From positions 224,261 through 288,260 of the IMG/VR virus record IMGVR_UViG_3300027816_000051: a stretch of DNA of 64,000 bases. One strand, 5' to 3'. Shown here piece by piece: positions 1 to 64,000 of the stretch. Position 1 is the stretch's first letter; every line of letters starts with the position of its first letter. The notes under the pieces were generated by a model. It was given only the letters and a program-made list of their open reading frames with translations. It had not been told where the DNA came from and did not search any database. A program made the translations under genes and the position numbers.

Positions 1-407
1 GTGTCCTTACACTTTACAAAGTGAACATTATCTGGTCTACGCCAACCAAATTCTGCACCTTCACCCCAAACATTTCCTTTTACTTCATAAAGTTCGTAGG
101 TGTCCTCAAAGTTTTTCTTAATGAGTTCACCATTCTCACCAACCCAAAATGTTTCTTTTGAAATCGTTTCGGACTTAATAAGTGTGGGGTTCACTTCTTT
201 GTAAATGTTTTCCAAACCCAAACAACCTACGGCGATACGCCTCTGTTCAATGTTTTGAATTTCGGTTGTAATTTCTTTGAAAGTAATAGGAACAATATCT
301 TCCCAAATATCTTCCAAACCATTAAAGGGTGTATTACGATATTTTGTTTTTAATAAACGACAACCAATGTTGTAGTCAAAACGAGTGTTTTCAATTATGA
401 TTTTCAT
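1..407 (-). CDS. Hypothetical phage protein, partial (runs off window start); possibly DUF6745-associated family
   Basis: Not in ORF track; ATG at 407 gives MKIIIENTRFDYNIG...EQRRIAVGCLG...VHFVKCKDT, open to position 1; last visible gene of a tight 4-gene operon. Confidence 0.7.
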   Translation of the reverse strand, partial: MKIIIENTRFDYNIGCRLLKTKYRNTPFNGLEDIWEDIVPITFKEITTEIQNIEQRRIAVGCLGLENIYKEVNPTLIKSETISKETFWVGENGELIKKNFEDTYELYEVKGNVWGEGAEFGWRRPDNVHFVKCKD

Positions 408-427
408 TTCTTTTACTTTTTAATTGT

Positions 428-1081
428 TTACATATCACTTTCAGTCAATACCAAAAATTGTCTTGTTAGTGAAACGAATAATGTGTTATCTACAATTTTA
501 GGTAATACATCACTATCCACTTCTTCTGTGTTGAATTGAAACCAATCCTCTTGTTCGCCGTCTGCGTTTTCAAATTCGTGGTTCTCAACAACATCAGTAA
601 TCTTTTCCAATAATGTATCAGAAATCTGTTCTTCCTCATCATTGAGAATACAATCACCTTTGTAGTTAATTGAACTTCCGTCTTGACTGCCAACCAAATT
701 AAGGACTTTGGTTCTAATAAACTCAACCTCTTTTTCTGTGAGTTCAACAACAACTTCTTCTGTAAAACTCTCTGACCATTCCGCCTGTGCAGATTTGTAA
801 TACGAGAAAGTGGGGTTTTCCTCATCATCTTCATCAAGTGTAATCTCAACACTTCCAAATTCACCAATGTAGTGTCCGTCAGAGTTCACATAAAATTCTA
901 CTCTACGGAAAACATCATCATCAAAGAAACTATCAAGTTCACCACTCTCAACATCTTTGTTTTCTGAATTGTAAAAATTAAAGTGATAATCATTCATACT
1001 ATCACCACCACAACTAAATTCCATAGTTGCGCTTGTAATACCTAACTCTTTCCAGAGTGCGATTGCTTCATTAGTTTGCAT
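428..1081 (-). CDS. Acidic protein, DUF6878-like
   Basis: GITSATMEFSCGGDS resembles the DUF6878 N-terminus; overlaps the stop of the DUF6915-like gene. Confidence 0.6.
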   Translation of the reverse strand: MQTNEAIALWKELGITSATMEFSCGGDSMNDYHFNFYNSENKDVESGELDSFFDDDVFRRVEFYVNSDGHYIGEFGSVEITLDEDDEENPTFSYYKSAQAEWSESFTEEVVVELTEKEVEFIRTKVLNLVGSQDGSSINYKGDCILNDEEEQISDTLLEKITDVVENHEFENADGEQEDWFQFNTEEVDSDVLPKIVDNTLFVSLTRQFLVLTESDM

Positions 1082-1475
1082 ATTCGTGGATTTTTTGGTT
1101 TAATTGTTTAACTACTTCGTACGCTTCGGGGTTGTCTAAATCTTTTACCCCATTACACATCCAGGGTTGAACCTCTAAATGTTTAAGGTAATCTTGTGGG
1201 GTTGGAACGAACTTCATTCTAAAATCTTCTGCGATATGTAACATCGCAATATCAACAACATCAACTGACTTACCATCACTATTAGTAATGTTGTAACCGA
1301 AGATTTTTGGAATGATAGTGTATGCGAACCAAGTGTTGTGGGTGAGTAACCGAGAACTATTATTGTTCATTGTCGCTTTCGGACTATCAATAAGTTCGTG
1401 GATAGGTAAATAATCTTCTACCTTACCACCCCAACGCTTGACGCTGCTCTTTGAGTGAATTAGTGGGTTCGCCAT
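1071..1475 (-). CDS. DUF6915-like protein
   Basis: MANPLIHSKSSVKRWGGKVEDYLPIHELID...HIAED; start moved to ATG 1475. Confidence 0.7.
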   Translation of the reverse strand: MANPLIHSKSSVKRWGGKVEDYLPIHELIDSPKATMNNNSSRLLTHNTWFAYTIIPKIFGYNITNSDGKSVDVVDIAMLHIAEDFRMKFVPTPQDYLKHLEVQPWMCNGVKDLDNPEAYEVVKQLNQKIHEYAN

Positions 1476-1477
1476 AG

Positions 1478-1756
1478 TTAATCCCAAATTTGAGTGATAG
1501 TACCTTCAAACGGATTGTACTCAACTTGTTTTCCCATAACCCAATCACCTTGCTCAACTTTGAGTGGTTTGTGTTCGTTTGAGAAACTTCCATCGGGTTG
1601 TTCGTGTCTTAATACACTATCCTTTCTAACTTCAACTTCTGCGAAATCTGTTTGTGTTTCATCAACAATGAAATCACCATACAGAGTGTGCTGGTTAACA
1701 CCCTCACCCTTTAAGAGTGTGTGTTTTTTCTTCGGAGTTACTTTCTTGTTTTTCAT
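1478..1756 (-). CDS. Small conserved phage protein (GE..H / HE...EH / Q.EY family)
   Basis: LKGEGVNQH...LRHE...EHKPL...KQVEYNP...WD; first gene after promoter 1777-1784. Confidence 0.65.
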   Translation of the reverse strand: MKNKKVTPKKKHTLLKGEGVNQHTLYGDFIVDETQTDFAEVEVRKDSVLRHEQPDGSFSNEHKPLKVEQGDWVMGKQVEYNPFEGTITQIWD

Positions 1757-1859
1757 TTTTAGATTGTTTTATGGTACAAATATAAATCTATTTTTTGTAT
1801 AAGTGAATTTTTTTTTTATTTTTTTCGCCAAACAAAAATCACCCGTGAAGGTGATTTCG

Positions 1860-2081
1860 TCATTCGTTTCGTACAATATCTAATAGGTCATTCACAATTT
1901 CTTTTTTGGTTAATGAAAGAAGTTGATTACCTCTGAACGACAACAACTTAAAGGTATTCATTCCTTTAATACCTTTTTCACCCTCTACATAGTAATCCAT
2001 TTTCCACTTACCCAAATACTTAACATTCCCTATGTGTTTTACATAGTAGACATTACCGATAGTTAGTTTTTCTAAAACCAT
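1860..2081 (-). CDS. Hypothetical protein
   Basis: Start moved to ATG 2081 (MVLEKL), downstream of promoter 2100-2107; terminator follows. Confidence 0.7.
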   Translation of the reverse strand: MVLEKLTIGNVYYVKHIGNVKYLGKWKMDYYVEGEKGIKGMNTFKLLSFRGNQLLSLTKKEIVNDLLDIVRNE

Positions 2082-2203
2082 ATAAATTAATTTAGAACAC
2101 AAATATAAATCTATATTTTGTATAATCCAAATTTATTTTTATATTTCTTGCCAAACAAAAGTTATCCTGTGCTGCATCATCACCATCTTGGATACTTATT
2201 ATT

Positions 2204-2335
2204 ATGATAGAAGGGATACTTTATACATTAGGAGTTGAGTTCGTATTAGTCATTATATTGTTTTGTTATGAGTTAAGAAGACAACTAAAAGAAGATTATC
2301 AAGAGAAACCATTTAGATTCTGGGAAGATACATGA
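2204..2335 (+). CDS. 43-aa single-TM membrane peptide
   Basis: MIEGILYTLGVEFVLVIILFCYELRRQLKEDYQEKPFRFWEDT*; preceded by ATACTTATT, similar to RTATTTAT. Confidence 0.5.
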   Translation: MIEGILYTLGVEFVLVIILFCYELRRQLKEDYQEKPFRFWEDT

Positions 2336-2516
2336 ACATCTCCTGGTTGCGCGCAGCCCTCGATTTTGGTTGGCTCGAACCCAAAGTATTGATTTTATTG
2401 GGTTTAGAGTTTGCCAAACAATTTTCACTGTTTGCGCGTAGCTCACCATCAACTTTGGAGCAATAAAAAACCCCACATTTCTGTGGGGTTCTTATTAATT
2501 GAGTACCTAACCAATC

Positions 2517-3371
2517 TTAAACCAACTCAACCAATTCTTTGAAAATTTGACGTTCCCTTTGTCCATAGGTTCCAAACATCTTGTTTTCAGAGTTATCACC
2601 TTTACTTAAGGAATGTGTGGTGTACTTAGTAACCCCACTGAACAATCCCCAAAGGTTATCACCTTTCTCTTTTACTTCACCATTAAGGTCTACGTAGAAA
2701 CGAGAAAGACGATTACGAGTCACGGTCGACACATCTTTGTCACTATTCAAATCAACATCTTTCATGATATTGAACAATGTACGTGTAACCCAATCCTCTT
2801 GTTTCTTGGTCATCTTCGTTTCAGAAAGTTTCTTAATGTCTTCGAACATTTCTTTTTCTTCCACGAGTACCCCCTCCAAACCACGACAGATATCATCGAT
2901 TCTCATCTCCATGTTTTTGGTGTGACGAATTTTCGCATTCAAGTTACGGAACGCTGCGAAGAATGAATTCTGACAACTGATTGTAATATTACTTGGACCG
3001 AATGCCAAACTAGTTGACCCATCGAAGGAATTCACACCAGTGATGAAACCCTCAACTCTGTCATTGCCCAATTTCAAATCATTTGATTTCAATTGAAGGT
3101 ATACTTTCTCACCCCCACCAAAGTAACCACCTTTGTGAATTGGTAAACCAACCTGTTGAGATACCTTGTCTAGTAAATCAACCATCTGATGATTTTGATA
3201 AGGAAAGTAACCATCACCATGTACAGACAAAACAGTGTTTGTGTCCTCACGGATGATTGCTTTACTCTTAGGAACAATGATACCACTTTCTGTAGTGATA
3301 CTTTCTTCTCTTACGGTCCAATTTAGGCCGACTTTGTTGAGAACTTGCTGTGTGCGATTTTCTTGTGACAT
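2517..3371 (-). CDS. DUF932 (phage/plasmid-like TIGR03299-type) protein
   Basis: GLNWTV, Y.PYQN, NSFDGS, ISCQN, IRHTKN, NLWGLFSGVTKYTTH motifs; start moved to 3371. Confidence 0.85.
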   Translation of the reverse strand: MSQENRTQQVLNKVGLNWTVREESITTESGIIVPKSKAIIREDTNTVLSVHGDGYFPYQNHQMVDLLDKVSQQVGLPIHKGGYFGGGEKVYLQLKSNDLKLGNDRVEGFITGVNSFDGSTSLAFGPSNITISCQNSFFAAFRNLNAKIRHTKNMEMRIDDICRGLEGVLVEEKEMFEDIKKLSETKMTKKQEDWVTRTLFNIMKDVDLNSDKDVSTVTRNRLSRFYVDLNGEVKEKGDNLWGLFSGVTKYTTHSLSKGDNSENKMFGTYGQRERQIFKELVELV

Positions 3372-3633
3372 ATGGATGTTTTTTAATTTGATACAAATGT
3401 AATACACTTTTCATTATAATCCAAATAAATCTTTATTTTTTTTTTCTGACCCCAGAATTCACCGTACCATCTCAGAAATTGGTTGGCATCTGTCATACAC
3501 CCGCCAAACTAAATTGAACACGGGATTTGCCGGCGACGAATTTTTTTAGCAAACAAAAAACCCCCACATTTCTGTGAGGGTTCCTTAACCAAATAAAACT
3601 AATCTATGAACGACAAATCAAGTGTATTACACT

Positions 3634-3774
3634 TTAACCAAATATAGGAATTAAAACAAACATTGTCAATAGGAAAAACATAAGTATTACAATGCCACCC
3701 AAAATTCCATCCCAAAATTCCTTTCGGTCTTCTTGGTAAACTTCTTTGAAAGTTGAAAACATTTCCTTTAACAT
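3634..3774 (-). CDS. 46-aa membrane peptide
   Basis: MLKEMFS...GILGGIVILMFFLLTMFVLIPIFG; starts right after the upstream stop. Confidence 0.6.
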   Translation of the reverse strand: MLKEMFSTFKEVYQEDRKEFWDGILGGIVILMFFLLTMFVLIPIFG

Positions 3775-3775
3775 A

Positions 3776-4135
3776 TCAATAATTGTTTTGATTATCGTAG
3801 TTGTCTCGGTAAACTCTTTTACGAGGTTGGTTGGTTCGTTGACCATTCCAATGGCGGTCTCCATTACCACCATTTTCGTAGTATGAGTTATTAATCATTT
3901 CATCAACCGATGGAACTTCAAAGTCCATATCACAACTTCCATTCATCATCTTCCACTGAATTTCATAAATGGTTTTAATGTCTTCTTCAACATTGACATA
4001 TGTACCATCTATGTATTCAATCTTCGTTGCTATCTTGTCGTTTCTTTTATCCAAGATACTAAAAATGTTTTTGACATTTTGTAGATTGACAAGTGTTGGG
4101 GTTCCTTTACCTTGATAAGTGAGTTTAATTAACAT
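3776..4135 (-). CDS. Hypothetical protein, weak FlbD-like N-terminus
   Basis: MLIKLT...LVN...TKIEYIDGTYVNVEEDIKTI; own promoter 4159-4166. Confidence 0.6.
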   Translation of the reverse strand: MLIKLTYQGKGTPTLVNLQNVKNIFSILDKRNDKIATKIEYIDGTYVNVEEDIKTIYEIQWKMMNGSCDMDFEVPSVDEMINNSYYENGGNGDRHWNGQRTNQPRKRVYRDNYDNQNNY

Positions 4136-4228
4136 TTTTTGTTTTTTTAATTATTGGACAAATATACAAATGAATTTTTGGAATATACAAACGATTGTGC
4201 CAATCAAAATCGGCGGTTCACCATCTCC

Positions 4229-4474
4229 TCAGATATTTCCCGAAAAGACAAGAAAATTGTTGGGTGGTAAATAAGTGTCGGGAGTGTCAATGATTTCATA
4301 TTCATCTTCACCCTCAACTACACCAAGAGTCCTACCACTATCCCAACGGACATTGATAACACCATGACCAACATGATAAATTGTTCCCATTGAACCTTCC
4401 TCAACGGGGTTAGGGTCGTTCTCCATTGAAACGAGACGAATTCTTTTTCCGATTAATTTTTCGTTTATTTTCAT
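4229..4474 (-). CDS. DUF4314 domain protein
   Basis: GKRIRLVSMENDPNPVEEGSMGTI...VRWDSGRTLGVVEGED. Confidence 0.8.
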   Translation of the reverse strand: MKINEKLIGKRIRLVSMENDPNPVEEGSMGTIYHVGHGVINVRWDSGRTLGVVEGEDEYEIIDTPDTYLPPNNFLVFSGNI

Positions 4475-4549
4475 ATCTGTATTAGTTTATTAATACAAAT
4501 ATACAACTTATTTTATGATATCCAAATTTTTTTTAGGATATTTTGCCAA

Positions 4550-4855
4550 TCAAATTGATGTCAATCTGAATATTCGTTTGAACTCTTTTTCAATTCTTCT
4601 GAATCTTATTTCGTCTTTTTCTCTAACATAACGCGATATTGTTTTGTTAAATTGAAAGTTAGAACGAGTAAGAAGATAGATAAATTTTCTCCTCTCCACT
4701 TTGTGACCTTCAAAGTTGTATGCCCATTCAACATCAACCGAAATATAATTTTCAGTTTCAATGATGTCACACACTTTACCTTCTTTTTCCGATTTTTTTA
4801 GGTAGTTCATTACTTCCTCATCGGTATTCAATGATATGTCGTTATAGTTTTTCAT
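4550..4855 (-). CDS. Hypothetical protein, possibly leaderless mRNA
   Basis: ATG 4855 lies 5 nt from the -7 box at 4860-4867. Confidence 0.65.
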   Translation of the reverse strand: MKNYNDISLNTDEEVMNYLKKSEKEGKVCDIIETENYISVDVEWAYNFEGHKVERRKFIYLLTRSNFQFNKTISRYVREKDEIRFRRIEKEFKRIFRLTSI

Positions 4856-5090
4856 AATACAAATATACAATTCATTTTATGATATCCAAATTTATTTTAA
4901 AATATCCAATAACACCATCTACTGTTTCACCCGGCGTCGTAAAAATTTTGGTTGGCTGACCACATAAAACACTTAAATATAATAGGTTATCCGCCAAACA
5001 AAATCCCCACCAGGCGTGGGCTGGGCGAATTCTGGTATAAAAAAAAATCCCCGACTTTCGCCGAGGACTTTTCACCTAACCAAACAAAAT

Positions 5091-5498
5091 CTATTCGTAT
5101 TCTTCTGCGTACAATTCACCCGTGAGGTACATGTCGTAAGTTTTTACTTCACCCTCCAACACTTCGGTTACTTTGTCAATAAGACTTTGGGTAATTTTCT
5201 TTACTCCATATTCTTCACGGACTTTCTTCTTTGAAACAAAGTACCAACCAACTTGTCCACTATCCCAACGACAACTGAACGGACTTGTGTTCATTGTAAT
5301 TCCCGAGTGGTCGTACAAGTAAAGAGGTAAGATAACACAAACATCTTCTTCTTTGATGATTGCGTTTTTCATTTCTTCCCAACCATTGTAGTTATTGTGG
5401 TTGTAGTCGTGTTTGTCTCCAAGGTCGTAACGTCCGTGAAAACACACCATTTTTCCGAGGTTGTCCCAACTCCGTGGGTTGTCAAAATCTTGATACAT
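5091..5498 (-). CDS. Conserved phage/mobile-element hypothetical protein
   Basis: NPRSWDNLGKMVCFH...LPLYLYDHSGITM...WDSGQVGW; own promoter and terminator. Confidence 0.75.
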   Translation of the reverse strand: MYQDFDNPRSWDNLGKMVCFHGRYDLGDKHDYNHNNYNGWEEMKNAIIKEEDVCVILPLYLYDHSGITMNTSPFSCRWDSGQVGWYFVSKKKVREEYGVKKITQSLIDKVTEVLEGEVKTYDMYLTGELYAEEYE

Positions 5499-5539
5499 AG
5501 TCGTTATTATTTATTGGTTTATACAAATATATAACAATT

Positions 5540-5698
5540 TTATTCGTTTACCAAATCTTTTTTGCCAAACTTTATTCGTCTGTACGCCTTCGCCGAAGGT
5601 TTCGACTTCTGTAACATTTTCCTACGGACTATTTGTGCGACGTGTCTCACACTTAATCCATTAAGGGTTTCATTCTTCATAGTTAAATTCGGTTTCAT
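5540..5698 (-). CDS. Small basic protein
   Basis: Not in track; (MKPNLT)MKNETLNGLSVRHVAQIVRRKMLQKSKPSAKAYRRIKFGKKDLVNE*; alternative start 5680. Confidence 0.55.
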   Translation of the reverse strand: MKPNLTMKNETLNGLSVRHVAQIVRRKMLQKSKPSAKAYRRIKFGKKDLVNE

Positions 5699-5831
5699 CT
5701 TCTATTTCTTTAAGTTTTTGTTCAAACTCATTTCTCATTTCATCGGTATCAAAGATTGGTTGTTTAGTTTCATCATCAATGTAATAGTAAACACCGACTT
5801 TGATTTCCGTTGGGATTGATTTCTTACTCAT
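5670..5831 (-). CDS. 53-aa acidic protein
   Basis: Not in track; MSKKSIPTEIKVGVYYYIDDETKQPIFDTDEMRNEFEQKLKEIEDETEFNYEE*; promoter 5852-5859. Confidence 0.7.
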   Translation of the reverse strand: MSKKSIPTEIKVGVYYYIDDETKQPIFDTDEMRNEFEQKLKEIEDETEFNYEE

Positions 5832-6107
5832 AGTAATTATGTATTACGATACAAATATAAAACTATATTCAGTATAATCCAAATTTTTTTTCATACCTGT
5901 CGTCTCCATCCCACAAATTGTTTGGCGTGTTGTTTAATGTTTTGACCGAAAGATTAAACAAAACATATAGTGTAATACGCCTTTATTGAGTGTCATACAG
6001 TGCCAACCAAATTTAGGATACAGCACGTGCTGTGAGGTGAAACTAAAACGCAACAAAAAAGGGTAACATTTCTGCTACCCTTTTCCACCGCAACCGAGTT
6101 AAACCAA

Positions 6108-6656
6108 TTAAATCGACAAGTACAGGCGGTTGTGGTTGTATAGTGCGACTGGGTTTTCTTCCGCAATCTTACCATATTCCTTTTTAATGATTTCGTACAT
6201 TCTATCTTGTGGTTCGTTAATACACTCCGATAAAAGTTCACAAAAACCATAGTTACTTTCATCAACTACTTCTTGTTCGGTACCAGGTAAACCACAATAG
6301 TACGCTTCCCCTACTTCGGAAATAAACATTCCCGAATAAAAACCTTTCAACTTAAAGTGATTAACGAATTTGTCCGCGTTACACCAAATAAAAATTGAAT
6401 TGTCTTTTTCTTTTAATAGGTACACCATACTTTCATCAATGATGAAACCATTTGAACCAGGAAATTGTCCAACCGAGAACAATCCCATAGGTGCTCCGTG
6501 TCCACACATTATTACTCTGTCGTGGGCGTCGATAAGTTTTCTAACTTCTTCTTTTGTTACCCCACCCGTGATAATTGTCTTATTCGGTATAGGTTCGTAC
6601 ACAATATCTAAAAATTGTGTCGATTTGTCTTTTGGATGAATTACAAGTGTTTTCAT
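6108..6656 (-). CDS. Hypothetical protein with caspase/gingipain-like His-Gly...Cys motifs
   Basis: VIMCGHG and IFIWCNA; start moved to 6656. Confidence 0.55.
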   Translation of the reverse strand: MKTLVIHPKDKSTQFLDIVYEPIPNKTIITGGVTKEEVRKLIDAHDRVIMCGHGAPMGLFSVGQFPGSNGFIIDESMVYLLKEKDNSIFIWCNADKFVNHFKLKGFYSGMFISEVGEAYYCGLPGTEQEVVDESNYGFCELLSECINEPQDRMYEIIKKEYGKIAEENPVALYNHNRLYLSI

Positions 6657-6926
6657 TATTTTGTCGATTTTATGATACAAAGATATAACGAGTTTTTTAT
6701 TCTACCAAATTTATTTTTATTTTTCTTGCCAACTAACCAAATAGTAACTTACCATTCGGTAACATCTCAGAACCGCTGCGTCGGGAAAATTTTGGTTGGC
6801 GTTCTTACAATCTGTAAAGTAAAAACCTACTAATCTGTAAAGTGGATGCCAAACAATTTTCACCCTGAACCGTGACTCAGGACTTCAGGTCATAAAAAAA
6901 CCCCAACTTTCGTTGAGGTCTTGTCT

Positions 6927-7139
6927 TTACTCTTCTTCACTATCCCGAAAAATTTGAATCGCTTCGTTGAACAATTCATTCTGTAATTGAAATAGTGTAT
7001 ATCCACTCTTAATACATTCATCTACCCAATCATTATCACCTTCAAAAATTCCTTCCCAACTTCTATTCGGTGGTAAACCCATTTCGTTTTCGGTTTGAAT
7101 ATGTTGGTAAATTAAACCAACAACTTCTTGTCTTGTCAT
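6927..7139 (-). CDS. Hypothetical protein
   Basis: Start 7139 (MTRQEV) after promoter 7162-7169; flanked by direct repeats at 6848 and 7212. Confidence 0.7.
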   Translation of the reverse strand: MTRQEVVGLIYQHIQTENEMGLPPNRSWEGIFEGDNDWVDECIKSGYTLFQLQNELFNEAIQIFRDSEEE

Positions 7140-7292
7140 TTTAATTAGTTTTGGTGAAACACAAAGATAAAACATTTTTTCGTATAATCCAAATTTTTTT
7201 ATATCTTTCTTGCCAACCAATTTTCACCCTGAACCGTGACTCAAGTTCTTCAGGTCATAAAAAAACCCCCACCTTTCGGTGAGGGTTCGTTG

Positions 7293-7595
7293 TTAAAAAA
7301 CTTCGGGTTCAAACTCAATTTGTGGGATACCCAATAGTTCGTAATCATCAAATTCCCCCCAATCGGGTTCATTGAAATAACGAAAACGGACATCCATAGT
7401 TCCATCTTCGTTCCACCAAATACGGACTTGGGTTCGGTGGTCGGAAATAAAAAACCCTTCAAGTTGTTCCAACTTCTCAATTAGAGGTTGAACATCCGAA
7501 TCGTCAATAGTTACTTCTTCGTTATTAACGAGGAAATCATCAACACATTCACAATTACCATCGTAGTCGATAGAGAAATCAATGTACTTTTCCAT
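7293..7595 (-). CDS. Highly acidic hypothetical protein
   Basis: Own promoter and terminator; D/E-rich. Confidence 0.75.
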   Translation of the reverse strand: MEKYIDFSIDYDGNCECVDDFLVNNEEVTIDDSDVQPLIEKLEQLEGFFISDHRTQVRIWWNEDGTMDVRFRYFNEPDWGEFDDYELLGIPQIEFEPEVF

Positions 7596-7884
7596 TTTGT
7601 TTTTTTTGTTTTATTGGTTTAACAATACAAATATAAATCAAATTTTAATATACACAACATTTGAGTATATTTTTTTTTATCTATTTTGCCAAACTACCAC
7701 GAAACAGATGACCACCTGTCGTCAAATCCGAAAAATTGTTTGGCGTAGGTGTAATACAATGTATGATAGTGTCATACAACGCCAACCAAAATTCCGAGCT
7801 GCAACTGTGCAGCTCCACTGCACACATCCGAGCAAAAAAAATCCCCGACTTTCGCCGAGGACTTTCCACCTAACTAAACCAAAC

Positions 7885-8259
7885 CTAATATGAACCAAAC
7901 CTTTCTTTTAACGCCACGTCAAACGCGGACATAAATGTTACTTGTTCTTTGACTTCTTCAAGTGAAAGTTTGGTATCACCATTTTCACCCGTTTCATCAT
8001 CGTAACCCATTATCAACCCATTACCCGATAGAGGTTGTCGGTAATTTTTCAACTTGAAAAACTTTGTGTTTTCATCAACACTCATTATACCTTCTTCATC
8101 AACATACACATCGTTTTCGTTGTTGTAACTAACAATCTCAAAAATAGAACACTTTAAGTGTCCATAGATACTTGGTAACTGACTACCAGTTTCATCACGA
8201 ACAACTTCAACTTCGGAAATTGTTTTGTTTTCTACGTCGATTAAAATTCCTCTTGACAT
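7885..8259 (-). CDS. DUF3846 domain protein
   Basis: VYVDEEG...LSGNGLIMGYD..GE. Confidence 0.75.
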   Translation of the reverse strand: MSRGILIDVENKTISEVEVVRDETGSQLPSIYGHLKCSIFEIVSYNNENDVYVDEEGIMSVDENTKFFKLKNYRQPLSGNGLIMGYDDETGENGDTKLSLEEVKEQVTFMSAFDVALKERFGSY

Positions 8260-8354
8260 TTCTTTTTTGTTTTATTGGTTTAACGATACAAATATAATAC
8301 TATTTCTTTTATATTCCAAATCTTTTTTTGCCAATCAAATTCCAACATCTCCCG

Positions 8355-8570
8355 TCAGGAGGTCAGGTATTTCTTGTCTTTGACAAATTTGAGGTGTCTA
8401 CATTCCTCAATAGTCAATCCCACAAATTCGTTGGGAGTGAAACTGATTTCATCGGGATAGTAGTCGAACAAAAATTCTTCTTGTCCATTTTCCATTGTAA
8501 CCCACACTTGGGGCATCGGGTCGAACAAACTCTTTGGTTGTTCCGTAATACGAGATGAGATAACTTTCAT
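8355..8570 (-). CDS. Hypothetical protein
   Basis: LFDYYPDEISFTPNEFVGLT; promoter 8596-8603. Confidence 0.75.
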   Translation of the reverse strand: MKVISSRITEQPKSLFDPMPQVWVTMENGQEEFLFDYYPDEISFTPNEFVGLTIEECRHLKFVKDKKYLTS

Positions 8571-8838
8571 GATTTTGTCTATTGGTTTAACTATACAAAT
8601 ATAAAACTATTTTTCTTATATACCAAATTTATTTTTATTTTTCTCAGAACCGTCGTCCGTATCCAAAAATTGGTTGGCGTAGGTGTAATACGATACTCAC
8701 TATTTGTCATACGGCGCCAAACAATTTTCCTTCAGGGCCCTGACTCAAGTCCTGAAATGTTCACCTTATCAATAAGGGAAACAAATAAAAAACCCCCACC
8801 ATTACTGATGAGGGTTAGTCTGAACCAACAAACTAAAT

Positions 8839-9243
8839 TCAATTTAAACAAAGATTTTTCATAAGGTCGGAAACTTGGTAAGGTTTATAAAAATCAAAAA
8901 CCTCTTGATGTTTTTCATCGGTTACAAAATTGTGGAACTCAACATTCAAAACGCCCTTGTCAAAGGTTGTTTCAACACTACACAAAATTTCGTGTCCATC
9001 CCTTTCAATGATTTGTGGAACAACTCGGTCGTACACCATTCTACCGATTGGGTCGTTTGGTACTGGTCCACCACCAACACCATACTCGGTTTCCCCTTCT
9101 TCGTTTACTTTTTTCAAAAGGTACATTTTTACATTGGGTACACTATCGTTTGTTCCCAACATTTCTTCGGTACTCACTTTTGCGGAGTGTGTCATTCCTT
9201 GAATAAAATCTCTGATTTCTTCAATGTCTTTGTAATTGTTCAT
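8839..9243 (-). CDS. Hypothetical protein
   Basis: Start moved to 9243 (MNNYKD); promoter 9273-9280. Confidence 0.7.
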   Translation of the reverse strand: MNNYKDIEEIRDFIQGMTHSAKVSTEEMLGTNDSVPNVKMYLLKKVNEEGETEYGVGGGPVPNDPIGRMVYDRVVPQIIERDGHEILCSVETTFDKGVLNVEFHNFVTDEKHQEVFDFYKPYQVSDLMKNLCLN

Positions 9244-9513
9244 ACTTGTTCTTTTTATTTGGTTTAACAATACGAATATAATATGATTAAACGGATATTC
9301 CAAATAAATTTATATTTTTTTTGCCAACTTACGATACAAGATGTCGAGGGACAGAAGACGGATTTTGATTTTTGGTTGGCGAGCGTAATACGATAATACC
9401 AATGTGTAATACCCCGCCAAACAATTTTCTACGCTGCTCAAATCCACCACAGAACCTCGTGTAAATAAAAAACCCCCAACTTTCGTTGAGGGTTAATTAC
9501 CATTTTGGAATTT

Positions 9514-9720
9514 TTAGAACCTTTGAGGTTGTGGTTTCTTTTTACTCTTGATGTAATTTTTGATGTCCTCAAACAAAATGATAAAGAACATACCAATACC
9601 CATACAAGAAAATAAGAACATACCCATTTGATTGTCTACGGGAATATCCCAAGTTAATGATACCCACATTGAGTAAACAATGAACCCGATGATTGCGATG
9701 TAAGGAAATAACTTTTTCAT
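9514..9720 (-). CDS. Small 2-TM membrane protein
   Basis: Two hydrophobic segments, basic C-tail; own promoter and terminator. Confidence 0.75.
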   Translation of the reverse strand: MKKLFPYIAIIGFIVYSMWVSLTWDIPVDNQMGMFLFSCMGIGMFFIILFEDIKNYIKSKKKPQPQRF

Positions 9721-9818
9721 AATTGTTTCTTTTGTTTGGTTTAACGATACAAATATAATATAAGTTTCAATATAAACAACATTTTTTTATATCTATTTTG
9801 CCAACTTGATAACACCAA

Positions 9819-10016
9819 CAACTTCTCCTTCGAGCAACAGCGCATGGTTGGAAATTAGATTGGCGGTTTTAGCAACACCTAAAGCATTTAGCAACTTCTC
9901 CTTCGAGCAATTGCGCATGAGGGAAATTAGATTGGCGGTTTTAGCAACACCTAAAGCATTTAGCAACTTCTCCTTCGAGCAATTGCGCATGAGGGAAATT
10001 AGATTGGCGGTTTTAG
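9819..10016. repeat. 72/73-bp tandem repeat, about 2.7 copies
   Basis: Units start at 9819, 9892, 9964 (caacttctccttcgagcaa...gaaattagattggcggttttag...); each carries a TTGGC box. Confidence 0.95.
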
Positions 10017-10219
10017 TCCGTGTCGGCGCATTTGCAACAAACTCGCCAAACAATATCTAACAGCGCAGCCCGGGTGAAATTCTGTTCCCAAATTTTTTCT
10101 TACTTTTTTTATTCGTTCCCGCCAAACAACATTCCCGATGGTTCACGGGGTTCGGAAAATTTCACACACAAAAAAAGGGGATACTTTCGTACCCCCTTCG
10201 GTTTTTCTTTCGGTGTGTG

Positions 10220-10783
10220 TTACTCCTTTACAATTTCGTACCTATCTCCGTTTACCGAAATTTCAAGTACATTGTCAAGGTCGGGTGTTATCGGTTTAAC
10301 CTCTCTATCCAAACCTTGTTTTTCGTTACTACTCTTTCTATCACTTATCCACTTTTCAAACAATGTTTTGTCTATTGAGTTACCACGAAATTCGTACTCC
10401 GTTGTTCCTTTGATTTCGGGAAACCACTCTACCATAAGGTAGGTTTTTGTTTCGGTGTCGGTGTCAGTCAGTAATGATTTACTGATATGTTTTTTACCCG
10501 TTGGACTTTCAACCTTAAAGGTGTTCGGGTCTTTACCCTCTTTCATAAGGTTGTTGTGTACCCTCTTTTCGTAGTCAGTTACCAAACGATAAGTTTTAGA
10601 TGATACCTTAAAGATTTCCTTATAGTAAGGGTTTAATTCTTTGGTGTCCTTTGTCTTTTGTAAAACTTCTTTGTAAAGGGTTTTCATTTTTACCCCTACA
10701 AAAGTGTTAGGACTTTTTTCCTCAATCTCTTTGATGATACTGATGATTTCGGACTTCGTTACTTTTTTGATTTCTTTGTTCAT
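10220..10783 (-). CDS. Lys-rich hypothetical protein
   Basis: Start moved to 10783 (MNKEIK); promoter 10814-10821. Confidence 0.75.
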   Translation of the reverse strand: MNKEIKKVTKSEIISIIKEIEEKSPNTFVGVKMKTLYKEVLQKTKDTKELNPYYKEIFKVSSKTYRLVTDYEKRVHNNLMKEGKDPNTFKVESPTGKKHISKSLLTDTDTETKTYLMVEWFPEIKGTTEYEFRGNSIDKTLFEKWISDRKSSNEKQGLDREVKPITPDLDNVLEISVNGDRYEIVKE

Positions 10784-11044
10784 ACTTTTATTTTTTAGTT
10801 TGTTAGGAATACACAAATATAAAACACTATTTCATATAAACAAAACTTTTTTTTATTTATTTCGCCAGACTACCACGAACCCGATGACCACCTGTCGTCC
10901 GTATCCGAAAATTGGTTGGCGAGTCGGTGCAATTATGGTCTATTCGCCAATCAAATTTCCACCTGAACCATCTCCTCAAGTTCACACAAATCTTCTTGGA
11001 CAAAAAAAATCCCCACCTTTCGGTGAGGACTTTCGGTGTGGTGT

Positions 11045-11302
11045 TTAATCTTCTTCACCCTCTTCAATTCCCGACATTACAACTTCGGTCAAGTGATTAA
11101 CAAAGGTTTCGTACAACTTGTAATCCAACATAACCTTTTGTCTTGTGTGTACAAGGGTTACGTTCTTTTCGTTTTTTTCATCGTACAACTCATTTGTTAG
11201 GTCATTCGTGAAATCAGTACCATTCCACTCGTAGTCAATTTGGTTTGACAATAACTGGTCAATTTTACTTTTAACCAAGTTTTTAACTTTTTGTGTGTCC
11301 AT
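11045..11302 (-). CDS. Hypothetical protein
   Basis: Start 11302 (MDTQKV); promoter 11328-11335. Confidence 0.7.
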   Translation of the reverse strand: MDTQKVKNLVKSKIDQLLSNQIDYEWNGTDFTNDLTNELYDEKNEKNVTLVHTRQKVMLDYKLYETFVNHLTEVVMSGIEEGEED

Positions 11303-11409
11303 ATTTTTATTAATTGGTTTGTGGGTACAAAGATATAACAATTTTAAAATAATACAAGTGAAAGTTATTCACATCCTGAATGTGGATTTTGACCACCCTG
11401 AACCTGACG

Positions 11410-11680
11410 ACCCCCATCCCACAAATTGTTTGGCATACCCCCTATACCTACCCCCTCCCCTCAAACCATACCCCCCTCCCTCCCGTATCCCCCCTTAATA
11501 TAGGGTATTTTGGGTGTCTGTAGAGGGGGGACAATACCTTAACAGAAATTTTTCCGGAAAAAATCTGAAAAATCGGAAAGTACCCCCTTTTCTGAAAAAA
11601 AAATTTTGGGAAAAAATCTAAAAATCTGAAAAAAGGTCAAAAACCGTTTCTGGAATTTCCGGAAAATTTTTCAAAAAATT
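11410..11680. other. Non-coding boundary: C-tracts (G-quadruplex potential on minus), palindromes and phased A-tracts
   Basis: Seven C-runs in 11438-11494; TTTTTCCGGAAAAA at 11549-11562 and TTTCCGGAAA at 11656-11665; A-tracts at 11558, 11568, 11611, 11620, 11629, 11639. Confidence 0.8.
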
Positions 11681-11710
11681 TGGAATATTCAAAAAGATAT
11701 CATAACTTCG
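11679..11710 (+). promoter_or_regulatory. Bacteroidota-type promoter
   Basis: TTTG (11679)-N20-TAACTTCG (11703). Confidence 0.6.
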
Positions 11711-11732
11711 TATCAACATAAGAAAAGAAGTC

Positions 11733-12350
11733 ATGAAAAAAGTTTTTTATTTATTACCACTCGTGGTATTCGTCACAATCGGAGCGGTCCTTTCATTTAC
11801 CACCGAGGGTCAAACAATCGTTCAACAGATAAAACCAAATAAGGTTATCTACATACAACCAATGGGTGATGTGAAACAAGAGTATTTGGAATTGGTAGAA
11901 AAGACCGTGGAATCTTTTTATGGTTTTGAATGTATTGTAAATCCTAAGGACCCTTTAACCAATAATCTTTTGGCCGAAAGTAAAACAAGGTATTCTGCCA
12001 ATAAGATACTAAGACAATATAGAGGGAAAGATAACTATCTAATTTTAACCGAGAAGGATATTGCAACACCAAGTCGTGGATATCCTGAATGGGGTGTGTT
12101 AGGATTGGGTTACAGACCTGGTAGTGTATGTGTGGTATCAACGTTCAGAATGAAACGTAATGTTAGTGTGGATGTAATTAAGGAGAGAATAAAAAAAGTG
12201 TCCATACATGAAGTTGGACACAATTTAGGTTTGGACCACTGTACAAATCATCCTGAATGTTTAATGAATGATGCCAATGGTACAATCAAACAAGTTGATA
12301 GAGAAAAGATGTGGTTGTGTGATAGATGTAAACAGATTATTGGTATGTAA
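11733..12350 (+). CDS. Archaemetzincin-like Zn metalloprotease (M54) with N-terminal signal/anchor
   Basis: HEVGHNLGLDHC...CLM...LCDRC; hydrophobic N-terminus. Confidence 0.85.
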   Translation: MKKVFYLLPLVVFVTIGAVLSFTTEGQTIVQQIKPNKVIYIQPMGDVKQEYLELVEKTVESFYGFECIVNPKDPLTNNLLAESKTRYSANKILRQYRGKDNYLILTEKDIATPSRGYPEWGVLGLGYRPGSVCVVSTFRMKRNVSVDVIKERIKKVSIHEVGHNLGLDHCTNHPECLMNDANGTIKQVDREKMWLCDRCKQIIGM

Positions 12351-12352
12351 CC

Positions 12353-13936
12353 TTAGGTTGATACCATCTGAATTTTATATGTCCTTGCAATCTGTTCGTA
12401 ATTGTTCTTATTGATATTTTTAAAGACCGACCTCTTATATACAACTTTGTTGGTTTGACTATCTCGGATTGGTCCTTGGAAATTCCAAACAATTAAATCT
12501 TTTTTAGTGGTTGGGTCTTCTATGGTCATACCAACTTCTCCGTCTATATAACTAAGACCTTTAACACGGAATTGCATTACCATATCATCCTCAACATTTG
12601 CTTCGGCTTTAAAGTTTGATAGTACATTGGATAATACCTTTTTGATAGATTCACTAATAATACTTTCAGCCATGGTTGAAGTTTCATCATTTCCACTCAA
12701 TTGTTGGGCTAACATCATAGGACTTTTACAAACTTCACCATCACCACCCAATTGTTCGAAATATGTTGGTGCGTTTTGAACGAGATAACTTGTTCCTTTA
12801 TCACCCATTGCAAATACTCTTGCACCTTTGGCTAATTTTTGAACCCTTGGGTCTTCAATGAATTTAGCGGGAACCCCAACACATCCATAACTTTGATTCG
12901 CATTTGCGATTAATTTAATTGAGTTCAAATATTCTTTTGGTACCTTACCCGCAGATAAGTCGGCTTTTAATACGTTTCTTAAATCTTCACTGGCTGTTAG
13001 TCTCCCTTCAATATTGGGAATACCGTGAATCGCGGCAGCCATTTGTTTACCCCCTTGGTCTTTCAAATTGAATACATTTTTACCTTTACCAGTATATCCC
13101 GTATTACTACCTAAACTTGATATGTTATAAATGCCCTTTGCTAAAAAACGTTCTTTGTAGTGGTCAACAACAAAATAAGCAGCATCGGCTATACATATTT
13201 TTGATGACTCATCCCATCTTCTTCTTGAGTCTTTTACACAGGATTCTTTTGTTGTAAAATTACTTGCGGTACAAAGACGAGGAGACGCTTCTAATTTTTG
13301 ACCTTTTGCGTCATCACCGGGTACCGGACTATTTTTACACCAATCCGCGTGAGTATAACTTTTACTATCTGATATTGATTTTTGTTCATTAGCACCATCA
13401 ACAACTTGGGTGTGAAGTACGTATTTACTACCTGTATCAAAAAGATATATCAAATTGTACTTTGGGTCGTAAACGAAAAACGGTTTGTCGTTTAATTTTC
13501 TTTTTTCAATGTATGTTAATTCAGCATCGATTCTTGGGGTATAGTTATATTTTGTACCTACAGTTTCGGATTTCTTTTCCAATTCTGATTTTTGTTTAGC
13601 AACTGGATTTACAACAATTGGTTTGGTTTGTAGATTGTCTTGATATCCAGCATAACCTCCTTGTTGACCAAGTCTACCCGTATTTAAACCCGTAAATTTC
13701 TTCACAGGTTCCACCGGTTTTGTTGAACCGAATACTTTTGTTTTGATTGCTTCTTTTCCCGTACCGGTGGCTAATCTATATGTTTTTTGGTTTTTTAATT
13801 TATAATAGTAGTTGTCACCATCTTTCATGTAATCGTACTTACCATCATAATTGGTGACATAGGTTTTCTGTTCGTTGATAACTGATTCGACAATATTAAC
13901 TAAATCCGACTCAGTGAGTCTTATTACTTTTCCCAT
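12353..13936 (-). CDS. Putative virion protein with YkuD/L,D-transpeptidase-like domain
   Basis: Leader VIRLTESDL; AIHG...SYGCVGV His/Cys motif. Confidence 0.55.
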   Translation of the reverse strand: MGKVIRLTESDLVNIVESVINEQKTYVTNYDGKYDYMKDGDNYYYKLKNQKTYRLATGTGKEAIKTKVFGSTKPVEPVKKFTGLNTGRLGQQGGYAGYQDNLQTKPIVVNPVAKQKSELEKKSETVGTKYNYTPRIDAELTYIEKRKLNDKPFFVYDPKYNLIYLFDTGSKYVLHTQVVDGANEQKSISDSKSYTHADWCKNSPVPGDDAKGQKLEASPRLCTASNFTTKESCVKDSRRRWDESSKICIADAAYFVVDHYKERFLAKGIYNISSLGSNTGYTGKGKNVFNLKDQGGKQMAAAIHGIPNIEGRLTASEDLRNVLKADLSAGKVPKEYLNSIKLIANANQSYGCVGVPAKFIEDPRVQKLAKGARVFAMGDKGTSYLVQNAPTYFEQLGGDGEVCKSPMMLAQQLSGNDETSTMAESIISESIKKVLSNVLSNFKAEANVEDDMVMQFRVKGLSYIDGEVGMTIEDPTTKKDLIVWNFQGPIRDSQTNKVVYKRSVFKNINKNNYEQIARTYKIQMVST

Positions 13937-14042
13937 GTTTTTTTTCTATATAAATATCATAATCAGTCAGAAATTATGAACCTCGTACGCCGGAACCGGG
14001 AATTTTCTTAAAACGTAATATTTATTGGAAATAAAGATTAAT

Positions 14043-14321
14043 ATGAAAAAAAGTATAAAATTAACCGAAGCCGAATTGATAAAGGTGATAAAAAAGGTTA
14101 TTAAAGAATCGAATCTTTCTGAATCCATGTTACCAGGAACTTACGCCATGATGGCAGCAGAAGAAGCCGCATCTAAAGTTTCACAAATGTTAATGAACGA
14201 ATATTCAAGATTTGCCGGACCTGAACAAAAAGGGTCTATTAAGAATATGTTTTTGAAAATGTTTTGTGAACGTCTTGAAAGTATCATCTTGAATAAAGAT
14301 GAAGAAATGGGTCAAGATTAA
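14043..14321 (+). CDS. Hypothetical protein with leader motif
   Basis: MKKSIKLTEAELIKVIKKVIKE; start moved to 14043. Confidence 0.75.
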   Translation: MKKSIKLTEAELIKVIKKVIKESNLSESMLPGTYAMMAAEEAASKVSQMLMNEYSRFAGPEQKGSIKNMFLKMFCERLESIILNKDEEMGQD

Positions 14322-14333
14322 AAAGAAATAATC

Positions 14334-14456
14334 ATGGCAAAGGCAAGAAAAGAACACCCCAAACCCAAAAGTAGAAAATCAGTAAAAAAGACATCTCGTA
14401 GAATCGAAAAGAACAATGAGATGTTGAGAAAGATTTGGGAAGAAATGCGTAAATAA
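14334..14456 (+). CDS. 40-aa basic peptide
   Basis: Not in track; MAKARKEHPKPKSRKSVKKTSRRIEKNNEMLRKIWEEMRK* fills the gap. Confidence 0.6.
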   Translation: MAKARKEHPKPKSRKSVKKTSRRIEKNNEMLRKIWEEMRK

Positions 14457-14471
14457 AAACTATTTGTAAAC

Positions 14472-14948
14472 ATGGGACAAAGAATTATCATATCAGAAGA
14501 AGATAAAAACCGTATAAAAGGTTTATACGAACAAACCAGTAGTAAACCATTTAATTTCTTCACATATAAGGACACCGTACACAATATGATTGAATCCATG
14601 ACATCTTTAATGGAAAACATTGAGAGGTCAAAACTGTGTCAATCATTGGACAATCAACTCCAACCGACTTTTGGTTTGGTGGACGATTTGGTTGCAAGAA
14701 TGGCGGCAGATAATGGTATGAGTGAAGGTGAGTCTATTAAGTATGTTTACGATACTTGGAAACAACAAAAAACAGGTGGTATGCCACTTTTAATGAAACT
14801 AATTGGTGGTAACGTAAGTGTCTCAAAAGAAATGGTGGACAAATTATATGCCCACATTAGAACCAAACAAAACGGAGCGTTATTAACCTCCATCATATCG
14901 GACATATTTGGAAGTGCCGGTATTAAACAAATACCAATGTGTTCTTAA
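14472..14948 (+). CDS. Hypothetical protein with leader motif
   Basis: MGQRIIISEEDKNRIKGLYEQ. Confidence 0.75.
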   Translation: MGQRIIISEEDKNRIKGLYEQTSSKPFNFFTYKDTVHNMIESMTSLMENIERSKLCQSLDNQLQPTFGLVDDLVARMAADNGMSEGESIKYVYDTWKQQKTGGMPLLMKLIGGNVSVSKEMVDKLYAHIRTKQNGALLTSIISDIFGSAGIKQIPMCS

Positions 14949-14961
14949 AATATTTATATAC

Positions 14962-15522
14962 ATGGGACAAAGAATTATCATATCCGAAGGGGACAGAAAA
15001 CACATAAGAGGTTTGTACGAACAACCAACTTCAACACCTGAAGAAAACACACCATTTTTAGAGTGGGCGGAAAACGCTGAGATTACACCATTTATTGCAC
15101 CAAACCCATATAGTGGTGGTGATTTGAAATTAGGTGTACAAATTAAAAGTTCAACCGGTGAGGATTTATCTAAAATAAGTCAAACCGCAAACCAAAAGAC
15201 AATCATAAACCTAATTGAAAGAATGGATATCATTACCGAAAACGGACAGGTTGTTCATACTTTCACAACCGAAGAACAAGATGGAAGTGGTAGTGGTTTA
15301 TTTAATTTCTCAACGTTTAAACCCACATATGAAATAATCGATAACTCATTTGTTGTTTACACCACCATAAGTGAAAATTCTGAGGTGATTCAAAAACTTA
15401 AACAGTTTACAAATAAAACAAATAAATTCATTGTTACTGTTACCCCTCGTCTATCAAACGATTTATTAAAGACTGGTTCCAAATTATTCAAAACCAAGTC
15501 AAACATATTAATGGTAAACTAA
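14962..15522 (+). CDS. Hypothetical protein with leader motif
   Basis: MGQRIIISEGDRKHIRGLYEQ; start moved to 14962. Confidence 0.75.
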   Translation: MGQRIIISEGDRKHIRGLYEQPTSTPEENTPFLEWAENAEITPFIAPNPYSGGDLKLGVQIKSSTGEDLSKISQTANQKTIINLIERMDIITENGQVVHTFTTEEQDGSGSGLFNFSTFKPTYEIIDNSFVVYTTISENSEVIQKLKQFTNKTNKFIVTVTPRLSNDLLKTGSKLFKTKSNILMVN

Positions 15523-15548
15523 TATTTATAAAAAAACATTAAAAAATT

Positions 15549-15875
15549 ATGGCAAACAAAATTGAATTAATTGATTTATTGACAAGACTATATGATTACA
15601 TGGAAAATCGTGCGGATGCAGACGGTAGTTCAGAAGGGTATGTTGCAAACGAGGAAATGGGTTTAATGGGTGAAATTGATGATATGTTACATGCGTTGGG
15701 TCAAAAAGGTTTTGGTAGTGATGTCAGAGCGTCCCTTGATTCAAAATACAAATTCGGTGGTTTCAGTTTAAATGAAAACTCAAAAAACAGTAGTAAGAAA
15801 AAGGTTATTAAATTAAACGAATCAGAACTGATTAAGGTGATTAAAAAAGTTATTAAAGAAAACTCAAAAATATGA
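15549..15875 (+). CDS. Hypothetical protein with the leader-like motif at its C-terminus
   Basis: ...KKVIKLNESELIKVIKKVIKEN. Confidence 0.7.
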   Translation: MANKIELIDLLTRLYDYMENRADADGSSEGYVANEEMGLMGEIDDMLHALGQKGFGSDVRASLDSKYKFGGFSLNENSKNSSKKKVIKLNESELIKVIKKVIKENSKI

Positions 15876-16534
15876 AACCAAAAACATTAAACGAAGAGAT
15901 TAACCGTATTAAAAACATCATGGGTTTCATTAATGAATCCATGGATGAACCTACTGGTGAAACTCAAGAATTTAACGGTAAAACCTATCCAAGTCACCAC
16001 GGTAGTCCCTTTGATAGAGGTAGTGCTGATAGTTGGTATAGCCGTGGAACCAACCCACATAAAAACCATCCTGAATATTCCGAAGATTTAACCCCCGAGG
16101 AAATCGATGCGTATTATGCTGGATTCTATTGGAATGAGAGACATGGTGACCATAAAGATTATGGTGATGATGACGATAGAATGAGAGATGATGATTTGGA
16201 TGAATCTAATCATGAATTAAATGAAGATGAGGTAAACTATAATATTAATCGAGCTATCCAATGTTTCTTAAATAAGAAAGGTATTAAAGATGATGCCGGT
16301 CAACCACTAAAGATTGATGGTTCTATTGGTAGATTACCTAATTCAAAATCAGCTCAAGCCATTGCAAAATACCAAGAAAAACTTGGTGTTTATCCTGTGG
16401 ATGGTGTTTGGGGTCCTGATACCATGGAAAAAATGCCACCGAAAGATTTGGCGATGTATAAAGATTGTAAATCTGAATATGGTGACATATTCGATAAGGG
16501 TCTCCACATGTTGGGACTCGACGAAGAAAAATAA
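15872..16534 (+). CDS. Protein with HGSPFDRGSADS motif and C-terminal peptidoglycan-binding-like domain
   Basis: IQCFL...IDG..G...AIAKYQ...VDGVWGPDT. Confidence 0.6.
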   Translation: MKPKTLNEEINRIKNIMGFINESMDEPTGETQEFNGKTYPSHHGSPFDRGSADSWYSRGTNPHKNHPEYSEDLTPEEIDAYYAGFYWNERHGDHKDYGDDDDRMRDDDLDESNHELNEDEVNYNINRAIQCFLNKKGIKDDAGQPLKIDGSIGRLPNSKSAQAIAKYQEKLGVYPVDGVWGPDTMEKMPPKDLAMYKDCKSEYGDIFDKGLHMLGLDEEK

Positions 16535-16540
16535 AATTGA

Positions 16541-16565
16541 AACCCTCCACTCGGAGGGTTTTTTA
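16541..16565 (+). terminator. Intrinsic terminator
   Basis: aaccctcc-actc-ggagggtt then T-tract. Confidence 0.75.
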
Positions 16566-16588
16566 TTTGTAAAACTATTTATGGTGAG

Positions 16589-17740
16589 ATGAAAATAATT
16601 ATTTCAGAATCACAATTCATAAAACTTAATCAATCAATATCACAAGAAAGTGAATTGAATGAGAACCTATTGAGGTATTTTATGGGTGGTTATAAATCCG
16701 CAAAAGATTTCGCGAAACTATTAAGAACAAATAAAACGATTTCATCAGAAATTCAAAACGTATTCAAGGACCCCGTCATGTATGGGAAATTTAATTTAGT
16801 TGGTGTTAAAACAGTAGACGATTTCGCAAAATTAATTGAGTCTAATAGATATACACCAAAATTGAAAGGTCAGTTTGAACTTTTTATTTTAAAATCCCCG
16901 AAAGTTTATCCAAATCTAGTGGATATTTCCGCAAATTCTTTAGTGAAGAACAAAACGTTTTTAGAAAAATTTAGACCAGAGATGATGCAAGGTGAATCGG
17001 AATTTAGAATACAATTAAAAAAATCACGATACAACGATTATGCTATAAATAAAATTGTTGAGAAAACTAAACATCTAATCAAAAAATCAACAAATCAATT
17101 TACATCAGCATTAGCACCAATTCAAGCCGAAATCGGGACATTAAAACCCGATTATGTAAAACTTTTTGGTATTGAGAAGTATGATAACTTGGTATCAGCA
17201 CTATTGACTAATAAAATAAATCAGACTCAATTCATCAATACTTTAAGAAGAACAACCGGTAATACCAAAAAAGTTGGTAGTAATATGGTTAAAGTGTTTA
17301 GGGCGGGACCTAAGAAAGATAATTTTTTCTATGTTAGTCCTAGTAAAAAATATGTTACAAAAAACTATGCGTCAAATAATCCAAACGCTGTTCAACCTAT
17401 GTATGTTAATTTGGGTAGAACTTTAGATTTAACTCGTTTAGACCCAAGAGCGGTGAAGATGGACTCTTTTGTAAAATATTTAAAAGATTCGGGTGTAAAA
17501 TTCACAAAAGAAGAAGAAATTAAATTATTAGGTAAATTCCTCAAACCACAAAGTAAAACATCATTTGGAAAAAGTTACCATGACGTACAACTGTGGCACA
17601 TAATTAACACATCACCCGAAATCGCGAGTGCAGCATCAAGAAGTGGTTTTAATTCAATTAAACAATTTGAAACATCATCATTCGCACCAGATGCGTGGAA
17701 TAAAGGTGACTTTTCATATTTTATTTTGAAACAACCTTAA
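16589..17740 (+). CDS. Putative virion protein with C-terminal ADP-ribosyltransferase-like (ART-PolyVal-like) domain
   Basis: Leader MKIIISESQF; VFRAG...FFYVSPSKKYVTKNYA...QPMYVNLGRTLDL...GFNSI. Confidence 0.5.
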   Translation: MKIIISESQFIKLNQSISQESELNENLLRYFMGGYKSAKDFAKLLRTNKTISSEIQNVFKDPVMYGKFNLVGVKTVDDFAKLIESNRYTPKLKGQFELFILKSPKVYPNLVDISANSLVKNKTFLEKFRPEMMQGESEFRIQLKKSRYNDYAINKIVEKTKHLIKKSTNQFTSALAPIQAEIGTLKPDYVKLFGIEKYDNLVSALLTNKINQTQFINTLRRTTGNTKKVGSNMVKVFRAGPKKDNFFYVSPSKKYVTKNYASNNPNAVQPMYVNLGRTLDLTRLDPRAVKMDSFVKYLKDSGVKFTKEEEIKLLGKFLKPQSKTSFGKSYHDVQLWHIINTSPEIASAASRSGFNSIKQFETSSFAPDAWNKGDFSYFILKQP

Positions 17741-17973
17741 TCTTATTTTATTTGTTTTTATTGTATTGGTCAAAAAAGACCATTCCCCATCCGATAAAGA
17801 CAACCCCTAAAATAATATACGGTAAAATCATAACATTTGTTTTTACATAAGATATCAATATTATTTTAATAAACAAAACAATTCTCAATCTACGTAATTA
17901 AGAAACAATAAAAAGACCGTCTTTGAAAGATTTTTTTTGTTTTACCTAATATTTATTAGAAAAGAAAATTATC

Positions 17974-18504
17974 ATGTATAAAAATTTTAGAGTTTCAGAA
18001 GAGGAGAAAAAACAAATTCTTGAAATGCACCAATCAAATGGATATAACGCCGCAAGTAATTTAATTAACGAACAAGGTGGACAAGACCCCGCTTGGATTA
18101 AACAATCCGACTCAAATCTTAATTTTACTTCAAAAGCAAAAATGGGAATTGAGGATGGAACTCAGGCGACTTATGTGGCTGGTGGGTCGGGAGACGACAG
18201 TTTTGTAATTATTATCCCAAAAGGAAGTAAATTTAAAGTATCTCCAAGTGGTTCATTCCTTTTGTCAATAGGATATCTTGTGAGTAAAACCGCACTATTT
18301 CAAAATGGACTTCAACCCGCAACACTTTTCACTGATAATTTAGCAGTGTCAAAAGCACTTCATAGTGGTAAATTAAATGCAAGGGCGGTTAATATTGCAG
18401 GAACTGTTGATGGAAATATAATTTATGAGGGGGGTTCAACAGCGTTTAGATTACCTAACACTGGTGAAGCTTTATCTCAGAGAATTCAAAAATCTTTTGC
18501 ATAA
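17974..18504 (+). CDS. Hypothetical protein with leader motif
   Basis: FRVSEEEKKQILEMH...LINEQ. Confidence 0.75.
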   Translation: MYKNFRVSEEEKKQILEMHQSNGYNAASNLINEQGGQDPAWIKQSDSNLNFTSKAKMGIEDGTQATYVAGGSGDDSFVIIIPKGSKFKVSPSGSFLLSIGYLVSKTALFQNGLQPATLFTDNLAVSKALHSGKLNARAVNIAGTVDGNIIYEGGSTAFRLPNTGEALSQRIQKSFA

Positions 18505-18526
18505 GTAAAAACATTTATTAAATATA

Positions 18527-18553
18527 AAAGGGGAGTTAAACTCCCCTTTTTTT
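18527..18553. terminator. Bidirectional terminator
   Basis: aaaggggag-ttaaa-ctcccctttt between convergent genes; near copy at 20527-20549. Confidence 0.8.
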
Positions 18554-19095
18554 TATTTTACCAATATCATAAAATTATAGGTCTTATCACTGTAATTCTG
18601 TGAGAAAAAAACACCAACCGTTTTTGAAGACGGATTTGTTAAATCGGAAAACAAATCAGAATCTAACGACATAACATCTAATAGATAATCACAAAACTTT
18701 AATTCTTTATTTTCAAAGTGCGCAACATACCCATACTCACTGAACAATCCGTATGTTCCCCATGTAAATCCTTGAGATAAAGGTAAACCATTTAAATTGG
18801 ATACTGTGAGATAATCACTAATATCACAACTGAAGGTCACCTCATTTACACCGTTTTCACTTCTTAAGTTATTAATTGACGTTAGAACACTTTGAATAAC
18901 TAATTGTTGGTTGAGACCATATTCGGTGATTGGGGATGTCTTATCTTCTTGTAAAGGTATAATCTTAATCGACCAATCACCGTTATCCACATATGTAATA
19001 ATATCTGATTTAAATCTTTTCTGAATATCAGAAGTTTGACCAAAAGAGTTTAGTACCATTACCAAACTAACACACAAAACAACTACATTTTTCAT
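18553..19095 (-). CDS. Secreted protein, degenerate CAP/SCP-like domain
   Basis: Signal peptide ending SFG-Q; INNLRSENG; host-type promoter 19118-19148. Confidence 0.6.
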   Translation of the reverse strand: MKNVVVLCVSLVMVLNSFGQTSDIQKRFKSDIITYVDNGDWSIKIIPLQEDKTSPITEYGLNQQLVIQSVLTSINNLRSENGVNEVTFSCDISDYLTVSNLNGLPLSQGFTWGTYGLFSEYGYVAHFENKELKFCDYLLDVMSLDSDLFSDLTNPSSKTVGVFFSQNYSDKTYNFMILVK

Positions 19096-19231
19096 AACTT
19101 TTGTTTTAATATTTGAACAAAGTTATATATATTTTTAATATATCCAAATTTTTTTTGAAATATTTTTAAAAAAAAATAATCATGGGTGTCTAATATATTT
19201 CTTGATATTTATATTATAAAGAAGAAAATTC

Positions 19232-20524
19232 ATGAGAAAAGTAATACGATTAACAGAATCGGACTTAGTGGAGGTTGTTAAAAATATTTTATTAGAACAA
19301 AATTATTCAGAGATACAAGGAACCACTGACCCTACACCAATTGCAAAACTTTCGGTTTTAACTGATGCTGGTCTACCGGCTGATAATAATAATTTTAGGG
19401 GGAGATGGGTTTTAGAACAACCAAACATAGGTAAAACTTTTAGTGAAACAAAAAATTTAAGTCTATTTAGAAATTTAACACCAAAATCACCCGCTGGTGG
19501 TGAGAATTATATTGAGATGATGGTACAAAAATTTATACCTAATGAACTAAATCCTGATAAAACAATTAAAAAGAAAGGTTATCCCGATACGAGTACCCCA
19601 CCTGTTGTAGAATCTTTAACTAATAGTGGTTCAAAAACATTTAATGTTAAATACAAAGACCCCGATGGTAAACATACTTGGAGTCTCATTAGGATAGTAG
19701 CATCAGGTAATGGTTTGTTAGCCTTATCTAGAGCGTTATTAGAAGCTCAAGGAACACCAAATAAAATTACAATTGGTATGTCACAAACTAAAAGGGCTAG
19801 CGGTAGTTATGTATATAATGCGGCAAAAATTGGTAATATCACACCAACGTTGAATCTAATATCGAATATGGTAACCGCATCCATTATTACTAAGAGTGGG
19901 TTACTTTCTCCAACATTAAAACAATACGTCAGTGGTGATATGGTTAGTATTGGTACATATTTTAACAGGTCTAACGAAGACATTGCAAAATTAATCGCGA
20001 ATTCGTTATACTTTTTTGATACATTTTTTATTCCCGAAAACGAAATTCAGGTTTTCAGAAAAAAAACAGATTCGTCAGGAAAGTTACTTTTACCAAACTA
20101 TAATTCTCAACCTTTTTTAGATTTGATAAACACAATGCCAGTGTTTAATGACATCCAAGGGTTGGTGGATGGACAAGGTGGATACCAAAAATGGAAAAAT
20201 GTTGAACCAGAGGTTATAAAATTATATGACAAATATAATGAATTAATTAAAAATGCTGTTGTTGAACAATACAAGAAAAGATTATTAGCATTTTTTACTG
20301 ATGTTTATAAAGACGCAAATCAAGCAAATCAACTTGTAAGTTCGACACAATTTAGGTCTGCTAGTATAAAAATTGAGGGTGCATTTAACAACGCGGTCGA
20401 AGGTGTGAAATACACAGGTACGGTAAAAATTGATAATGCAACATCAAAAACAACGGCTAACACCTATGAAGTCGGTAAATCAAAACCTATTACAAATACC
20501 CCAAAACAACCTAACCAAAAATAA
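19232..20524 (+). CDS. Putative virion protein with leader motif
   Basis: MRKVIRLTESDLVEVVKNILLEQ. Confidence 0.75.
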   Translation: MRKVIRLTESDLVEVVKNILLEQNYSEIQGTTDPTPIAKLSVLTDAGLPADNNNFRGRWVLEQPNIGKTFSETKNLSLFRNLTPKSPAGGENYIEMMVQKFIPNELNPDKTIKKKGYPDTSTPPVVESLTNSGSKTFNVKYKDPDGKHTWSLIRIVASGNGLLALSRALLEAQGTPNKITIGMSQTKRASGSYVYNAAKIGNITPTLNLISNMVTASIITKSGLLSPTLKQYVSGDMVSIGTYFNRSNEDIAKLIANSLYFFDTFFIPENEIQVFRKKTDSSGKLLLPNYNSQPFLDLINTMPVFNDIQGLVDGQGGYQKWKNVEPEVIKLYDKYNELIKNAVVEQYKKRLLAFFTDVYKDANQANQLVSSTQFRSASIKIEGAFNNAVEGVKYTGTVKIDNATSKTTANTYEVGKSKPITNTPKQPNQK

Positions 20525-20554
20525 AAAAAGGGAGTTTAAACTCCCTTTTGTTTT

Positions 20555-20995
20555 TTATAAACCGGCTTCCCAAGTTATAAGATGGTCATCTTGGGGTAAA
20601 GAAACTTTCACAGAGTCCTGTCCAATAAATTTAATGTAACCATTTAACTTATCACCGATAATTTGAATGGTTATGGTATTCATGTCGTCATTTTTGTAGT
20701 ATTGTGAAACTTTATAACCACGACATTCACCTTTTAGGTTCATAACAATCACGGAATCTGGTTTGATATCCATGGGTGTTTTACGTCTCACCAAAATACG
20801 GTCGGCATAAATCAATGGGTCAGTTATTCTTTCTTCAAGATTATCATCCTCCATTGGGGTTATCTTCAACCCATTCTTGATTTCAACCAACTTAATTGGA
20901 TAAATCAAATCCACCGATGAATCGGTTTCGTTTTCTTGTCCAAACAATACCACTGAAGACAAGATGAAGACGGCGATTAATGATAATTTTTTCAT
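20555..20995 (-). CDS. Secreted hypothetical protein
   Basis: Signal peptide ending LFG-Q; host-type promoter 21018-21049. Confidence 0.75.
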   Translation of the reverse strand: MKKLSLIAVFILSSVVLFGQENETDSSVDLIYPIKLVEIKNGLKITPMEDDNLEERITDPLIYADRILVRRKTPMDIKPDSVIVMNLKGECRGYKVSQYYKNDDMNTITIQIIGDKLNGYIKFIGQDSVKVSLPQDDHLITWEAGL

Positions 20996-21118
20996 GACTT
21001 TAATTAATTTGTTGATTCAAAGGTATGGCGACTTTTAGAATATTCCAAATTTTTTTCAAATATTTTTAAAAAAAAATCGTAACTAATTCAAAATCAACTT
21101 ATTAAATTTGAAAATATT

Positions 21119-21457
21119 TTACCAAAATAGTTGTATACATATCATTGCCACTGCTAAAATCAAGGTAATTACGGTCTTTAAAGTCATAACCTCGGAAAAT
21201 AACCACATAGACATAAAGGTGAAAACAATCATTCCTGACGCAAAACCTATAAGTCTCGCTGGCCATAACTGAAACCCAAAATATGTTACAATAAGTCGAA
21301 CTGATTCTAAGGTCAGTAACATTGCGGGTACCCCAAAAATAAAAAGACTAATTATTTTGTTATCGTTCATCCATTTATATTTCAAAGGTCCCTGATATTG
21401 TATAAATGTTAAAATGTGAGCACAAATAGCATAGACTAGTCCTAAAATTAAATTCAT
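21119..21457 (-). CDS. 4-TM membrane protein (DMT-like size and topology)
   Basis: Four hydrophobic helices in 112 aa. Confidence 0.6.
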   Translation of the reverse strand: MNLILGLVYAICAHILTFIQYQGPLKYKWMNDNKIISLFIFGVPAMLLTLESVRLIVTYFGFQLWPARLIGFASGMIVFTFMSMWLFSEVMTLKTVITLILAVAMICIQLFW

Positions 21458-21552
21458 GTATTAAAGATACGAATTATTTCTATCAAATCAAAATATAAAA
21501 AATATTTTAAAATTTTTTTGGATATTCCAAAAATATGTTTTATGTTTGTGGT

Positions 21553-22224
21553 ATGAAAAGATTGATTCTGATATTATTATTGGTGAAGTCACAAATTGTT
21601 GTCTCTCAAACAAATCGTATCTCACAAGACTCTATTAATATCTATTTTCAAAATATTGTCAACGAGTATAGGGTTAACAATAACCTAAGTAGTTTATCTA
21701 TTGATACCACATTAAGTCCTTTTACAAAAAATTGGTCGGAGTACATGTTTAAACAAAATTATTGTGGACATGGTGTTGGCGACGAATCATTTGAAAATCG
21801 AGCAATTAATTTTGTATCTATAAGAGAACTTTATTGTGTTGAAAACGTGGCGGGTCCGTGGGATTTTACCAAAGACTTACCATATGATGTTGAAGACCCA
21901 AGTTACACATATTATACTAAAATTGGATTGGATGGTCTCGATTACAAATACAAATTAACCAGCACCGAAATACACACTTTATTGGATGTTGAAAATAAAA
22001 TAGGTGAAGGTGTAAACACCAACAAAAATATTGCAGTTTTCGTTTTTTATCTATGGAAAAACTCACCATCTCACAACGAAGCGTTATTAGATTATCAAAC
22101 AACTAAATTCTATGTTTCCATAACATATGTTGGTACAAAAATAACAGCGTCGTATTTAGCCACAAGTTCCCCGAAACCAATAAGTAAAAAAAGACAGGGA
22201 TGGTTAAGTAAATTATGTCGTTAG
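21553..22224 (+). CDS. Secreted CAP/SCP domain protein
   Basis: VNEYRVNNNL...GH...ENVA...WKNSPSHNEALL; signal peptide; TATGTTTG at 21541-21548. Confidence 0.8.
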   Translation: MKRLILILLLVKSQIVVSQTNRISQDSINIYFQNIVNEYRVNNNLSSLSIDTTLSPFTKNWSEYMFKQNYCGHGVGDESFENRAINFVSIRELYCVENVAGPWDFTKDLPYDVEDPSYTYYTKIGLDGLDYKYKLTSTEIHTLLDVENKIGEGVNTNKNIAVFVFYLWKNSPSHNEALLDYQTTKFYVSITYVGTKITASYLATSSPKPISKKRQGWLSKLCR

Positions 22225-22265
22225 ATTTATAACAATTAAATGAGATATTTATAAATAAAAAAGTC

Positions 22266-22727
22266 ATGACCCAAATTATAGTAACAGAAACGCAGTTAAA
22301 GAACCTCACAAGAAGATTAAACGAAGATTCTATGGATAGTAAGTATAGAATGGAATGTAAAGCCGACGTTGATTATTATAAAGTAATGTACAACGGTATG
22401 GAAATTGAATATGTATATCCATTAAATATTAACGTAAATTTTGACATCGATTTAGAGGGAAGAAGTTATGGTATTAAAAGTGTATCCGTATATAATATCG
22501 TTGGTCCATCTGAAGTAGAAATGGAGATAGAATACTACCCTGAAAATAGTGATGATTCAGTAGATGAAACCGTTGTTGTGCCACTAAATTGGGATAATGT
22601 TGTAATAGATAAGGATGAGAATTTGGGTTATATTGGTATTGGTGATATTATACAAATTTCATTGAAAAATGATGAGAGTGGTAAAATCGTTTGTGATACC
22701 ATTACAGTAAGTAGTTTCTCTATATAA
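22266..22727 (+). CDS. Hypothetical protein with leader motif
   Basis: MTQIIVTETQLKNL...LNED. Confidence 0.75.
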   Translation: MTQIIVTETQLKNLTRRLNEDSMDSKYRMECKADVDYYKVMYNGMEIEYVYPLNINVNFDIDLEGRSYGIKSVSVYNIVGPSEVEMEIEYYPENSDDSVDETVVVPLNWDNVVIDKDENLGYIGIGDIIQISLKNDESGKIVCDTITVSSFSI

Positions 22728-22762
22728 TCTTTACATTTTTTTAAAGTAATCGTATACTTATA

Positions 22763-22850
22763 ATAGACCTTGTGGTTGAAGTCGAAGTGTCCTCGTGATA
22801 TTTGAGTTGGAATTGATACCAACGAATTCGGGTTCAAATACAAAAAAATA
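22763..22850 (+). promoter_or_regulatory. Structured 5' leader complementary to the gene's 3' UTR
   Basis: 22763-22778 pairs with 23661-23676; internal hairpin ~22799-22840; TTTACA-N17-TATACT at 22730-22758. Confidence 0.55.
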
Positions 22851-22858
22851 TAAGGAAT

Positions 22859-23653
22859 ATGAATTACACAACCTCAAACAGGTATGCTGTACCTCAATCT
22901 TTTATTACAAGAAGTAAACAAAGATTAAAACAGCACGTAGACACCGTATACATGAATAACGGTGATGAGTTCGAAATCGAACTTTACAATCCCACACAAA
23001 ATAAAGTTTTAGCTAAGATTGAACTGAATGGTAAATCCATCGGTAATGGTATCATAGTTCGTCCTGGTGAAAGAGTTTTCCTCGAAAGGTACTTAGACGA
23101 AGCGAGAAAGTTTTTGTTTGAAACTTATGTTGTAAATGGGAATAATGAAGAAGTCCAAAAATCCATAGAGAATAATGGTGACGTTGTTGTCAGATTTTAC
23201 GATGAAGTATCAACATACCCGTATTATGGTAGTATTCCCACTTGGAATAGTAATTGGAATAATAGTGGAACCCTTAGTTATCCACCGGGTGTAAGAACCT
23301 TTACAACAAATAATATGAATTCTATTAGTTCTTCATCATCTAATTATTCATATGTGAATGATACCATCACCAGTAGTATTGATGTGAACCTTAACATTCC
23401 AAAATTAAAAAAGAGTAAAGAAAGACACATTGAAACTGGTAGAGTTGAGAAAGGTTCTGAGTCAAACCAAACTTTTGTTTATGACAACAGTAATTTTAAC
23501 TCTTTTCCATGTAAAACAAATTGGTGGAAAATAAAACCAAATTCAACCAAAGTGATGGTTCGGGAAGATTTAACTGTTTACTGTACTGAATGTGGCTCAA
23601 AAAGAAAAAAAGATTCTCATAAATTTTGTCCCCATTGCGGAACAAAATATTAA
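22859..23653 (+). CDS. Conserved phage protein with C-terminal zinc ribbon
   Basis: EFEIELYNPT...FLERYLD...; CTECG...FCPHCG. Confidence 0.75.
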   Translation: MNYTTSNRYAVPQSFITRSKQRLKQHVDTVYMNNGDEFEIELYNPTQNKVLAKIELNGKSIGNGIIVRPGERVFLERYLDEARKFLFETYVVNGNNEEVQKSIENNGDVVVRFYDEVSTYPYYGSIPTWNSNWNNSGTLSYPPGVRTFTTNNMNSISSSSSNYSYVNDTITSSIDVNLNIPKLKKSKERHIETGRVEKGSESNQTFVYDNSNFNSFPCKTNWWKIKPNSTKVMVREDLTVYCTECGSKRKKDSHKFCPHCGTKY

Positions 23654-23677
23654 AATAAACTAATCACAAGGTCTATG

Positions 23678-23703
23678 AAGGGGTTACAGGTTGTAACCCT
23701 TTC
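23678..23703. terminator. Terminator hairpin
   Basis: gggttac-aggtt-gtaaccc between convergent genes. Confidence 0.7.
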
Positions 23704-23997
23704 TTATTTAAAATCAACAGGTATTGATTTTATATCACTAATCGTGATATTTTTTAAACCCAACGTACCGTGTGAAATTGGTGCGAATACACCTTGGGTA
23801 TGTAGGAATTGAAAATAATAATATAGGTACGTTGGGTCAATTTTGTTAAGGTATTCTTCTTTTACTTTAACACCAATGTTCTCTTCATAAAACTCCTTTG
23901 AGGGTTTACCGACACTTTGTTCGGAACCTTTTCTTTGTAACCAAAAATCGGCTTCGGGAAAATTGGTTTTAAATATACATACATCTCCTATTCTCAT
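23704..23997 (-). CDS. Small protein resembling a type I R-M HsdS target-recognition fragment
   Basis: IDPTYLYYYF...GT...NITISDIKSIPV. Confidence 0.45.
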   Translation of the reverse strand: MRIGDVCIFKTNFPEADFWLQRKGSEQSVGKPSKEFYEENIGVKVKEEYLNKIDPTYLYYYFQFLHTQGVFAPISHGTLGLKNITISDIKSIPVDFK

Positions 23998-25598
23998 AAT
24001 TCTGAAAGTCTATCGTTTAAATAACTGTTGAAATCGTTATCATCAATATCTGGTGACCATCTGTCGTCAATATAGAATCTTGGTTTTTCATAGTACTCAC
24101 CTAGTAATTCATGAAAAACACATTGGGCATCATCGTCACATTTTTCAAAAAACTCATCCATTTCATCTTCACCATAACCCATGTTATCTATTATGTTTTT
24201 TAAATTAATTCGTATGGTTGCACCTCTATCATTTAGACTTAAAACATCTCCGTAATCACTAAGTGCGTTTCGTAGTTGCTTCATTGCATAATCATAGTAA
24301 GATGAATTTGCGGAATCGGAAAACGCCGAACCTAATGCACCTCGAACTTCATAGTTATCGTCATACTCTTCTATTAATTCATCTATAGACATGTTTGGTT
24401 CAAATTCTTCACCTGCTCTATCTCTAAGATAATCAATGATTGTTCTTTTATTATCTTCGTCTGCATGGTATTCTAACGCAGATTTCCAATCATCATAATA
24501 CCCATCAGTTAATTCCCATATATCACCTGATAATAAAGTCTCGATAAAACCTATTTTTTTTGTACGACCACTGGCATCTCTCGATTGTCTAATGGTCCAA
24601 TCCCCCTCAACGTAATATGGAACAGAATCCGGTTCAATATCCCAATCAAAAACCGTATCGGGTTCTTGAAAATCTTGGGTTATACCCATCTTCTGTAGTT
24701 TTCTTTTTAGTTTACGAGTGTTGAATATTTCAGGTTTAGATTGATATATCTGTGTAATTTGTTCATCAGATAAATCGGCAATACTGAAATCATCACCACT
24801 ATTGTATTCACTACCAAAACCTTTTACGATGTCTGTATTTAAAATTAAATCAACAACATAGGGATAAAATTCTGGTTTTGGTTTACTATTTTTAGGACCT
24901 TTTAATTGATAAACAATCCCATCCTCATCACCAATCGCGGCGGTTAAATGACTTTTGTTGACTGTGTAATTATCTTTAAGTTTTTTTGTTTCTCTTAACG
25001 AGAATATCGTGTTACTTGAATTTGTTCTACCACAGTGACCCATGCGGTTACATTCTTCTCTTGAATCATTCGTATTTAAATCCACCCAATAGAAACCAAC
25101 ACCGTCTTTATTTCTGTAGTCTTTTACGATGTCGTTTTTTTCAACATAATTAATATCTCCTTCTCCTGAAGTTAACTCTTGGTGCCACTTTCTTGATTCA
25201 TTGTAAAGTTGACCAAAATTTAAGTTTTTATTATCACCCAAATTTCCGTTTAAACCAATGCGTATCCAGTCCATTATTGATACGATATTACTTCTCATAC
25301 CTCTAACACCAGCACTTTTATTTATTGCGTCGATACCCATTTTTCTTCTATACTCAGGGTCTTTTCTAAAAGTTTCTCTGGCTTGTTTTTCTTCATCTTC
25401 AGGTACCGCACTCATCATATGTTCTAATCTTTGTTGTGCGAATACATCGATTAATTTATTGGCTAATATGATTGATAACGGACCCCCCAATTCTTCTATT
25501 TGGTCAGCATTATCTTGACTCAAACCAAGTTTGTTTACCAATATATCTTTCCTATTGGCTTCAAGAATTAATTGCTCAATTAAATTTATTGTCTTCAT
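23994..25598 (-). CDS. PcfJ-like domain protein with acidic C-terminal region
   Basis: ECNRMGHCG...IFSLR...VYQLKGPKNSKP. Confidence 0.55.
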   Translation of the reverse strand: MKTINLIEQLILEANRKDILVNKLGLSQDNADQIEELGGPLSIILANKLIDVFAQQRLEHMMSAVPEDEEKQARETFRKDPEYRRKMGIDAINKSAGVRGMRSNIVSIMDWIRIGLNGNLGDNKNLNFGQLYNESRKWHQELTSGEGDINYVEKNDIVKDYRNKDGVGFYWVDLNTNDSREECNRMGHCGRTNSSNTIFSLRETKKLKDNYTVNKSHLTAAIGDEDGIVYQLKGPKNSKPKPEFYPYVVDLILNTDIVKGFGSEYNSGDDFSIADLSDEQITQIYQSKPEIFNTRKLKRKLQKMGITQDFQEPDTVFDWDIEPDSVPYYVEGDWTIRQSRDASGRTKKIGFIETLLSGDIWELTDGYYDDWKSALEYHADEDNKRTIIDYLRDRAGEEFEPNMSIDELIEEYDDNYEVRGALGSAFSDSANSSYYDYAMKQLRNALSDYGDVLSLNDRGATIRINLKNIIDNMGYGEDEMDEFFEKCDDDAQCVFHELLGEYYEKPRFYIDDRWSPDIDDNDFNSYLNDRLSEL

Positions 25599-27412
25599 CT
25601 AAATCTCTTAAAAGAAAGAATACTTTCAAATAGTTTATAATTAGTTCCGTAAGATGCTAAATTTTCCACCTTTACCGGCCCATCAAACCTTTCTCCCGTA
25701 TTTTTATTATAGTAAGTTATATTAATACTTTCTTTTTCACAGTCAATTTTTAATGATGGGATGGATATTAAAAACTCGTCGTTATCTATTCTTGTTTGAC
25801 CTTTAAAAACATTTTGGATGGTGTTATTTAATATGTTTCTGAGTTCACCACATCTTTTAATACCCTCACTGTTTTCTATTATGTTTTCAAAATAATTCTC
25901 AATAAAAGTTTTCATTTCATCGTAGGTTACGTTTTCTTGTTGGTAATCCCAAATACCTTCATAATCGTTATCTATGTCATAATAACTTACATATTCGTTT
26001 AAAACGTCTTCCATAAGTTCATTAGTCCCGTCAATTGACGTATATCCTTTTTTAACTAAGAACAATAAAAAATAAGGTATTCTAACAATGACTTTATCCT
26101 CTCTATATCTGTAATCAAAATCTATATATTTTTCAATAGCATCAACTTCGAGTTGAACCGCATCCTCATAAAAACCATAATTTTTATTAACAAACAATGA
26201 TGAGTAATCATCCCATAAACTTTCACTCTCAACAAAATTATCGTATTGTTCTGATTTAAATTGTTCAAAATTCAAATAACCAAGATTTGATTTTATTTCA
26301 CTTTCATTTTGTTTATAATATTCCTCTAAATATTCTTCGAGGGTTGACTTGATATAATCACCGTCTTCGTTATTCATCCTATCCCACAACATCTCATATC
26401 CTGATTGTGCTTCAGCTTGGTAATAAGTTAAAGTATCTTTTGTTGTTTGAAGACTACCGCCGTAGTCTGACTTAAATGATAATATAAAATTTTCTCTATC
26501 TATTTCAAAATCACTAATGTCATTATCGGTTATTAACTCTCTTAATTTATCTTCATCTTTTTGAACAAAAGCCATAATCAAAGGATTTGATTGTGCCGTT
26601 TTTGAGATTATTTTGTTTACAAGAATACCGGCATCATCTTCGTCCAATGCGTTCATTCTTGCGATTTGTTGTTTTACAATATCTTCGGGTTGGTTATCAC
26701 TTACCAAAGAAGGGAAAAAGAAATTTTTAATATCGGGATTTTCATTTAAAAATTCAGTAACATCAATTCTTTTATCATCTCGGTCCATATATTGTTTCGA
26801 TTCGAAATGGAATTGATACTTATCATTTACATCCGAATCGGATATCAAAATATATAATGGACCCTGAGTGTGGTAACGATTGAAAAGACTACCTCTGTCT
26901 TTGTGTTTTGGATTTAATGATTCTGGTCCCCACGTTGTACACCACTCGGTATTAACACCCAAAGTACACGAAGCTTTTTCTGTAAAAGGTGTAAATATTG
27001 TGAATTTTCTACCTCTGAAAAGTTCTTTATATTCTTTTTCATTGAGTGCGGAAATAATTGAACCTAAATCTTTTGTGTCTCTTGTGTAATAGTTTTTAAC
27101 AACATCATAAAGGTCTGTTAGGGATTTGATTTTAGTAACATCTAAAGCAACATTGTGTTTATAAACATATTCTAAGTACTCTTTTGCTCTTGGTAAATCT
27201 TCGAGTTTTAACCCTTTCTTTCTGTATAAGTTAATTAAAAGTTTTGCATATTTACCAATTCTTTTTAAACCTGTGTCATTTGAGATTGACATTGGGTCAG
27301 CAATCACGATTTGGTTAAACTCATCTCTTGGCAAATCATTATAATACGAATTATAAATTTCGTCAGGAGTGGCCTCCAATATAATAGACTCAATTAATTT
27401 TAATATTTTCAT
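25595..27412 (-). CDS. Large phage protein with T.WC motif
   Basis: ASCTLGVNTEWCTT...GPLYILI...KYQFHFE...MDRDD; leader LIESIILEA. Confidence 0.6.
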   Translation of the reverse strand: MKILKLIESIILEATPDEIYNSYYNDLPRDEFNQIVIADPMSISNDTGLKRIGKYAKLLINLYRKKGLKLEDLPRAKEYLEYVYKHNVALDVTKIKSLTDLYDVVKNYYTRDTKDLGSIISALNEKEYKELFRGRKFTIFTPFTEKASCTLGVNTEWCTTWGPESLNPKHKDRGSLFNRYHTQGPLYILISDSDVNDKYQFHFESKQYMDRDDKRIDVTEFLNENPDIKNFFFPSLVSDNQPEDIVKQQIARMNALDEDDAGILVNKIISKTAQSNPLIMAFVQKDEDKLRELITDNDISDFEIDRENFILSFKSDYGGSLQTTKDTLTYYQAEAQSGYEMLWDRMNNEDGDYIKSTLEEYLEEYYKQNESEIKSNLGYLNFEQFKSEQYDNFVESESLWDDYSSLFVNKNYGFYEDAVQLEVDAIEKYIDFDYRYREDKVIVRIPYFLLFLVKKGYTSIDGTNELMEDVLNEYVSYYDIDNDYEGIWDYQQENVTYDEMKTFIENYFENIIENSEGIKRCGELRNILNNTIQNVFKGQTRIDNDEFLISIPSLKIDCEKESINITYYNKNTGERFDGPVKVENLASYGTNYKLFESILSFKRFR

Positions 27413-28116
27413 TTTTTTATACCGAATTGAGGTGGGGTTAACGGTCTTACATAGGTATTATCTCTTTGTACTTGATATTGATTTTGATACAACTGAACTG
27501 TTGATGTAGGTGTTGGTGTGGGTGTTTTAATTTGTGCAGCAAATTGTTTATTTAGGTTATCTATTGAGGATTTCCATTTTGGATTTGAAGATAAATCAAA
27601 TTCCACATTTTTAGCAACATTTTTTGTATACCATTTTCCATCTTTGTAACCATATACATAAGCTTTATCACCGGGATAATTGTATTTGTAATCAACACCG
27701 AATTTACTTGTTGTGGTCGTACCTGTAGTAGTTGTTGTTTGTTTTTGTACAGGTGCCGCGACCACAGTTTCAGGTTTAAAAAATTTCTTACGGTCTAAAA
27801 CATCTTTACCCCCACCATTATAAAACTTATCATATGTACCCTGACCAAATTCTTTATCAATTTCTTGTTGTTGTAAGGGGAAAAGATATGAACCTTTAAG
27901 TCCTTTTTTATTCTGTGCCGAAACAATTAATATTTTATTAATGGCGTTTTTACTAACACCAGCAGGATACGGAATTTGTAATTTTTTAGCTTCCACATCT
28001 GTAATAGGTCCAAAACCCGCATCTAACGCCGCTTGTTGTTCTGGTGTTACATTTTCTGAAATAACTTCCCTAAGTATTCTTCTTATGGTTAAATCTATGT
28101 TTTTGTGTGATTTCAT
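27409..28116 (-). CDS. Putative virion protein with Thr-rich linkers
   Basis: IRRILREVISE; QTTTTTGTTTTS; TPTPTPTS. Confidence 0.7.
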   Translation of the reverse strand: MKSHKNIDLTIRRILREVISENVTPEQQAALDAGFGPITDVEAKKLQIPYPAGVSKNAINKILIVSAQNKKGLKGSYLFPLQQQEIDKEFGQGTYDKFYNGGGKDVLDRKKFFKPETVVAAPVQKQTTTTTGTTTTSKFGVDYKYNYPGDKAYVYGYKDGKWYTKNVAKNVEFDLSSNPKWKSSIDNLNKQFAAQIKTPTPTPTSTVQLYQNQYQVQRDNTYVRPLTPPQFGIKK

Positions 28117-28204
28117 ATTTGCACAATATATCTATAAATACCTTAAACAATATCTTTTTTCCACACTATTTATTAGTAATAATAAAACCTAATTAAATTT
28201 TAAA

Positions 28205-28795
28205 ATGAGCTACAAAAGAGAACAAATTGAACAAACCGTTAAATCAAAAGGATACGTGTGGTTTGAGGGTACTAAAGATTTTGATGTCAACATTGTTGGT
28301 GTTAGAAATTCAAGTACGGGTGATAAAGTAACGAATGTGTTTGATGATTTTTTAACCGTCTCTTATAAGGAGGGTGGTGAATGGAAATTTCAAATTTGGC
28401 CAGCAACAACTGACCCCGGTAAAAAGGGTGTCATGGAGTACCATAATGCCGCGGGGGTGGCAAGATTAGTACCAGGTCAATATAGAGGTTCACACACAAT
28501 AGGTTTACACCAAGGAAAATATGAAGCATTGAAACAACAAAAACCTGTAAAGGTCTATCGTGATAAAGATAAAGATATGCAATATGACGAAAACATAATC
28601 CAAGAGGGTGTTTTTGGTATTAACATTCACAAAGCAGGTGCAGATTCTACGTATGTTGAAAACTGGTCAGAAGGTTGTCAAGTATTTAAAAAGTCGGCGG
28701 ATTTTGATAGTTTTATGAAAATCATGAATAAAGCTGCGACGATACACGGTAAATCTTTCACATACACTCTTATAGAATCAAAAGACATTAAATAA
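28205..28795 (+). CDS. Putative peptidoglycan-acting enzyme (YkuD-like His/Cys motif)
   Basis: ATTDPG...GINIHKAG...NWSEGCQVF. Confidence 0.55.
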   Translation: MSYKREQIEQTVKSKGYVWFEGTKDFDVNIVGVRNSSTGDKVTNVFDDFLTVSYKEGGEWKFQIWPATTDPGKKGVMEYHNAAGVARLVPGQYRGSHTIGLHQGKYEALKQQKPVKVYRDKDKDMQYDENIIQEGVFGINIHKAGADSTYVENWSEGCQVFKKSADFDSFMKIMNKAATIHGKSFTYTLIESKDIK

Positions 28796-28799
28796 TTTT

Positions 28800-29396
28800 A
28801 TGGAAAAACTCATAAAGAAAATATTAAAAGAATACGTTGAGAAGTCATTAGAAGAACTAATGCCAACATACCATTATGAAAAAAATATAAACGTAAGATT
28901 CAAAGGTGCCACCGAATATACCGTAAGAAAATATACAAAAACTAATGACCGAATATCAACTAGAGATGTGGGTACATATGTTTTATCTAAAAGGGAAAAA
29001 TCTGAAGCGGAAGCTAATATTATGGAAGTGATGAATGTTGATGTACCAATAGACTTACATTTGGGTATTGTTGTGTATAAAGTTGATATTAATACGGAGA
29101 GAATAAACTATTTTTCTAAGGACGATAAGTACGAAACTTTAAGAGACACACTAAAGGATGATAATCCCGCAAACCTTTACTTAATGGACCCTGAAACACA
29201 ATCAGTTGGAGACATTTTGTTTTTTATTGTTAAAGAAAACAAAGTTGTAACAACTTTTTGGGAAAGGTCTTTTAATTTAGAATCAGTTAAAGAAAAGAGA
29301 AATTTAGATGTTGTAATAACTGCAGACCAAATTCATGATTATGCGGTAAAAAAGAAAGATGATTCTTTTGATTTTAATAAATGGAGAAGACAATAA
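28800..29396 (+). CDS. Hypothetical protein
   Basis: Leader LIKKILKE. Confidence 0.7.
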   Translation: MEKLIKKILKEYVEKSLEELMPTYHYEKNINVRFKGATEYTVRKYTKTNDRISTRDVGTYVLSKREKSEAEANIMEVMNVDVPIDLHLGIVVYKVDINTERINYFSKDDKYETLRDTLKDDNPANLYLMDPETQSVGDILFFIVKENKVVTTFWERSFNLESVKEKRNLDVVITADQIHDYAVKKKDDSFDFNKWRRQ

Positions 29397-29476
29397 AAAG
29401 GGGGAAGAGTAGCGAACCTTCCCCCAACTCCGTGAACTAGTCCCGGTCCTAAGTGGGATTTCAACCCCAACTATCT
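29397..29476 (-). other. Terminator hairpin plus GC-rich putative structured RNA element
   Basis: gggggaag-N10-cttccccc 29400-29425; CCCCAACT at 29422 and 29465; second small hairpin 29455-29468. Confidence 0.4.
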
Positions 29477-29830
29477 TTATTTTTCTTTGATTAATAATTC
29501 ACCCAATACTTCAATTTTACCAACCAATTCTTGAAATGGTATCTGTTTAATATTCATACCATCCTTTGTTGATTCATATAATTTTTCTAAAAGTTTTTTG
29601 TATTCTTTTTCCATTGTTTCTTTGGTGAGTTTACCTTCAGATGCTTTTTTGTAATAAGGTAATTTAACAACAAAGTGATGATACGTCAATAACGAGATAC
29701 CACCTTTTTCTTTTGCGGTATCACTAATTTTTTTTGCACCACCCATTCGGGTTTCAGCAAATTTTTCAAATTCGGTTAATTCCGATTCGATTAGTCTTTT
29801 TAATTGGGATTCAGATAAAAGTATTTTCAT
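29477..29830 (-). CDS. Hypothetical protein with leader motif
   Basis: MKILLSESQLKRLIE. Confidence 0.75.
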   Translation of the reverse strand: MKILLSESQLKRLIESELTEFEKFAETRMGGAKKISDTAKEKGGISLLTYHHFVVKLPYYKKASEGKLTKETMEKEYKKLLEKLYESTKDGMNIKQIPFQELVGKIEVLGELLIKEK

Positions 29831-29832
29831 AA

Positions 29833-30465
29833 TTACATAAAGTTTCCATCAAAACCAAATTTTCTAACCAATTTTCTTCTTCGTTTACAACCTGGATTTA
29901 CACCACTTCTTGAACGACCTCCAAAAATTAATTTACCTAATTTGACAACAATTATTAATGCTATTACACCCGCAACAATTACCACGGCAACACCCGGTAC
30001 AGATACTCCTGCAATAATTACGGGAGCGAGTTGTTCTTGAGTTGGTTGTGGTGATTTAGATTTTTTCTGAATTGATAACACTTGTTTTAAAGTGTTAACC
30101 AAACCGTTTTTATCCATTTTATCTAAATTTTGTTTGATGACATCAACAATTTTAGAATACTGTGAAGGAGTTTCATACTCCTCACAATTTGGTTGGATTT
30201 CTGATTTTTCTTCGGGTGTGAGAATAACACCTGCAGACATTAAAAGAGAATCGAATTCTTGTTCCTGCGGTGAAACGTCTTCTTCTTTAATGTCTTTAAT
30301 ATTTTTCACTTCTTTATCGTACTCCTTAAATCTATCGGGATTTGACATTAAAGCACTTTTTGGAAATATTCTTTTTTTACGAGTGTTCGCGAGAGTTCTC
30401 GACCTCTCATCAATTTCACTGTCTATAATCTTCTTTAATTGAGATTCTGTGATAATGTATTTCAT
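29833..30465 (-). CDS. Leader-motif protein with C-terminal TM helix
   Basis: MKYIITESQLKKII; VIIAGVSVPGVAVVIVAGVIALIIVV then basic tail. Confidence 0.75.
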   Translation of the reverse strand: MKYIITESQLKKIIDSEIDERSRTLANTRKKRIFPKSALMSNPDRFKEYDKEVKNIKDIKEEDVSPQEQEFDSLLMSAGVILTPEEKSEIQPNCEEYETPSQYSKIVDVIKQNLDKMDKNGLVNTLKQVLSIQKKSKSPQPTQEQLAPVIIAGVSVPGVAVVIVAGVIALIIVVKLGKLIFGGRSRSGVNPGCKRRRKLVRKFGFDGNFM

Positions 30466-30545
30466 ATCATATAAATACTTTAAGTTTCAATATAAGGGCA
30501 TAAAAAAACCCCAATAAGGGGTTCTTTTTATCTTAATGTAATTTC

Positions 30546-30983
30546 TTATTTTATTTTTGAACTTAAACTATCGATGATGGGATTTCCCATGTATTTGTTA
30601 AATGTTTTCTTAAGATTTTTTTGTCCTTCGTTTAACATAAAATCATCTTCCATTGTCATACCTGTTTCCATATCAATTTGTGCATCAACCGGTACATCTG
30701 AATAGTCATCTTCTTCTAAATCTACATCAATTTCTTGAGGTGGATTTGGTAATTGGTTGGGTCTATTCATGCCCATGTTGTAGTCAACAAATTTACCATC
30801 CTCTACGTCTAAATTTAATTTAATTTCAGCTGGTGGATTAGGTAGTTGATTTTCATCATCACTCTTACCCATATTGTAATCAATCGGTTCAATATCTTCT
30901 AAACTTTCTTTTAGTTTTTGTTTTGTTGTATATTGAATTAGTCTTTTTAATTGTGACTCTCTAAGTATAACATTTTTTCCCAT
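30546..30983 (-). CDS. Acidic leader-motif protein with internal repeat
   Basis: VILRESQLKRLI; DYNMG...NQLPNPP.EI twice. Confidence 0.75.
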   Translation of the reverse strand: MGKNVILRESQLKRLIQYTTKQKLKESLEDIEPIDYNMGKSDDENQLPNPPAEIKLNLDVEDGKFVDYNMGMNRPNQLPNPPQEIDVDLEEDDYSDVPVDAQIDMETGMTMEDDFMLNEGQKNLKKTFNKYMGNPIIDSLSSKIK

Positions 30984-31022
30984 TGTTGTGATTTGTTTAA
31001 TATAAATATCAAGTATTTTTAA

Positions 31023-31280
31023 TTAGTACCTACCATTTAGGTAAACATATAAAACTTCAGGTATTTTTGTACATGTTTGTTTATTACCTTGTTGGTCATA
31101 ACAATCTAAATAAGGTAATTTTTCAATGATGTCCCTAATTTCTTTAGGTGCAACAAAATAACCTTTTTGGTTTTTTACCAAAAGTCTTTTTACCAAACTC
31201 TCTCTGTGATATAATTTATCTCGTTCATAGTATTCCTTAAGAACGTTTTTATATTGGGATTCGGATATTAAAATTTTCAT
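31023..31280 (-). CDS. Hypothetical protein with leader motif
   Basis: MKILISESQYKNVLKE. Confidence 0.75.
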   Translation of the reverse strand: MKILISESQYKNVLKEYYERDKLYHRESLVKRLLVKNQKGYFVAPKEIRDIIEKLPYLDCYDQQGNKQTCTKIPEVLYVYLNGRY

Positions 31281-31399
31281 ACTATGTAATTCTTAAATTG
31301 ATTAAACAGTTTCATAGCGGAATAATAAACCGTAAATGAAAAAAGTATTGTTAGATAAAAAATACTATTTAAGATTCTCACTATATGGATAAATATCCG

Positions 31400-31582
31400 T
31401 TAACCAACCTTTTCATTTACTGTTTGTAAAAAATACCTTACACCATCATGAATGATGTATTGTACAGGAAATACCGTAACAGTGCTTAAATTAGGTGTCC
31501 ATGTTTCTGTGATTCCAATTTTGTTTTGTGGTTTCATTACCACTTTTTTATTGGAGAATTTAATAGTTCTTAGGTTTTTCAT
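31400..31582 (-). CDS. Hypothetical protein
   Basis: 60-aa ORF co-oriented with neighbours. Confidence 0.55.
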   Translation of the reverse strand: MKNLRTIKFSNKKVVMKPQNKIGITETWTPNLSTVTVFPVQYIIHDGVRYFLQTVNEKVG

Positions 31583-31646
31583 ATATTTTACTCACCTATA
31601 GTTGGTGATTAGTAAAATATAAAGTAATTAAATCAAAATCTGTACC

Positions 31647-32222
31647 TTATTCAACTTCTGGTTCATTAACCATTTGGTCTTGAGCTAAAGCGTTTTTCAT
31701 CGATTTAGTTAATGAATTATATACTTGTTCACCAAATCGGTCCATGATTTCATTTTCATCTCTAAGGTCAATAAAATTACCTCTAACCATAAAACCTAAA
31801 ACATTTTCTAAATTAATACTTCTCCAAGCTCCTTTTGCCGCTTCCATCTTAGCTTGTTCGTCATCAACCCCCATACCTCTTAATTCTTTTAATTTTTTAA
31901 TATAAGAGTTTACGTCAACAACTTTTTTAATGTTGTTATTCATTTCAACATTCATTTGTTTTTCAGTTTTTTCTCTGTCACTTCCAACATAAGAACTTAA
32001 ACTTTTTTTGATGGACATGTGACGAACTGAACCATCTTTTTTAACAAATGCCACACTTACAAGTATGTTATTGTCGATGGTATCTCTCAGTTGTTGTAAC
32101 TCATCACCCCCACTAAATCTTTCATAATCTAATTTTTCTTCAACGTCCATAGTTGATTCGTTAATCATTCTATCTAACAGACGTTTTAATTGTGACTCAG
32201 TAACTATAATTTTTCTACTCAT
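31647..32222 (-). CDS. WYL-like/SH3 beta-barrel (DUF2693-type) protein with leader motif
   Basis: VAFVKKDGSVRHM...AWRSINLEN; start moved to 32222 (MSRKIIVTESQL). Confidence 0.6.
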   Translation of the reverse strand: MSRKIIVTESQLKRLLDRMINESTMDVEEKLDYERFSGGDELQQLRDTIDNNILVSVAFVKKDGSVRHMSIKKSLSSYVGSDREKTEKQMNVEMNNNIKKVVDVNSYIKKLKELRGMGVDDEQAKMEAAKGAWRSINLENVLGFMVRGNFIDLRDENEIMDRFGEQVYNSLTKSMKNALAQDQMVNEPEVE

Positions 32223-32319
32223 GATTTTTTTTATATATAAATACCTCAATTTATTAAGTTAACCAACTTCCGTGTTTTAAAATATTTATAAGAAAATAAC
32301 TAAACTTAAAAAAACAACT

Positions 32320-33147
32320 ATGTTACTCAAAAAAGGTTCTACAGGAGAAGATGTAAAAAAATTACAAGAAAAATTAGGATTGGCCGCGGATGGTGTGTTT
32401 GGTTCAGGCACCGAACTTGCAGTTAAAGGATGGCAGTCAACCCACGGTCTAACCGCTGATGGTATTGTTGGGGATGGTACTTGGTCTAAAATGTTTGCAA
32501 CACAAACAGTTATTACTGAACCGTCACCCGTACCAAACGTCGGTGGTTTGAAATTAGAAAAATTAAAGGGTCATATACCTGATGCGGTAATTGCGATGAT
32601 TCCCGATACGGCACAAAAATTTCAAATTAATACACCCTTAAGATTAGCTCACTTTTTGGCTCAATGTGGTCATGAATCTGGTGGGTTTAAAGCAACACAA
32701 GAAAATTTAAACTATTCGGCAAAAGGACTTAGAGGTATTTTTGGAAGATACTTTCCAACAGATGCGTTGGCTGAACAATATCAAAGAAAACCTGAGGCAA
32801 TAGCGTCTCGTGTTTATGGTGGTAGAATGGGTAACGGTCCCGAAGCAACGAAAGAAGGTTATAAATTTCGTGGCAGAGGATATATCCAATTAACCGGAAA
32901 AGATAACTATACCGCATTCGGTAAAGCCATTAATGAAGATGTGATTTCAAATCCTGATTTAGTTTCATCAAAATATGCTTTGTTATCTGCAGCATGGTTC
33001 TTTAGTAAAAATGGTTTACACAAAATGGCGGATGAGGGTGCAAGTGATACTGTGGTGACGAAAATAACAAAAAGAGTTAATGGTGGAACAATCGGTTTAC
33101 CTGACCGTATCAAACATTTCAAAGAATACTATTCTTTGTTATCATAA
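32320..33147 (+). CDS. Endolysin: peptidoglycan-binding domain + GH19
   Basis: LKKGSTGEDVKKLQ...ADGIVG; AHFLAQCGHESGG, ENLNYS, FRGRGYIQLTGKDNY, ITKRVNGG. Confidence 0.92.
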   Translation: MLLKKGSTGEDVKKLQEKLGLAADGVFGSGTELAVKGWQSTHGLTADGIVGDGTWSKMFATQTVITEPSPVPNVGGLKLEKLKGHIPDAVIAMIPDTAQKFQINTPLRLAHFLAQCGHESGGFKATQENLNYSAKGLRGIFGRYFPTDALAEQYQRKPEAIASRVYGGRMGNGPEATKEGYKFRGRGYIQLTGKDNYTAFGKAINEDVISNPDLVSSKYALLSAAWFFSKNGLHKMADEGASDTVVTKITKRVNGGTIGLPDRIKHFKEYYSLLS

Positions 33148-33178
33148 AAAAAAGGGGTTTAATAACCCCTTTTTTCTT
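33146..33178. terminator. Bidirectional terminator
   Basis: A-tract-ggggtt-taat-aacccc-T-tract between convergent genes. Confidence 0.75.
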
Positions 33179-34754
33179 TTATGTCCGTGTAATCACCCGG
33201 TTTGTCTGTTTCGGGTTCACTACCATCATCGGGCGACAATTCCTTCATTAATATTTTAAATTGTTTTGACGACATGAAGTGTGCGTTGTACTCAGGATTC
33301 TCGTCTCCAATACTGTAAACTGAATAAAAAGAAGAATCATCTGGTTGTGTGCTGGTACCATACACATCTACAACGTATGTGTTACCTTCACTATCGGCAT
33401 AAACTTCAGTATCGATGTGTGAATATTTTGGTTCATATATTTTACCATCTTTTTCAATCCAAGAATTAGTTGTAACATTGAAAAGGCCTGATTTACCATT
33501 AATTTTACTTTCGTATAGTCTGATTTTTTTATTATCACCACTAACTCTGGCGATTTTAAATTCATTAGCCATTAAGAAATCTACAATAGTACCTACACCA
33601 TCACCAATTCCTTTATTTTTTAAAGTTCTGTCTAATAAATTAAATTGGTTACCTACTTTTTTGATTTCACTTAAGAAATCGAAATTACCATATCTCTCTT
33701 TAACATTGTATTGATTAACATTTGGAAAAATAATATATAGGTTACGTAATTCTTCATCCATTGACCTCCATGATTCAGGTTTTGCTAAAGTACCACCATT
33801 ATCAATGTATGCCTTTTTATAAGATTTATCCATTCTCTTAAATTCATATTGGTTACCTTCTCTTTCGGTAATTTGACCAACAACATCTTTTATAGATAAT
33901 TCTTCAGTGGAATATGGTTTGTTTTGTATTAAATTCTTCTCACCACTAAGTTGGGGGTAAATTTGTGTAATTTCGTCCCAGGTCTTTGGTTTGTCTCCAC
34001 CATTAAACATATCGGTAATTCTGTAACCTACAGAAACACTTGGGTCCCTTTGTATAGTGCTCATGTGGTACATATCCGTTTCACTTTTGTTTTCATCAAT
34101 AACAAAATAAAACGTCCTACCTTGACCTCTATAAGTTCCCCATTGATTTGACCTGTTATACGTGTCGGGTCTCCATGTTACACACCAAGGAAAGAATTTA
34201 CTACTTTTGTAGTACGGAGTTTCCCTTTCCATTTCAGGTATGCCCATAGATTTGGCGTAAATGGTGTGATAATAATAACTCCATTTTATTGCCTCTTGTT
34301 GGTTATTTATCGAATAAACCCTAAGACCATCTTTTTGAAAAATTAAATTATTGTTACCGTACCAAAGATTTCTAGATGCTTCAACTTTTTCAGGAGTTGG
34401 TTTCGTATCGGGACCGGTAAAAACGTCTCTTTGTACTTCTCTTGCATCACTACTAAACTCATTCAATAAAAACATTAATTGAGAATACGAATATTTCGCA
34501 ATTTGTTTTATATTGTTTGGGTCAAATTTTGGGTATCCGTGTAATCCGTCGTATCTACTTAAAAAGGTAAACACTTGAGGACGGTCAGGTCTTAAACCAT
34601 CTTGTATTCTTGCAAACTCATAAAAAAGTTTTTCACCTTCTTCATCTGTGATATTTGGTTTCTCCGTTTTCCAAATATCCATAAGAGTGTTGAAGAGCTT
34701 TTTGTTTTTTACCTCCTCTAATAATGTGTCAAACAGTATTTCTGTGAATCTCAT
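33159..34754 (-). CDS. Large phage protein with WC motif, related to 25595-27412
   Basis: PWCVTW...WGTYR...TFYFVIDE. Confidence 0.6.
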   Translation of the reverse strand: MRFTEILFDTLLEEVKNKKLFNTLMDIWKTEKPNITDEEGEKLFYEFARIQDGLRPDRPQVFTFLSRYDGLHGYPKFDPNNIKQIAKYSYSQLMFLLNEFSSDAREVQRDVFTGPDTKPTPEKVEASRNLWYGNNNLIFQKDGLRVYSINNQQEAIKWSYYYHTIYAKSMGIPEMERETPYYKSSKFFPWCVTWRPDTYNRSNQWGTYRGQGRTFYFVIDENKSETDMYHMSTIQRDPSVSVGYRITDMFNGGDKPKTWDEITQIYPQLSGEKNLIQNKPYSTEELSIKDVVGQITEREGNQYEFKRMDKSYKKAYIDNGGTLAKPESWRSMDEELRNLYIIFPNVNQYNVKERYGNFDFLSEIKKVGNQFNLLDRTLKNKGIGDGVGTIVDFLMANEFKIARVSGDNKKIRLYESKINGKSGLFNVTTNSWIEKDGKIYEPKYSHIDTEVYADSEGNTYVVDVYGTSTQPDDSSFYSVYSIGDENPEYNAHFMSSKQFKILMKELSPDDGSEPETDKPGDYTDIKEKRGY

Positions 34755-34808
34755 TGTTAAAAATAATTATATACATATAAATACCCAATAATTTGGGTTT
34801 GTACATAA

Positions 34809-35153
34809 TTATTCCACAACTTCACTTTCTGTTTTTACAAAACTACGTTTTAAATTTTCAACCTCTTCTAATACAGATTTGCACATTTTCTCAATCATAA
34901 GGATTTTCATGAGGTTATCCGCTTGTGGCGATGTGTTCTCTTGTTGGTAGTTGTTCAAAATAACCATTTTTAAAAGGTTTTCGTTTTCCACCTTATAGGT
35001 ACGTTCTTTCTTCCTTTGGAAGTACTTCTTTGAATTTACTTTGGTACAGTCAATACAATAGTTACTGTGACCATCGTGAATCAACTTGTTTTTGTAGAAA
35101 TTAGACAAAGGGAACTCCCCTTTACATCCCGTGCACTTCTTGTGTTTTTCCAT
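34809..35153 (-). CDS. Zinc-finger protein
   Basis: KKCTGC...FYKNK...NYCIDC; host-type -7 box at ~35174. Confidence 0.7.
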   Translation of the reverse strand: MEKHKKCTGCKGEFPLSNFYKNKLIHDGHSNYCIDCTKVNSKKYFQRKKERTYKVENENLLKMVILNNYQQENTSPQADNLMKILMIEKMCKSVLEEVENLKRSFVKTESEVVE

Positions 35154-35250
35154 TGATGATTGTTAATTTTATACAAAGATAGTACTTTTTTTGATATATT
35201 TTGTATATTTCAAATAAAATATGAAATATGTATAATTTAAATAAATTTAT

Positions 35251-35817
35251 ATGGATAGACTAATCTTAAAGGTGGGGTTTTACTCAATATACGAAAAGGT
35301 AATTAATAATCGTAAAATTTACACCGTTGACAACGGTAAAATTATCTATTCAAATAGATTTAAAAAGTATTTTCCCAATCCAAATAGGGATGTTAAGGAA
35401 TTTAGTAATTTGGATGACGCCAAAAAATATGCCCAAGGTAAAATCAAGAAACACGCATTGAGTAAAAAGAAAAAAATAGAAAAATTGCCAAAATCTCTAT
35501 ACTTGATTCTAATGAAGGAGGAGAAAACAGGTAAAACTTTTGTAAAAGTTGGTATAACATCAAAAAGATTTATTTTACGTAGATTTAGTAAAGATTATGG
35601 TTATGAGGGATATACTTTAGAAACAATATTAAGGAGAATCGACACTAAAGACGCTGAAAAACTAGAAGAAACGATAAAAGAAAAACTAAATAAAAAAAGG
35701 GGTGTAAAAAAATTTAAACCCCTATTAGAAAATTTTTCCGGTTACTCAGAATGTTTTTCTTACGACTCTGTAAACGAAATTATAAGCATATTTGATTCAC
35801 TAACAAAAGATTGTTAG
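35251..35817 (+). CDS. GIY-YIG superfamily (T5orf172-like) protein
   Basis: LYLI...FVKVGIT...RRF...LEE...GYSECF. Confidence 0.6.
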   Translation: MDRLILKVGFYSIYEKVINNRKIYTVDNGKIIYSNRFKKYFPNPNRDVKEFSNLDDAKKYAQGKIKKHALSKKKKIEKLPKSLYLILMKEEKTGKTFVKVGITSKRFILRRFSKDYGYEGYTLETILRRIDTKDAEKLEETIKEKLNKKRGVKKFKPLLENFSGYSECFSYDSVNEIISIFDSLTKDC

Positions 35818-36161
35818 ATTGATTTTGGTTTTCTACCTCTTTTTACTGGTGTTACAGGCGGAACAACTTCTGTTTTCTTTTTTAATTCCTTGTTTTTGTT
35901 TTCTAAGAACTCAACTTTTACTCTAAGTTCCGCAACTTCTCTGGTCAAATCTAAAATTTTTGACCTCAAGTCATCTTTTTCGGAGGATGACCTCTCTAAA
36001 AGGACTTCTAACTTTGCTATTCTTTCTCTACATTCGTCTTTCATGTAATCTTCTGATTTTTCTTTTCTCATGGCTCTTTTTTCATAGTATCTCCATGCAC
36101 TTGCGGAACCTAAAACCGTAATCGTGGTGATAAGTACCGTGTAAAATGAGTTGACATCCAT
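35814..36161 (-). CDS. N-terminal TM + coiled-coil protein
   Basis: VLITTITVLGSASAW then heptad repeats. Confidence 0.7.
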   Translation of the reverse strand: MDVNSFYTVLITTITVLGSASAWRYYEKRAMRKEKSEDYMKDECRERIAKLEVLLERSSSEKDDLRSKILDLTREVAELRVKVEFLENKNKELKKKTEVVPPVTPVKRGRKPKSI

Positions 36162-36244
36162 TATTTGGTTTTTTATACTATAAATATACCAATTTTACGT
36201 ATTATTTTATTTTTTATTTAGTCAATTTTGTTTATATTAATAAA

Positions 36245-36799
36245 ATGAGTGTCATTATAAATTTTTTTGGCGGTCCAGGCATTGGTAAATCAACACAAAG
36301 TGCAGAATTATTTACCTTGATGAAGAAAAACCACATGGACGTGGAACTTACCTTTGAATATCCTAAAATAGTTGCGTGGGAAGAAAATTACTCAACGATA
36401 AAGGACCAATTTTTTGTTACAGCCAACCAACATAGAAATATTAGTAGACTTTATGGTAAGGTTAAGTATATAATCGTAGATTCGCCAATAATATTGGGTA
36501 CGGTATACAAAGATTTATACAACGAAAAACCAGAATACCCCGCAAGTTTTTATGACGACTCATTCGATTATTTTATTTTTCAGTTGTTTAAGAAATATAA
36601 TAATTTCAATATACTTTTAAACAGGGATGATACCATTTTTAATGAAAACGGTAGATTTCAAAATTTAAGTGAATCAATTGTAATTGATAATGTAATAAAA
36701 GATAAATTAGAAAGACATTCGATACCATTTGTTGAATTTTCAGTTGGAGAAAACACGGCTAAGGATATATTTAGTTATATACTTAAAAACCAACTATGA
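36245..36799 (+). CDS. P-loop NTPase/kinase (AAA_28/NadR-like)
   Basis: GGPGIGKST Walker A; IIVDSP. Confidence 0.8.
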   Translation: MSVIINFFGGPGIGKSTQSAELFTLMKKNHMDVELTFEYPKIVAWEENYSTIKDQFFVTANQHRNISRLYGKVKYIIVDSPIILGTVYKDLYNEKPEYPASFYDDSFDYFIFQLFKKYNNFNILLNRDDTIFNENGRFQNLSESIVIDNVIKDKLERHSIPFVEFSVGENTAKDIFSYILKNQL

Positions 36800-37398
36800 A
36801 AAAACTCTCTATCCTTGCTATTTTATCGTTTTCGTTACTAATAGCCACTTCATCAACAACACAAAAAGATGTTGTTCACGTAAAAAATAACGTATTTGAA
36901 GTACACTATTCACAAACGTTAGAGGAACCTGTTTGGTTGATTTATAAATCAACAAATAGACCAACAAATGTTAATAGGGGTTCAATGGACTTTTACACTG
37001 AAAAAGGTATTCACACTTCTGACGGTGGTGATTACAAAAGTAATGTTTGGGATAAAGGACATTTGGCACCCGCGGCCACCTTTTCCGATAATATAGAAAA
37101 TTTGAAACAAACTTTTAGTTATTTAAATTGTGCACTACAACACCAAGACCTAAACAGGGGCGAATGGAGACTTTTGGAAGAACAAGAAAGAAATTGGGAC
37201 GATAAAGAACCGTTAACAATTAAAATAGACTTGATTTTTGACAAAAATTCTCAGAAATTAGAGACAGGTGCGACAGTACCCAGTTTTTTTATCAAACATA
37301 TACACTTTGACAAAAGTAATAAGTGGTCTTGTTATAAGTTTGAAAACAAGAAACCTGTAAAAAAATGGGGTGAGCATTTAATAACATGTAAACACTAA
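36796..37398 (+). CDS. DNA/RNA non-specific endonuclease (NucA-like) with signal peptide
   Basis: DKGHLAPA...TF...N...Q...LNRGEWRLLE. Confidence 0.88.
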   Translation: MKKLSILAILSFSLLIATSSTTQKDVVHVKNNVFEVHYSQTLEEPVWLIYKSTNRPTNVNRGSMDFYTEKGIHTSDGGDYKSNVWDKGHLAPAATFSDNIENLKQTFSYLNCALQHQDLNRGEWRLLEEQERNWDDKEPLTIKIDLIFDKNSQKLETGATVPSFFIKHIHFDKSNKWSCYKFENKKPVKKWGEHLITCKH

Positions 37399-37399
37399 T

Positions 37400-37609
37400 A
37401 TGCTCTGTAAAGAATTATTTAATTTTCAAGACAAACTTTACTTCATTGAAAGAAAATTCAACGAATCTCGTATTAAACCGGAATCTATTGAGGACTTAAA
37501 AAAATATTGGGGGTGTGATAATGTTGTTCGTCAAATGAATAGACAAACAAATGAAAATTATCTATTATTTCTGAAGGAAATACCTGAAGCGGAAATCTTA
37601 CCTGATTAA
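37400..37609 (+). CDS. Hypothetical protein
   Basis: Abuts upstream gene. Confidence 0.65.
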   Translation: MLCKELFNFQDKLYFIERKFNESRIKPESIEDLKKYWGCDNVVRQMNRQTNENYLLFLKEIPEAEILPD

Positions 37610-37996
37610 CTTCTTTAATTCTTTTATACACTCTTTAGTGTATTTTATTTCGTTTCTCTTTGCTTGTCTTTCACAAGGATTTTGAGAATAATAATAACAT
37701 TTCGCATAATAACGATACAACGTACTAGATTGTAGATAATGTGTGTACTCGTGAATCATTGTCGATATTACATCATCAATAGTTTCACAGTTTGTAATGT
37801 ATATTATTATTTTGTTTTTATTAAAACAGTATTTTCCGTAATAAACCATTCGACCATCCGAAAAATTTTTATGATTAATTTCAAGAATTAATTTTTTTCT
37901 TTTTCGGTTGTTAATACCTAAATTCTCAACACACCAATCGAGAGCCATTTTGGTGTAAGAGATTTTTAACTCCTCGTCAATATTCCTTTTAGACAT
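37598..37996 (-). CDS. Zincin-like HExxH metallopeptidase domain protein
   Basis: TMIHEYTHYLQ...NPCERQA. Confidence 0.7.
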   Translation of the reverse strand: MSKRNIDEELKISYTKMALDWCVENLGINNRKRKKLILEINHKNFSDGRMVYYGKYCFNKNKIIIYITNCETIDDVISTMIHEYTHYLQSSTLYRYYAKCYYYSQNPCERQAKRNEIKYTKECIKELKKLIR

Positions 37997-38345
37997 CGCT
38001 AGGGTTGTTTGTCTTAATGGTTCTCTTTTTTCTAATGTTTGTTTTTGTCATATCTAACAAAGTTTCCAAGTTAGATTCGATATTTTTCAAGACCTCCGCG
38101 AATTCATAATTCTCTAAGTCTTCGTTTCTATTTTTTAATGATTTTAATAAATTTGGTAAGATAGCGTCATTTGTATTTAATTTAACGCCCATAGATTTGA
38201 TTATCATTTTGAGTATTAAAAATTGGGTTGTCATTTTCTTCTCTTTTGAGAATGTGAAATAATTTTCAACTGATACGTTTAAAAGTACGCTTTTACTTAT
38301 TGAATCTAAGAATTTAATTACTGCCGCCGATTGTTTTGTTTTCAT
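37989..38345 (-). CDS. Hypothetical protein
   Basis: UVR-like ENYEFA motif. Confidence 0.65.
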   Translation of the reverse strand: MKTKQSAAVIKFLDSISKSVLLNVSVENYFTFSKEKKMTTQFLILKMIIKSMGVKLNTNDAILPNLLKSLKNRNEDLENYEFAEVLKNIESNLETLLDMTKTNIRKKRTIKTNNPSDV

Positions 38346-38491
38346 TTTGACCTCCCGTTTCCATATAAATATTTTATTCTTTTATTTTGAAATTAGAAAG
38401 GGGGTTACCCCCCCTCTCCAAATCTAACCAAAATGTTGACAATCAACATATTAAACATGTTTTATTTGATATGTGATTGATTTTCAAATAA

Positions 38492-38851
38492 TTACTTAGC
38501 CCACTTACCTCTACTTACTATTTGGGCGATTACTCCATATACAGATAGGTCTGAATAGGTGTCTTGAACACTTTCACCCACAGTATCCTCTCTACCCAAC
38601 AACACTAACTGTTTAAGTCTCTGTATCTTATCATTCATTCTAAACCACAAACCTGTTTGGGATAATTTTATTTCCTCAGGAGTTTCTAATCTTGTACCGA
38701 CCGAAATATTATCGGGTCCGTAGTTCATTTGTTTTTTACAAAACAGTTCGTACTGTTCTTTTAGGATTTTTTTAAATTCTGCGGTGGTTTCGGGATATCG
38801 TTCCTCACACGATTTAATTGCCGAAGATGGTTCTGTTTTTCCTGTTGTCAT
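38492..38851 (-). CDS. DUF1599 / nucleotide-modification-associated domain 1 protein
   Basis: LFCKKQMNYG...RMNDKIQRL...ESVQDTYSDLSVYG. Confidence 0.8.
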   Translation of the reverse strand: MTTGKTEPSSAIKSCEERYPETTAEFKKILKEQYELFCKKQMNYGPDNISVGTRLETPEEIKLSQTGLWFRMNDKIQRLKQLVLLGREDTVGESVQDTYSDLSVYGVIAQIVSRGKWAK

Positions 38852-38926
38852 ATTACGTTTGATTTATTATTTAAATGATAAACAAAAAAACCTGAAAAAC
38901 CAAATATTTATATAAAAATCCCAAAG

Positions 38927-39160
38927 ATGGAAAATACAGAATTTAACGAAGAATTGAAAAAACCTGACGCACCAAAATCAAAACAATTGGTTCAGATGTT
39001 GTCCTTTAGAGTGGTACCGGCATATTTCAGAGAAATAGAAAAAGTTGCAAGTAAAAAAAAGATGAGTGTGTCTAAATTAATACGTACCTATATTAAAGAG
39101 GGTATGAAAAGAGACAACGCAATTAGTCATAGTGAAGACCAAGAATTTAGAGTAGAGTAA
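38927..39160 (+). CDS. Ribbon-helix-helix DNA-binding protein
   Basis: MLSFRV...IEKVA...MSVSKLIRTYI. Confidence 0.7.
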   Translation: MENTEFNEELKKPDAPKSKQLVQMLSFRVVPAYFREIEKVASKKKMSVSKLIRTYIKEGMKRDNAISHSEDQEFRVE

Positions 39161-39161
39161 C

Positions 39162-40226
39162 CTATTTATCAAATCGTTTAAAAGCATTCATTGATATGTG
39201 ATTATATTTAACTCCACCAATAAAATGGTGGAGTTCTTTTTTTCCTGTATAACTCATTGCGGATTTCAAGTAAGATTCAAAATTATTAACCCACCCTTGA
39301 ATGGTGTATTCAACTTGTTGAGTTCTCACAACGCCTTCCGAAGTTGTTAGATTTTCCTTCCCCCAACTCATTTGGACTTCTTTGGTTGACATACCCCTGA
39401 AAGTTTTAAATAAACTAATATCTGCGTCAAACATTTCTTTTGTTTCTTTTGAATATTGGTCTACTTTTTCATAAACACTAATCATTGAGGTTCCAGTTTT
39501 TTTACTTGTTTCGCCAGCACTTTCTAAACACTTGTTTAAAATGGAACCTAACATTACAAAATCCGCACCTAGAGCCAACGCTTTGACGACATCTGAATAT
39601 TTTTTAAACCCACCATCTGCCACTATCTGAGTATTAGAAACAAATGGTCTTAAATTTTTAATTTTACGACATTCGGAAATCAGAGATGCCATAGGATAAC
39701 CAACACCTGTTTGGACAGTAGTTAAACACCCATTACCGTTACCAATACCAATTCTTACATAATCCGCACCAACTTTGGCGTATTCATAATAAGTTTCAGG
39801 ATTAGCAACATTACCAACCATTAATTTTATGTTTGAATTGTACTTTTGTTTAGCTCTATATGTCATATCTAATAAATCCGACATATGACCATTAGCAACA
39901 TCAATAAGAACCATCATTGGTTGACCTTCAGAATATTCTGTTCTTGTTGATTCTAAAAACAGTTTTTCAAAATCTGACATACTATAAGAGAGGAAAATAT
40001 CGCAATCCACCCACGATGAATCGGGGTTTTTGATTCGTGGAAGTACCGGTAGAATACCTTCTTTTTTAAATAAATTAAAATTATTTTTATCAACAACCGT
40101 ATCCATTGGTGCGGTCATTAATGGTAACATACCATTTTTTAATCTACAATTAATTTCACTACGTGAACGAATACTAGATATTATAGTTGGTTCAATTAAT
40201 AAATCGTCAAAATCGAACAGTTCCAT
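39162..40226 (-). CDS. GMP reductase / IMP dehydrogenase family protein (no CBS domains)
   Basis: FDFDDLL, APMDTV, IDVANGH, GNVA, GIGNGNGCLT, ADGG, KALALGADFVMLG, FRGMS, SEG. Confidence 0.88.
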   Translation of the reverse strand: MELFDFDDLLIEPTIISSIRSRSEINCRLKNGMLPLMTAPMDTVVDKNNFNLFKKEGILPVLPRIKNPDSSWVDCDIFLSYSMSDFEKLFLESTRTEYSEGQPMMVLIDVANGHMSDLLDMTYRAKQKYNSNIKLMVGNVANPETYYEYAKVGADYVRIGIGNGNGCLTTVQTGVGYPMASLISECRKIKNLRPFVSNTQIVADGGFKKYSDVVKALALGADFVMLGSILNKCLESAGETSKKTGTSMISVYEKVDQYSKETKEMFDADISLFKTFRGMSTKEVQMSWGKENLTTSEGVVRTQQVEYTIQGWVNNFESYLKSAMSYTGKKELHHFIGGVKYNHISMNAFKRFDK

Positions 40227-40312
40227 TTTTTTTTGTGTTTTTAGTTATTTATTAAAAAGGTAAGTAAAATAAATCAAAATACCAAACGGTTAAACAAAGA
40301 TATTTATAGGAT

Positions 40313-40645
40313 ATGGAATCAAACAAAATCAATGAAAGTAACGTGTTGAGTATACTCAGAGGTATTCTTTCTGAGGAAGTTTCTAAAGTTAATAGGAATG
40401 ACTACAACAGGGTTCAGTTCAAAATGGATGAATTAGAATCTCAACTCGCTGAAACCATTAAAGAGTTAAGACAATTACAAGATTCTATACCTGATGGTTT
40501 AAAAACAGTAACTAATGGTAGAGTGAAAATAATATCAGATAATTTAAACGATGCTCACTCAACCCTTAAAGTTTTAAAAAATAAAGTTAGAAGTCACAGA
40601 AAATCTTCAAATCAGAGTCAGGTTGAGGAGAAAAAAACAAAGTAA
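40313..40645 (+). CDS. Coiled-coil hypothetical protein
   Basis: INES...ILSEE leader-like. Confidence 0.7.
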   Translation: MESNKINESNVLSILRGILSEEVSKVNRNDYNRVQFKMDELESQLAETIKELRQLQDSIPDGLKTVTNGRVKIISDNLNDAHSTLKVLKNKVRSHRKSSNQSQVEEKKTK

Positions 40646-41014
40646 TTATTCTTCATCTAAGTTCTCACCAATATTTTTTGCAATTTCTTTTCCTTTATCG
40701 GTCAAAAAGAATCTTTCTTCATTGTTTTCATCTTCAATTGAATCTATAATTCCCTTTGCTTGTAGTTCATATAAAAGACTACCGGCTATGATTTCTTTTA
40801 GAAATTGGTCCATATCTTCTCCATTGAACAGATGTTCTAATGAATCTTCATCCAACTCACCATTAATAAATTTTGTTGTAAGTTTATCACAGAAGTACTC
40901 TAACGCGTAAGACTCGTCTTCAATCTCATACTCATTAAAAAAATCAGATTCTCTTAGTATCAATACAATCTGATTGGCCTTTTCAAGTACGATGGGTTGA
41001 TAAATGTTTTTCAT
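40646..41014 (-). CDS. Acidic hypothetical protein
   Basis: C-terminal FFLTDKGKE wing-like motif. Confidence 0.7.
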   Translation of the reverse strand: MKNIYQPIVLEKANQIVLILRESDFFNEYEIEDESYALEYFCDKLTTKFINGELDEDSLEHLFNGEDMDQFLKEIIAGSLLYELQAKGIIDSIEDENNEERFFLTDKGKEIAKNIGENLDEE

Positions 41015-41068
41015 TTGTTAAATATGTAACTAAAGTATAAGAAATAAAGATGAAAAAACAAAGACCCC

Positions 41069-41097
41069 TTGACATTGAGGTGATAAATTATTATTTT
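41069..41097 (+). promoter_or_regulatory. Sigma70-like promoter for the glycosylation island
   Basis: TTGACA-N17-TATTTT. Confidence 0.45.
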
Positions 41098-41114
41098 TTA
41101 GAAAAGTTTATAAT

Positions 41115-42371
41115 ATGTCTGATAATGGAAAAATTTTTATACAGATGGCTGCGTACAGGGATAAAGAACTGTTACCAACACTTAGAGATTGTATAGAGAA
41201 AGCTAAACACCCCGAAAATCTTGTATTTTCAATTGCATGGCAACATTCACAAGATGATGAGTGGGATAATTTAGATGAATTTAAATGTGACCCTCGATTT
41301 AAAATAATCGATATTAATTATACAAAAGCTAAAGGACCTTGTTGGGCTAGATACATGTTACAGCAACAATATGGTGGTGAACAATATACATTACAATTGG
41401 ATTCCCATCATAGGTTTATTCAAAATTGGGATTCGGAGTTGATAGAGGAATTAACAAAATTACAAGACAAGGGTTATAAAAAACCCATGTTAACAGGATA
41501 TATTCCATCATACGAACCCGAAAATGAACCAAATGGTAGATTGAATGTTCCGTGGAAAATGAATTTTGATAGATTCAGTCCCGATGGTAACGTACATTTT
41601 TTACCATCATCAATCGATGATTTTAAAGAAAGAGTTGAACCTGTCAGGGCTAGATTTTATTCGGCACACTTTTGTTTTACACTTGGACAATTTGCATTAG
41701 AAGTACAACACGACCCTGATTATTATTTCCATGGTGAGGAAATATCAATTTCTGTTAGGGCATATACTCATGGGTACGACCTCTTTCATTTACATAGGGT
41801 GATTATATGGCACTACTACACAAGAAAAGGTTCAACAAAACAATGGGATGATGACCCTGTATGGCACAAAAGAAACGAATATAGTCACTATAAAAATAGA
41901 AAACTATTTGGAATGGAAGACGATGGGAATAGTATCGATTTTGGTGATTTCGGGTTTGGTAAAAACAGAACATTAGACCAATACGAAAGGTATGCGGGTA
42001 TTTCATTTAGTAAGAGAGCCATCCAAAAATTTACATTGGAATATAATCACCCGCCAAATCCACATATTGAGGACCAAGTTGAGTATGATAATTCGTTTAC
42101 ATTCCAATTTAAACATTGTATTGATGTGGGATTCCATGACGTTCCACATGATGACTACACATTTTGGGCTGTAGCATTTTTAGATGAAAATGATAATGAA
42201 ATTTTTAGACAAGATGCTGGTTCTGATGAAATTAAGAGAATGAAGAATGACCCTGATGGGTATTGTAAAATATGGAGGACGTTTGAAACGACCGTAAAAC
42301 CTCATAAATGGATTGTTTGGCCATGTTCCGAAAAACATGGGTTTGGTGAAAGATTAGAAGGAAAACTTTAA
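41115..42371 (+). CDS. GT60-like GlcNAc-transferase (Skp1 Gnt1-like)
   Basis: IFIQMAAYRD, GPCWAR, QLDSHHRF, FHGEEI, WHYY. Confidence 0.85.
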   Translation: MSDNGKIFIQMAAYRDKELLPTLRDCIEKAKHPENLVFSIAWQHSQDDEWDNLDEFKCDPRFKIIDINYTKAKGPCWARYMLQQQYGGEQYTLQLDSHHRFIQNWDSELIEELTKLQDKGYKKPMLTGYIPSYEPENEPNGRLNVPWKMNFDRFSPDGNVHFLPSSIDDFKERVEPVRARFYSAHFCFTLGQFALEVQHDPDYYFHGEEISISVRAYTHGYDLFHLHRVIIWHYYTRKGSTKQWDDDPVWHKRNEYSHYKNRKLFGMEDDGNSIDFGDFGFGKNRTLDQYERYAGISFSKRAIQKFTLEYNHPPNPHIEDQVEYDNSFTFQFKHCIDVGFHDVPHDDYTFWAVAFLDENDNEIFRQDAGSDEIKRMKNDPDGYCKIWRTFETTVKPHKWIVWPCSEKHGFGERLEGKL

Positions 42372-42381
42372 AATATAAAAT

Positions 42382-43647
42382 ATGGAAAAAATACTAGTTC
42401 ATTTACCCGCATACAGAGAACCTGAATTAATACCAACAATAAAAAGTGCTTTGGAAAATGCACAATACCCCGAAAGAATACATTTTGGTATATGTAGACA
42501 ATTTAATCCTGATGATGGATTTGATAATGTTGATGAATATAGAGATGACCCAAGATTTAAGATTAAGGACATTCTATATACTGAAGCAAAAGGACTAGCA
42601 TATGCTAGGTCGGTAATAAACGAAGAATTATTAACCGATGAAGATTTTGTTTGTCAATTAGACTCACATCATAGATTCTCGGAAAATTGGGATTCTAAAT
42701 TAATCGGGTGGTACAATCAGTTAAAGGAAGAAGGTAATAATCCATTAATTTGTGGTTACCTACCATACTACGACCCTTTCAATGACCCTGAGAAAAGAGT
42801 ACAGGAACCATGGTTTTCAAGAGCTGAGTGTTTTTACCCTCACGGTACCATTTTTATACGACCATCAGCGGTCCGTGGTGGGTGGCAACATTTAACAAAA
42901 CCATACCCCGCTAGATTCATAAGTGGACATTTTTGTTTTGGTCCGAATAAATGGGCTAAAGAAGTTAGACACGACCCAAATATCTTTTTTGCTGGTGAAG
43001 AGATTAATCTATCAGTAAGGAGTTTTACTTATGGGTATGATTTGTTCCACCCACATGAGGTTGTAATATGGCACGCAACTATGAGAGAAGAAAGGGCGGG
43101 TATGTTGGTTTGGGATGACCAACACAAAAGAGGTGAAGGAACTTGGTGGAAAGGAAATGATATTGCTCGGTCTAGAATTAGACAATTATTAGGTACAGAA
43201 GATAATGGTCACGATTTGGGACCGTATGGTTTAGGTACGGTTAGAACAATACGTGATTATGAAAAATACGCTGGTATACATTTCAAAAAAAGAGCGTTTC
43301 AAAAATGGACCATTGATGATAAATTTCCACCAAATCCTCAATATGAGAATGAAGAAGAATGGGAAAATTCATTTACAAAATCTTTTTATTATTTGGTGAA
43401 TGTTGAAAGACAAGATTTACCTGAAAATGACTATGATTTTATTTTGATAGCGTTTGACGATGAAAATGGTATATCAATGTTTAACAAATATATTGACGGA
43501 CATAATTTAACAAGATTTTTAAATGGAGACGGTCCAATTCATTATGAAGAAATGTTCCATGTGGAAACAGAACCATCTAGAGTGGTTTATTGGGCACACT
43601 CACCTGAAAGAGGTTGGGTAGAAAAAAAACAAATAAATTTAAAATAA
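42382..43647 (+). CDS. GT60-like GlcNAc-transferase, paralog 2
   Basis: AYREPE, QLDSHHRF, FAGEEI; shared C-terminal domain. Confidence 0.85.
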   Translation: MEKILVHLPAYREPELIPTIKSALENAQYPERIHFGICRQFNPDDGFDNVDEYRDDPRFKIKDILYTEAKGLAYARSVINEELLTDEDFVCQLDSHHRFSENWDSKLIGWYNQLKEEGNNPLICGYLPYYDPFNDPEKRVQEPWFSRAECFYPHGTIFIRPSAVRGGWQHLTKPYPARFISGHFCFGPNKWAKEVRHDPNIFFAGEEINLSVRSFTYGYDLFHPHEVVIWHATMREERAGMLVWDDQHKRGEGTWWKGNDIARSRIRQLLGTEDNGHDLGPYGLGTVRTIRDYEKYAGIHFKKRAFQKWTIDDKFPPNPQYENEEEWENSFTKSFYYLVNVERQDLPENDYDFILIAFDDENGISMFNKYIDGHNLTRFLNGDGPIHYEEMFHVETEPSRVVYWAHSPERGWVEKKQINLK

Positions 43648-43657
43648 AAAAAAATAT

Positions 43658-44356
43658 ATGAGCAAATTTGTAGAATTACTAAAAGCATGTGACAATTTTA
43701 AGAAGACCACATACTATTGGGACCACGATGTCCTATTACCACACGAGAATAGTATTAGAAATTATCCGGCGCCTTGGATTATAAAGACTATTGAGTTATT
43801 AAAAATCATTGACGGAAAAGTCGTTGTTGAAATTGGTTCAACGAGGAGAGAATTGACACAAAACTGTATTTCATATCACGATAATTCAATGAAATTAGAA
43901 AGTAAAGACGGTCCTGCATGTTGTCAGGATGGTCACTCAACTTATTATTGGGCGAGAGAGGGTTTTGAAGTTCATACGGTAGATGTTGATGAATATTGTA
44001 AAACTCAAATTGAAAATGAATACAAATATCATATTCATGAACCTATACCTGATAATTTACACATACATATACCTCAAGACGGTATTGAATTTCTTAAAAA
44101 TTTTCAAGGTAAAATTGATTTATTGTTTTTAGACGGATGGGATAAAGGTACCCACGAATACGCGGAAAAACATTTAGAAGCGTTCATGGCCGCTCAAGAT
44201 AAATTATCCGATTTACATTTAATATCAATTGATGATACCGATTTTGACACTGAATCAGCGGGTAAGGATAAATATTTGACACCATACCTACTTGAAAATG
44301 GATATATCAGAGTACTTTGGGGTAGACAAACAGTTTATGTAAAAAATAGACCATAA
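43658..44356 (+). CDS. Class I SAM-dependent methyltransferase-like protein
   Basis: VVEIGS...IDLLFLDG...ISIDD. Confidence 0.75.
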   Translation: MSKFVELLKACDNFKKTTYYWDHDVLLPHENSIRNYPAPWIIKTIELLKIIDGKVVVEIGSTRRELTQNCISYHDNSMKLESKDGPACCQDGHSTYYWAREGFEVHTVDVDEYCKTQIENEYKYHIHEPIPDNLHIHIPQDGIEFLKNFQGKIDLLFLDGWDKGTHEYAEKHLEAFMAAQDKLSDLHLISIDDTDFDTESAGKDKYLTPYLLENGYIRVLWGRQTVYVKNRP

Positions 44357-44382
44357 AAGATAATTTTAGATAATTATTTGAT

Positions 44383-45744
44383 ATGGTAAAGTTAATTATA
44401 TTTGATTTAGATGGTGTTTTAGTTGAAACAAAAGAACTACATTTTAACACTTTGAATAATGCTCTGAGAGAAGTTGATGAAAAATATGTAATAACTTCTG
44501 AGGAACATTTATCGATATATGATGGATTAAAGACAACAGAAAAATTAGAGATATTAACTAAATATAAAGGTTTACCTGTTGAATTATATAATAAAATTTG
44601 GAGAAGAAAACAGGAGCTAACGATTGATGAATTAAATCATTTAGAAAAGGATAATAGACTTATTGAAATATTTAAAGAATTAAAACGTAAAAAATACAAA
44701 CTTATATGTTGTTCTAATTCTGTTAGGTCCACATTATTTGTTGTACTTTCTAAATTAGGTTTAATTGAATTTTTAGATTTAGTACTATCAAACGAAGATG
44801 TTAAAACAGGTAAACCCCATCCTGAAATTTATTGGAAGGGGATAAGTACTATGGGGGTTTTACCTGAGGAGTCTTTAATAATTGAAGATTCACCTTACGG
44901 TCTTCAATCCGCAAATAGAACATCGGCTCATGTACTTAGAGTTAATAATCCGAATTCATTAACACTTGAAACAATAGAAAAAAAATTGGAACAGATTAAA
45001 GAAAAAAATAAATTACAGTGGCCGGGTAATGATTTAAATATTCTCATCCCAATGGCGGGTGCAGGAAGTAGATTTCAAAAAGCTGGATTTAAATTACCTA
45101 AACCATTAATTGATGTTTTAGGTGAACCGATGATAAAAAAAGTAATAGATAGTCTTAATATCCAAGGTAATTACATTTTTATAGTACAAAAAGAACATCG
45201 CGAAAAATACAATTTGGATGTGATGTTAAATTTAATTGTACCTGGATGTAAAATAATAGAAACGGACGGTTTAACTGAAGGTGCCGCATGTACAACATTA
45301 TTAGCCAAAGACTTAATCAATAATGATAGTCCTTTATTGATTGCAAATTCAGACCAATACATTGAATGGGATAGTGTAAACTTCATGTATCTTATGAATG
45401 AGCAATCGTTAGATGGGGGTATATTAACATTTACTGCAGATAACCCAAAATGGTCTTTTGTTAGAACAAATGACACGGGATTAGTGACCGAAGTTGCTGA
45501 GAAGAAACCAATATCCAATCAAGCAACTGTAGGTGTTTATTATTGGGGTAAAGGTTCAAATTACGTAGAATGTGCCGAAAAAATGATTAGTAAAAATATT
45601 AGAGTAAACGATGAGTTTTATGTTTGTCCTGTTTACAATGAATCAATAGAAAATGGTGATAGAATTAAACCATACAATATTCAAAATATGTATGGTTTAG
45701 GCACACCTGAAGATTTAGAGAATTTTATTAATTTGAAAAAATGA
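44383..45744 (+). CDS. HAD phosphatase fused to sugar-phosphate nucleotidyltransferase (BcbE-like)
   Basis: FDLDGVL, KPHP, IEDS; IPMAGAGSRF, PKPLI, GAACT, NSDQ, EFYVCP, GLGTPEDL. Confidence 0.88.
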   Translation: MVKLIIFDLDGVLVETKELHFNTLNNALREVDEKYVITSEEHLSIYDGLKTTEKLEILTKYKGLPVELYNKIWRRKQELTIDELNHLEKDNRLIEIFKELKRKKYKLICCSNSVRSTLFVVLSKLGLIEFLDLVLSNEDVKTGKPHPEIYWKGISTMGVLPEESLIIEDSPYGLQSANRTSAHVLRVNNPNSLTLETIEKKLEQIKEKNKLQWPGNDLNILIPMAGAGSRFQKAGFKLPKPLIDVLGEPMIKKVIDSLNIQGNYIFIVQKEHREKYNLDVMLNLIVPGCKIIETDGLTEGAACTTLLAKDLINNDSPLLIANSDQYIEWDSVNFMYLMNEQSLDGGILTFTADNPKWSFVRTNDTGLVTEVAEKKPISNQATVGVYYWGKGSNYVECAEKMISKNIRVNDEFYVCPVYNESIENGDRIKPYNIQNMYGLGTPEDLENFINLKK

Positions 45745-46187
45745 TACTGATTTCACATAGAGGAAACATTGATGGTCCCAACGATGTAAGGGAAAATTCA
45801 CCATTTTATATTATGGAGGCCATTACCATGGGTTTTGATGTTGAGGTTGATATTTGGTATAAAAATGGTGATTTGTGGTTAGGTCACGACAAACCCGAAT
45901 ATAAAACATCAGAAGAGTGGTTAAAAGAAAGAAGTAATAATTTATGGATACATTGTAAGAATGTTGAGTCACTTTGTTTTTTTAATTCTTTGTCATATAA
46001 GTTTAATTATTTTTGGCATCAAGAGGATGTCGTGACCTTAACGTCATTAAATTTTATGTGGGTATATCCAGGAAAACAACCAATAAAAAATAGTATAGCA
46101 GTACTACCAGAAATCTTTAATGATGATATTAAAGATTGTACAGGTATATGTAGTGATTTTATAAAAAAATATAAAGAAGGGAATTAA
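45741..46187 (+). CDS. Short GDPD/PLC-like phosphodiesterase
   Basis: ISHRGN, DVEVDIW, LGHD, WIHCKN, GICSD. Confidence 0.75.
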   Translation: MILISHRGNIDGPNDVRENSPFYIMEAITMGFDVEVDIWYKNGDLWLGHDKPEYKTSEEWLKERSNNLWIHCKNVESLCFFNSLSYKFNYFWHQEDVVTLTSLNFMWVYPGKQPIKNSIAVLPEIFNDDIKDCTGICSDFIKKYKEGN

Positions 46188-46188
46188 A

Positions 46189-46992
46189 ATGAGAGTGGCG
46201 GTATGTTATTCGGGAATGTTTAGAAACTTTAACGAGACTATAGAAAATCACAAAGAGCATTTATTCTCGAAATATGATTGTGATGTTTATTTTAGTTTTT
46301 GGGATGTCTATGGTGATGGTGGGTTTACGTCAAAATATAGTACAAGTAAAAGAAAAACTTGGGATTTTAAAACAAATCAATTTATTGAAACAGAAGTATC
46401 AAACGATAAAATATTACAATCGGACATTGATGATGTTTTAACAAGATTAAATCCTGTAAAATATGAATTTGAGGAGTTTTCAAATTTTGAACCACTTTTT
46501 AATGCGAAATCCGAATTGATGAATCTTGTTTATAAAGAAAAACATGATTGGTTACCTCATTTACCAAATATTATGTCAATGTACTATAAAGTATATCGTT
46601 GTAATTACTTGGTTAAGTATTCAGGTAGAGAGTATGATTGTGTTTTAAGGTTACGACCTGATTTAATGTTTCATGATTTTGGATTAGAATTATTGAAACC
46701 TGAAACAAATACAATCAACATTAATTCATGGGGTTCATTTGAAAAAAATTATCAGGACATGTTTATATATGGTGATACAATTTCAATGGGTAAATTATCT
46801 AGATTATATTTTAATTTAGAAAAAATATGGCATGAGGCAGGAAGAAAATCAGGAAATGAACACGTTTTGTATTATTATCTTAATAATGTTACAGATGTAA
46901 ATATCAATATGGATACCTCGATTGAATTTTATAAAGTAAATAGAGGTCAATTAGGTTCCATGGCTGGATATTATTTACCCAACACACAATAA
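46189..46992 (+). CDS. Putative glycosyltransferase (VAVCYSG..R family), paralog 1
   Basis: VAVCYSGMFR...SMYYKV...YDCVLRLRPD. Confidence 0.65.
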   Translation: MRVAVCYSGMFRNFNETIENHKEHLFSKYDCDVYFSFWDVYGDGGFTSKYSTSKRKTWDFKTNQFIETEVSNDKILQSDIDDVLTRLNPVKYEFEEFSNFEPLFNAKSELMNLVYKEKHDWLPHLPNIMSMYYKVYRCNYLVKYSGREYDCVLRLRPDLMFHDFGLELLKPETNTININSWGSFEKNYQDMFIYGDTISMGKLSRLYFNLEKIWHEAGRKSGNEHVLYYYLNNVTDVNINMDTSIEFYKVNRGQLGSMAGYYLPNTQ

Positions 46993-46998
46993 AAAAAG

Positions 46999-47697
46999 AT
47001 GATAACATTAAAAAATTTAGAAATAACAGAAACACCTCAAGAATTCTTTGATGCATTTAATAAATTCATGTTAAGTGGTGACAAAAAAGTCTTCAATAAA
47101 TTGATTGCGCGAACATTATTATACAATGAGGTTAAGGATATTCCTGGTGACATTGTAGAATGTGGTGTTTTTAAAGGAACGGGATTGTATACATTTTTAA
47201 AATTAAGAAATCTATATAACCCTAATTCTGTTAAAAAAGTAATCGGATTTGATTTTTTTGATACTGAAAATTTAATCAATTCAATCACAGATAAATTCGA
47301 TAAGGAAACAATGAACACTCTATTTGAGGGTAGAAACTTTAGTCACGAAAATTCATTTAAAGATAATTTTAGAAATCAAATTTTATCTCATGGTTTTTCT
47401 GAATCAGAATTTGAATTAGTTGAGGGTGATGTTTCATCAACAACAAAGAAATTTTCACAAGAAAATCCTGGATTTAAAATATCATTACTTTACATGGATT
47501 TGGACTTGGAGGAGCCGACTTATAACACTTTAGTCAATTTGTGGGACAATATCACTAAGGGTGGTATCGTTGTATTTGATGAATATGGGTACCATAAATG
47601 GAGTGAATCTAAAGCGGTAGATAGGTTTATCCAAGAAAAGAATTTAGAATTAAAAACATTAAACTATTCGGCACCAACCGCATACATTAAAAAATAA
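46999..47697 (+). CDS. TylF/MycF-family O-methyltransferase-like protein
   Basis: GDIVECGVFKG, GFDFF, MDLDLEEPT, GGIVVFDEY. Confidence 0.82.
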   Translation: MITLKNLEITETPQEFFDAFNKFMLSGDKKVFNKLIARTLLYNEVKDIPGDIVECGVFKGTGLYTFLKLRNLYNPNSVKKVIGFDFFDTENLINSITDKFDKETMNTLFEGRNFSHENSFKDNFRNQILSHGFSESEFELVEGDVSSTTKKFSQENPGFKISLLYMDLDLEEPTYNTLVNLWDNITKGGIVVFDEYGYHKWSESKAVDRFIQEKNLELKTLNYSAPTAYIKK

Positions 47698-47700
47698 TTT

Positions 47701-48390
47701 ATGCAAGTAGTAATATTGGCGGCAGGTCGTGGTACAAGATTTAACGGGTCAGAATTTGATAATCCTAAACCTTTAATAGAATGGGATGGTAAAACCATGA
47801 CTAATCACGTAATAGAAAACTTTAAGGGTGATAACGTAAAGATTATTCTAATTAAAAGGGACGAACACCCAATACATCACAAAGATGTAAACATTATCAA
47901 TATTGATTGGATTACTGAAGGCCCAGCATGTACTGCACATCTGAGTAAAGATATTGTTGACATGGATTCTGAATTAGTAATTGTGAACTGTGACCAAATA
48001 ATTTTAGATTGGGACAAAACGATGTTTTTAAATTTTGCAAGAAACTTTGATGCTGTGATTGGTTGTTTCATTTCAAATAAACCAAATAATTCATATGTTA
48101 AATTAAATAATGAAAATTTGGTTACCGAAGTAAAGGAAAAAGAAGTCATCTCAAATATCGCAACGAATGGTTTACATTATTGGAAAAAAGCGAGATATTT
48201 TTTTGAATCATTTGAAGAAATGTTCACTAATAAAGATACAACCAATAAAGAATATTACGTCGCACCAACTTATAACTACCTAATTAAAAATGGGTATAAG
48301 GTTGGTATCTTTATGTTTAACCAACATCACCCAATTGGGACACCTGAAGATTTAAAAAAATACCTAAGCATAAAGAAAACACAAATATGA
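47701..48390 (+). CDS. Sugar-phosphate nucleotidyltransferase (BcbE-like), paralog 2
   Basis: ILAAGRGTRF, PKPLI, GPACT, NCDQ, EYYVAP, IGTPEDL. Confidence 0.85.
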   Translation: MQVVILAAGRGTRFNGSEFDNPKPLIEWDGKTMTNHVIENFKGDNVKIILIKRDEHPIHHKDVNIINIDWITEGPACTAHLSKDIVDMDSELVIVNCDQIILDWDKTMFLNFARNFDAVIGCFISNKPNNSYVKLNNENLVTEVKEKEVISNIATNGLHYWKKARYFFESFEEMFTNKDTTNKEYYVAPTYNYLIKNGYKVGIFMFNQHHPIGTPEDLKKYLSIKKTQI

Positions 48391-48710
48391 AAATAACAAA
48401 ATTTGACGAATACAAAGGTGGATGGTTCATTGGTGATTTTGAGCCTGCCGCGTTTAAAACAAAGGATTTTGAGGTTTGTTTTAAACACCACACCAAAGGT
48501 GAAAAATGGGACACTCACTATCACAAACAAGGGACTGAAATAAATTACTTGGTTAAAGGTAAAATGATGATACAAAATACCGAATTAAATGAGGGAGATA
48601 TTTTTATTCTTTACCCATACGAAGTTGCAGACCCTGAATTTTTAGAAGATTGTACCGTATTAATTGTTAAAACACCATCAGTAAAAGGAGATAAATTTAT
48701 AATACCATGA
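48387..48710 (+). CDS. Cupin domain protein
   Basis: GGWFIGDFEP; HYHK..TE..Y...GK. Confidence 0.8.
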   Translation: MKITKFDEYKGGWFIGDFEPAAFKTKDFEVCFKHHTKGEKWDTHYHKQGTEINYLVKGKMMIQNTELNEGDIFILYPYEVADPEFLEDCTVLIVKTPSVKGDKFIIP

Positions 48711-49936
48711 TTAACATATTCACAAAAGATATTGATTTAGAAAAGTACTTTGTTGTTACATACTTTTTAGAATCAAAAACATCATTAAGAGAGGCTGCAT
48801 GGAATTTGGCTATTGGTCAAAGTATTGGTAACCCTAACAATAGAAGCGTGTGGGAAACTGAAGAAATGTTTTTGAACCATAGTTGTTTTATAATGGAGGA
48901 TGAAGATTATTTAAAATCTTTAAAAGAAGGTATTGTAAAATTTGCATTCCCATTGTCAAACATTAATTTGGAAGAAGATGGTATTTCACAAATACTCTGT
49001 CATATAGCTGGAGGTCAAGTAGATATTTTAGAAATTCAAAAATGTCAAATACTAAATGTTGAATTACCTGAAAAAATAGAAGTTAAATTTAAATTAAAAC
49101 CCGCATTTGGTATAGATGGTTTTAGGGAATTTAATGGTGTAAACGGTAAACCTTTTTTTGGTGGTATAATTAAACCCAAAGTTGGTATGTCACCTGAAGT
49201 TTTGTTAGAAGCCGTAAAAGAAATGGTACAAGGTGGTGTTAACTTCATTAAAGAAGATGAGTTATTAGCCAATCCCGACCATTGTCCTCTTGAAAAAAGA
49301 GTTCCATTAATCACTAATTGGTTAAGAGAAAACGCTCCAAATGTGATTTATTGTTTTTGTATTAATGGTGATAGTCCATATGCACTAGAAAGAGCAAAAT
49401 TTGTTTCAGATAATGGTGGTAATGGTATACACATAAATGTTTGGAGTGGATTGGGGGTGTATAGAGCAATCAGAAAACAAAATCCTAATTTGTGGATACA
49501 TTTCCAAAAAAGTGGTGATAAATTTTTTACAGATAAAAGAGCACCATTTCACATTTATTGGCCGGTTATCTGTAAAATCGCTGGTTGGTCTGGTGTTGAT
49601 TCTATACACGCTGGTATGATTGGTGGTTACATGAATCAAGACGAAAAAGAATTAGAAGATTCTTTAAATGTTTTATGGAATTACAATATTGTACCCGCAT
49701 TAAGTTGTGGTATGCATCCCGGATTGGTACAATACATAAATGAATTGTTAAATAGTTTTGATTGGATGGCTAATGTTGGTGGTGCAATGCACGGACACCC
49801 AATGGGTACTCTATCAGGTGGTTTAGCTATGAAACAAGCAATTAACAAAGAATTCGACAAAATAGAATATAAAACAGCCATTGAAAAGTGGGGAAATAAA
49901 GAATTTAATCCCGATTTGGCTTACAGATTTTTTTAA
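48707..49936 (+). CDS. RuBisCO-like protein (Form IV, non-carboxylating)
   Basis: IIKPKVG, FIKEDE, DSIHAG, ALSCG, GGAMHGHP; equivalents of E60, N123, H294, K334 appear substituted. Confidence 0.9.
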   Translation: MINIFTKDIDLEKYFVVTYFLESKTSLREAAWNLAIGQSIGNPNNRSVWETEEMFLNHSCFIMEDEDYLKSLKEGIVKFAFPLSNINLEEDGISQILCHIAGGQVDILEIQKCQILNVELPEKIEVKFKLKPAFGIDGFREFNGVNGKPFFGGIIKPKVGMSPEVLLEAVKEMVQGGVNFIKEDELLANPDHCPLEKRVPLITNWLRENAPNVIYCFCINGDSPYALERAKFVSDNGGNGIHINVWSGLGVYRAIRKQNPNLWIHFQKSGDKFFTDKRAPFHIYWPVICKIAGWSGVDSIHAGMIGGYMNQDEKELEDSLNVLWNYNIVPALSCGMHPGLVQYINELLNSFDWMANVGGAMHGHPMGTLSGGLAMKQAINKEFDKIEYKTAIEKWGNKEFNPDLAYRFF

Positions 49937-49942
49937 AATAAA

Positions 49943-50641
49943 ATGAGAATATTAATTACAAAATACCATAAAGCCGGTGATGTAATCGGATGGGAGAATG
50001 GAGTCGATAAACTTACAAACGGTGAGGATGTTTATATTGATGTAGAAGAGCAACCAACAACAATACCTGGTTTAAAATTTAAACCTCAAATGATTGGTTA
50101 TGATAATGATAATGAAGATTATTTTTGGAAGTTTTGTACTGCCGAAGTCTCTCAACAAAGTTACGATTTAGTAAAAGAAATCACAAAGGATTATATGACA
50201 CATGGTATATTAGAAATTGGAGTTTCAAGAAATTCTGATGGTTCTTTTTGCCACGCAATGTTGTTTAATAAGCCTGACCACATACCTTATTTAGGTGTCG
50301 ATTTAGATGATAAATCTTATTTAAATAACTCATCTAAAAAAATACATACCATTCAAGAAAATTCATATAACCAAGAATTGATTAGAAATTACATGAAAGA
50401 AATTGGTATAGATAAAATATCAATTCTTTTTATTGATGGTCACCATTCGGTGAACACAGTTATTAATGATTGGTTATATTCAGATTTATTATCTGATAAT
50501 GGTATTGTTATTTTTCACGACACTAATTTTCATACAGGACCTACAATCTTTATCGAAGCAATTGACAGGAATCAATATGATGTGGTGAAATATTTTGAAG
50601 AGTATAACGATTACGGAGTGTCTATTGCGTATAAAAAATAA
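49943..50641 (+). CDS. Class I SAM-dependent methyltransferase (Methyltransf_24-like)
   Basis: ILEIGV...LFIDGHH...GIVIFHD. Confidence 0.8.
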   Translation: MRILITKYHKAGDVIGWENGVDKLTNGEDVYIDVEEQPTTIPGLKFKPQMIGYDNDNEDYFWKFCTAEVSQQSYDLVKEITKDYMTHGILEIGVSRNSDGSFCHAMLFNKPDHIPYLGVDLDDKSYLNNSSKKIHTIQENSYNQELIRNYMKEIGIDKISILFIDGHHSVNTVINDWLYSDLLSDNGIVIFHDTNFHTGPTIFIEAIDRNQYDVVKYFEEYNDYGVSIAYKK

Positions 50642-50644
50642 TTT

Positions 50645-51484
50645 ATGAAAGTAGCGGTTTGTTATTCTGGAATGATTAGAGGGTTTTTAGGGAATATTGA
50701 AAACCACAAAGAATTTTTATTGTCAAAATATGATTGTGATGTTTACCTCAGTTTTTGGGATGTTTATGGATTTGGTTATTTACCATTTTCAAGATATAAA
50801 TCTGATAAACACATTAGATTCAACATTGAAGAAAATAAGTGTGAAGTAATTCCAATTATTGAGTCTGACTTGATTAGTGAATCAATTAAAAAAGAAATAA
50901 TACATAAATTAAATCCTAAAAATTACATATTTGAATCATTCAAATCATATGAACCAACACTACAAGAAAGGGAAAAACCTTTAATTGAAAAATATGAATA
51001 CAATGAAACAAATTGTAATATCGGTCAACTATTGGCTTGGAATACCTTAGGTGGTTATTATAGAATATACAAATGTGGTGAAATGGTTAAAAATTCTAAC
51101 ATTAATTACGATGTTGTTGTTAGAATGAGACCTGATAGTATTTTAGAAAATACGGTGATTTTACAAAAACCGGAAAATAGTATCATATATGGTAATCAAC
51201 ACGCATCTTGGGGTAATGACACAATAAATGATTCTTTATTATATGGTAATATGGAATCGATGGAAATCTATAGAAATATGCACAATCATTTAATAGACAT
51301 ATTTCACAAGACCCAAGGACCCGGTAACGCTGCTGAACATTTATTGTATGTTTATTTAACAAGTATGGGTTTAAAAATAAACAAAGATTTATATGCACCA
51401 ACACACAGTTATCACAATTATAGAGAAAAAGAAAAGTCTGAAGAATTACAAAATTCAATTTGGTTTAAAGAATTAGGAAAATAA
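50645..51484 (+). CDS. Putative glycosyltransferase (VAVCYSG..R family), paralog 2
   Basis: VAVCYSGMIR...YDVVVRMRPD. Confidence 0.65.
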   Translation: MKVAVCYSGMIRGFLGNIENHKEFLLSKYDCDVYLSFWDVYGFGYLPFSRYKSDKHIRFNIEENKCEVIPIIESDLISESIKKEIIHKLNPKNYIFESFKSYEPTLQEREKPLIEKYEYNETNCNIGQLLAWNTLGGYYRIYKCGEMVKNSNINYDVVVRMRPDSILENTVILQKPENSIIYGNQHASWGNDTINDSLLYGNMESMEIYRNMHNHLIDIFHKTQGPGNAAEHLLYVYLTSMGLKINKDLYAPTHSYHNYREKEKSEELQNSIWFKELGK

Positions 51485-52287
51485 TGAAAGTTGCTGTTTG
51501 TTATTCTGGTATGTTGAGGGGATTTGAAGATTTTATAAAAAATCATCATGACTTTTTATTGTCAAAATATGACTGCGATATCTACTTGAATTTTTGGGAC
51601 GTATATGGGTATGGTGTTCAACCATATTCTAAGTATACATCCAAAAATCATTATCGATTTACAGGATTTCATGGTGAAAATAAAAATAAAATCGAAGTCA
51701 TACCAATAACAGAATCTGAATTAATAGACGATGAAACAAAAGATAGGATAATATCAAAACTAAAACCAAAAGATTTTGTTTTTGACTCATTTGTTTCAAT
51801 GGAGCCATTTTTTGAAGAAAAGGAAAAATATTTTTACAAAAGGTGGGATTTAGATTCTATGAGTTTGCAATTACCATCACTATTAATGATGAATGTCATG
51901 GGAATGTATTATCGAATATATAAATGTGGTGAAATGGTACAAAATTCTGGTGTAAAATATGATATTGTTGTTAGAAATAGGACTGACACGACCTTTACAA
52001 GCGAATTGATTTTACAAAAACCCGAGCCAAATACAATTTACACTAATTCAGTACAATCTTGGCCCGAAGCAGTAAATGATACACTACTTTATGGTAACAT
52101 GGATGTAATGTGGAAATATCAAAAAATGTATCTTGATTTATTTTCACTTTGGGATGAAGTGGCGGTGTGGAATTCTGCAGAACATTTATTATACAAGTAT
52201 TTAAAGACAAACAATTTTATAATAAATTCAGATTTGTCAATGATGACACATAATGAGAATACATACAAACTAAGGAAATCGAAATGA
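51484..52287 (+). CDS. Putative glycosyltransferase (VAVCYSG..R family), paralog 3
   Basis: VAVCYSGMLR...YDIVVRNRTD; closely similar to 50645. Confidence 0.65.
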   Translation: MKVAVCYSGMLRGFEDFIKNHHDFLLSKYDCDIYLNFWDVYGYGVQPYSKYTSKNHYRFTGFHGENKNKIEVIPITESELIDDETKDRIISKLKPKDFVFDSFVSMEPFFEEKEKYFYKRWDLDSMSLQLPSLLMMNVMGMYYRIYKCGEMVQNSGVKYDIVVRNRTDTTFTSELILQKPEPNTIYTNSVQSWPEAVNDTLLYGNMDVMWKYQKMYLDLFSLWDEVAVWNSAEHLLYKYLKTNNFIINSDLSMMTHNENTYKLRKSK

Positions 52288-53195
52288 ATTTTATAAATAG
52301 ACTATTCAATAATAAAAATGATAAAGACATGATTCAAAATTTGAGATTTTTAATTAATACTCATGATAAAAACTTGTCTTTAGCGGAATTGTCTTTAAAA
52401 CATTTTTTTAAACATAATAAAAGAGATGATTTAAAAATAACAATTGTAAGTAATAAATTTAATACGGAAGATTTAAAATATTCCGATAAAGTCACATATT
52501 ATAGTAGTAATATTAACTTACATTGTCAAGGATATCATTTTAAAGAAACTATGCTTAGTGCTTTAAAAGAAATAAGTGAGGATTACATTTTCTTTTTATT
52601 AGATGATTATTTTTTTATTGAAGAAATAAAATACCATGATTTAAACGATGCATTGAATTTAATTAAATGTGAAAATATTGACTATTTTGGTTTTGATGAT
52701 ATTGGTGGTATTTTAAAACTTAGCGATTTTGAAAAATTAAATAGTTCTTGTGAAAGTAATATTAAGGATGAACTTTATTTAAGACATAAGGATTATCAAT
52801 ATTTGTTTAGCGTACAACCATGTATTTGGAAAAGAAAATCACTAATTGAATTATTGGAAAGTCATGAAAATATATCATTACATGATTTGGATGAGACGAA
52901 ACCATATATTAGAGAGTCCGGTTTAAAATTTAAAAGTACAATGTCAGGATTAAGGTCCTGTTTTGATTATGCTTTTAATATTGATTTACAAAAAAGACCT
53001 GATGATTATTATATTATCGCATACACTGAGATAGTAAGACACGGGTGTTTTAACATACCTGAAAACGGTAAACCAGTAAGTCCAAATGACTATAGTGTAA
53101 GATTTACATATAACTTAATTGAAGAGGAGGATTTGGGTAGTAAAAAAGAATTTAGACACCTGTTACCACCTTCTCTACACAAACTAAACAATTAA
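52284..53195 (+). CDS. Putative GT-A glycosyltransferase
   Basis: YIFFLLDDYF; SVQPCIWKR. Confidence 0.6.
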   Translation: MNFINRLFNNKNDKDMIQNLRFLINTHDKNLSLAELSLKHFFKHNKRDDLKITIVSNKFNTEDLKYSDKVTYYSSNINLHCQGYHFKETMLSALKEISEDYIFFLLDDYFFIEEIKYHDLNDALNLIKCENIDYFGFDDIGGILKLSDFEKLNSSCESNIKDELYLRHKDYQYLFSVQPCIWKRKSLIELLESHENISLHDLDETKPYIRESGLKFKSTMSGLRSCFDYAFNIDLQKRPDDYYIIAYTEIVRHGCFNIPENGKPVSPNDYSVRFTYNLIEEEDLGSKKEFRHLLPPSLHKLNN

Positions 53196-53196
53196 A

Positions 53197-54222
53197 ATGA
53201 AAGTAACTTGTTATTTTGAAAGAGGTGCGTTACATTGGTCTAATATCAGTGCACATAATTTTGTTTATAACAAATTGGTGGAGATGTATCCTGAGATTGA
53301 ATTTAATGCGGTACACACCGCGTGTGATATAATCACACAACCTGATGGTTCCCAACAATCAATGAGAAGTTATACAAACTATACCGGACCCGCTTGTAGA
53401 TATGGTCCTTTTTGGATGGTTATTCAAAACGTAGAAAACAAAAAATATTTCGTTGTTTCATATTGGGACAAATTAAATGATTTTTTTCACACCAACTGGG
53501 ATACAGAAAACTGTGTTGAGATTTTTACAAGTATTGGGTTACATAAGGACGACATTTTTTATAAAAAACTTGATTTACCATATACTCCAACTTCCTTTGT
53601 TGGTTCTACTTTGGAAAATGAAAGAAGAATTGAAAATCTATATTCTAATAGGTTATCAATGAACAAGACCAGTATTATCGATAAGACAAAGAGGAAATTA
53701 GGTCTACATAATATAAAAGATTCTTATGGTAGGTTGTATCCTGATAAATTAATTTTTAGAGGTTATACTTACCTTTTTAGAAAACACTTAATTAATGACA
53801 GTAGATTTGACATTAGAGTGGATAAAGTAGATGAACCAACCTATTTAAGTGAATTAGATTCCTATGCTTTAAATTTTAGTCCAAATGGTGCCGGTGAAAT
53901 ATGTTTTAGAGACTTTGAAATTATGGGTTTAGGTTCCGCACTGTTTAGACAAAAGTTAGGTGTGGAGTTTCACAATAAATTAATACCAAACTACCATTAT
54001 ATATCTGTAGATTTTGATGATATACCCACTAACACCGACTATGTTACATATTGGTACAAATTAGCAGATAGGATTCACTCAAGATTTGAAGAAGTTAAAG
54101 GTGATTATGATTTTATTGACTTTGTTGCAGAAAATGGTAGAAAATGGTACGAGGAAAACGGTACCGCGGAAAAAAACGCAGAAATAATTGTAAATCTAAT
54201 TGATTTTAATAAAATTAAGTAA
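53197..54222 (+). CDS. Putative GT-B glycosyltransferase (GT90/exostosin-like C-terminus)
   Basis: LIFRG...SPNGAGEICFRDFE...LIPNYHYI...AENGRKWY. Confidence 0.6.
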   Translation: MKVTCYFERGALHWSNISAHNFVYNKLVEMYPEIEFNAVHTACDIITQPDGSQQSMRSYTNYTGPACRYGPFWMVIQNVENKKYFVVSYWDKLNDFFHTNWDTENCVEIFTSIGLHKDDIFYKKLDLPYTPTSFVGSTLENERRIENLYSNRLSMNKTSIIDKTKRKLGLHNIKDSYGRLYPDKLIFRGYTYLFRKHLINDSRFDIRVDKVDEPTYLSELDSYALNFSPNGAGEICFRDFEIMGLGSALFRQKLGVEFHNKLIPNYHYISVDFDDIPTNTDYVTYWYKLADRIHSRFEEVKGDYDFIDFVAENGRKWYEENGTAEKNAEIIVNLIDFNKIK

Positions 54223-54273
54223 ATAGACCATTTATTTTCAGACTAAAAATTATTAAATTTTGAAAAAATACTT

Positions 54274-55107
54274 ATGAATAACCCAAATATTGTTGTCACA
54301 TTTACCACAATACCTTCAAGATTAATCAGTAATCACCAATTCGACATGAGATATTGTTTGGATTCGTTGTTAAATCAATCCTATGAGGGAGAATATGAGG
54401 TACATCTAAACATTCCATATGTTTGTAAAAAAATAAACACTGAGTACGTTATACCAGAATGGTTGACAGAACTTGAAACTTCAAACAAAAGATTAAAAAT
54501 TTTTAGAACCGAAGACTACGGACCACTAACAAAATTATTACCAACTTTAGAGAGAATTGAAGAGGATGAAACTATAATTATTGTTGTTGATGATGATTTG
54601 GTTTACCATTCGGATATGGTAAAAGAACATGTAAACAATCAAAGTAAATGGTTAGATTCTCCTGTTGGGTATGATGGTATGCGTTCTAGAAATGAAGACG
54701 GGACTTTCTCAAATTTCTTTGGTGACACGAGGGACCATTATTACTCAGGTACTCACAGAGATTCTAGAGTTGATATCCTACAACATTACAAAACAATCTC
54801 GTACAAAAGAAGATATTTTGGTGACGACTTTAAGGAGTTTGTTGAAAAATATTACACATGGAACGATGACCTTTTTGTTTCGGCGTATTTTGCGAGTAAA
54901 AAAATTGATAGATACACCACATATTATGAAAACGATGTGGTTTACGGACCTTATGATGAATGGTTAGCAAATGTTGGTAAAACATTCCCATTAATTCAAA
55001 GTACACATCACGAATCCATTGAAGGGTGTAACCTTTTTAGGAGAGATAACGATGATGATAATTCTTCACAATTATATAAATTCATCGATTCAGGATATCA
55101 AAAATAA
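54274..55107 (+). CDS. GT2-like glycosyltransferase
   Basis: VVTFTTIPSR, DYGPLTKLLP, VVDDD, NDD. Confidence 0.7.
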   Translation: MNNPNIVVTFTTIPSRLISNHQFDMRYCLDSLLNQSYEGEYEVHLNIPYVCKKINTEYVIPEWLTELETSNKRLKIFRTEDYGPLTKLLPTLERIEEDETIIIVVDDDLVYHSDMVKEHVNNQSKWLDSPVGYDGMRSRNEDGTFSNFFGDTRDHYYSGTHRDSRVDILQHYKTISYKRRYFGDDFKEFVEKYYTWNDDLFVSAYFASKKIDRYTTYYENDVVYGPYDEWLANVGKTFPLIQSTHHESIEGCNLFRRDNDDDNSSQLYKFIDSGYQK

Positions 55108-55115
55108 TAAAAAAC

Positions 55116-57488
55116 ATGCTAGGTAATTTACACAAGATAATGTCATTTGAAAATAAAATGGTAGAACCAACTATCATTGATTCAAATCAAATTGAAAAAT
55201 TAGTACACGGATTATTAAATGTACACGAAAATAATATTGAAGGTGATGTAGTTGAATTTGGTTGTTTTGTTGGTGAGTCATCAAAATACCTTATGAAAAC
55301 GTTAGTTGAATTAAATTCAAATAAAAAACTATACGTTTACGATTCATTTGAAGGGTTACCTGATTTAACCAAATGGGAAGAAAATAGTGGATGGAGAGCA
55401 GGAACATTGAAAACAAGTGAAGAGGTTCTTATTAGTAATTTTGAAACAAATGGTTTACCGTTACCTATAATTCATAAGGATTGGTTTTCAAATGTTCCTC
55501 AGGAAAATATACCTGAGAAGATATCTTTCGCTTTTTTAGATGGAGACTTCTATAATTCAATATACGATAGTCTAAGTAAAATTTATGACAAAGTTGTTGA
55601 TGGTGGTTTTATTTTCTTTCATGATTATAAAAGACCTGACTTACCAGGTGTTGATGCCGCGATAAGAGATTTCTTACAAGAAAGAGGTTTAGAATACCAT
55701 GTGATAGAGGTTACAAACCAAGTAGGTTTAATGATTAAAAATAGACAAAACCTAAACGTAGAAGAAATATTTCCAGGTAAAAAAACATTTGAACCTAATA
55801 AAAATTTAACAATAGTTACAGGATTATGGAATATTAATAGAGTTGGTAGACCTTTTGACCACTACATAACTCATTTTAAAAAATTCTTGGAGATACCTCA
55901 AAATTTATTCATTTACATCCCTAAAGAGTATGTGGACATGGTTTGGGAGGTTAGAAGTAAAGAAAACACTTTTGTTAAAATTTACGAACTTGACGATGTT
56001 AAAAATCTTTATGCACCATTTTGGGATAAAACTCAAGAAATTAGAACAAGTCCTGAATGGTTAAGTTTAGCGGGTTGGTTACCGGAATCACCACAAGCAA
56101 AATTAGAATGGTATAATCCAATTGTACAATCCAAAATGTTTATGTTACATGACGCATCAATTTGGAATCCTTTTGGTACTGAATATTTCTTTTGGTTAGA
56201 TGCCGGAATCACTAACACAGTTCCAAGTACTCATTTAATTGAAAATAATGTTCTTCATAAATTAACCGATTTTGGTAACCCGTTTTTATTCTTAAGTTAT
56301 CCATATGAAGCAGAAAACGAAATACATGGTTTCAAATTTGATATGATGAATGAATTATCACACGACACTGTTAAATACGTTTGTCGTGGAGGATTGTTTG
56401 GTGGACATAAAGACCAATTACACGAGGCGAATTCAACTTATTATCCAACTTTAACAAGGACATTGAATGCAAATTATATGGGAACCGAAGAAAGTATTTT
56501 TACTATCATGTCCTATAATGAACCACACATCTATAAAAGATATGAATTAGATGCAAACGGTTTAATTGGTAAATTCACACAAGCGATTATTGATAATAAT
56601 GTAAATCTTACAGTATCAGATAAAATTAAACCTCAAACAAATGTAAAAAAATATACAGATAATGATGTTAGTAATTATAAAACTAACTTATATATTTTAA
56701 CATTCAATTTTCCCGAACAGGTTTTACATACCATATCATCTATGGAAAAAACACCTGATTGGTTAAATAGACCTCATTTAGTACTGTTAGATAATTCAAC
56801 CACCGAAGAAGTTAGAGAACAAAATAGAGAAATTGCTCAACGTTATAATTTCGAGTATATTAGTTTAGGTGGTAATACTGGAATATGTGGTGGACGACAA
56901 GCAGCTGCGGAACATTTTCATGAATCAGATGCGGACTTTATGTTTTTCTTTGAAGATGACATGACGGTAAATCCACCCGAATACGAAGGTCAATTCTGTA
57001 GAAATGGTTTTAGAAAATACATACCAAATCTTTACAATTTATTACATAGAATAATGTTAAAAGAAGAATTTGATTTTTTGAAACTAACGTTTACTGAAGT
57101 ATATTTTGATAACGATAAACAATGTTCTTGGTACAACGTGCCTCAACACGTTAGAACAAAATATTGGCCAAACTATGATAAATTACCGGTTAGTGGTTTA
57201 GACCCTAATGTACCTTTAACCGATTTTAAAAATATTAGAGTTATGGATGGATTATCATATATAGATGGTGACATATATTATGCTAACTGGCCAATGATTG
57301 TGAGTAAATCAGGTAATCAAAAAATGTTTATTGATGTAAAATGGGGACACCCTTTTGAGCAAACTTGGATGTCTCATAATTTTCAACAAACAAGAGAGGG
57401 TTCTTTAAAACCGGCGGTTTTGTTAGCATCACCAATTTGGCACGATAGGATTAAACATTATAGTGCTAGTGAAAGAAGAGAAAATTAA
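55116..57488 (+). CDS. Fusion: TylF methyltransferase + HtrL/YibB-like + GT2-like domains
   Basis: GDVVEFGC/DSFEGLP/LDGDFY; TIVTGLWNI/FWLDAG/GGLFGG/GTEE; FFFEDD. Confidence 0.75.
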   Translation: MLGNLHKIMSFENKMVEPTIIDSNQIEKLVHGLLNVHENNIEGDVVEFGCFVGESSKYLMKTLVELNSNKKLYVYDSFEGLPDLTKWEENSGWRAGTLKTSEEVLISNFETNGLPLPIIHKDWFSNVPQENIPEKISFAFLDGDFYNSIYDSLSKIYDKVVDGGFIFFHDYKRPDLPGVDAAIRDFLQERGLEYHVIEVTNQVGLMIKNRQNLNVEEIFPGKKTFEPNKNLTIVTGLWNINRVGRPFDHYITHFKKFLEIPQNLFIYIPKEYVDMVWEVRSKENTFVKIYELDDVKNLYAPFWDKTQEIRTSPEWLSLAGWLPESPQAKLEWYNPIVQSKMFMLHDASIWNPFGTEYFFWLDAGITNTVPSTHLIENNVLHKLTDFGNPFLFLSYPYEAENEIHGFKFDMMNELSHDTVKYVCRGGLFGGHKDQLHEANSTYYPTLTRTLNANYMGTEESIFTIMSYNEPHIYKRYELDANGLIGKFTQAIIDNNVNLTVSDKIKPQTNVKKYTDNDVSNYKTNLYILTFNFPEQVLHTISSMEKTPDWLNRPHLVLLDNSTTEEVREQNREIAQRYNFEYISLGGNTGICGGRQAAAEHFHESDADFMFFFEDDMTVNPPEYEGQFCRNGFRKYIPNLYNLLHRIMLKEEFDFLKLTFTEVYFDNDKQCSWYNVPQHVRTKYWPNYDKLPVSGLDPNVPLTDFKNIRVMDGLSYIDGDIYYANWPMIVSKSGNQKMFIDVKWGHPFEQTWMSHNFQQTREGSLKPAVLLASPIWHDRIKHYSASERREN

Positions 57489-57551
57489 AGTATTTATAAT
57501 AAATCGACTTGAAGTCATAAATGTTTTAATACCCCTATATGGACCCCGATA

Positions 57552-57779
57552 GTGATAAGCAAACTGAAACACAAGGAGACGAGATTGACCCTTTATCGAG
57601 ATACATCTCTAATGTTAGCGATGTTCTTTCTCCCCTTTGGGTACGACGCTTTATTCAAGTTATTGATGGAGGTCACTGGCTCGTATTGGGTTGCAGATAT
57701 AATTTTCTACTTCATTTCAGGATGTTTTTGGTTATCGTATATATTGTTTTCACGAACAATATCTAAAAAAACTAATTAA
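57552..57779 (+). CDS. Small 2-TM membrane protein
   Basis: Hydrophobic segments; FLPFGYDALF. Confidence 0.6.
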   Translation: MISKLKHKETRLTLYRDTSLMLAMFFLPFGYDALFKLLMEVTGSYWVADIIFYFISGCFWLSYILFSRTISKKTN

Positions 57780-58098
57780 TGTCTTTTAATTTAGATTCCA
57801 ATAATCTAAAACATTCGTAAAACCCTTCTATTTCAATCAACTCTCTATTTGGTTGGGAATTCTGGCACGGATAAAATATCTTTCCTTCGTTAAGTGAAAC
57901 ACTATATACCCAATTGTTCTTAGTCATCATTTCTACGGTTAGATAGATACCATTTTTATCAAAAAATTTATATAATTTCTTAATATCGTAATATTGTAAT
58001 ATGGATAAGCACGGTAAACCAACGTTGGGAAACATCATTTTTGAAAAGACGCTCAACGCTCTCGGATACAAATATTCAATAGTGTACCAATCCATCAT
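57772..58098 (-). CDS. Hypothetical protein
   Basis: LYKFFDKNGIYL motif. Confidence 0.65.
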   Translation of the reverse strand: MMDWYTIEYLYPRALSVFSKMMFPNVGLPCLSILQYYDIKKLYKFFDKNGIYLTVEMMTKNNWVYSVSLNEGKIFYPCQNSQPNRELIEIEGFYECFRLLESKLKDIN

Positions 58099-58178
58099 AC
58101 CAGTAATTATGTCAATTAAGATATTAATTCAAAATTATTTTCAAAGGATAAATTACTTAATTAATAATATTTATTGAT

Positions 58179-58547
58179 ATGGATTTTTTAAGTGACAACA
58201 AAAAAGAAAAGATTAGTGAGTTTGTCAAGTTTGTTAAAAGTGAACTTGATTTAGAAAAGTGCCCTGTTGTTATTTTACAAAATGGTAGAGGTGAATTAAA
58301 AACAACCGCGAGTTACAATCATTCAAAAGAGACTAAAGTAATTCGTGTAAATGTAAAAAATAGAGCTCTTGTTGATGTATTGAGGAGTATTGCACATGAA
58401 ATGGTACATCACAAACAATTTGAACAAGGTAGACTAAAAGTACAACCACCTGATATTGGTGGTGAAATTGAAGATGAGGCCAATTCTAAGGCGGGTCAAT
58501 ATATTAAGATGTTCTCCAAGAAGGATAACACTATATATGATGAATAA
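58179..58547 (+). CDS. Zincin-like HExxH protein
   Basis: RSIAHEMVHHKQ...IEDEANSKAG. Confidence 0.7.
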   Translation: MDFLSDNKKEKISEFVKFVKSELDLEKCPVVILQNGRGELKTTASYNHSKETKVIRVNVKNRALVDVLRSIAHEMVHHKQFEQGRLKVQPPDIGGEIEDEANSKAGQYIKMFSKKDNTIYDE

Positions 58548-58548
58548 T

Positions 58549-59139
58549 TTATCTCAAAAAGGTTAAAATTACTTTTACAGTAACAGCCTTCTCCCTTGTT
58601 CCATCCGACAGATACAAATCGGTAATTATTTCAGGACTCATTAAAATTAACTCATTAGGTGGTGCAACACCAACGTTATTGGTTTTAAAAGTGTAATCAG
58701 TTTTTAATCCAAAAGTGTGGTCTAAGATTGACATTCTTGTGTAGTTTGTGTATAAACCATTTGATGGGTAAGAAACCCAAAATGGTTCATGAGAGGGTTT
58801 TTGACCTCCTGGTTGAAACGACCAATCACAATACAGATTATACCCATCAAACTCCCACATTGTCTTATTCTTTATAAATCTACGCGATAATGCGGTGTTT
58901 TTATAGTTTTGAGACATTAAGGTCCCTCCACTAATAAAACTTTGTTGGTTAAATGAATTAATACAAATTGTATCGTTTTTGATAACGTCAACACTACTTT
59001 GTGAATTAACAATCACAATATCATAATCAACAAAAGTCCATTTACCACCACCCATAAACAAAACGGGTTCAGTAATTTCTTCGTATTTCTGACAACCAAC
59101 TATAAAAAAGAAAATAAAAACATAAAGTATATTTTTCAT
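58549..59139 (-). CDS. Lipoprotein
   Basis: MKNILYVFIFFFIVG-C lipobox; start moved to 59139. Confidence 0.7.
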   Translation of the reverse strand: MKNILYVFIFFFIVGCQKYEEITEPVLFMGGGKWTFVDYDIVIVNSQSSVDVIKNDTICINSFNQQSFISGGTLMSQNYKNTALSRRFIKNKTMWEFDGYNLYCDWSFQPGGQKPSHEPFWVSYPSNGLYTNYTRMSILDHTFGLKTDYTFKTNNVGVAPPNELILMSPEIITDLYLSDGTREKAVTVKVILTFLR

Positions 59140-59223
59140 GATATTCAAATTTTGAGCTAAAATAGGTATATTTTTATACAATACAAGAAAATTTTAAACA
59201 TTTTTTTTGGTATTTATAGGGAT

Positions 59224-59478
59224 ATGAACATTATAATCTCAGAAAAACAATATAAACATTTATTTGGTGGTAACCAATTAGATGAACAAGGTGATGACCC
59301 GGCCGCAGCTCAACCATCGAGCGGTGTTGGTAGTTCAGGTAGTAAAGAAGGTTATCCTGAGGTTGGAAAATGGGAAAGTGGTGTAACCCGAGGTCCAGCC
59401 AATCAAGTCGGAGTCACAAAATGGTCCGACGTTGTTGGTTCACTTTTAAAAAGGAGTCATGCAAATCCACTCAAATAA
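59224..59478 (+). CDS. Small protein with leader motif
   Basis: MNIIISEKQY...LDEQ; KWESGVTRGPANQ. Confidence 0.75.
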   Translation: MNIIISEKQYKHLFGGNQLDEQGDDPAAAQPSSGVGSSGSKEGYPEVGKWESGVTRGPANQVGVTKWSDVVGSLLKRSHANPLK

Positions 59479-59511
59479 AAAGGTATTTATTAGATATTTA
59501 TAGATTAAAAT

Positions 59512-60807
59512 ATGATGTACAACAATAAATTAGTGATATCTGAGTCTGAAAGAAGAAGAATCTCAAACATTTATGAAAATTCTTTTTCTTTGGATTATGT
59601 GATTACAGATTGGGTATCACCTGATGAAAAGTATGTTATCTTTCTTGATGAACTTTTCGATATTGAAAACAAAACCAAATTAGGTAATGTTTGGGAAAAT
59701 TTTGACAACTTTAAATTTTTCTTAAGACATTCATTTGAAGTTTCAACAACAGTACCTCAACAAATCAAAGAAGAAGCACTTCAAACCTTAGATTCATTTA
59801 TTTTAACTGAGTCAACACAAAATTTTACACACTTAAAGCCGATATTCAAACAATTACTCCAAGAAGATTGGGGTATTCTTGGTGATTTAGCTAATTGGGC
59901 TAAAGATACCGCTGTAAGTGCTTACACGGGATTTACAGATTTTGTTTCTACAAGTTATGAAGGGGCAAAAAAATTAATTGGGGCAATATCAAAGGGTGAA
60001 TGGTCTCGTGTATTAGATTTAGTTAAAAAAGGCGCTTTATATGTAGCAAGAAAAGTTAGAGGGATGTTATACCATCCTGTTGGTTTAGCTTTAGATGCAA
60101 TATTAGTTGCCACAGGTATAGGTAAGGGTATCGCTTGGATACCATGGGCAATTGCGGTTGGTTTAGACATTTACGAATTTATTTCAGGTGACTATGAAGA
60201 CCCTGAATTACATTGGGGGTGGAGATTATTATTCTTTGCCTGTGATATTTTAGGGTTAGTAGTGACGGGAATGGCGGCCAAAGTACCAAGACAATTATTG
60301 TTAGGTTTAGTAAGTAGATTTGGTAAGACTCAACAAGGTTTAAAATTGGCGGTACAAAGCTCACCAAAAATACAGTCATTTTTAAAAAGTGTCAGTGAAG
60401 GTTTATCAAGTGTTAAAGGTTTTATGGGAAAAGCACTATCGTATTTCCAAGTTAAATCACCTTTTATGTATAAATTCTTTTCAGGTATTATGGGTGGTAT
60501 TGGTAAATTTATAACAAAACTCACAAATTTAATTTCTTTCTTACTTGGGGCAACTTTAAAAGGTGCCGTGAAATTAGGTAAAGGAGCATTGAATGTTCTT
60601 AATACACCCGGTAAACTCGCAATGAAATTAGGTGGTGGAAAGGGAACCGCCGCCGCGGCAAACGTATTAGTCCCCGCTGCGGCTATTGGTACAGCTGGAG
60701 AATATATGAAAAGAAAAGAAATGGAGAAATCCGTAGAACAAGAAAAGAAGGTTGAAGCTGGTCTTACTTCGGGCCCTCCTTCTGAATATAACCCTAAAGA
60801 TTTATAA
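59512..60807 (+). CDS. Leader-motif protein with hydrophobic/amphipathic helices
   Basis: LVISESERRRI; LALDAILVATGIGKGIAWIPW; LLFFACDILGLVV. Confidence 0.7.
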   Translation: MMYNNKLVISESERRRISNIYENSFSLDYVITDWVSPDEKYVIFLDELFDIENKTKLGNVWENFDNFKFFLRHSFEVSTTVPQQIKEEALQTLDSFILTESTQNFTHLKPIFKQLLQEDWGILGDLANWAKDTAVSAYTGFTDFVSTSYEGAKKLIGAISKGEWSRVLDLVKKGALYVARKVRGMLYHPVGLALDAILVATGIGKGIAWIPWAIAVGLDIYEFISGDYEDPELHWGWRLLFFACDILGLVVTGMAAKVPRQLLLGLVSRFGKTQQGLKLAVQSSPKIQSFLKSVSEGLSSVKGFMGKALSYFQVKSPFMYKFFSGIMGGIGKFITKLTNLISFLLGATLKGAVKLGKGALNVLNTPGKLAMKLGGGKGTAAAANVLVPAAAIGTAGEYMKRKEMEKSVEQEKKVEAGLTSGPPSEYNPKDL

Positions 60808-60828
60808 TAAAAAAAAACAATCATAAAA

Positions 60829-62964
60829 ATGGAAAATAAAAATGCAGAATTAATTAGAAAAATGATGACTCTAATGGAAAATGTAGAGTCTAAAATAGTT
60901 TCTAAAGAAATGGAAGATGTGCATGAAACATCGACCGAAAATGAATTGGAAGAAAATGCTATAGTAAAGAGTATTGCTGCCGATTTAAAAACTTTACAAG
61001 GTGCTGAAAGAGCAGCCGCAATGGCGAAATTGAGTGCTGAATTTGAAGGTCCTTTAAAAAATTTATTAAAGGATGCCGAGGCGGCATCGATGTTAAAACA
61101 GTCTAATATTAGAACAGCAGAAGAACTTGTAACTGCGGTGGCTAAAGGTCTTAATTCTGAATTAAAAGGTAAATTAGATATAACAATTTTAAGATATAAT
61201 AGTAGTCCAAGATTAGTCAATGCTGCGGCTGAAAATTTAACACAAAACAAAACTTTTTTATCGAAATATAAAGACCAAATTAATGGGGGTCAACCGGCTT
61301 TTGAAAGAGCCCTAATGGACTCTAAAAAATATAGTAAAGACGCAATCACCAAGATTGTTGAGAAAGTTAACTCTAAGTATGGTATGAAGGTTACTGACGA
61401 CATGGTTAAAGGTATCAAGGTAAAAGAACCAGTTAAAACAACCACAAAAACAGCAACCGGTGGTGCCGATGCCGCCAAATCCGTAGATGATGCTGCTAAA
61501 ATTAAACAAGGTAAAGACATACTAAAAACAGGTGGTGGTAAAAAATATTACGAGTGGTTAAAGAAAATGTTCGAAAAATTTGGAAAAGATAGTAAAACCG
61601 TTGTTCAAAACGGTGTTAAGAAAGTATCCGTTTCTAAAAGACTCCTACAATGGGCATTAGTCGCTGGAGGTGCGTACCTTTTATATTCCTTTTTCACTGA
61701 TTCCGACGGTAATGATGTTGTAGTTACGGATGAAGGAGGTAAAGTTATCGACCCTAAATTAACCGACGGTATGACAGATTGTTTGAGAAATCTTATCGAT
61801 AAAGGTATGGGTAGATTAACCCAAAGTAGTTCAGGTGGTCCTGTTGTTGTGGTTGAAAAAACCGGTAATGCTGATTATGATAGTGTAGGTGGTTTGATGT
61901 TCTTTATGAATGGTAGAGTAATATCTGGCGACGGTGCAACAAAACGTGGTAATTGGAAGTGTAAAGGTGGTCAAGTTCAAAAAGTGGATGAGACTTCAAT
62001 GATTAATGAACAATCTGAAACCGAAATGGTGAATGACGTTGAGACAATGATTGATTTATTAGATTTTCCAGTTTCAGGTAGTGATTTATCACAAGCAAGA
62101 ACATTATTATCAAAATATGCAAATAGTTCAAAAGGAAAAGAATTTTTACAGCTGTATAAAAACACTGGTTTAGGTAGTGGTTCATTACAAAAATCTTTAG
62201 ATTATATTGCAACATTCCAAGCGGGTTCTGTTTTATCTAAAAATAAAATGTACGAACTTATTAAACAAATTGAATCCGGTAAATCGGGTGGTGGTGAAAA
62301 TCAAGGAGGTAATCAAACCGCAGATTTATCTGGTATTGAAATTACATGGGACGGCGACAAAAAGATAGAAGATGGAGATGGTGATAAACCAGTACCAGTA
62401 CCTCAACCTCAAAAATATTATCAATGTGACGCGTTTCCGTTTAGATTTGGTTGTAAAAATGAAAAAATTAGAGAAGTACAAAGATGTTTAGGAATGGAAT
62501 CAAAATACCAAACAGGTAATTTTGGTCCATTGACCTTATCTCAAATGAGAAACAAATTTGGTATGGATGTTATTGATGAAATTACTTACAATGGTATTAT
62601 CAGTAAGTGTAAGGGTTCGACACCAAAACCTCAAACAGGTTCAACGGTAACAACTGGTTCAACGGTAACAACAACTGGTTCAACGGTAACTCCACCTAAA
62701 CCAACCGAACCAAGTAATGTTGAATCACCAAAAGTTGCAAGTGCAACAAAAGCAACACAATTAAATCGTGAAGGTTGTAAAGCTCTATTCAAAACTATTG
62801 ACGAAAGAGACCAATCTCAAGGAAAGGCAACCGCCACAAGTTCGGAAAAAGAACAACTTAAGTTCTGTATGCAACAATATAACTTTGGTGTAGGTAGTGG
62901 TGTAGGTAGAATGAAAAGAAGATATGGTTTAACATCTTCAGGTGGTGATAGAGGTATTAGATAA
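60829..62964 (+). CDS. Large putative virion protein: domain shared with 16589, one TM, PG-binding-like domain, Thr-rich repeat
   Basis: LLQWALVAGGAYLLY; GCKNEKIREVQRCLG...GNFGPLT; (TGSTVT)x3. Confidence 0.7.
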   Translation: MENKNAELIRKMMTLMENVESKIVSKEMEDVHETSTENELEENAIVKSIAADLKTLQGAERAAAMAKLSAEFEGPLKNLLKDAEAASMLKQSNIRTAEELVTAVAKGLNSELKGKLDITILRYNSSPRLVNAAAENLTQNKTFLSKYKDQINGGQPAFERALMDSKKYSKDAITKIVEKVNSKYGMKVTDDMVKGIKVKEPVKTTTKTATGGADAAKSVDDAAKIKQGKDILKTGGGKKYYEWLKKMFEKFGKDSKTVVQNGVKKVSVSKRLLQWALVAGGAYLLYSFFTDSDGNDVVVTDEGGKVIDPKLTDGMTDCLRNLIDKGMGRLTQSSSGGPVVVVEKTGNADYDSVGGLMFFMNGRVISGDGATKRGNWKCKGGQVQKVDETSMINEQSETEMVNDVETMIDLLDFPVSGSDLSQARTLLSKYANSSKGKEFLQLYKNTGLGSGSLQKSLDYIATFQAGSVLSKNKMYELIKQIESGKSGGGENQGGNQTADLSGIEITWDGDKKIEDGDGDKPVPVPQPQKYYQCDAFPFRFGCKNEKIREVQRCLGMESKYQTGNFGPLTLSQMRNKFGMDVIDEITYNGIISKCKGSTPKPQTGSTVTTGSTVTTTGSTVTPPKPTEPSNVESPKVASATKATQLNREGCKALFKTIDERDQSQGKATATSSEKEQLKFCMQQYNFGVGSGVGRMKRRYGLTSSGGDRGIR
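62638..62690 (+). repeat. Coding tandem repeat GGTTCAACGGTAAC x3
   Basis: Copies at 62638, 62656, 62677. Confidence 0.9.
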
Positions 62965-62975
62965 AATTAATCATA

Positions 62976-63578
62976 ATGGAATTAAAAAATTATATTAAAG
63001 AAACTTTATTAGAGGAAAGAGAAAGAAAACTTTATTCATCTTTTGACGAATTAAACAACATTAGAGATAAAGAATATTTTCTTGAGAGATATTTTATTAT
63101 CACCTCAAATTTACTTAACGAGGGATACTCGTTTGAGGAAGTTGAATCCGCAATGAACGAAATTGAAAATCCATTATCTGGTCTTGACCTAACTGGTGAT
63201 GATTTATTAAGTGCGGGTGGTTCACAATTGAAAGAGTACGCAATCAATCTATTATTAACATTTATTTTTGGTGGTAAGAATCAAGGAATGATTACAACCA
63301 TCTCAGTGGTTTTTGCCGATTACGATGTTAGAGATATACTCAAACCTTTTAAAGATGAACCAAATTGTATGTCTCATATGCCAAAAATGATTGATGGAGT
63401 ATTAGAAGCTTTATCAAGATATGTGGCAGGTTCTGCTGTTGGTGTAGATAGGAATAATTACGGATTAAATTTAGGAGGTTTAACTTCAGGATTTGCTGGA
63501 AATATATTTGGTGAGGTAATAAAAGATTCTAATATAGGTGAAACCATATCGGACAAAATATGTAAATTTATTCATTAA
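62976..63578 (+). CDS. Hypothetical protein
   Basis: Leader YIKETLLEE. Confidence 0.7.
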   Translation: MELKNYIKETLLEERERKLYSSFDELNNIRDKEYFLERYFIITSNLLNEGYSFEEVESAMNEIENPLSGLDLTGDDLLSAGGSQLKEYAINLLLTFIFGGKNQGMITTISVVFADYDVRDILKPFKDEPNCMSHMPKMIDGVLEALSRYVAGSAVGVDRNNYGLNLGGLTSGFAGNIFGEVIKDSNIGETISDKICKFIH

Positions 63579-63579
63579 C

Positions 63580-64000
63580 ATGAAACTTACAAAAAAAGAA
63601 ATATTAGAAAATAAAAAAGTATTAAAAGAGGACACTCTTGAAAATATTTTAATGATTGCGGGATTTGTACCTGTAATTGGTGAAATTGCTGACATTATAT
63701 TGATTATTAGATATATCTATAAAAAAGAATATTTATACGCGGCATTGATGTTAGTGGCTTTAATACCAACCGTGGGTGATTTCATTGTAAAACCATTCAT
63801 AAGAGTATTAAAAGGTGCAGGTATTGCAGGTAAAACAGCACTAAGAAGTAGTGACGATTTAGCTAAATATTTAATGCAAAATCCAAGTGCAAAAGAACAA
63901 TTCTTAAAAATGTCCAAACACTTTGACGATGCTGGTGTTAAACAAACAATTAACTCAGTTGGTGGAATCAATAAAGGTTGGGCACAAAAAATGACTGATG
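63580..64000 (+). CDS. Partial protein with pre-toxin TG (PT-TG)-like hydrophobic hairpin
   Basis: Not in track; MKLTKKEILE...LMIAGFVPVIGEIADI...AALMLVALIPTVGD; open to window end. Confidence 0.6.
   Translation, partial: MKLTKKEILENKKVLKEDTLENILMIAGFVPVIGEIADIILIIRYIYKKEYLYAALMLVALIPTVGDFIVKPFIRVLKGAGIAGKTALRSSDDLAKYLMQNPSAKEQFLKMSKHFDDAGVKQTINSVGGINKGWAQKMTD

What the first reader, a model, noticed from the sequence alone, without database searches (positions are those of the whole stretch)
22763..23703. Gene enclosed by complementary 5' and 3' UTR arms
Seen: ATAGACCTTGTGGTTG (22763-22778), just after the promoter, pairs with TAATCACAAGGTCTAT (23661-23676), just before the terminator: 14 Watson-Crick pairs plus 2 G-U. 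The leader also has a ~16-bp hairpin (~22799-22840). G-U compatibility on the sense strand points to RNA pairing. Inference: an end-to-end closed mRNA (stabilising stalk, RNase III site, circularisation or autoregulation by the encoded zinc-ribbon protein).
Basis: partly seen in the sequence, partly recalled or inferred. Interest (0 to 1): 0.62.

Follow-up and report, generated by a model that had tools for sequence, protein, structure and literature searches.

The report
End-paired mRNA of a huge phage
The start and the end of one phage messenger RNA are complementary, and this pairing, with a folded leader next to it, is kept in dozens of related huge phages of SD-less (probably Bacteroidota) hosts, so it is a real, undescribed RNA element that most likely protects or controls the message.

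Summary
22763-22778 pairs with 23661-23676: 12 exact pairs, 2 more Watson-Crick pairs and 2 G-U. This is the strongest 5'-flank/3'-flank helix among 312 genes of the 288-kb phage genome.

It is not chance. All 58 related phage loci with both flanks carry the same long-range helix (P1). It starts a few bases after a TATA-like box and ends just before a non-conserved terminator hairpin. Flanking columns show compensatory changes and G-U wobbles only on the sense strand. Two more distant lineages keep the design with unrelated arm sequences.

Between the 5' arm and the start codon lies a covariation-supported three-way junction (P2 enclosing P3 and P4). No Rfam family matches.

The phage encodes ribosomal protein bS21 and its genes lack Shine-Dalgarno sequences, which fits a Bacteroidota host.

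Most likely function (inferred): an end-to-end clamp that shields both mRNA ends from ribonucleases, as in the Bacillus subtilis hbs mRNA.

In the main clades the 5' arm can instead pair with an invariant UAAGG box beside the start codon. That allows a switch permitting translation only when the 3' end is intact. No ends, half-lives or binding were measured.

The parts
22730..22735 (+). -35-like hexamer TTTACA. Present in many but not all related loci.
   Evidence: scan. Searches show it in part of clade A; in other loci an upstream terminator T-run takes its place.
22753..22762 (+). TATA-like / -10-like box (TATACTTATA). Conservation across relatives begins here. The transcription start is inferred to lie at or a few bases before the 5' arm.
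   Evidence: Clade D has TATATAAT at the same place. No transcript 5' end was mapped.
22763..22778 (+). 5' arm of the long-range helix P1. The conserved core is 22766-22776. The last two bases compete with the outer pairs of P2.
   Evidence: Pair probabilities are 0.71-1.00 in the fold of the whole mRNA.
22777..22786 (+). P2, 5' strand: the closing helix of the leader three-way junction.
   Evidence: RNAalifold. 8 of 9 pairs show changes on both sides.
22787..22801 (+). P3 hairpin. The stem is 22787-22791 with 22797-22801 and the loop is variable.
   Evidence: 5 of 5 pairs covary and 100% of cells are paired.
22806..22823 (+). P4 hairpin. The stem is GUUGG/CCAAC, 22806-22810 with 22819-22823. 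Its sequence is nearly invariant.
   Evidence: 2 of 5 pairs covary and 100% of cells are paired.
22827..22836 (+). P2, 3' strand.
22837..22858 (+). A-rich, unstructured translation initiation region. It holds the invariant UAAGG box (22851-22855). Bases 22849-22855 can pair with 22768-22774 of the 5' arm as an alternative helix.
   Evidence: 98.8% paired, with one covarying column (GU 30, UA 8, GC 6). One search shows the genome otherwise lacks SD-like motifs.
22859..23653 (+). ORF of 264 aa: N-terminal Ig-like beta-sandwich, variable N/S/T-rich linker, ETGRVEKG motif, C-terminal CxxC...CxxC zinc ribbon.
   Evidence: 2646 relatives. One copy per genome.
23661..23676 (+). 3' arm of P1. The conserved core is 23662-23673. 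It begins 7 nt after the stop codon.
23677..23712 (+). Intrinsic-terminator-like hairpin (23677-23703) with a T-rich tail. It abuts P1 directly.
   Evidence: Relatives have a GC hairpin plus T-run of unrelated sequence at the same place.

Best explanation
The gene at 22859-23653 is a monocistronic transcription unit whose mRNA folds back on itself. The first bases of the transcript (5' arm, 22763-22778) pair with the last bases before the terminator hairpin (3' arm, 23661-23676) to form helix P1, which is shown by comparative analysis. Just inside P1 the leader forms a conserved three-way junction, P2 enclosing hairpins P3 and P4. An A-rich, unpaired start region follows (also shown). Inferred function: P1 can stack on the terminator hairpin and buries the 5' end in a duplex. 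Neither end is then available to 5'-end-dependent or 3'-exonucleolytic decay, and leader cleavage sites are masked. This would give a long-lived, fully translatable message for a core protein of these huge phages. It would work like the 14-nt 5'/3'-UTR interaction of the Bacillus subtilis hbs mRNA. The junction is probably a binding site for a factor not yet identified.
For: The helix exists and is unique in the genome. It ranks 1 of 312 genes.

It is present in 58 of 58 related loci with both flanks. It always sits 89-104 nt before the ATG and immediately before a terminator hairpin whose own sequence is not conserved.

Over 14 columns, 91% of cells are paired against 84% in shuffles (0 of 1000 as high). 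The covariation score is 0.224 against 0.114. Register shifts give 27-45% paired.

G-C to A-U and G-C to U-A exchanges occur on both sides on the same branches.

Sense-strand G-U cells number 78 against 15 A-C cells, so the pairing is in RNA of the + strand.

Clade D (about 30-35% protein identity) has arms of unrelated sequence, UAGCUGUUCG with CGAACAGCUA. These arms are 92-100% paired over 11 columns except one at 85%, and have their own compensatory changes. L114/L117 have a third arm pair, UCUCACUUUGUU with AACAAAGUGAGA, at the homologous model positions.

Folding of the whole 950-nt mRNA puts P1 in the minimum-energy structure with probabilities 0.71-1.0. Cofolding gives a mean of 0.98 in 58 loci.

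The start region stays mostly unpaired when P1 is formed (0.70).

A precedent exists for a stabilising interaction just upstream of a terminator (PMC5737220).
Against: No transcript ends were mapped. The transcription start is inferred from a promoter-like box, and a start some 15-20 nt further upstream cannot be excluded.

The RNA-library evidence is only short assembled contigs inside the ORF.

Stabilisation was not measured.

A plain clamp does not explain why the junction sequence is nearly invariant, nor why the arm core ACCUUGU never varies in clades A-C.

Independent evolutionary contrasts per column are few (2-4; all concordant, but the sign test is not significant).

Lak phages, L134 and L115 show no clear P1.
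Confidence: 0.55

Rival explanations
1. Integrity-licensing switch. In nascent or 3'-truncated transcripts the 5' arm (CCUUGUG) pairs with the UAAGG box 4-10 nt before the AUG and masks the start region. Once the 3' arm is made, its longer complementarity captures the 5' arm and frees the start region. Only complete messages would then be translated. This is the mirror image of hok mRNA, where end-pairing keeps the message silent.
For: RNAalifold on the leader alone predicts this helix. It is 98.8% paired in 48 leaders against 34-55% in slid registers. One column covaries through three pair types: GU 30, UA 8, GC 6. UAAGG is invariant although the genome's other genes have no SD-like signal, and Bacteroidia ribosomes ignore such short SDs (PMC9976891). 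A three-partner constraint would explain why the arm core never varies. In clade B the modelled probability of the alternative helix is 0.5-0.85.
Against: Five of the seven pairs never vary, so they carry no evidence. The modelled probability is only 0.28 in the window and 0.29 on average, and start-region accessibility rises only from 0.59 to 0.70. Clade D keeps P1 but shows no such alternative helix.
Confidence: 0.2
2. Autoregulatory operator. The encoded protein, or another phage or host factor, binds the P2-P4 junction next to P1 and sets translation or decay of its own message.
For: The junction sequence is far more conserved than the protein. Leaders are nearly identical at 46-76% protein identity. 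The C-terminus is a basic zinc ribbon. A covariance model of the leader finds it only upstream of this gene.
Against: No binding data exist. Clade D keeps the RNA design, but its protein ends in a different C-terminal domain, not a zinc ribbon. The N-domain is a generic Ig-like sandwich with no nucleic-acid-binding relatives.
Confidence: 0.15
3. RNase III processing stalk. P1 is cut on both strands, trimming the leader start and removing the terminator, as in rRNA precursors or T7 early mRNAs.
For: A double-stranded stem is formed by sequences flanking a gene. It can stack on the adjacent terminator hairpin to give about 28 bp in the window.
Against: The conserved helix is only 10-16 bp, below the roughly two helical turns usual for RNase III substrates (own knowledge). 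The gap to the terminator hairpin varies between loci.
Confidence: 0.07
4. Chance, or a DNA-level inverted repeat such as a recombination site of an invertible segment, transposon ends, or two binding sites for one protein.
For: Short inverted repeats are common; 71 pairs of at least 11 nt lie in the surrounding 3.5 kb.
Against: The helix ranks 1 of 312 genes. It is conserved with compensatory changes and with three unrelated arm sequences. Wobbles are G-U on the sense strand only. None of 58 loci has the segment inverted relative to the TATA-like box and terminator.
Confidence: 0.02

Closest known systems
Bacillus subtilis hbs mRNA 5'/3'-UTR long-range interaction (Braun, Durand, Condon 2017; PMC5737220)
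   Same: A 14-nt stretch of a structured 5' UTR pairs with a fully complementary sequence just upstream of the intrinsic terminator (about -19 kcal/mol). The mRNA is monocistronic. The pairing limits endonuclease cleavage in the leader, and a 3' arm mutation speeds decay. The geometry and duplex energy here are alike (median about -20 kcal/mol).
   Different: In hbs the 5' partner lies downstream of two hairpins, not at the transcript start, and a very strong SD with bound ribosomes is central. Here the 5' arm comes first, a three-way junction follows, the host is probably SD-blind, and the element belongs to phages. The effect on decay is not measured here.
hok/sok and aapA/IsoA type I toxin mRNAs: tac/fbi end-pairing (PMC9841398; PMC6733600)
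   Same: [quoted passage not shown] The 5' element has alternative partners, so the fold depends on whether the 3' end is present.
   Different: Those are small toxin ORFs with an antisense RNA. End-pairing there keeps the ribosome site sequestered, and 3' trimming activates the message. Here the ORF encodes 264 aa, no antisense partner is seen, and the closed form is predicted to leave the start region open.
Staphylococcus aureus icaR mRNA 3'-UTR/5'-UTR pairing (PMC3868564)
   Same: A 3' UTR sequence pairs with the 5' UTR of the same mRNA and controls its fate.
   Different: In icaR the 3' UTR carries an anti-SD motif that covers the SD and recruits RNase III. Here the 3' arm pairs with the transcript start, not the start-codon region, and itself resembles the UAAGG box.
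rRNA operon and phage T7 RNase III processing stems
   Same: Complementary sequences flanking a functional RNA form a stem.
   Different: Those stems are 20 bp or longer (own knowledge). This one has a 10-16 bp conserved helix, and no processing evidence exists.

Membership tests
Stabilising 5'/3'-UTR long-range interaction (hbs type) | At least 12 nt of complementarity between the 5' UTR and a site just upstream of the terminator of the same mRNA | tested here: met
   The 3' arm abuts the terminator hairpin. The pairing is conserved in 58 of 58 loci.
Stabilising 5'/3'-UTR long-range interaction (hbs type) | Disrupting the pairing shortens mRNA half-life or increases leader cleavage, and compensatory changes restore it | not testable with these tools
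   Needs reporter and rifampicin-chase experiments.
Type I toxin mRNA end-pairing (hok tac/fbi, aapA) | [quoted passage not shown] | tested here: met
Type I toxin mRNA end-pairing (hok tac/fbi, aapA) | Small hydrophobic toxin ORF (under about 60 aa) with a cis-encoded antisense RNA | tested here: not met
   The ORF encodes 264 aa with a beta-sandwich domain and a zinc ribbon. No antisense promoter-terminator unit was noted.
Type I toxin mRNA end-pairing (hok tac/fbi, aapA) | The closed full-length form has its ribosome-binding region sequestered | tested here: not met
   With P1 formed, the start region is on average 0.70 unpaired in 58 loci.
icaR-type 3'-UTR anti-SD pairing | The 3' UTR pairs with the SD / start region | tested here: not met
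   The 3' arm pairs with 22763-22778, about 75 nt upstream of the UAAGG box.
RNase III processing stalk | Continuous or near-continuous helix of about 20 bp or more | tested here: not met
   The well-conserved core is 10 columns (at least 91% paired); the helix is 16 pairs in the window. Only stacking on the terminator hairpin would reach that length.
Any Rfam family (riboswitch, ribozyme, leader, tRNA-like) | Covariance-model match at the gathering score | tested here: not met
   No match in the window at gathering thresholds. Only chance-level hits at E 3-9 near the locus. ARAGORN finds no tRNA or tmRNA.
Invertible DNA segment / transposon terminal repeats | Both orientations occur among relatives, and the two arms are symmetric at the DNA level | tested here: not met
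   0 of 58 loci are inverted. Mismatches are sense-strand G-U, 78 against 15 A-C.

The most novel reading that the evidence does not exclude
The element is a three-partner RNA switch that tests the integrity of its own message. The 5'-terminal arm masks the start region (UAAGG box) until, and only while, the 3'-terminal arm is present. A huge phage of an SD-blind Bacteroidota host would therefore translate this core gene only from complete transcripts. This is the functional mirror image of hok end-pairing. The junction next to the helix could let a factor set the balance.
Probability: 0.2. Interest if true: 0.85.

Novelty: new variant of a known kind. Interest (0 to 1): 0.68.

Why it matters
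Natural bacterial mRNAs whose two ends pair are known from only a handful of cases: hok and aapA toxins, hbs and icaR. Most rest on one gene in one species.

Here the same principle is found in a phage. It is kept across a large radiation of huge phages, including relatives of published megaphage genomes. Support comes from covariation and from three unrelated arm sequences.

It is joined to a conserved three-way-junction leader that is in no RNA family library. This gives an undescribed cis-acting RNA family with a clear, testable design.

It also offers a way to ask how messages are stabilised or licensed for translation in Bacteroidota. Their ribosomes ignore Shine-Dalgarno sequences, and these phages carry their own ribosomal protein bS21.

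Tried and rejected
DNA search of the GenBank phage collection with the locus found no match.

Protein function stayed open. PHROGs gave no family. Pfam gave only sub-threshold zinc-ribbon hits. The ESM Atlas gave only viral hypothetical proteins.

The whole-protein AlphaFold model was poor (pLDDT 56.6) and had no PDB match. The N-domain model was good (pLDDT 84.6), but it matches only generic Ig-like sandwiches.

A giant eukaryotic virus was considered and dropped. There is no NCLDV capsid hit, although that family rang in none of the 14 control genomes, so the blank is weak. There is also no RNA polymerase. The Atlas labels the protein's clusters Uroviricota. Relatives occur in Prevotella Lak phages.

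A tRNA-like or tmRNA-like reading was rejected: no ARAGORN hit and no T-arm before the 3' arm.

A hammerhead-like reading of the junction was rejected: the junction strands do not fit and there is no Rfam hit.

The small ORF starting in the 3' arm (23675-23812) was rejected because the ATG is absent in relatives.

No shared promoter motif was found by searching the genome for the TATA-like box.

Two full-length partition-function batches timed out. I replaced them with cofolding of leader plus 3' UTR.

duplexfold over-extended helices into terminators, so its pair counts are rough.

The RNA-library search gave only assembled contigs. Three runs hold 100% identical pieces inside the ORF and one holds a relative's piece. 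They show neither ends nor proven transcription.

Supplementary tables of the bS21-phage paper list a zinc-ribbon family near bS21. I judged from genome distance that it is probably not this gene, but did not verify this.

Full report
**The observation.**
- ATAGACCTTGTGGTTG lies at 22763-22778 and TAATCACAAGGTCTAT at 23661-23676.
- They give 12 contiguous exact pairs, then G-U, A-U, A-U and G-U.
- The repeat finder reports the pair independently (I24).
- The exact 12-mer occurs at these two places only, both in the window and in the whole genome.
- A sigma-70-like site (TTTACA, 17 nt, TATACT) ends at 22758.
- A 12-pair hairpin with a T-rich tail occupies 23677-23703, starting on the base after the 3' arm.
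- The enclosed ORF (22859-23653, 264 aa) ends in a CxxC...CxxC zinc ribbon. Pfam scores it just under its cut-offs (22.2 against 25 bits).

**Is it chance in this genome?**
- The window is the last 64 kb of a 288,260-bp virus record.
- I called 312 non-overlapping ORFs in that genome. For each I scored the best ungapped helix between 110 nt upstream and 60 nt downstream.
- This gene ranks first: 16 pairs and score 34, against a median of 16 and a 99th percentile of 24.8.

**What the genome is.**
- It has no RNA polymerase large subunit. No NCLDV capsid hit was found either, but that search rang in no control genome, so it is weak evidence.
- It does carry a ribosomal protein bS21 gene (PF01165, 41.6 bits).
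- Its 312 genes show no Shine-Dalgarno signal. SD-like words are no more common at -18 to -7 than further upstream, and the region before start codons is A-rich and G-poor.
- Homologues of the protein (30-45% identity) occur in Prevotella Lak megaphages and in published huge-phage assemblies.
- This fits the freshwater bS21-encoding phages of up to 331 kb that are predicted to infect Bacteroidetes (PMC9723584). Ribosomes of these hosts ignore ordinary SD sequences (PMC9976891).
- The host assignment is an inference.

**Conservation of the long-range helix (P1).**
- The protein family is large, with 2646 hits.
- Two scans of viral contigs gave 28 and 80 loci, which hold 60 distinct flank sets.
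- All 58 loci that have both flanks carry the helix.
- The 5' arm lies 89-104 nt before the ATG, a few bases after a TATA-like box.
- The 3' arm core begins 10-20 nt after the stop codon (42 and 48 nt in two loci).
- The 3' arm always precedes a GC hairpin plus T-run whose own sequence differs from locus to locus.
- The core ACCUUGU / ACAAGGU is invariant. The flanking columns change together:
  - GACC/GGUC in clade A, AACC/GGUU in clades B and C;
  - CUUGUG/CACAAG against CUUGUU/AACAAG;
  - a G-U that becomes A-U or G-C.

**Statistics for P1.**
- Over 14 columns and 55 distinct arm pairs, 91% of cells pair. Shuffles give 84% (0 of 1000 as high).
- The covariation score is 0.224 against 0.114 ± 0.010. 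Shifted registers give 27-45% paired.
- On a protein tree the G-C/A-U column changes five times on each side and five times as a pair, so both sides change on the same branches.
- Strictly independent contrasts are few: 2-4 per column. All are concordant, but no single column reaches significance.
- Non-Watson-Crick cells are mostly G-U on the sense strand (78 cells) rather than A-C (15 cells). Together with the ORF and terminator orientation, this places the pairing in + strand RNA, not in DNA.

**Independent lineages.**
- A sister clade (D) has about 30-35% protein identity. It shares the N-terminal domain but has a different C-terminus.
- It keeps the whole design with unrelated arms: UAGCUGUUCG right after TATATAAT, and CGAACAGCUA right before the terminator.
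- Ten of these eleven columns are 92-100% paired and one is 85%, in 13 distinct loci.
- This clade has its own compensatory variants (GUUAU/AUAAC, GUUCAA/UUGAAC) and its own sense-strand G-U pairs.
- A third lineage (L114/L117) pairs UCUCACUUUGUU with AACAAAGUGAGA.
- A covariance model built from clades A-C places that 5' arm at model positions 1-12.
- The same model finds exactly one copy in the window (111 bits). It also finds full-length matches directly upstream of the gene in L118 (41.6 bits), L115 (33), L114/L117 (30.5), L119 (28.1) and L130 (24.4).
- The leader is therefore homologous over this whole range.
- Lak phage loci, L134 and L115 show no convincing P1.
- The gene is single-copy in this genome.

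**The leader fold.**
- An alignment of 48 distinct leaders folds into a three-way junction. In window coordinates:
  - P2 is 22777-22786 with 22827-22836;
  - P3 is 22787-22791 with 22797-22801;
  - P4 is 22806-22810 with 22819-22823.
- An unpaired A-rich tract follows, up to the ATG.
- For the full consensus structure (26 pairs, including the alternative arm:box helix described below), 98.2% of cells pair and 16 pairs have changes on both sides. No shuffle out of 500 reaches any measure.
- Clade D leaders fold into the same P2[P3,P4] design with different sequences.
It is 76.8% paired with no covariation, no better than shuffles.
- No Rfam family matches, and there is no tRNA or tmRNA.

**Thermodynamics.**
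- The whole 950-nt mRNA of the window folds with P1 in its minimum-energy structure. Pair probabilities are 0.71-1.00.
- Cofolding the leader with the 3' UTR gives P1 a mean probability of 0.98 in 58 loci.
- The median duplex energy is about -20 kcal/mol.

**An alternative partner for the 5' arm.**
- Folding the leaders alone pairs CCUUGUG of the arm (22768-22774) with UAUAAGG just before the start codon (22849-22855).
- The UAAGG box is invariant in clades A-C, although the genome does not use SD sequences. It lies only 3-6 nt from the AUG. It is also far weaker than the extended SDs that Bacteroidia ribosomes can use. It is therefore probably not a working SD.
- The helix is 98.8% paired against 34-55% in slid registers. 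Five of its seven pairs never vary, and only one column covaries (GU 30, UA 8, GC 6).
- Its modelled probability is 0.28 in the window, 0.29 on average and 0.5-0.85 in clade B.
- Clade D shows no such helix.
- I treat this as a real possibility, not a finding.

**Mechanism.**
- Shown: a conserved sense-strand helix between the start of the leader and the end of the 3' UTR; a conserved junction beside it; an open start region.
- Inferred: the transcript starts at or just before the arm and ends at the terminator. P1 therefore buries the 5' end and stacks on the terminator hairpin.
- The best-supported function is protection of the message from ribonucleases. The experimentally studied precedent is the B. 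subtilis hbs mRNA. There a 14-nt 5' UTR sequence pairs with a site just upstream of the terminator (-19 kcal/mol), limits RNase Y cleavage, and a 3' arm mutation speeds decay (PMC5737220).
- The strong part of the 3' arm begins about 11 nt after the stop codon. A terminating ribosome would therefore melt at most the weak inner pairs (my inference from the spacing).
- Rival or additional roles are set out under the rival explanations:
  - an integrity-licensing switch, the reverse of hok, where end-pairing silences the message (PMC9841398);
  - an operator for the encoded protein or another factor;
  - an RNase III stalk.

**The protein.**
- The N-terminal 120 residues model as an Ig-like beta-sandwich (pLDDT 84.6). 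It has no informative structural relatives.
- A variable N/S/T-rich linker follows, then an invariant ETGRVEKG motif, then the zinc ribbon.
- Its function remains unknown.

**Expression.**
- Three freshwater metatranscriptome runs from three studies hold contigs identical to parts of the ORF. A fourth holds a relative's contig reaching into the leader from 22800.
- These are assembled contigs from RNA libraries. They prove neither transcription nor any transcript end.

**Verdict.** The finding is real. It is a conserved, undescribed cis-acting RNA design of a huge-phage core gene. It belongs to the small known class of end-paired bacterial mRNAs and differs from each known example. Its function is inferred, not shown.

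Noticed in passing
whole genome (window is G000:C1:224261-288260); counts from 312 ORF-called genes: The phage genome shows no Shine-Dalgarno signal before its genes; the upstream region is A-rich and G-poor. The invariant UAAGG 4-8 nt before this gene's ATG is therefore an exception.
   Followed up: partly
outside the window: G000:C1:28129-28287 (-), locus L172: The phage encodes a ribosomal protein bS21 homologue (PF01165, 41.6 bits). This fits the freshwater bS21 phages predicted to infect Bacteroidetes (PMC9723584).
   Followed up: partly
outside the window: G000:C1:211275-211544 (-), = L173:476-745 (-): The runner-up in the genome-wide 5'/3' flank test is an 89-aa K/A/P-rich, histone-like protein. 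Its upstream AGGAUUUGGUU pairs with AACCAAAUCCU in the 3' UTR (15 pairs). Three diverged relatives (L184-L186) keep the pairing through G-U and compensatory changes. The 3' partner overlaps the 5' strand of the terminator hairpin, so it may be a different kind of element.
   Followed up: partly
window 3503-3514 (-); 1-mismatch copy 4993-5004 (-); seven more exact copies at genome 211-218 kb (-): The 12-mer ATTTAGTTTGGC is repeated 8 times, always on the minus strand and in intergenic positions, often after a GC-rich stretch. It resembles the Bacteroidetes -7 promoter box TAnnTTTG (own knowledge) and may mark a class of phage promoters.
   Followed up: partly
window 41115-57488 (+): A long co-directional block of sugar-modifying genes: two GlcNAc-type glycosyltransferases, a HAD hydrolase/nucleotidyltransferase, and a TylF methyltransferase fused to glycosyltransferase domains. 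At 48707-49936 there is a RuBisCO large-chain-like protein (PF00016, E 1e-31).
   Followed up: no
window 39162-40226 (-): An IMP dehydrogenase / GMP reductase family protein encoded by the phage (PF00478, E 2e-43).
   Followed up: no
window 21535-22224 (+): A CAP / cysteine-rich secretory protein family domain (PF00188, 30.5 bits) with a hydrophobic N-terminus, two genes upstream of the element.
   Followed up: no
window 23677-23703 and 23704-23997 (-): The terminator hairpin sits between convergent genes. The minus-strand ORF ends at 23704, the base after the hairpin, so the hairpin may serve both transcripts. A minus-strand read-through transcript would carry a copy of the 5'-arm sequence.
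   Followed up: no
loci L111-L113 (Prevotella Lak phages): The homologous reading frames contain in-frame TAG codons. This is consistent with the stop-codon recoding reported for Lak phages (own knowledge). No alternative code was applied, and no P1-like pairing was evident there.
   Followed up: no

What the first reader, a model, noticed from the sequence alone, without database searches (positions are those of the whole stretch)
44383..49936. RuBisCO-like protein inside a phage sugar-nucleotide pathway
Seen: the RLP is coupled by 4-nt overlaps to a cupin and a nucleotidyltransferase, downstream of a HAD-nucleotidyltransferase fusion, GDPD-like, GT-like and TylF-like genes. By eye it keeps K175/K177 (KPK), the carbamate/Mg site (KEDE), H327, S379 and G403/G404, but has E60G, N123G, H294Q, R295K and K334Y. 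Known: Form IV RLPs do not fix CO2 and catalyse enolisation-based isomerisation, tautomerisation or (de)carboxylation of sugar-phosphate-like substrates; BcbE-like proteins occur in capsule loci. Inference: a biosynthetic RLP making an unusual ketose or branched sugar phosphate that is NDP-activated, methylated and transferred to a phage glycan. It should not be read as a carbon-fixation gene.
Basis: partly seen in the sequence, partly recalled or inferred. Interest (0 to 1): 0.85.

Follow-up and report, generated by a model that had tools for sequence, protein, structure and literature searches.

The report
RuBisCO-like enzyme in phage sugar-activation module
A large freshwater phage carries a non-carbon-fixing relative of RuBisCO that is almost always encoded next to a sugar-activating enzyme, in phages and in bacteria such as SAR11 and Legionella, which points to an unrecognised biosynthetic job for this enzyme family in making surface sugars.

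Summary
Window 48707-49936 (+) encodes a 409-aa RuBisCO-like protein (RLP). It is joined by ATGA overlaps to a 107-aa cupin and a 229-aa nucleotidyltransferase, inside a 16-kb same-strand run of glycosyltransferase, methyltransferase, HAD-nucleotidyltransferase and GDPD-like genes.

The RLP belongs to the divergent "phage/Beckwithbacteria" clade reported by Jaffe et al. 2018, whose function is unknown. New here:
- The 19-site signature GNPGIKKKDEQ[K/R]xHYSGGG holds, bar rare single-site exceptions, down to 29% identity.
- A nucleotidyltransferase lies within 3 kb of the RLP in 45 of 47 viral and 30 of 31 cell-labelled loci. The cupin and a stripped-down GDPD-like barrel usually accompany it.
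- RLP-nucleotidyltransferase and nucleotidyltransferase-cupin fusions exist.
- The same module sits in a complete Pelagibacter chromosome and in Legionella isolates, in L. nautarum beside LicD.

Best reading: an enolising isomerase or epimerase that supplies a rare phospho-sugar for nucleotide activation and glycan decoration. It is not a carbon-fixation gene. Substrate, product and target glycan are unresolved.

The parts
41115..42371 (+). Glycosyltransferase (GlcNAc-transferase family)
   Evidence: PF11397, E=3.1e-72. First gene of the same-strand run.
42382..43647 (+). Second PF11397-type glycosyltransferase
   Evidence: PF11397, E=7.1e-48, plus weak GT2.
43658..44356 (+). Methyltransferase-like protein (weak call)
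   Evidence: Methyltransf_24, E=0.002, below cutoff.
44383..45744 (+). HAD (beta-phosphoglucomutase-like) fused to a sugar-phosphate nucleotidyltransferase
   Evidence: HAD_2 at 1.1e-28. NCBIfam beta-PGM family at 9e-26 and RmlA/GlmU-type NTase on residues 221-445. Homologous to gp358 of the cultured Synechococcus phage B3.
45741..46187 (+). Stripped-down GDPD-like (PLC-like phosphodiesterase) barrel, 148 aa. Core member of the module.
   Evidence: Invariant HRG, EN, ExD, GHD and HxK motifs in 41 homologues. PDB profile hit to GDPD 7e0v at E=1.8e-4. AF2 pLDDT 97, and the top Foldseek PDB hits are predominantly GDPDs, although weak (E about 0.04). Atlas neighbours are viral. Within 3 kb of the RLP in 36/47 viral groups.
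46189..46992 (+). GT-like protein, DUF7796-related viral family, paralogue 1
   Evidence: No Pfam hit. Atlas structural neighbours are DUF7796, 'capsular polysaccharide biosynthesis' and glycosyltransferase-family clusters. 36% identical to 51484-52287. The family is near the RLP in 26/55 groups.
46999..47697 (+). TylF-type O-methyltransferase
   Evidence: PF05711, E=7.3e-13.
47701..48390 (+). Nucleotidyltransferase (sugar-phosphate NTase fold). Universal partner of the RLP.
   Evidence: PF12804 at 3.8e-10 and PF00483 at 1.3e-8. Full-length weak matches to GlmU-N/RmlA/AglF/HddC models, none reaching cutoff. Best PDB hit is 4evw, an uncharacterised NDP-sugar pyrophosphorylase, at 3.5e-11. ATGA overlap with the cupin.
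48387..48710 (+). Small metal-type cupin, 107 aa
   Evidence: Invariant H44, H46 and E51 in 35 homologues. PDB profile hits are quercetinase, Cupin_2, a 113-aa 'mannose-6-phosphate isomerase' (7zvm) and KdgF. Occurs fused to the NTase in other viruses. ATGA overlap with the RLP.
48707..49936 (+). RuBisCO-like protein, phage/Beckwithbacteria clade, non-carboxylating
   Evidence: PF00016 at 1.1e-31. Model TM 0.84 to Form III RuBisCO. Signature GNPGIKKKDEQKDHYSGGG. Monophyletic clade with SH-aLRT 100.
49943..50641 (+). Methyltransferase-like protein (Methyltransf_24 / CmcI-like)
   Evidence: E=2.4e-5, just below cutoff. Homologues directly follow the RLP in 14/55 groups.
50645..52287 (+). Two further paralogues of the GT-like DUF7796-related family (50645-51484 and 51484-52287)
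   Evidence: Same strict BLAST family as 46189-46992. Pairwise E=7e-47.
52284..55107 (+). Three unknown genes (52284-53195, 53197-54222, 54274-55107)
   Evidence: 52284-53195 and 53197-54222 have no Pfam or NCBIfam hit. 54274-55107 was scanned only in the pooled Pfam/PHROGs scans, which report no per-protein result. All three are found only in close relatives of this phage.
55116..57488 (+). Three-domain TylF methyltransferase + HtrL_YibB + GT2 protein. Last gene of the run.
   Evidence: PF05711 at 1.1e-25, PF09612 at 7.4e-12, PF00535 at 1.2e-5.

Best explanation
The 409-aa protein is a Form-IV-type RuBisCO-like protein of one isofunctional, widely distributed subfamily, defined by the 19-site signature GNPGIKKKDEQ[K/R]xHYSGGG.

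What the active site suggests:
- It keeps the enolisation machinery: the carbamate lysine K201, the Mg ligands D203/E204, and K175/K177.
- It keeps the C1-phosphate cradle (G381, G403, G404) and part of the distal phosphate site (K295, H327).
- It has lost what is needed to add CO2 and cleave (K334Y, N123G, E60G, H294Q).
- I therefore read it as a Mg2+-dependent enolising isomerase or epimerase acting on a phosphorylated keto-sugar.

Proposed pathway:
1. The RLP makes a rare phospho-sugar.
2. That sugar, directly or after aldose-ketose isomerisation by the translationally coupled cupin, is activated to a nucleotide-linked form by the adjacent nucleotidyltransferase.
3. It is then installed on a glycan and O-methylated by the surrounding GDPD-like protein, GT-like proteins and methyltransferases. 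In Legionella a LicD phosphotransferase may do the installing step.

The logic resembles the GDP-mannose route, in which a cupin isomerase and a pyrophosphorylase act together, with the RLP as an added upstream step.

Shown: identity, residue pattern, gene linkage, fusions and taxonomic spread. Inferred: the reaction type, the order of steps, the nucleotide used, the role of the GDPD-like protein, and whether the glycan belongs to the virion or to the infected cell.
For: RLP identity and lost carboxylase residues.

Signature: identical at 18 of 19 positions in nearly all full-length members from 100% down to 29% identity. The 18 exclude the H298-equivalent position. Rare exceptions are H327Q (P0126, P0166, L089) and G404S/A (P0132, P0134, L119, L125). 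It holds in viral and cellular genomes, so there is one conserved catalytic function under selection.

Linkage: an NTase lies within 3 kb of the RLP in 45/47 dereplicated viral groups and 30/31 cell-labelled loci. The cupin is present in 43/47 viral groups, the GDPD-like protein in 36/47, and all three in 33/47 (layouts).

Fusion proteins linking the steps: RLP-NTase (P0122, 667 aa), and NTase-cupin (about 350 aa).

Translational coupling by ATGA overlaps.

Variable flanks are typical nucleotide-sugar tailoring genes: SDR epimerase/dehydratase in 19/55 groups, DegT aminotransferase in 7, FkbM/TylF methyltransferases, and GTs.

Cellular contexts:
- A Pelagibacteraceae single-cell genome (SAG AG-891-C19): GT17, GDPD-like, NTase, RLP, NTase, GT61, SDR and DUF4422, lying between lepA and gyrB. 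The complete Pelagibacter chromosome carries a similar GDPD-like-NTase-RLP unit.
- Legionella nautarum: LicD diverging from RLP-NTase.
- A small contig with RLP, cupin, NTase, GT2, GT2.

The sister RLP (P0135) sits directly after a cupin-type sugar-phosphate isomerase (PF06560) in a sugar operon, so the RLP-cupin pairing is older than the phage clade.
Against: - No substrate or product is identified, and nothing here tests catalysis.
- The cupin cannot be assigned to any isomerase family. hhalign against the sister's PF06560 cupin gives 2% probability, with only the HYH..E motif aligning. Pfam gives only generic cupin hits below cutoff.
- The NTase fold is the sugar-1-phosphate type. Known RLP substrates carry a non-anomeric C1 phosphate, so a mutase or another step may be missing.
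- Most Pelagibacter and all Legionella loci lack the cupin. Legionella also lacks the GDPD-like protein, so those two are not strictly required.
- LicD in Legionella is divergently transcribed and may be unrelated.
- Expression is unproven. Only read-length exact fragments turned up in two metatranscriptomes.
- Many 'cellular' hits are MAG or SAG contigs that could be phage contamination. The complete Pelagibacter chromosome, the Legionella isolates and housekeeping flanks argue against that for those cases.
Confidence: 0.6

Rival explanations
1. Auxiliary salvage or catabolic gene. The RLP and cupin run a methionine-salvage-like or MTA-isoprenoid-shunt-like step (RLP isomerase followed by a cupin enzyme, as in Rhodospirillum rubrum), or a Form-III-like nucleotide-salvage step. 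The purpose would be to re-route host sulfur or pentose metabolism during infection, not to build a glycan.
For: RLP-cupin adjacency mirrors the R. rubrum RLP plus cupin methylsulfurylase and the B. subtilis MtnW/MtnX(HAD)/MtnD(cupin) set (established knowledge; papers listed). The window also has a HAD domain. The closest solved structures and NCBIfam model are Form III RuBisCO. The sister RLP P0135 is in a catabolic-looking operon with an FGGY kinase and transketolase.
Against: No MtnA/K/B/P, DeoA or eIF2B-type isomerase lies next to the module in any locus examined. The MtnW equivalog scores 110 bits against a cutoff of 409. The universal partner is an NTase, including fused forms. Flanks are GTs, methyltransferases, SDRs and aminotransferases. 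HAD is absent from most loci.
Confidence: 0.1
2. The nucleotide-activated product is a donor for phage DNA hypermodification (sugar on modified bases, as in T4-like phages) or for a small soluble molecule, not for a surface glycan.
For: In several viral loci the module is flanked by gp32-like ssDNA-binding and helicase genes. The GT-like proteins are uncharacterised. An NTase plus a PLC/GDPD-type enzyme could make a cyclic phosphate product (inference).
Against: The same module lies in cellular genomes among glycan genes (GT17, GT61, SDR, DUF4422 in a Pelagibacteraceae single-cell genome; LicD in Legionella). The window cluster carries several sugar O-methyltransferase types (TylF, CmcI-like) and PF11397/GT2 transferases.
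Confidence: 0.1
3. The RLP is a non-catalytic remnant, for example a scaffold for the NTase or a decaying acquired gene.
For: Six or seven canonical active-site residues are replaced. No function is known for the clade (PMC6389311).
Against: The remaining catalytic residues and the replacement residues are themselves almost invariant across more than 100 sequences down to 29% identity. The ORF is intact in every locus, and the model is confident.
Confidence: 0.03
4. It is a true CO2-fixing RuBisCO (a carbon-fixation auxiliary gene).
For: Pfam RuBisCO_large hit. JGI pipelines name its homologues 'ribulose-bisphosphate carboxylase large chain'.
Against: K334Y, N123G, E60G and H294Q. There is no PRK or small subunit in the gene run examined (38-60 kb). 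It scores far below every RuBisCO equivalog cutoff.
Confidence: 0.01

Closest known systems
Phage-encoded RLP clade of Jaffe et al. 2018 (Mol Biol Evol, PMC6389311)
   Same: Divergent Form-IV-related RLPs on large (about 200 kb) myovirus-like phage contigs, grouping with Beckwithbacteria (CPR) sequences outside the classical RLP clades. My tree and the Beckwithbacteria MAG locus L102 reproduce this.
   Different: That paper left the function 'unclear'. Its main text does not mention nucleotidyltransferase, cupin or glycosyl genes. The conserved module, the fusions, and the presence in Pelagibacter, Legionella and other cellular genomes are not described there.
R. rubrum / R. palustris DeepYkrW RLP (5-methylthioribulose-1-P 1,3-isomerase) with its cupin partner (MTA-isoprenoid shunt)
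   Same: A non-carboxylating RLP working by enolisation and proton transfer, encoded beside a small cupin that acts on its product. The product is a terminal-phosphate ketose.
   Different: Catabolic or salvage role. Neither of the two RLP-specific NCBIfam equivalogs is approached. The phage cupin found no methylsulfurylase-like structure in the PDB profile search. The partner here is an NTase, in a glycan context.
B. subtilis / Geobacillus MtnW (DK-MTP-1-P enolase) with MtnX (HAD) and MtnD (cupin)
   Same: The same three folds (RLP, HAD, cupin) occur together, and the chemistry is enolisation.
   Different: The MtnW equivalogs score 85-110 bits against cutoffs of 409-514. HAD is not conserved with this RLP. 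There are no other mtn genes.
Form III archaeal RuBisCO (P. horikoshii 2cwx/2d69, T. kodakarensis)
   Same: Best sequence and structure match (E=1.6e-33; TM 0.84; 27% identity). Same two-domain fold, and the carbamate/Mg site is kept.
   Different: The carboxylation and cleavage residues are lost. There is no AMP-pathway partner (DeoA, ribose-1,5-bisphosphate isomerase).
Type II phosphomannose isomerase / GDP-mannose pyrophosphorylase (NTase + C-terminal cupin) and the CDP-arabinitol or CDP-ribitol + LicD routes
   Same: NTase-cupin domain pairing. A nucleotide-activated phospho-sugar or polyol is handed to a transferase. LicD lies next to RLP-NTase in Legionella.
   Different: These are analogies of architecture only. 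No Pfam PF01050 or equivalog match was found. No RLP takes part in any of these known routes.

Membership tests
Bona fide RuBisCO (Forms I-III) | Complete catalytic set: E60, N123, K175, K177, K201, D203, E204, H294, H327, K334 | tested here: not met
   E60G, N123G, H294Q and K334Y (also T65N, W66P, R295K, H298D), from the alignment to 2cwx and a family-wide column read-out.
Bona fide RuBisCO (Forms I-III) | Reaches the curated equivalog score (NCBIfam TIGR03326 type III; PRK04208) | tested here: not met
   152.9 bits against a cutoff of 497, and 131.8 against 438.
RuBisCO large-subunit superfamily / Form IV RLP | Large-subunit fold (N-domain plus TIM barrel), with a Pfam PF00016 match above the gathering score | tested here: met
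   110.7 bits against a cutoff of 30.1. AF2 pLDDT 92, TM 0.79-0.84 to RuBisCO and RLP structures.
RuBisCO large-subunit superfamily / Form IV RLP | Retains the enolisation core (K175, carbamate K201, D203, E204) but lacks carboxylase-specific residues | tested here: met
Phage/Beckwithbacteria RLP clade (Jaffe 2018) | Monophyletic with phage and Beckwithbacteria sequences, apart from the other RLP and RuBisCO forms | tested here: met
   Clade support SH-aLRT 100, separated by a branch with support 99. The Beckwithbacteria MAG locus L102 lies inside the family. The labelled reference RLPs of the classical clades were not available as sequences, so placement relative to the named clades is indirect.
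MtnW / YkrW DK-MTP-1-P enolase | Equivalog score, and mtn gene context | tested here: not met
   110 bits against 409, and 84.8 against 513.6. No mtn genes in any locus.
OiaX-type RLP (3-oxo-isoapionate-4-phosphate decarboxylase) | Equivalog score | tested here: not met
   113 bits against a cutoff of 700.
DeepYkrW RLP (MTRu-1-P isomerase) | Clusters with the R. rubrum RLP, with a cupin methylsulfurylase partner | not tested
   No reference sequence could be brought into the tree. Only the RLP-cupin adjacency is shared. PDB 2qyg (R. palustris RLP2) is a weaker sequence hit (4e-17) than Form III.
IV-GOS RLP clade (Tabita et al. 2007; from memory) | Membership in the clade defined from Global Ocean Sampling reads | not tested
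   The review is not held and no reference sequences are available. The abundance in Pelagibacter and marine or freshwater viromes makes identity plausible but unverified.
Glycerophosphodiester phosphodiesterase (GDPD), for ORF 45741-46187 | HR(G), E-N, E-x-D and H-D catalytic/metal motifs on a TIM barrel | tested here: met
   The motifs are invariant in 41 sequences. The top fold hits are predominantly GDPDs, TM by query about 0.54.
Glycerophosphodiester phosphodiesterase (GDPD), for ORF 45741-46187 | Pfam PF03009 match, and a full-length (about 230-aa) barrel | tested here: not met
   No Pfam or NCBIfam hit. The protein is 148 aa. The PDB profile hit covers only residues 2-52. It is best called GDPD-like.

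The most novel reading that the evidence does not exclude
This RLP subfamily catalyses a reaction not yet known for the RuBisCO superfamily and is its first anabolic member. It would form a rare phospho-sugar that is nucleotide-activated and built into surface glycans. The module would be shared and exchanged between some of the most abundant aquatic bacteria (SAR11), intracellular Legionellales, CPR/DPANN organisms and their large phages. The stripped-down GDPD-like barrel would then act as a new kind of phospho-sugar transferase or cyclase working on the nucleotide-linked product.
Probability: 0.4. Interest if true: 0.85.

Novelty: new variant of a known kind. Interest (0 to 1): 0.72.

Why it matters
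- Assigning functions to RuBisCO-like proteins is a long-standing problem. Every characterised RLP works in catabolism or salvage.
- A conserved, mobile RLP-nucleotidyltransferase module inside glycan gene islands would extend the superfamily to biosynthesis. It would also point to an unknown sugar on the surfaces of SAR11, Legionella species and jumbo phages, where surface glycans govern phage-host recognition.
- It corrects a common annotation error. Pipelines name these genes 'ribulose-bisphosphate carboxylase large chain', so viromes can be misread as carrying carbon-fixation genes.
- The question is directly testable. The same signature enzyme exists in cultured organisms: three Legionella species, Nonomuraea rosea, and a Pelagibacter strain with a complete genome.

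Tried and rejected
1. Giant-virus origin. Several related IMG/VR contigs are labelled GVMAG. However, the window has endolysin, peptidoglycan-binding and tail-fibre families, related loci carry gp32-like genes, and one window protein weakly matches a structural protein of the PA5oct-like jumbo phages. I keep 'phage'.
2. Stop-codon recoding as the cause of the low ORF density in window 1-14000. Recoding TAG or TGA does not lengthen the ORFs in a telling way. Rejected for now.
3. Cultured relatives. tblastn of the RLP against 50,697 GenBank phage records found nothing, and megablast of window 1-14000 found nothing.
4. Cupin identity. PDB profile, Pfam at E<=1, hhalign against the sister's PF06560 cupin, and the Atlas all give only 'generic metal cupin'.
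5. NTase specificity. Only an uncharacterised structural-genomics protein (4evw) is close.
6. Transcription. Public RNA-labelled runs hold only a few read-length fragments, and two of them are probably DNA. Inconclusive.
7. Literature. There is no paper linking RLPs with nucleotidyltransferases, capsules, jumbo phages or cytidylyltransferases in a relevant way. The Tabita 2007 review is not held. 'BcbE' was not checked further.
8. Promoter and terminator scan of 40-59.5 kb. Counts are at or below the shuffled expectation, so it is uninformative.

Full report
**What is there**

Window 41115-57488 is one uninterrupted plus-strand run of 17 genes with short or negative spacers. In order:
- two PF11397 glycosyltransferases
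- a weak methyltransferase-like gene
- a HAD-nucleotidyltransferase fusion (44383-45744)
- a 148-aa gene (45741-46187)
- a 267-aa gene
- a TylF O-methyltransferase
- a 229-aa nucleotidyltransferase (47701-48390)
- a 107-aa cupin (48387-48710)
- the RuBisCO-like protein (48707-49936)
- another methyltransferase-like gene
- two paralogues of the 267-aa gene
- three unknown genes
- a TylF + HtrL_YibB + GT2 fusion

The NTase/cupin and cupin/RLP junctions are ATGA overlaps. The RLP matches PF00016 at 1.1e-31. Its AF2 model (pLDDT 92) superposes on Form III RuBisCO with TM 0.84.

**Residues**

I used the phmmer alignment to P. horikoshii RuBisCO, the positions in the sequence, and my own recall of the spinach motifs for numbering.
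- Kept: K175, K177, K201, D203, E204, H327, S379, G381, G403 and G404.
- Changed: E60G, T65N, W66P, N123G, H294Q, R295K, H298D and K334Y.

By established RuBisCO enzymology, this keeps the enolisation apparatus and the C1-phosphate cradle. It removes the residues needed for CO2 addition and for hydration and cleavage. The best curated model is type III RuBisCO at 153 bits against a cutoff of 497. The MtnW and OiaX equivalogs are equally far from their cutoffs. So it is an RLP that belongs to no characterised RLP equivalog.

**What genome this is**

- The exact protein occurs on at least 32 contigs of up to 288 kb, from many freshwater and lake metagenomes. IMG/VR lists these contigs as viral.
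- The window holds endolysin, peptidoglycan-binding, GH19, tail-fibre, endonuclease VII and DUF932 families. Most of its large proteins have no PHROG or Pfam match.
- One protein weakly resembles a structural protein of the 287-kb PA5oct-like jumbo phages.
- The HAD-NTase and its downstream gene resemble gp358/gp359 of the cultured Synechococcus phage B3.
- No cultured phage among 50,697 records encodes this RLP.

I conclude it is an uncultured freshwater jumbo phage.

**Prior knowledge**

Jaffe et al. 2018 (PMC6389311) already reported about 80 divergent RLPs on phage contigs. Their set included a curated phage of about 200 kb, grouped with Beckwithbacteria sequences, and its function was 'unclear'. 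Their main text does not mention nucleotidyltransferases, cupins or glycosyl genes. My other literature searches found nothing that links RLPs with these partners.

**The family**

- An exhaustive HMMER search of 1.84 billion cluster representatives gives 58 hits at E<=1e-30. Among the full-length hits, clade members run from about 1e-128 down to about 1e-34, while ordinary RuBisCOs and RLPs first appear near 1e-43 and make up most hits from about 1e-30, at 26-33% identity.
- In an IQ-TREE analysis the close clusters form one clade (SH-aLRT 100), separated from everything else by a branch with support 99.
- Across this clade the 19 diagnostic positions read GNPGIKKKDEQ[K/R]xHYSGGG almost without exception, down to 29% identity. 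Both the retained and the replacement residues are fixed, which argues for a single selected catalytic function.

I fetched 80 viral loci, called ORFs, clustered them and dereplicated at 90% RLP identity. Among 47 groups with at least 3 kb on both sides of the RLP:

| Partner within 3 kb | Groups |
|---|---|
| NTase | 45 |
| Cupin | 43 |
| Homologue of the 148-aa gene | 36 |
| All three | 33 |

- Gene order varies and the flanks differ. This is the signature of a functional module rather than inherited synteny.
- Two fusions tie the steps together. One is NTase-cupin (about 350 aa, several lineages). The other is RLP-NTase (P0122, 667 aa).
- Frequent but non-universal neighbours are the 260-aa GT-like family (26/55 groups), SDR epimerase/dehydratases (19/55), methyltransferases and DegT aminotransferases.
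- HAD is rare. In this window it belongs to a second unit, HAD-NTase plus the 148-aa gene. That unit also exists without any RLP in the cultured cyanophage B3.

**The 148-aa gene**

- The alignment of 41 homologues keeps HRG, EN, ExD, GHD and HxK invariant. This is the GDPD / PLC-like phosphodiesterase catalytic set.
- A profile search hits GDPD 7e0v at 1.8e-4 over the first 50 residues.
- The AF2 model (pLDDT 97) is a barrel with few helices. Its best PDB and Swiss-Prot matches are GDPDs at weak scores.
- Its Atlas relatives are almost all viral.

I call it a stripped-down GDPD-like phosphodiesterase or phosphotransferase. Its substrate is unknown.

**The cupin**

It keeps H44, H46 and E51, so it is a metal-type cupin. 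Nothing assigns it to a functional family.

**Not phage-specific**

A scan of one genome per GTDB species found the same RLP, with the identical signature, in these genomes:
- a complete Candidatus Pelagibacter chromosome
- many Pelagibacteraceae single-cell genomes
- Legionella maceachernii, L. nautarum and L. drozanskii
- Nonomuraea rosea
- Turneriella
- a Francisellaceae single-cell genome
- a Verrucomicrobiae chromosome
- Elusimicrobia
- CPR and DPANN MAGs

An NTase is within 3 kb in 30 of 31 loci with adequate flanks.

- In one Pelagibacteraceae single-cell genome (AG-891-C19), the unit GT17, GDPD-like, NTase, RLP, NTase, GT61, SDR and DUF4422 lies between lepA and gyrB.
- In L. nautarum, RLP-NTase diverges from a LicD phosphotransferase gene.
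- The sister of the whole clade (P0135, a bacterial MAG) directly follows a cupin-type sugar-phosphate isomerase. That operon also has a GntR regulator, an FGGY kinase, split transketolase, class II aldolase and an ABC sugar transporter.
- Rooted on that sister, a FastTree places cellular lineages at the base. The viral sequences fall in a derived crown interleaved with cellular ones, and at least five virus/cell switches are forced.
- This suggests a cellular origin with repeated exchange. Caveats are the rooting, long branches, and possible phage contigs inside MAGs.

**Mechanism**

- Shown: a conserved RLP without carboxylase residues, obligatorily linked to a nucleotidyltransferase, usually with a metal cupin and a GDPD-like enzyme, embedded in glycan-tailoring genes.
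- Inferred: the RLP enolises a phosphorylated keto-sugar and reprotonates it to give an epimer or a carbonyl-shifted isomer, as characterised RLPs do. The cupin, by analogy with cupin-type PGI/PMI enzymes and with the NTase-cupin architecture of type II PMI/GDP-mannose pyrophosphorylase, interconverts ketose and aldose phosphate. The NTase activates the product. GT-like proteins, the GDPD-like enzyme or LicD install it, and TylF- and CmcI-type enzymes methylate it.
- Open points: the NTase has the sugar-1-phosphate fold, so a mutase step may be needed (possibly the HAD domain where it is present). The GDPD-like protein could instead transfer a phospho-sugar or form a cyclic phosphate from the nucleotide-linked intermediate. 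The glycan could be on the virion or on the infected cell.

**Rivals**

- A salvage or catabolic role is the main alternative, because RLP + cupin (+ HAD) recalls methionine salvage and the MTA-isoprenoid shunt. It lacks every other pathway gene and does not explain the NTase linkage.
- A DNA-modification donor is possible in phages but fits poorly with the cellular glycan islands.
- A pseudoenzyme or a true carboxylase is very unlikely.

**Expression**

Public RNA-labelled runs contain only a few read-length exact fragments, so this is not informative.

**Verdict**

The core of the interpretation (a biosynthetic, non-carbon-fixing RLP in a nucleotide-sugar pathway) is well supported by comparative genomics. 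The product, its methylation and the target glycan remain hypotheses. That this RLP clade occurs in phages is already known. What appears new is the module, its GDPD-like member, the fusions, and its spread into SAR11 and Legionella.

Noticed in passing
window 1-14000: ORFs of at least 100 aa cover only 66% of this stretch, against 91-95% elsewhere. GC is higher (0.35 against 0.31) and genes run mainly on the minus strand. Recoding TAG or TGA does not clearly restore long ORFs. It is probably a block of many small genes.
   Followed up: partly
window 39162-40226 (-): An IMPDH/GMP-reductase-family gene (PF00478, E=1.8e-43) lies just upstream of the glycan cluster and is conserved with it in close relatives.
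   Followed up: no
window, ORFs of alignment A1 (not pinpointed; pooled scan): Phage hallmark families: endolysin (phrog_181, 1.6e-70), GH19 plus two PG_binding_1 proteins, tail fibre (phrog_3201), endonuclease VII, DUF6915, and an M54/reprolysin-like metallopeptidase. No tRNA genes in the window.
   Followed up: partly
L143 (Synechococcus phage B3, MN695334.1, 226385-228207): A cultured 245-kb cyanophage carries the HAD-NTase (gp358) and the mini-GDPD homologue (gp359) with the same 4-nt overlap. They sit among GT11 and GT25 genes, and there is no RLP or cupin. This gives a culturable system for the GDPD-like/NTase pair.
   Followed up: partly
P0224 (583 aa), P0266 (1265 aa), P0152 and P0161 (about 730 aa), from the representative search: Other RLP or RuBisCO fusions turned up: a TIR domain fused to an RLP, an RLP fused to an APH-type kinase, and eIF2B-type isomerase-RuBisCO fusions with a full catalytic set. 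The TIR-RLP fusion might be a defence-related protein.
   Followed up: no
L067, L068, L071, L073, L079, L085 (IMG/VR contigs named GVMAG): Several RLP-module contigs are binned as giant-virus MAGs. Their module layout (NTase-cupin fusion, mini-GDPD, RLP, TylF) matches the phage ones. They are either mis-binned phages or a true presence in Nucleocytoviricota.
   Followed up: no
window 46189-46992, 50645-51484, 51484-52287: Three paralogues of a viral DUF7796-related GT-like family lie in one cluster. Atlas structural neighbours include viral proteins that fuse this domain to PRK/uridine-kinase-family, sulfotransferase or GT92 domains, and Campylobacterota DUF8374 proteins.
   Followed up: partly
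L087 (MAG GCA_023488455.1, contig JAMDDV010000006.1): The sister RLP (signature GPLSIKKKDEQRDHYSGGG) sits in a sugar-utilisation operon with a cupin-type PGI, split transketolase, an FGGY kinase and class II aldolase. It may be a tractable clue to the ancestral substrate.
   Followed up: partly
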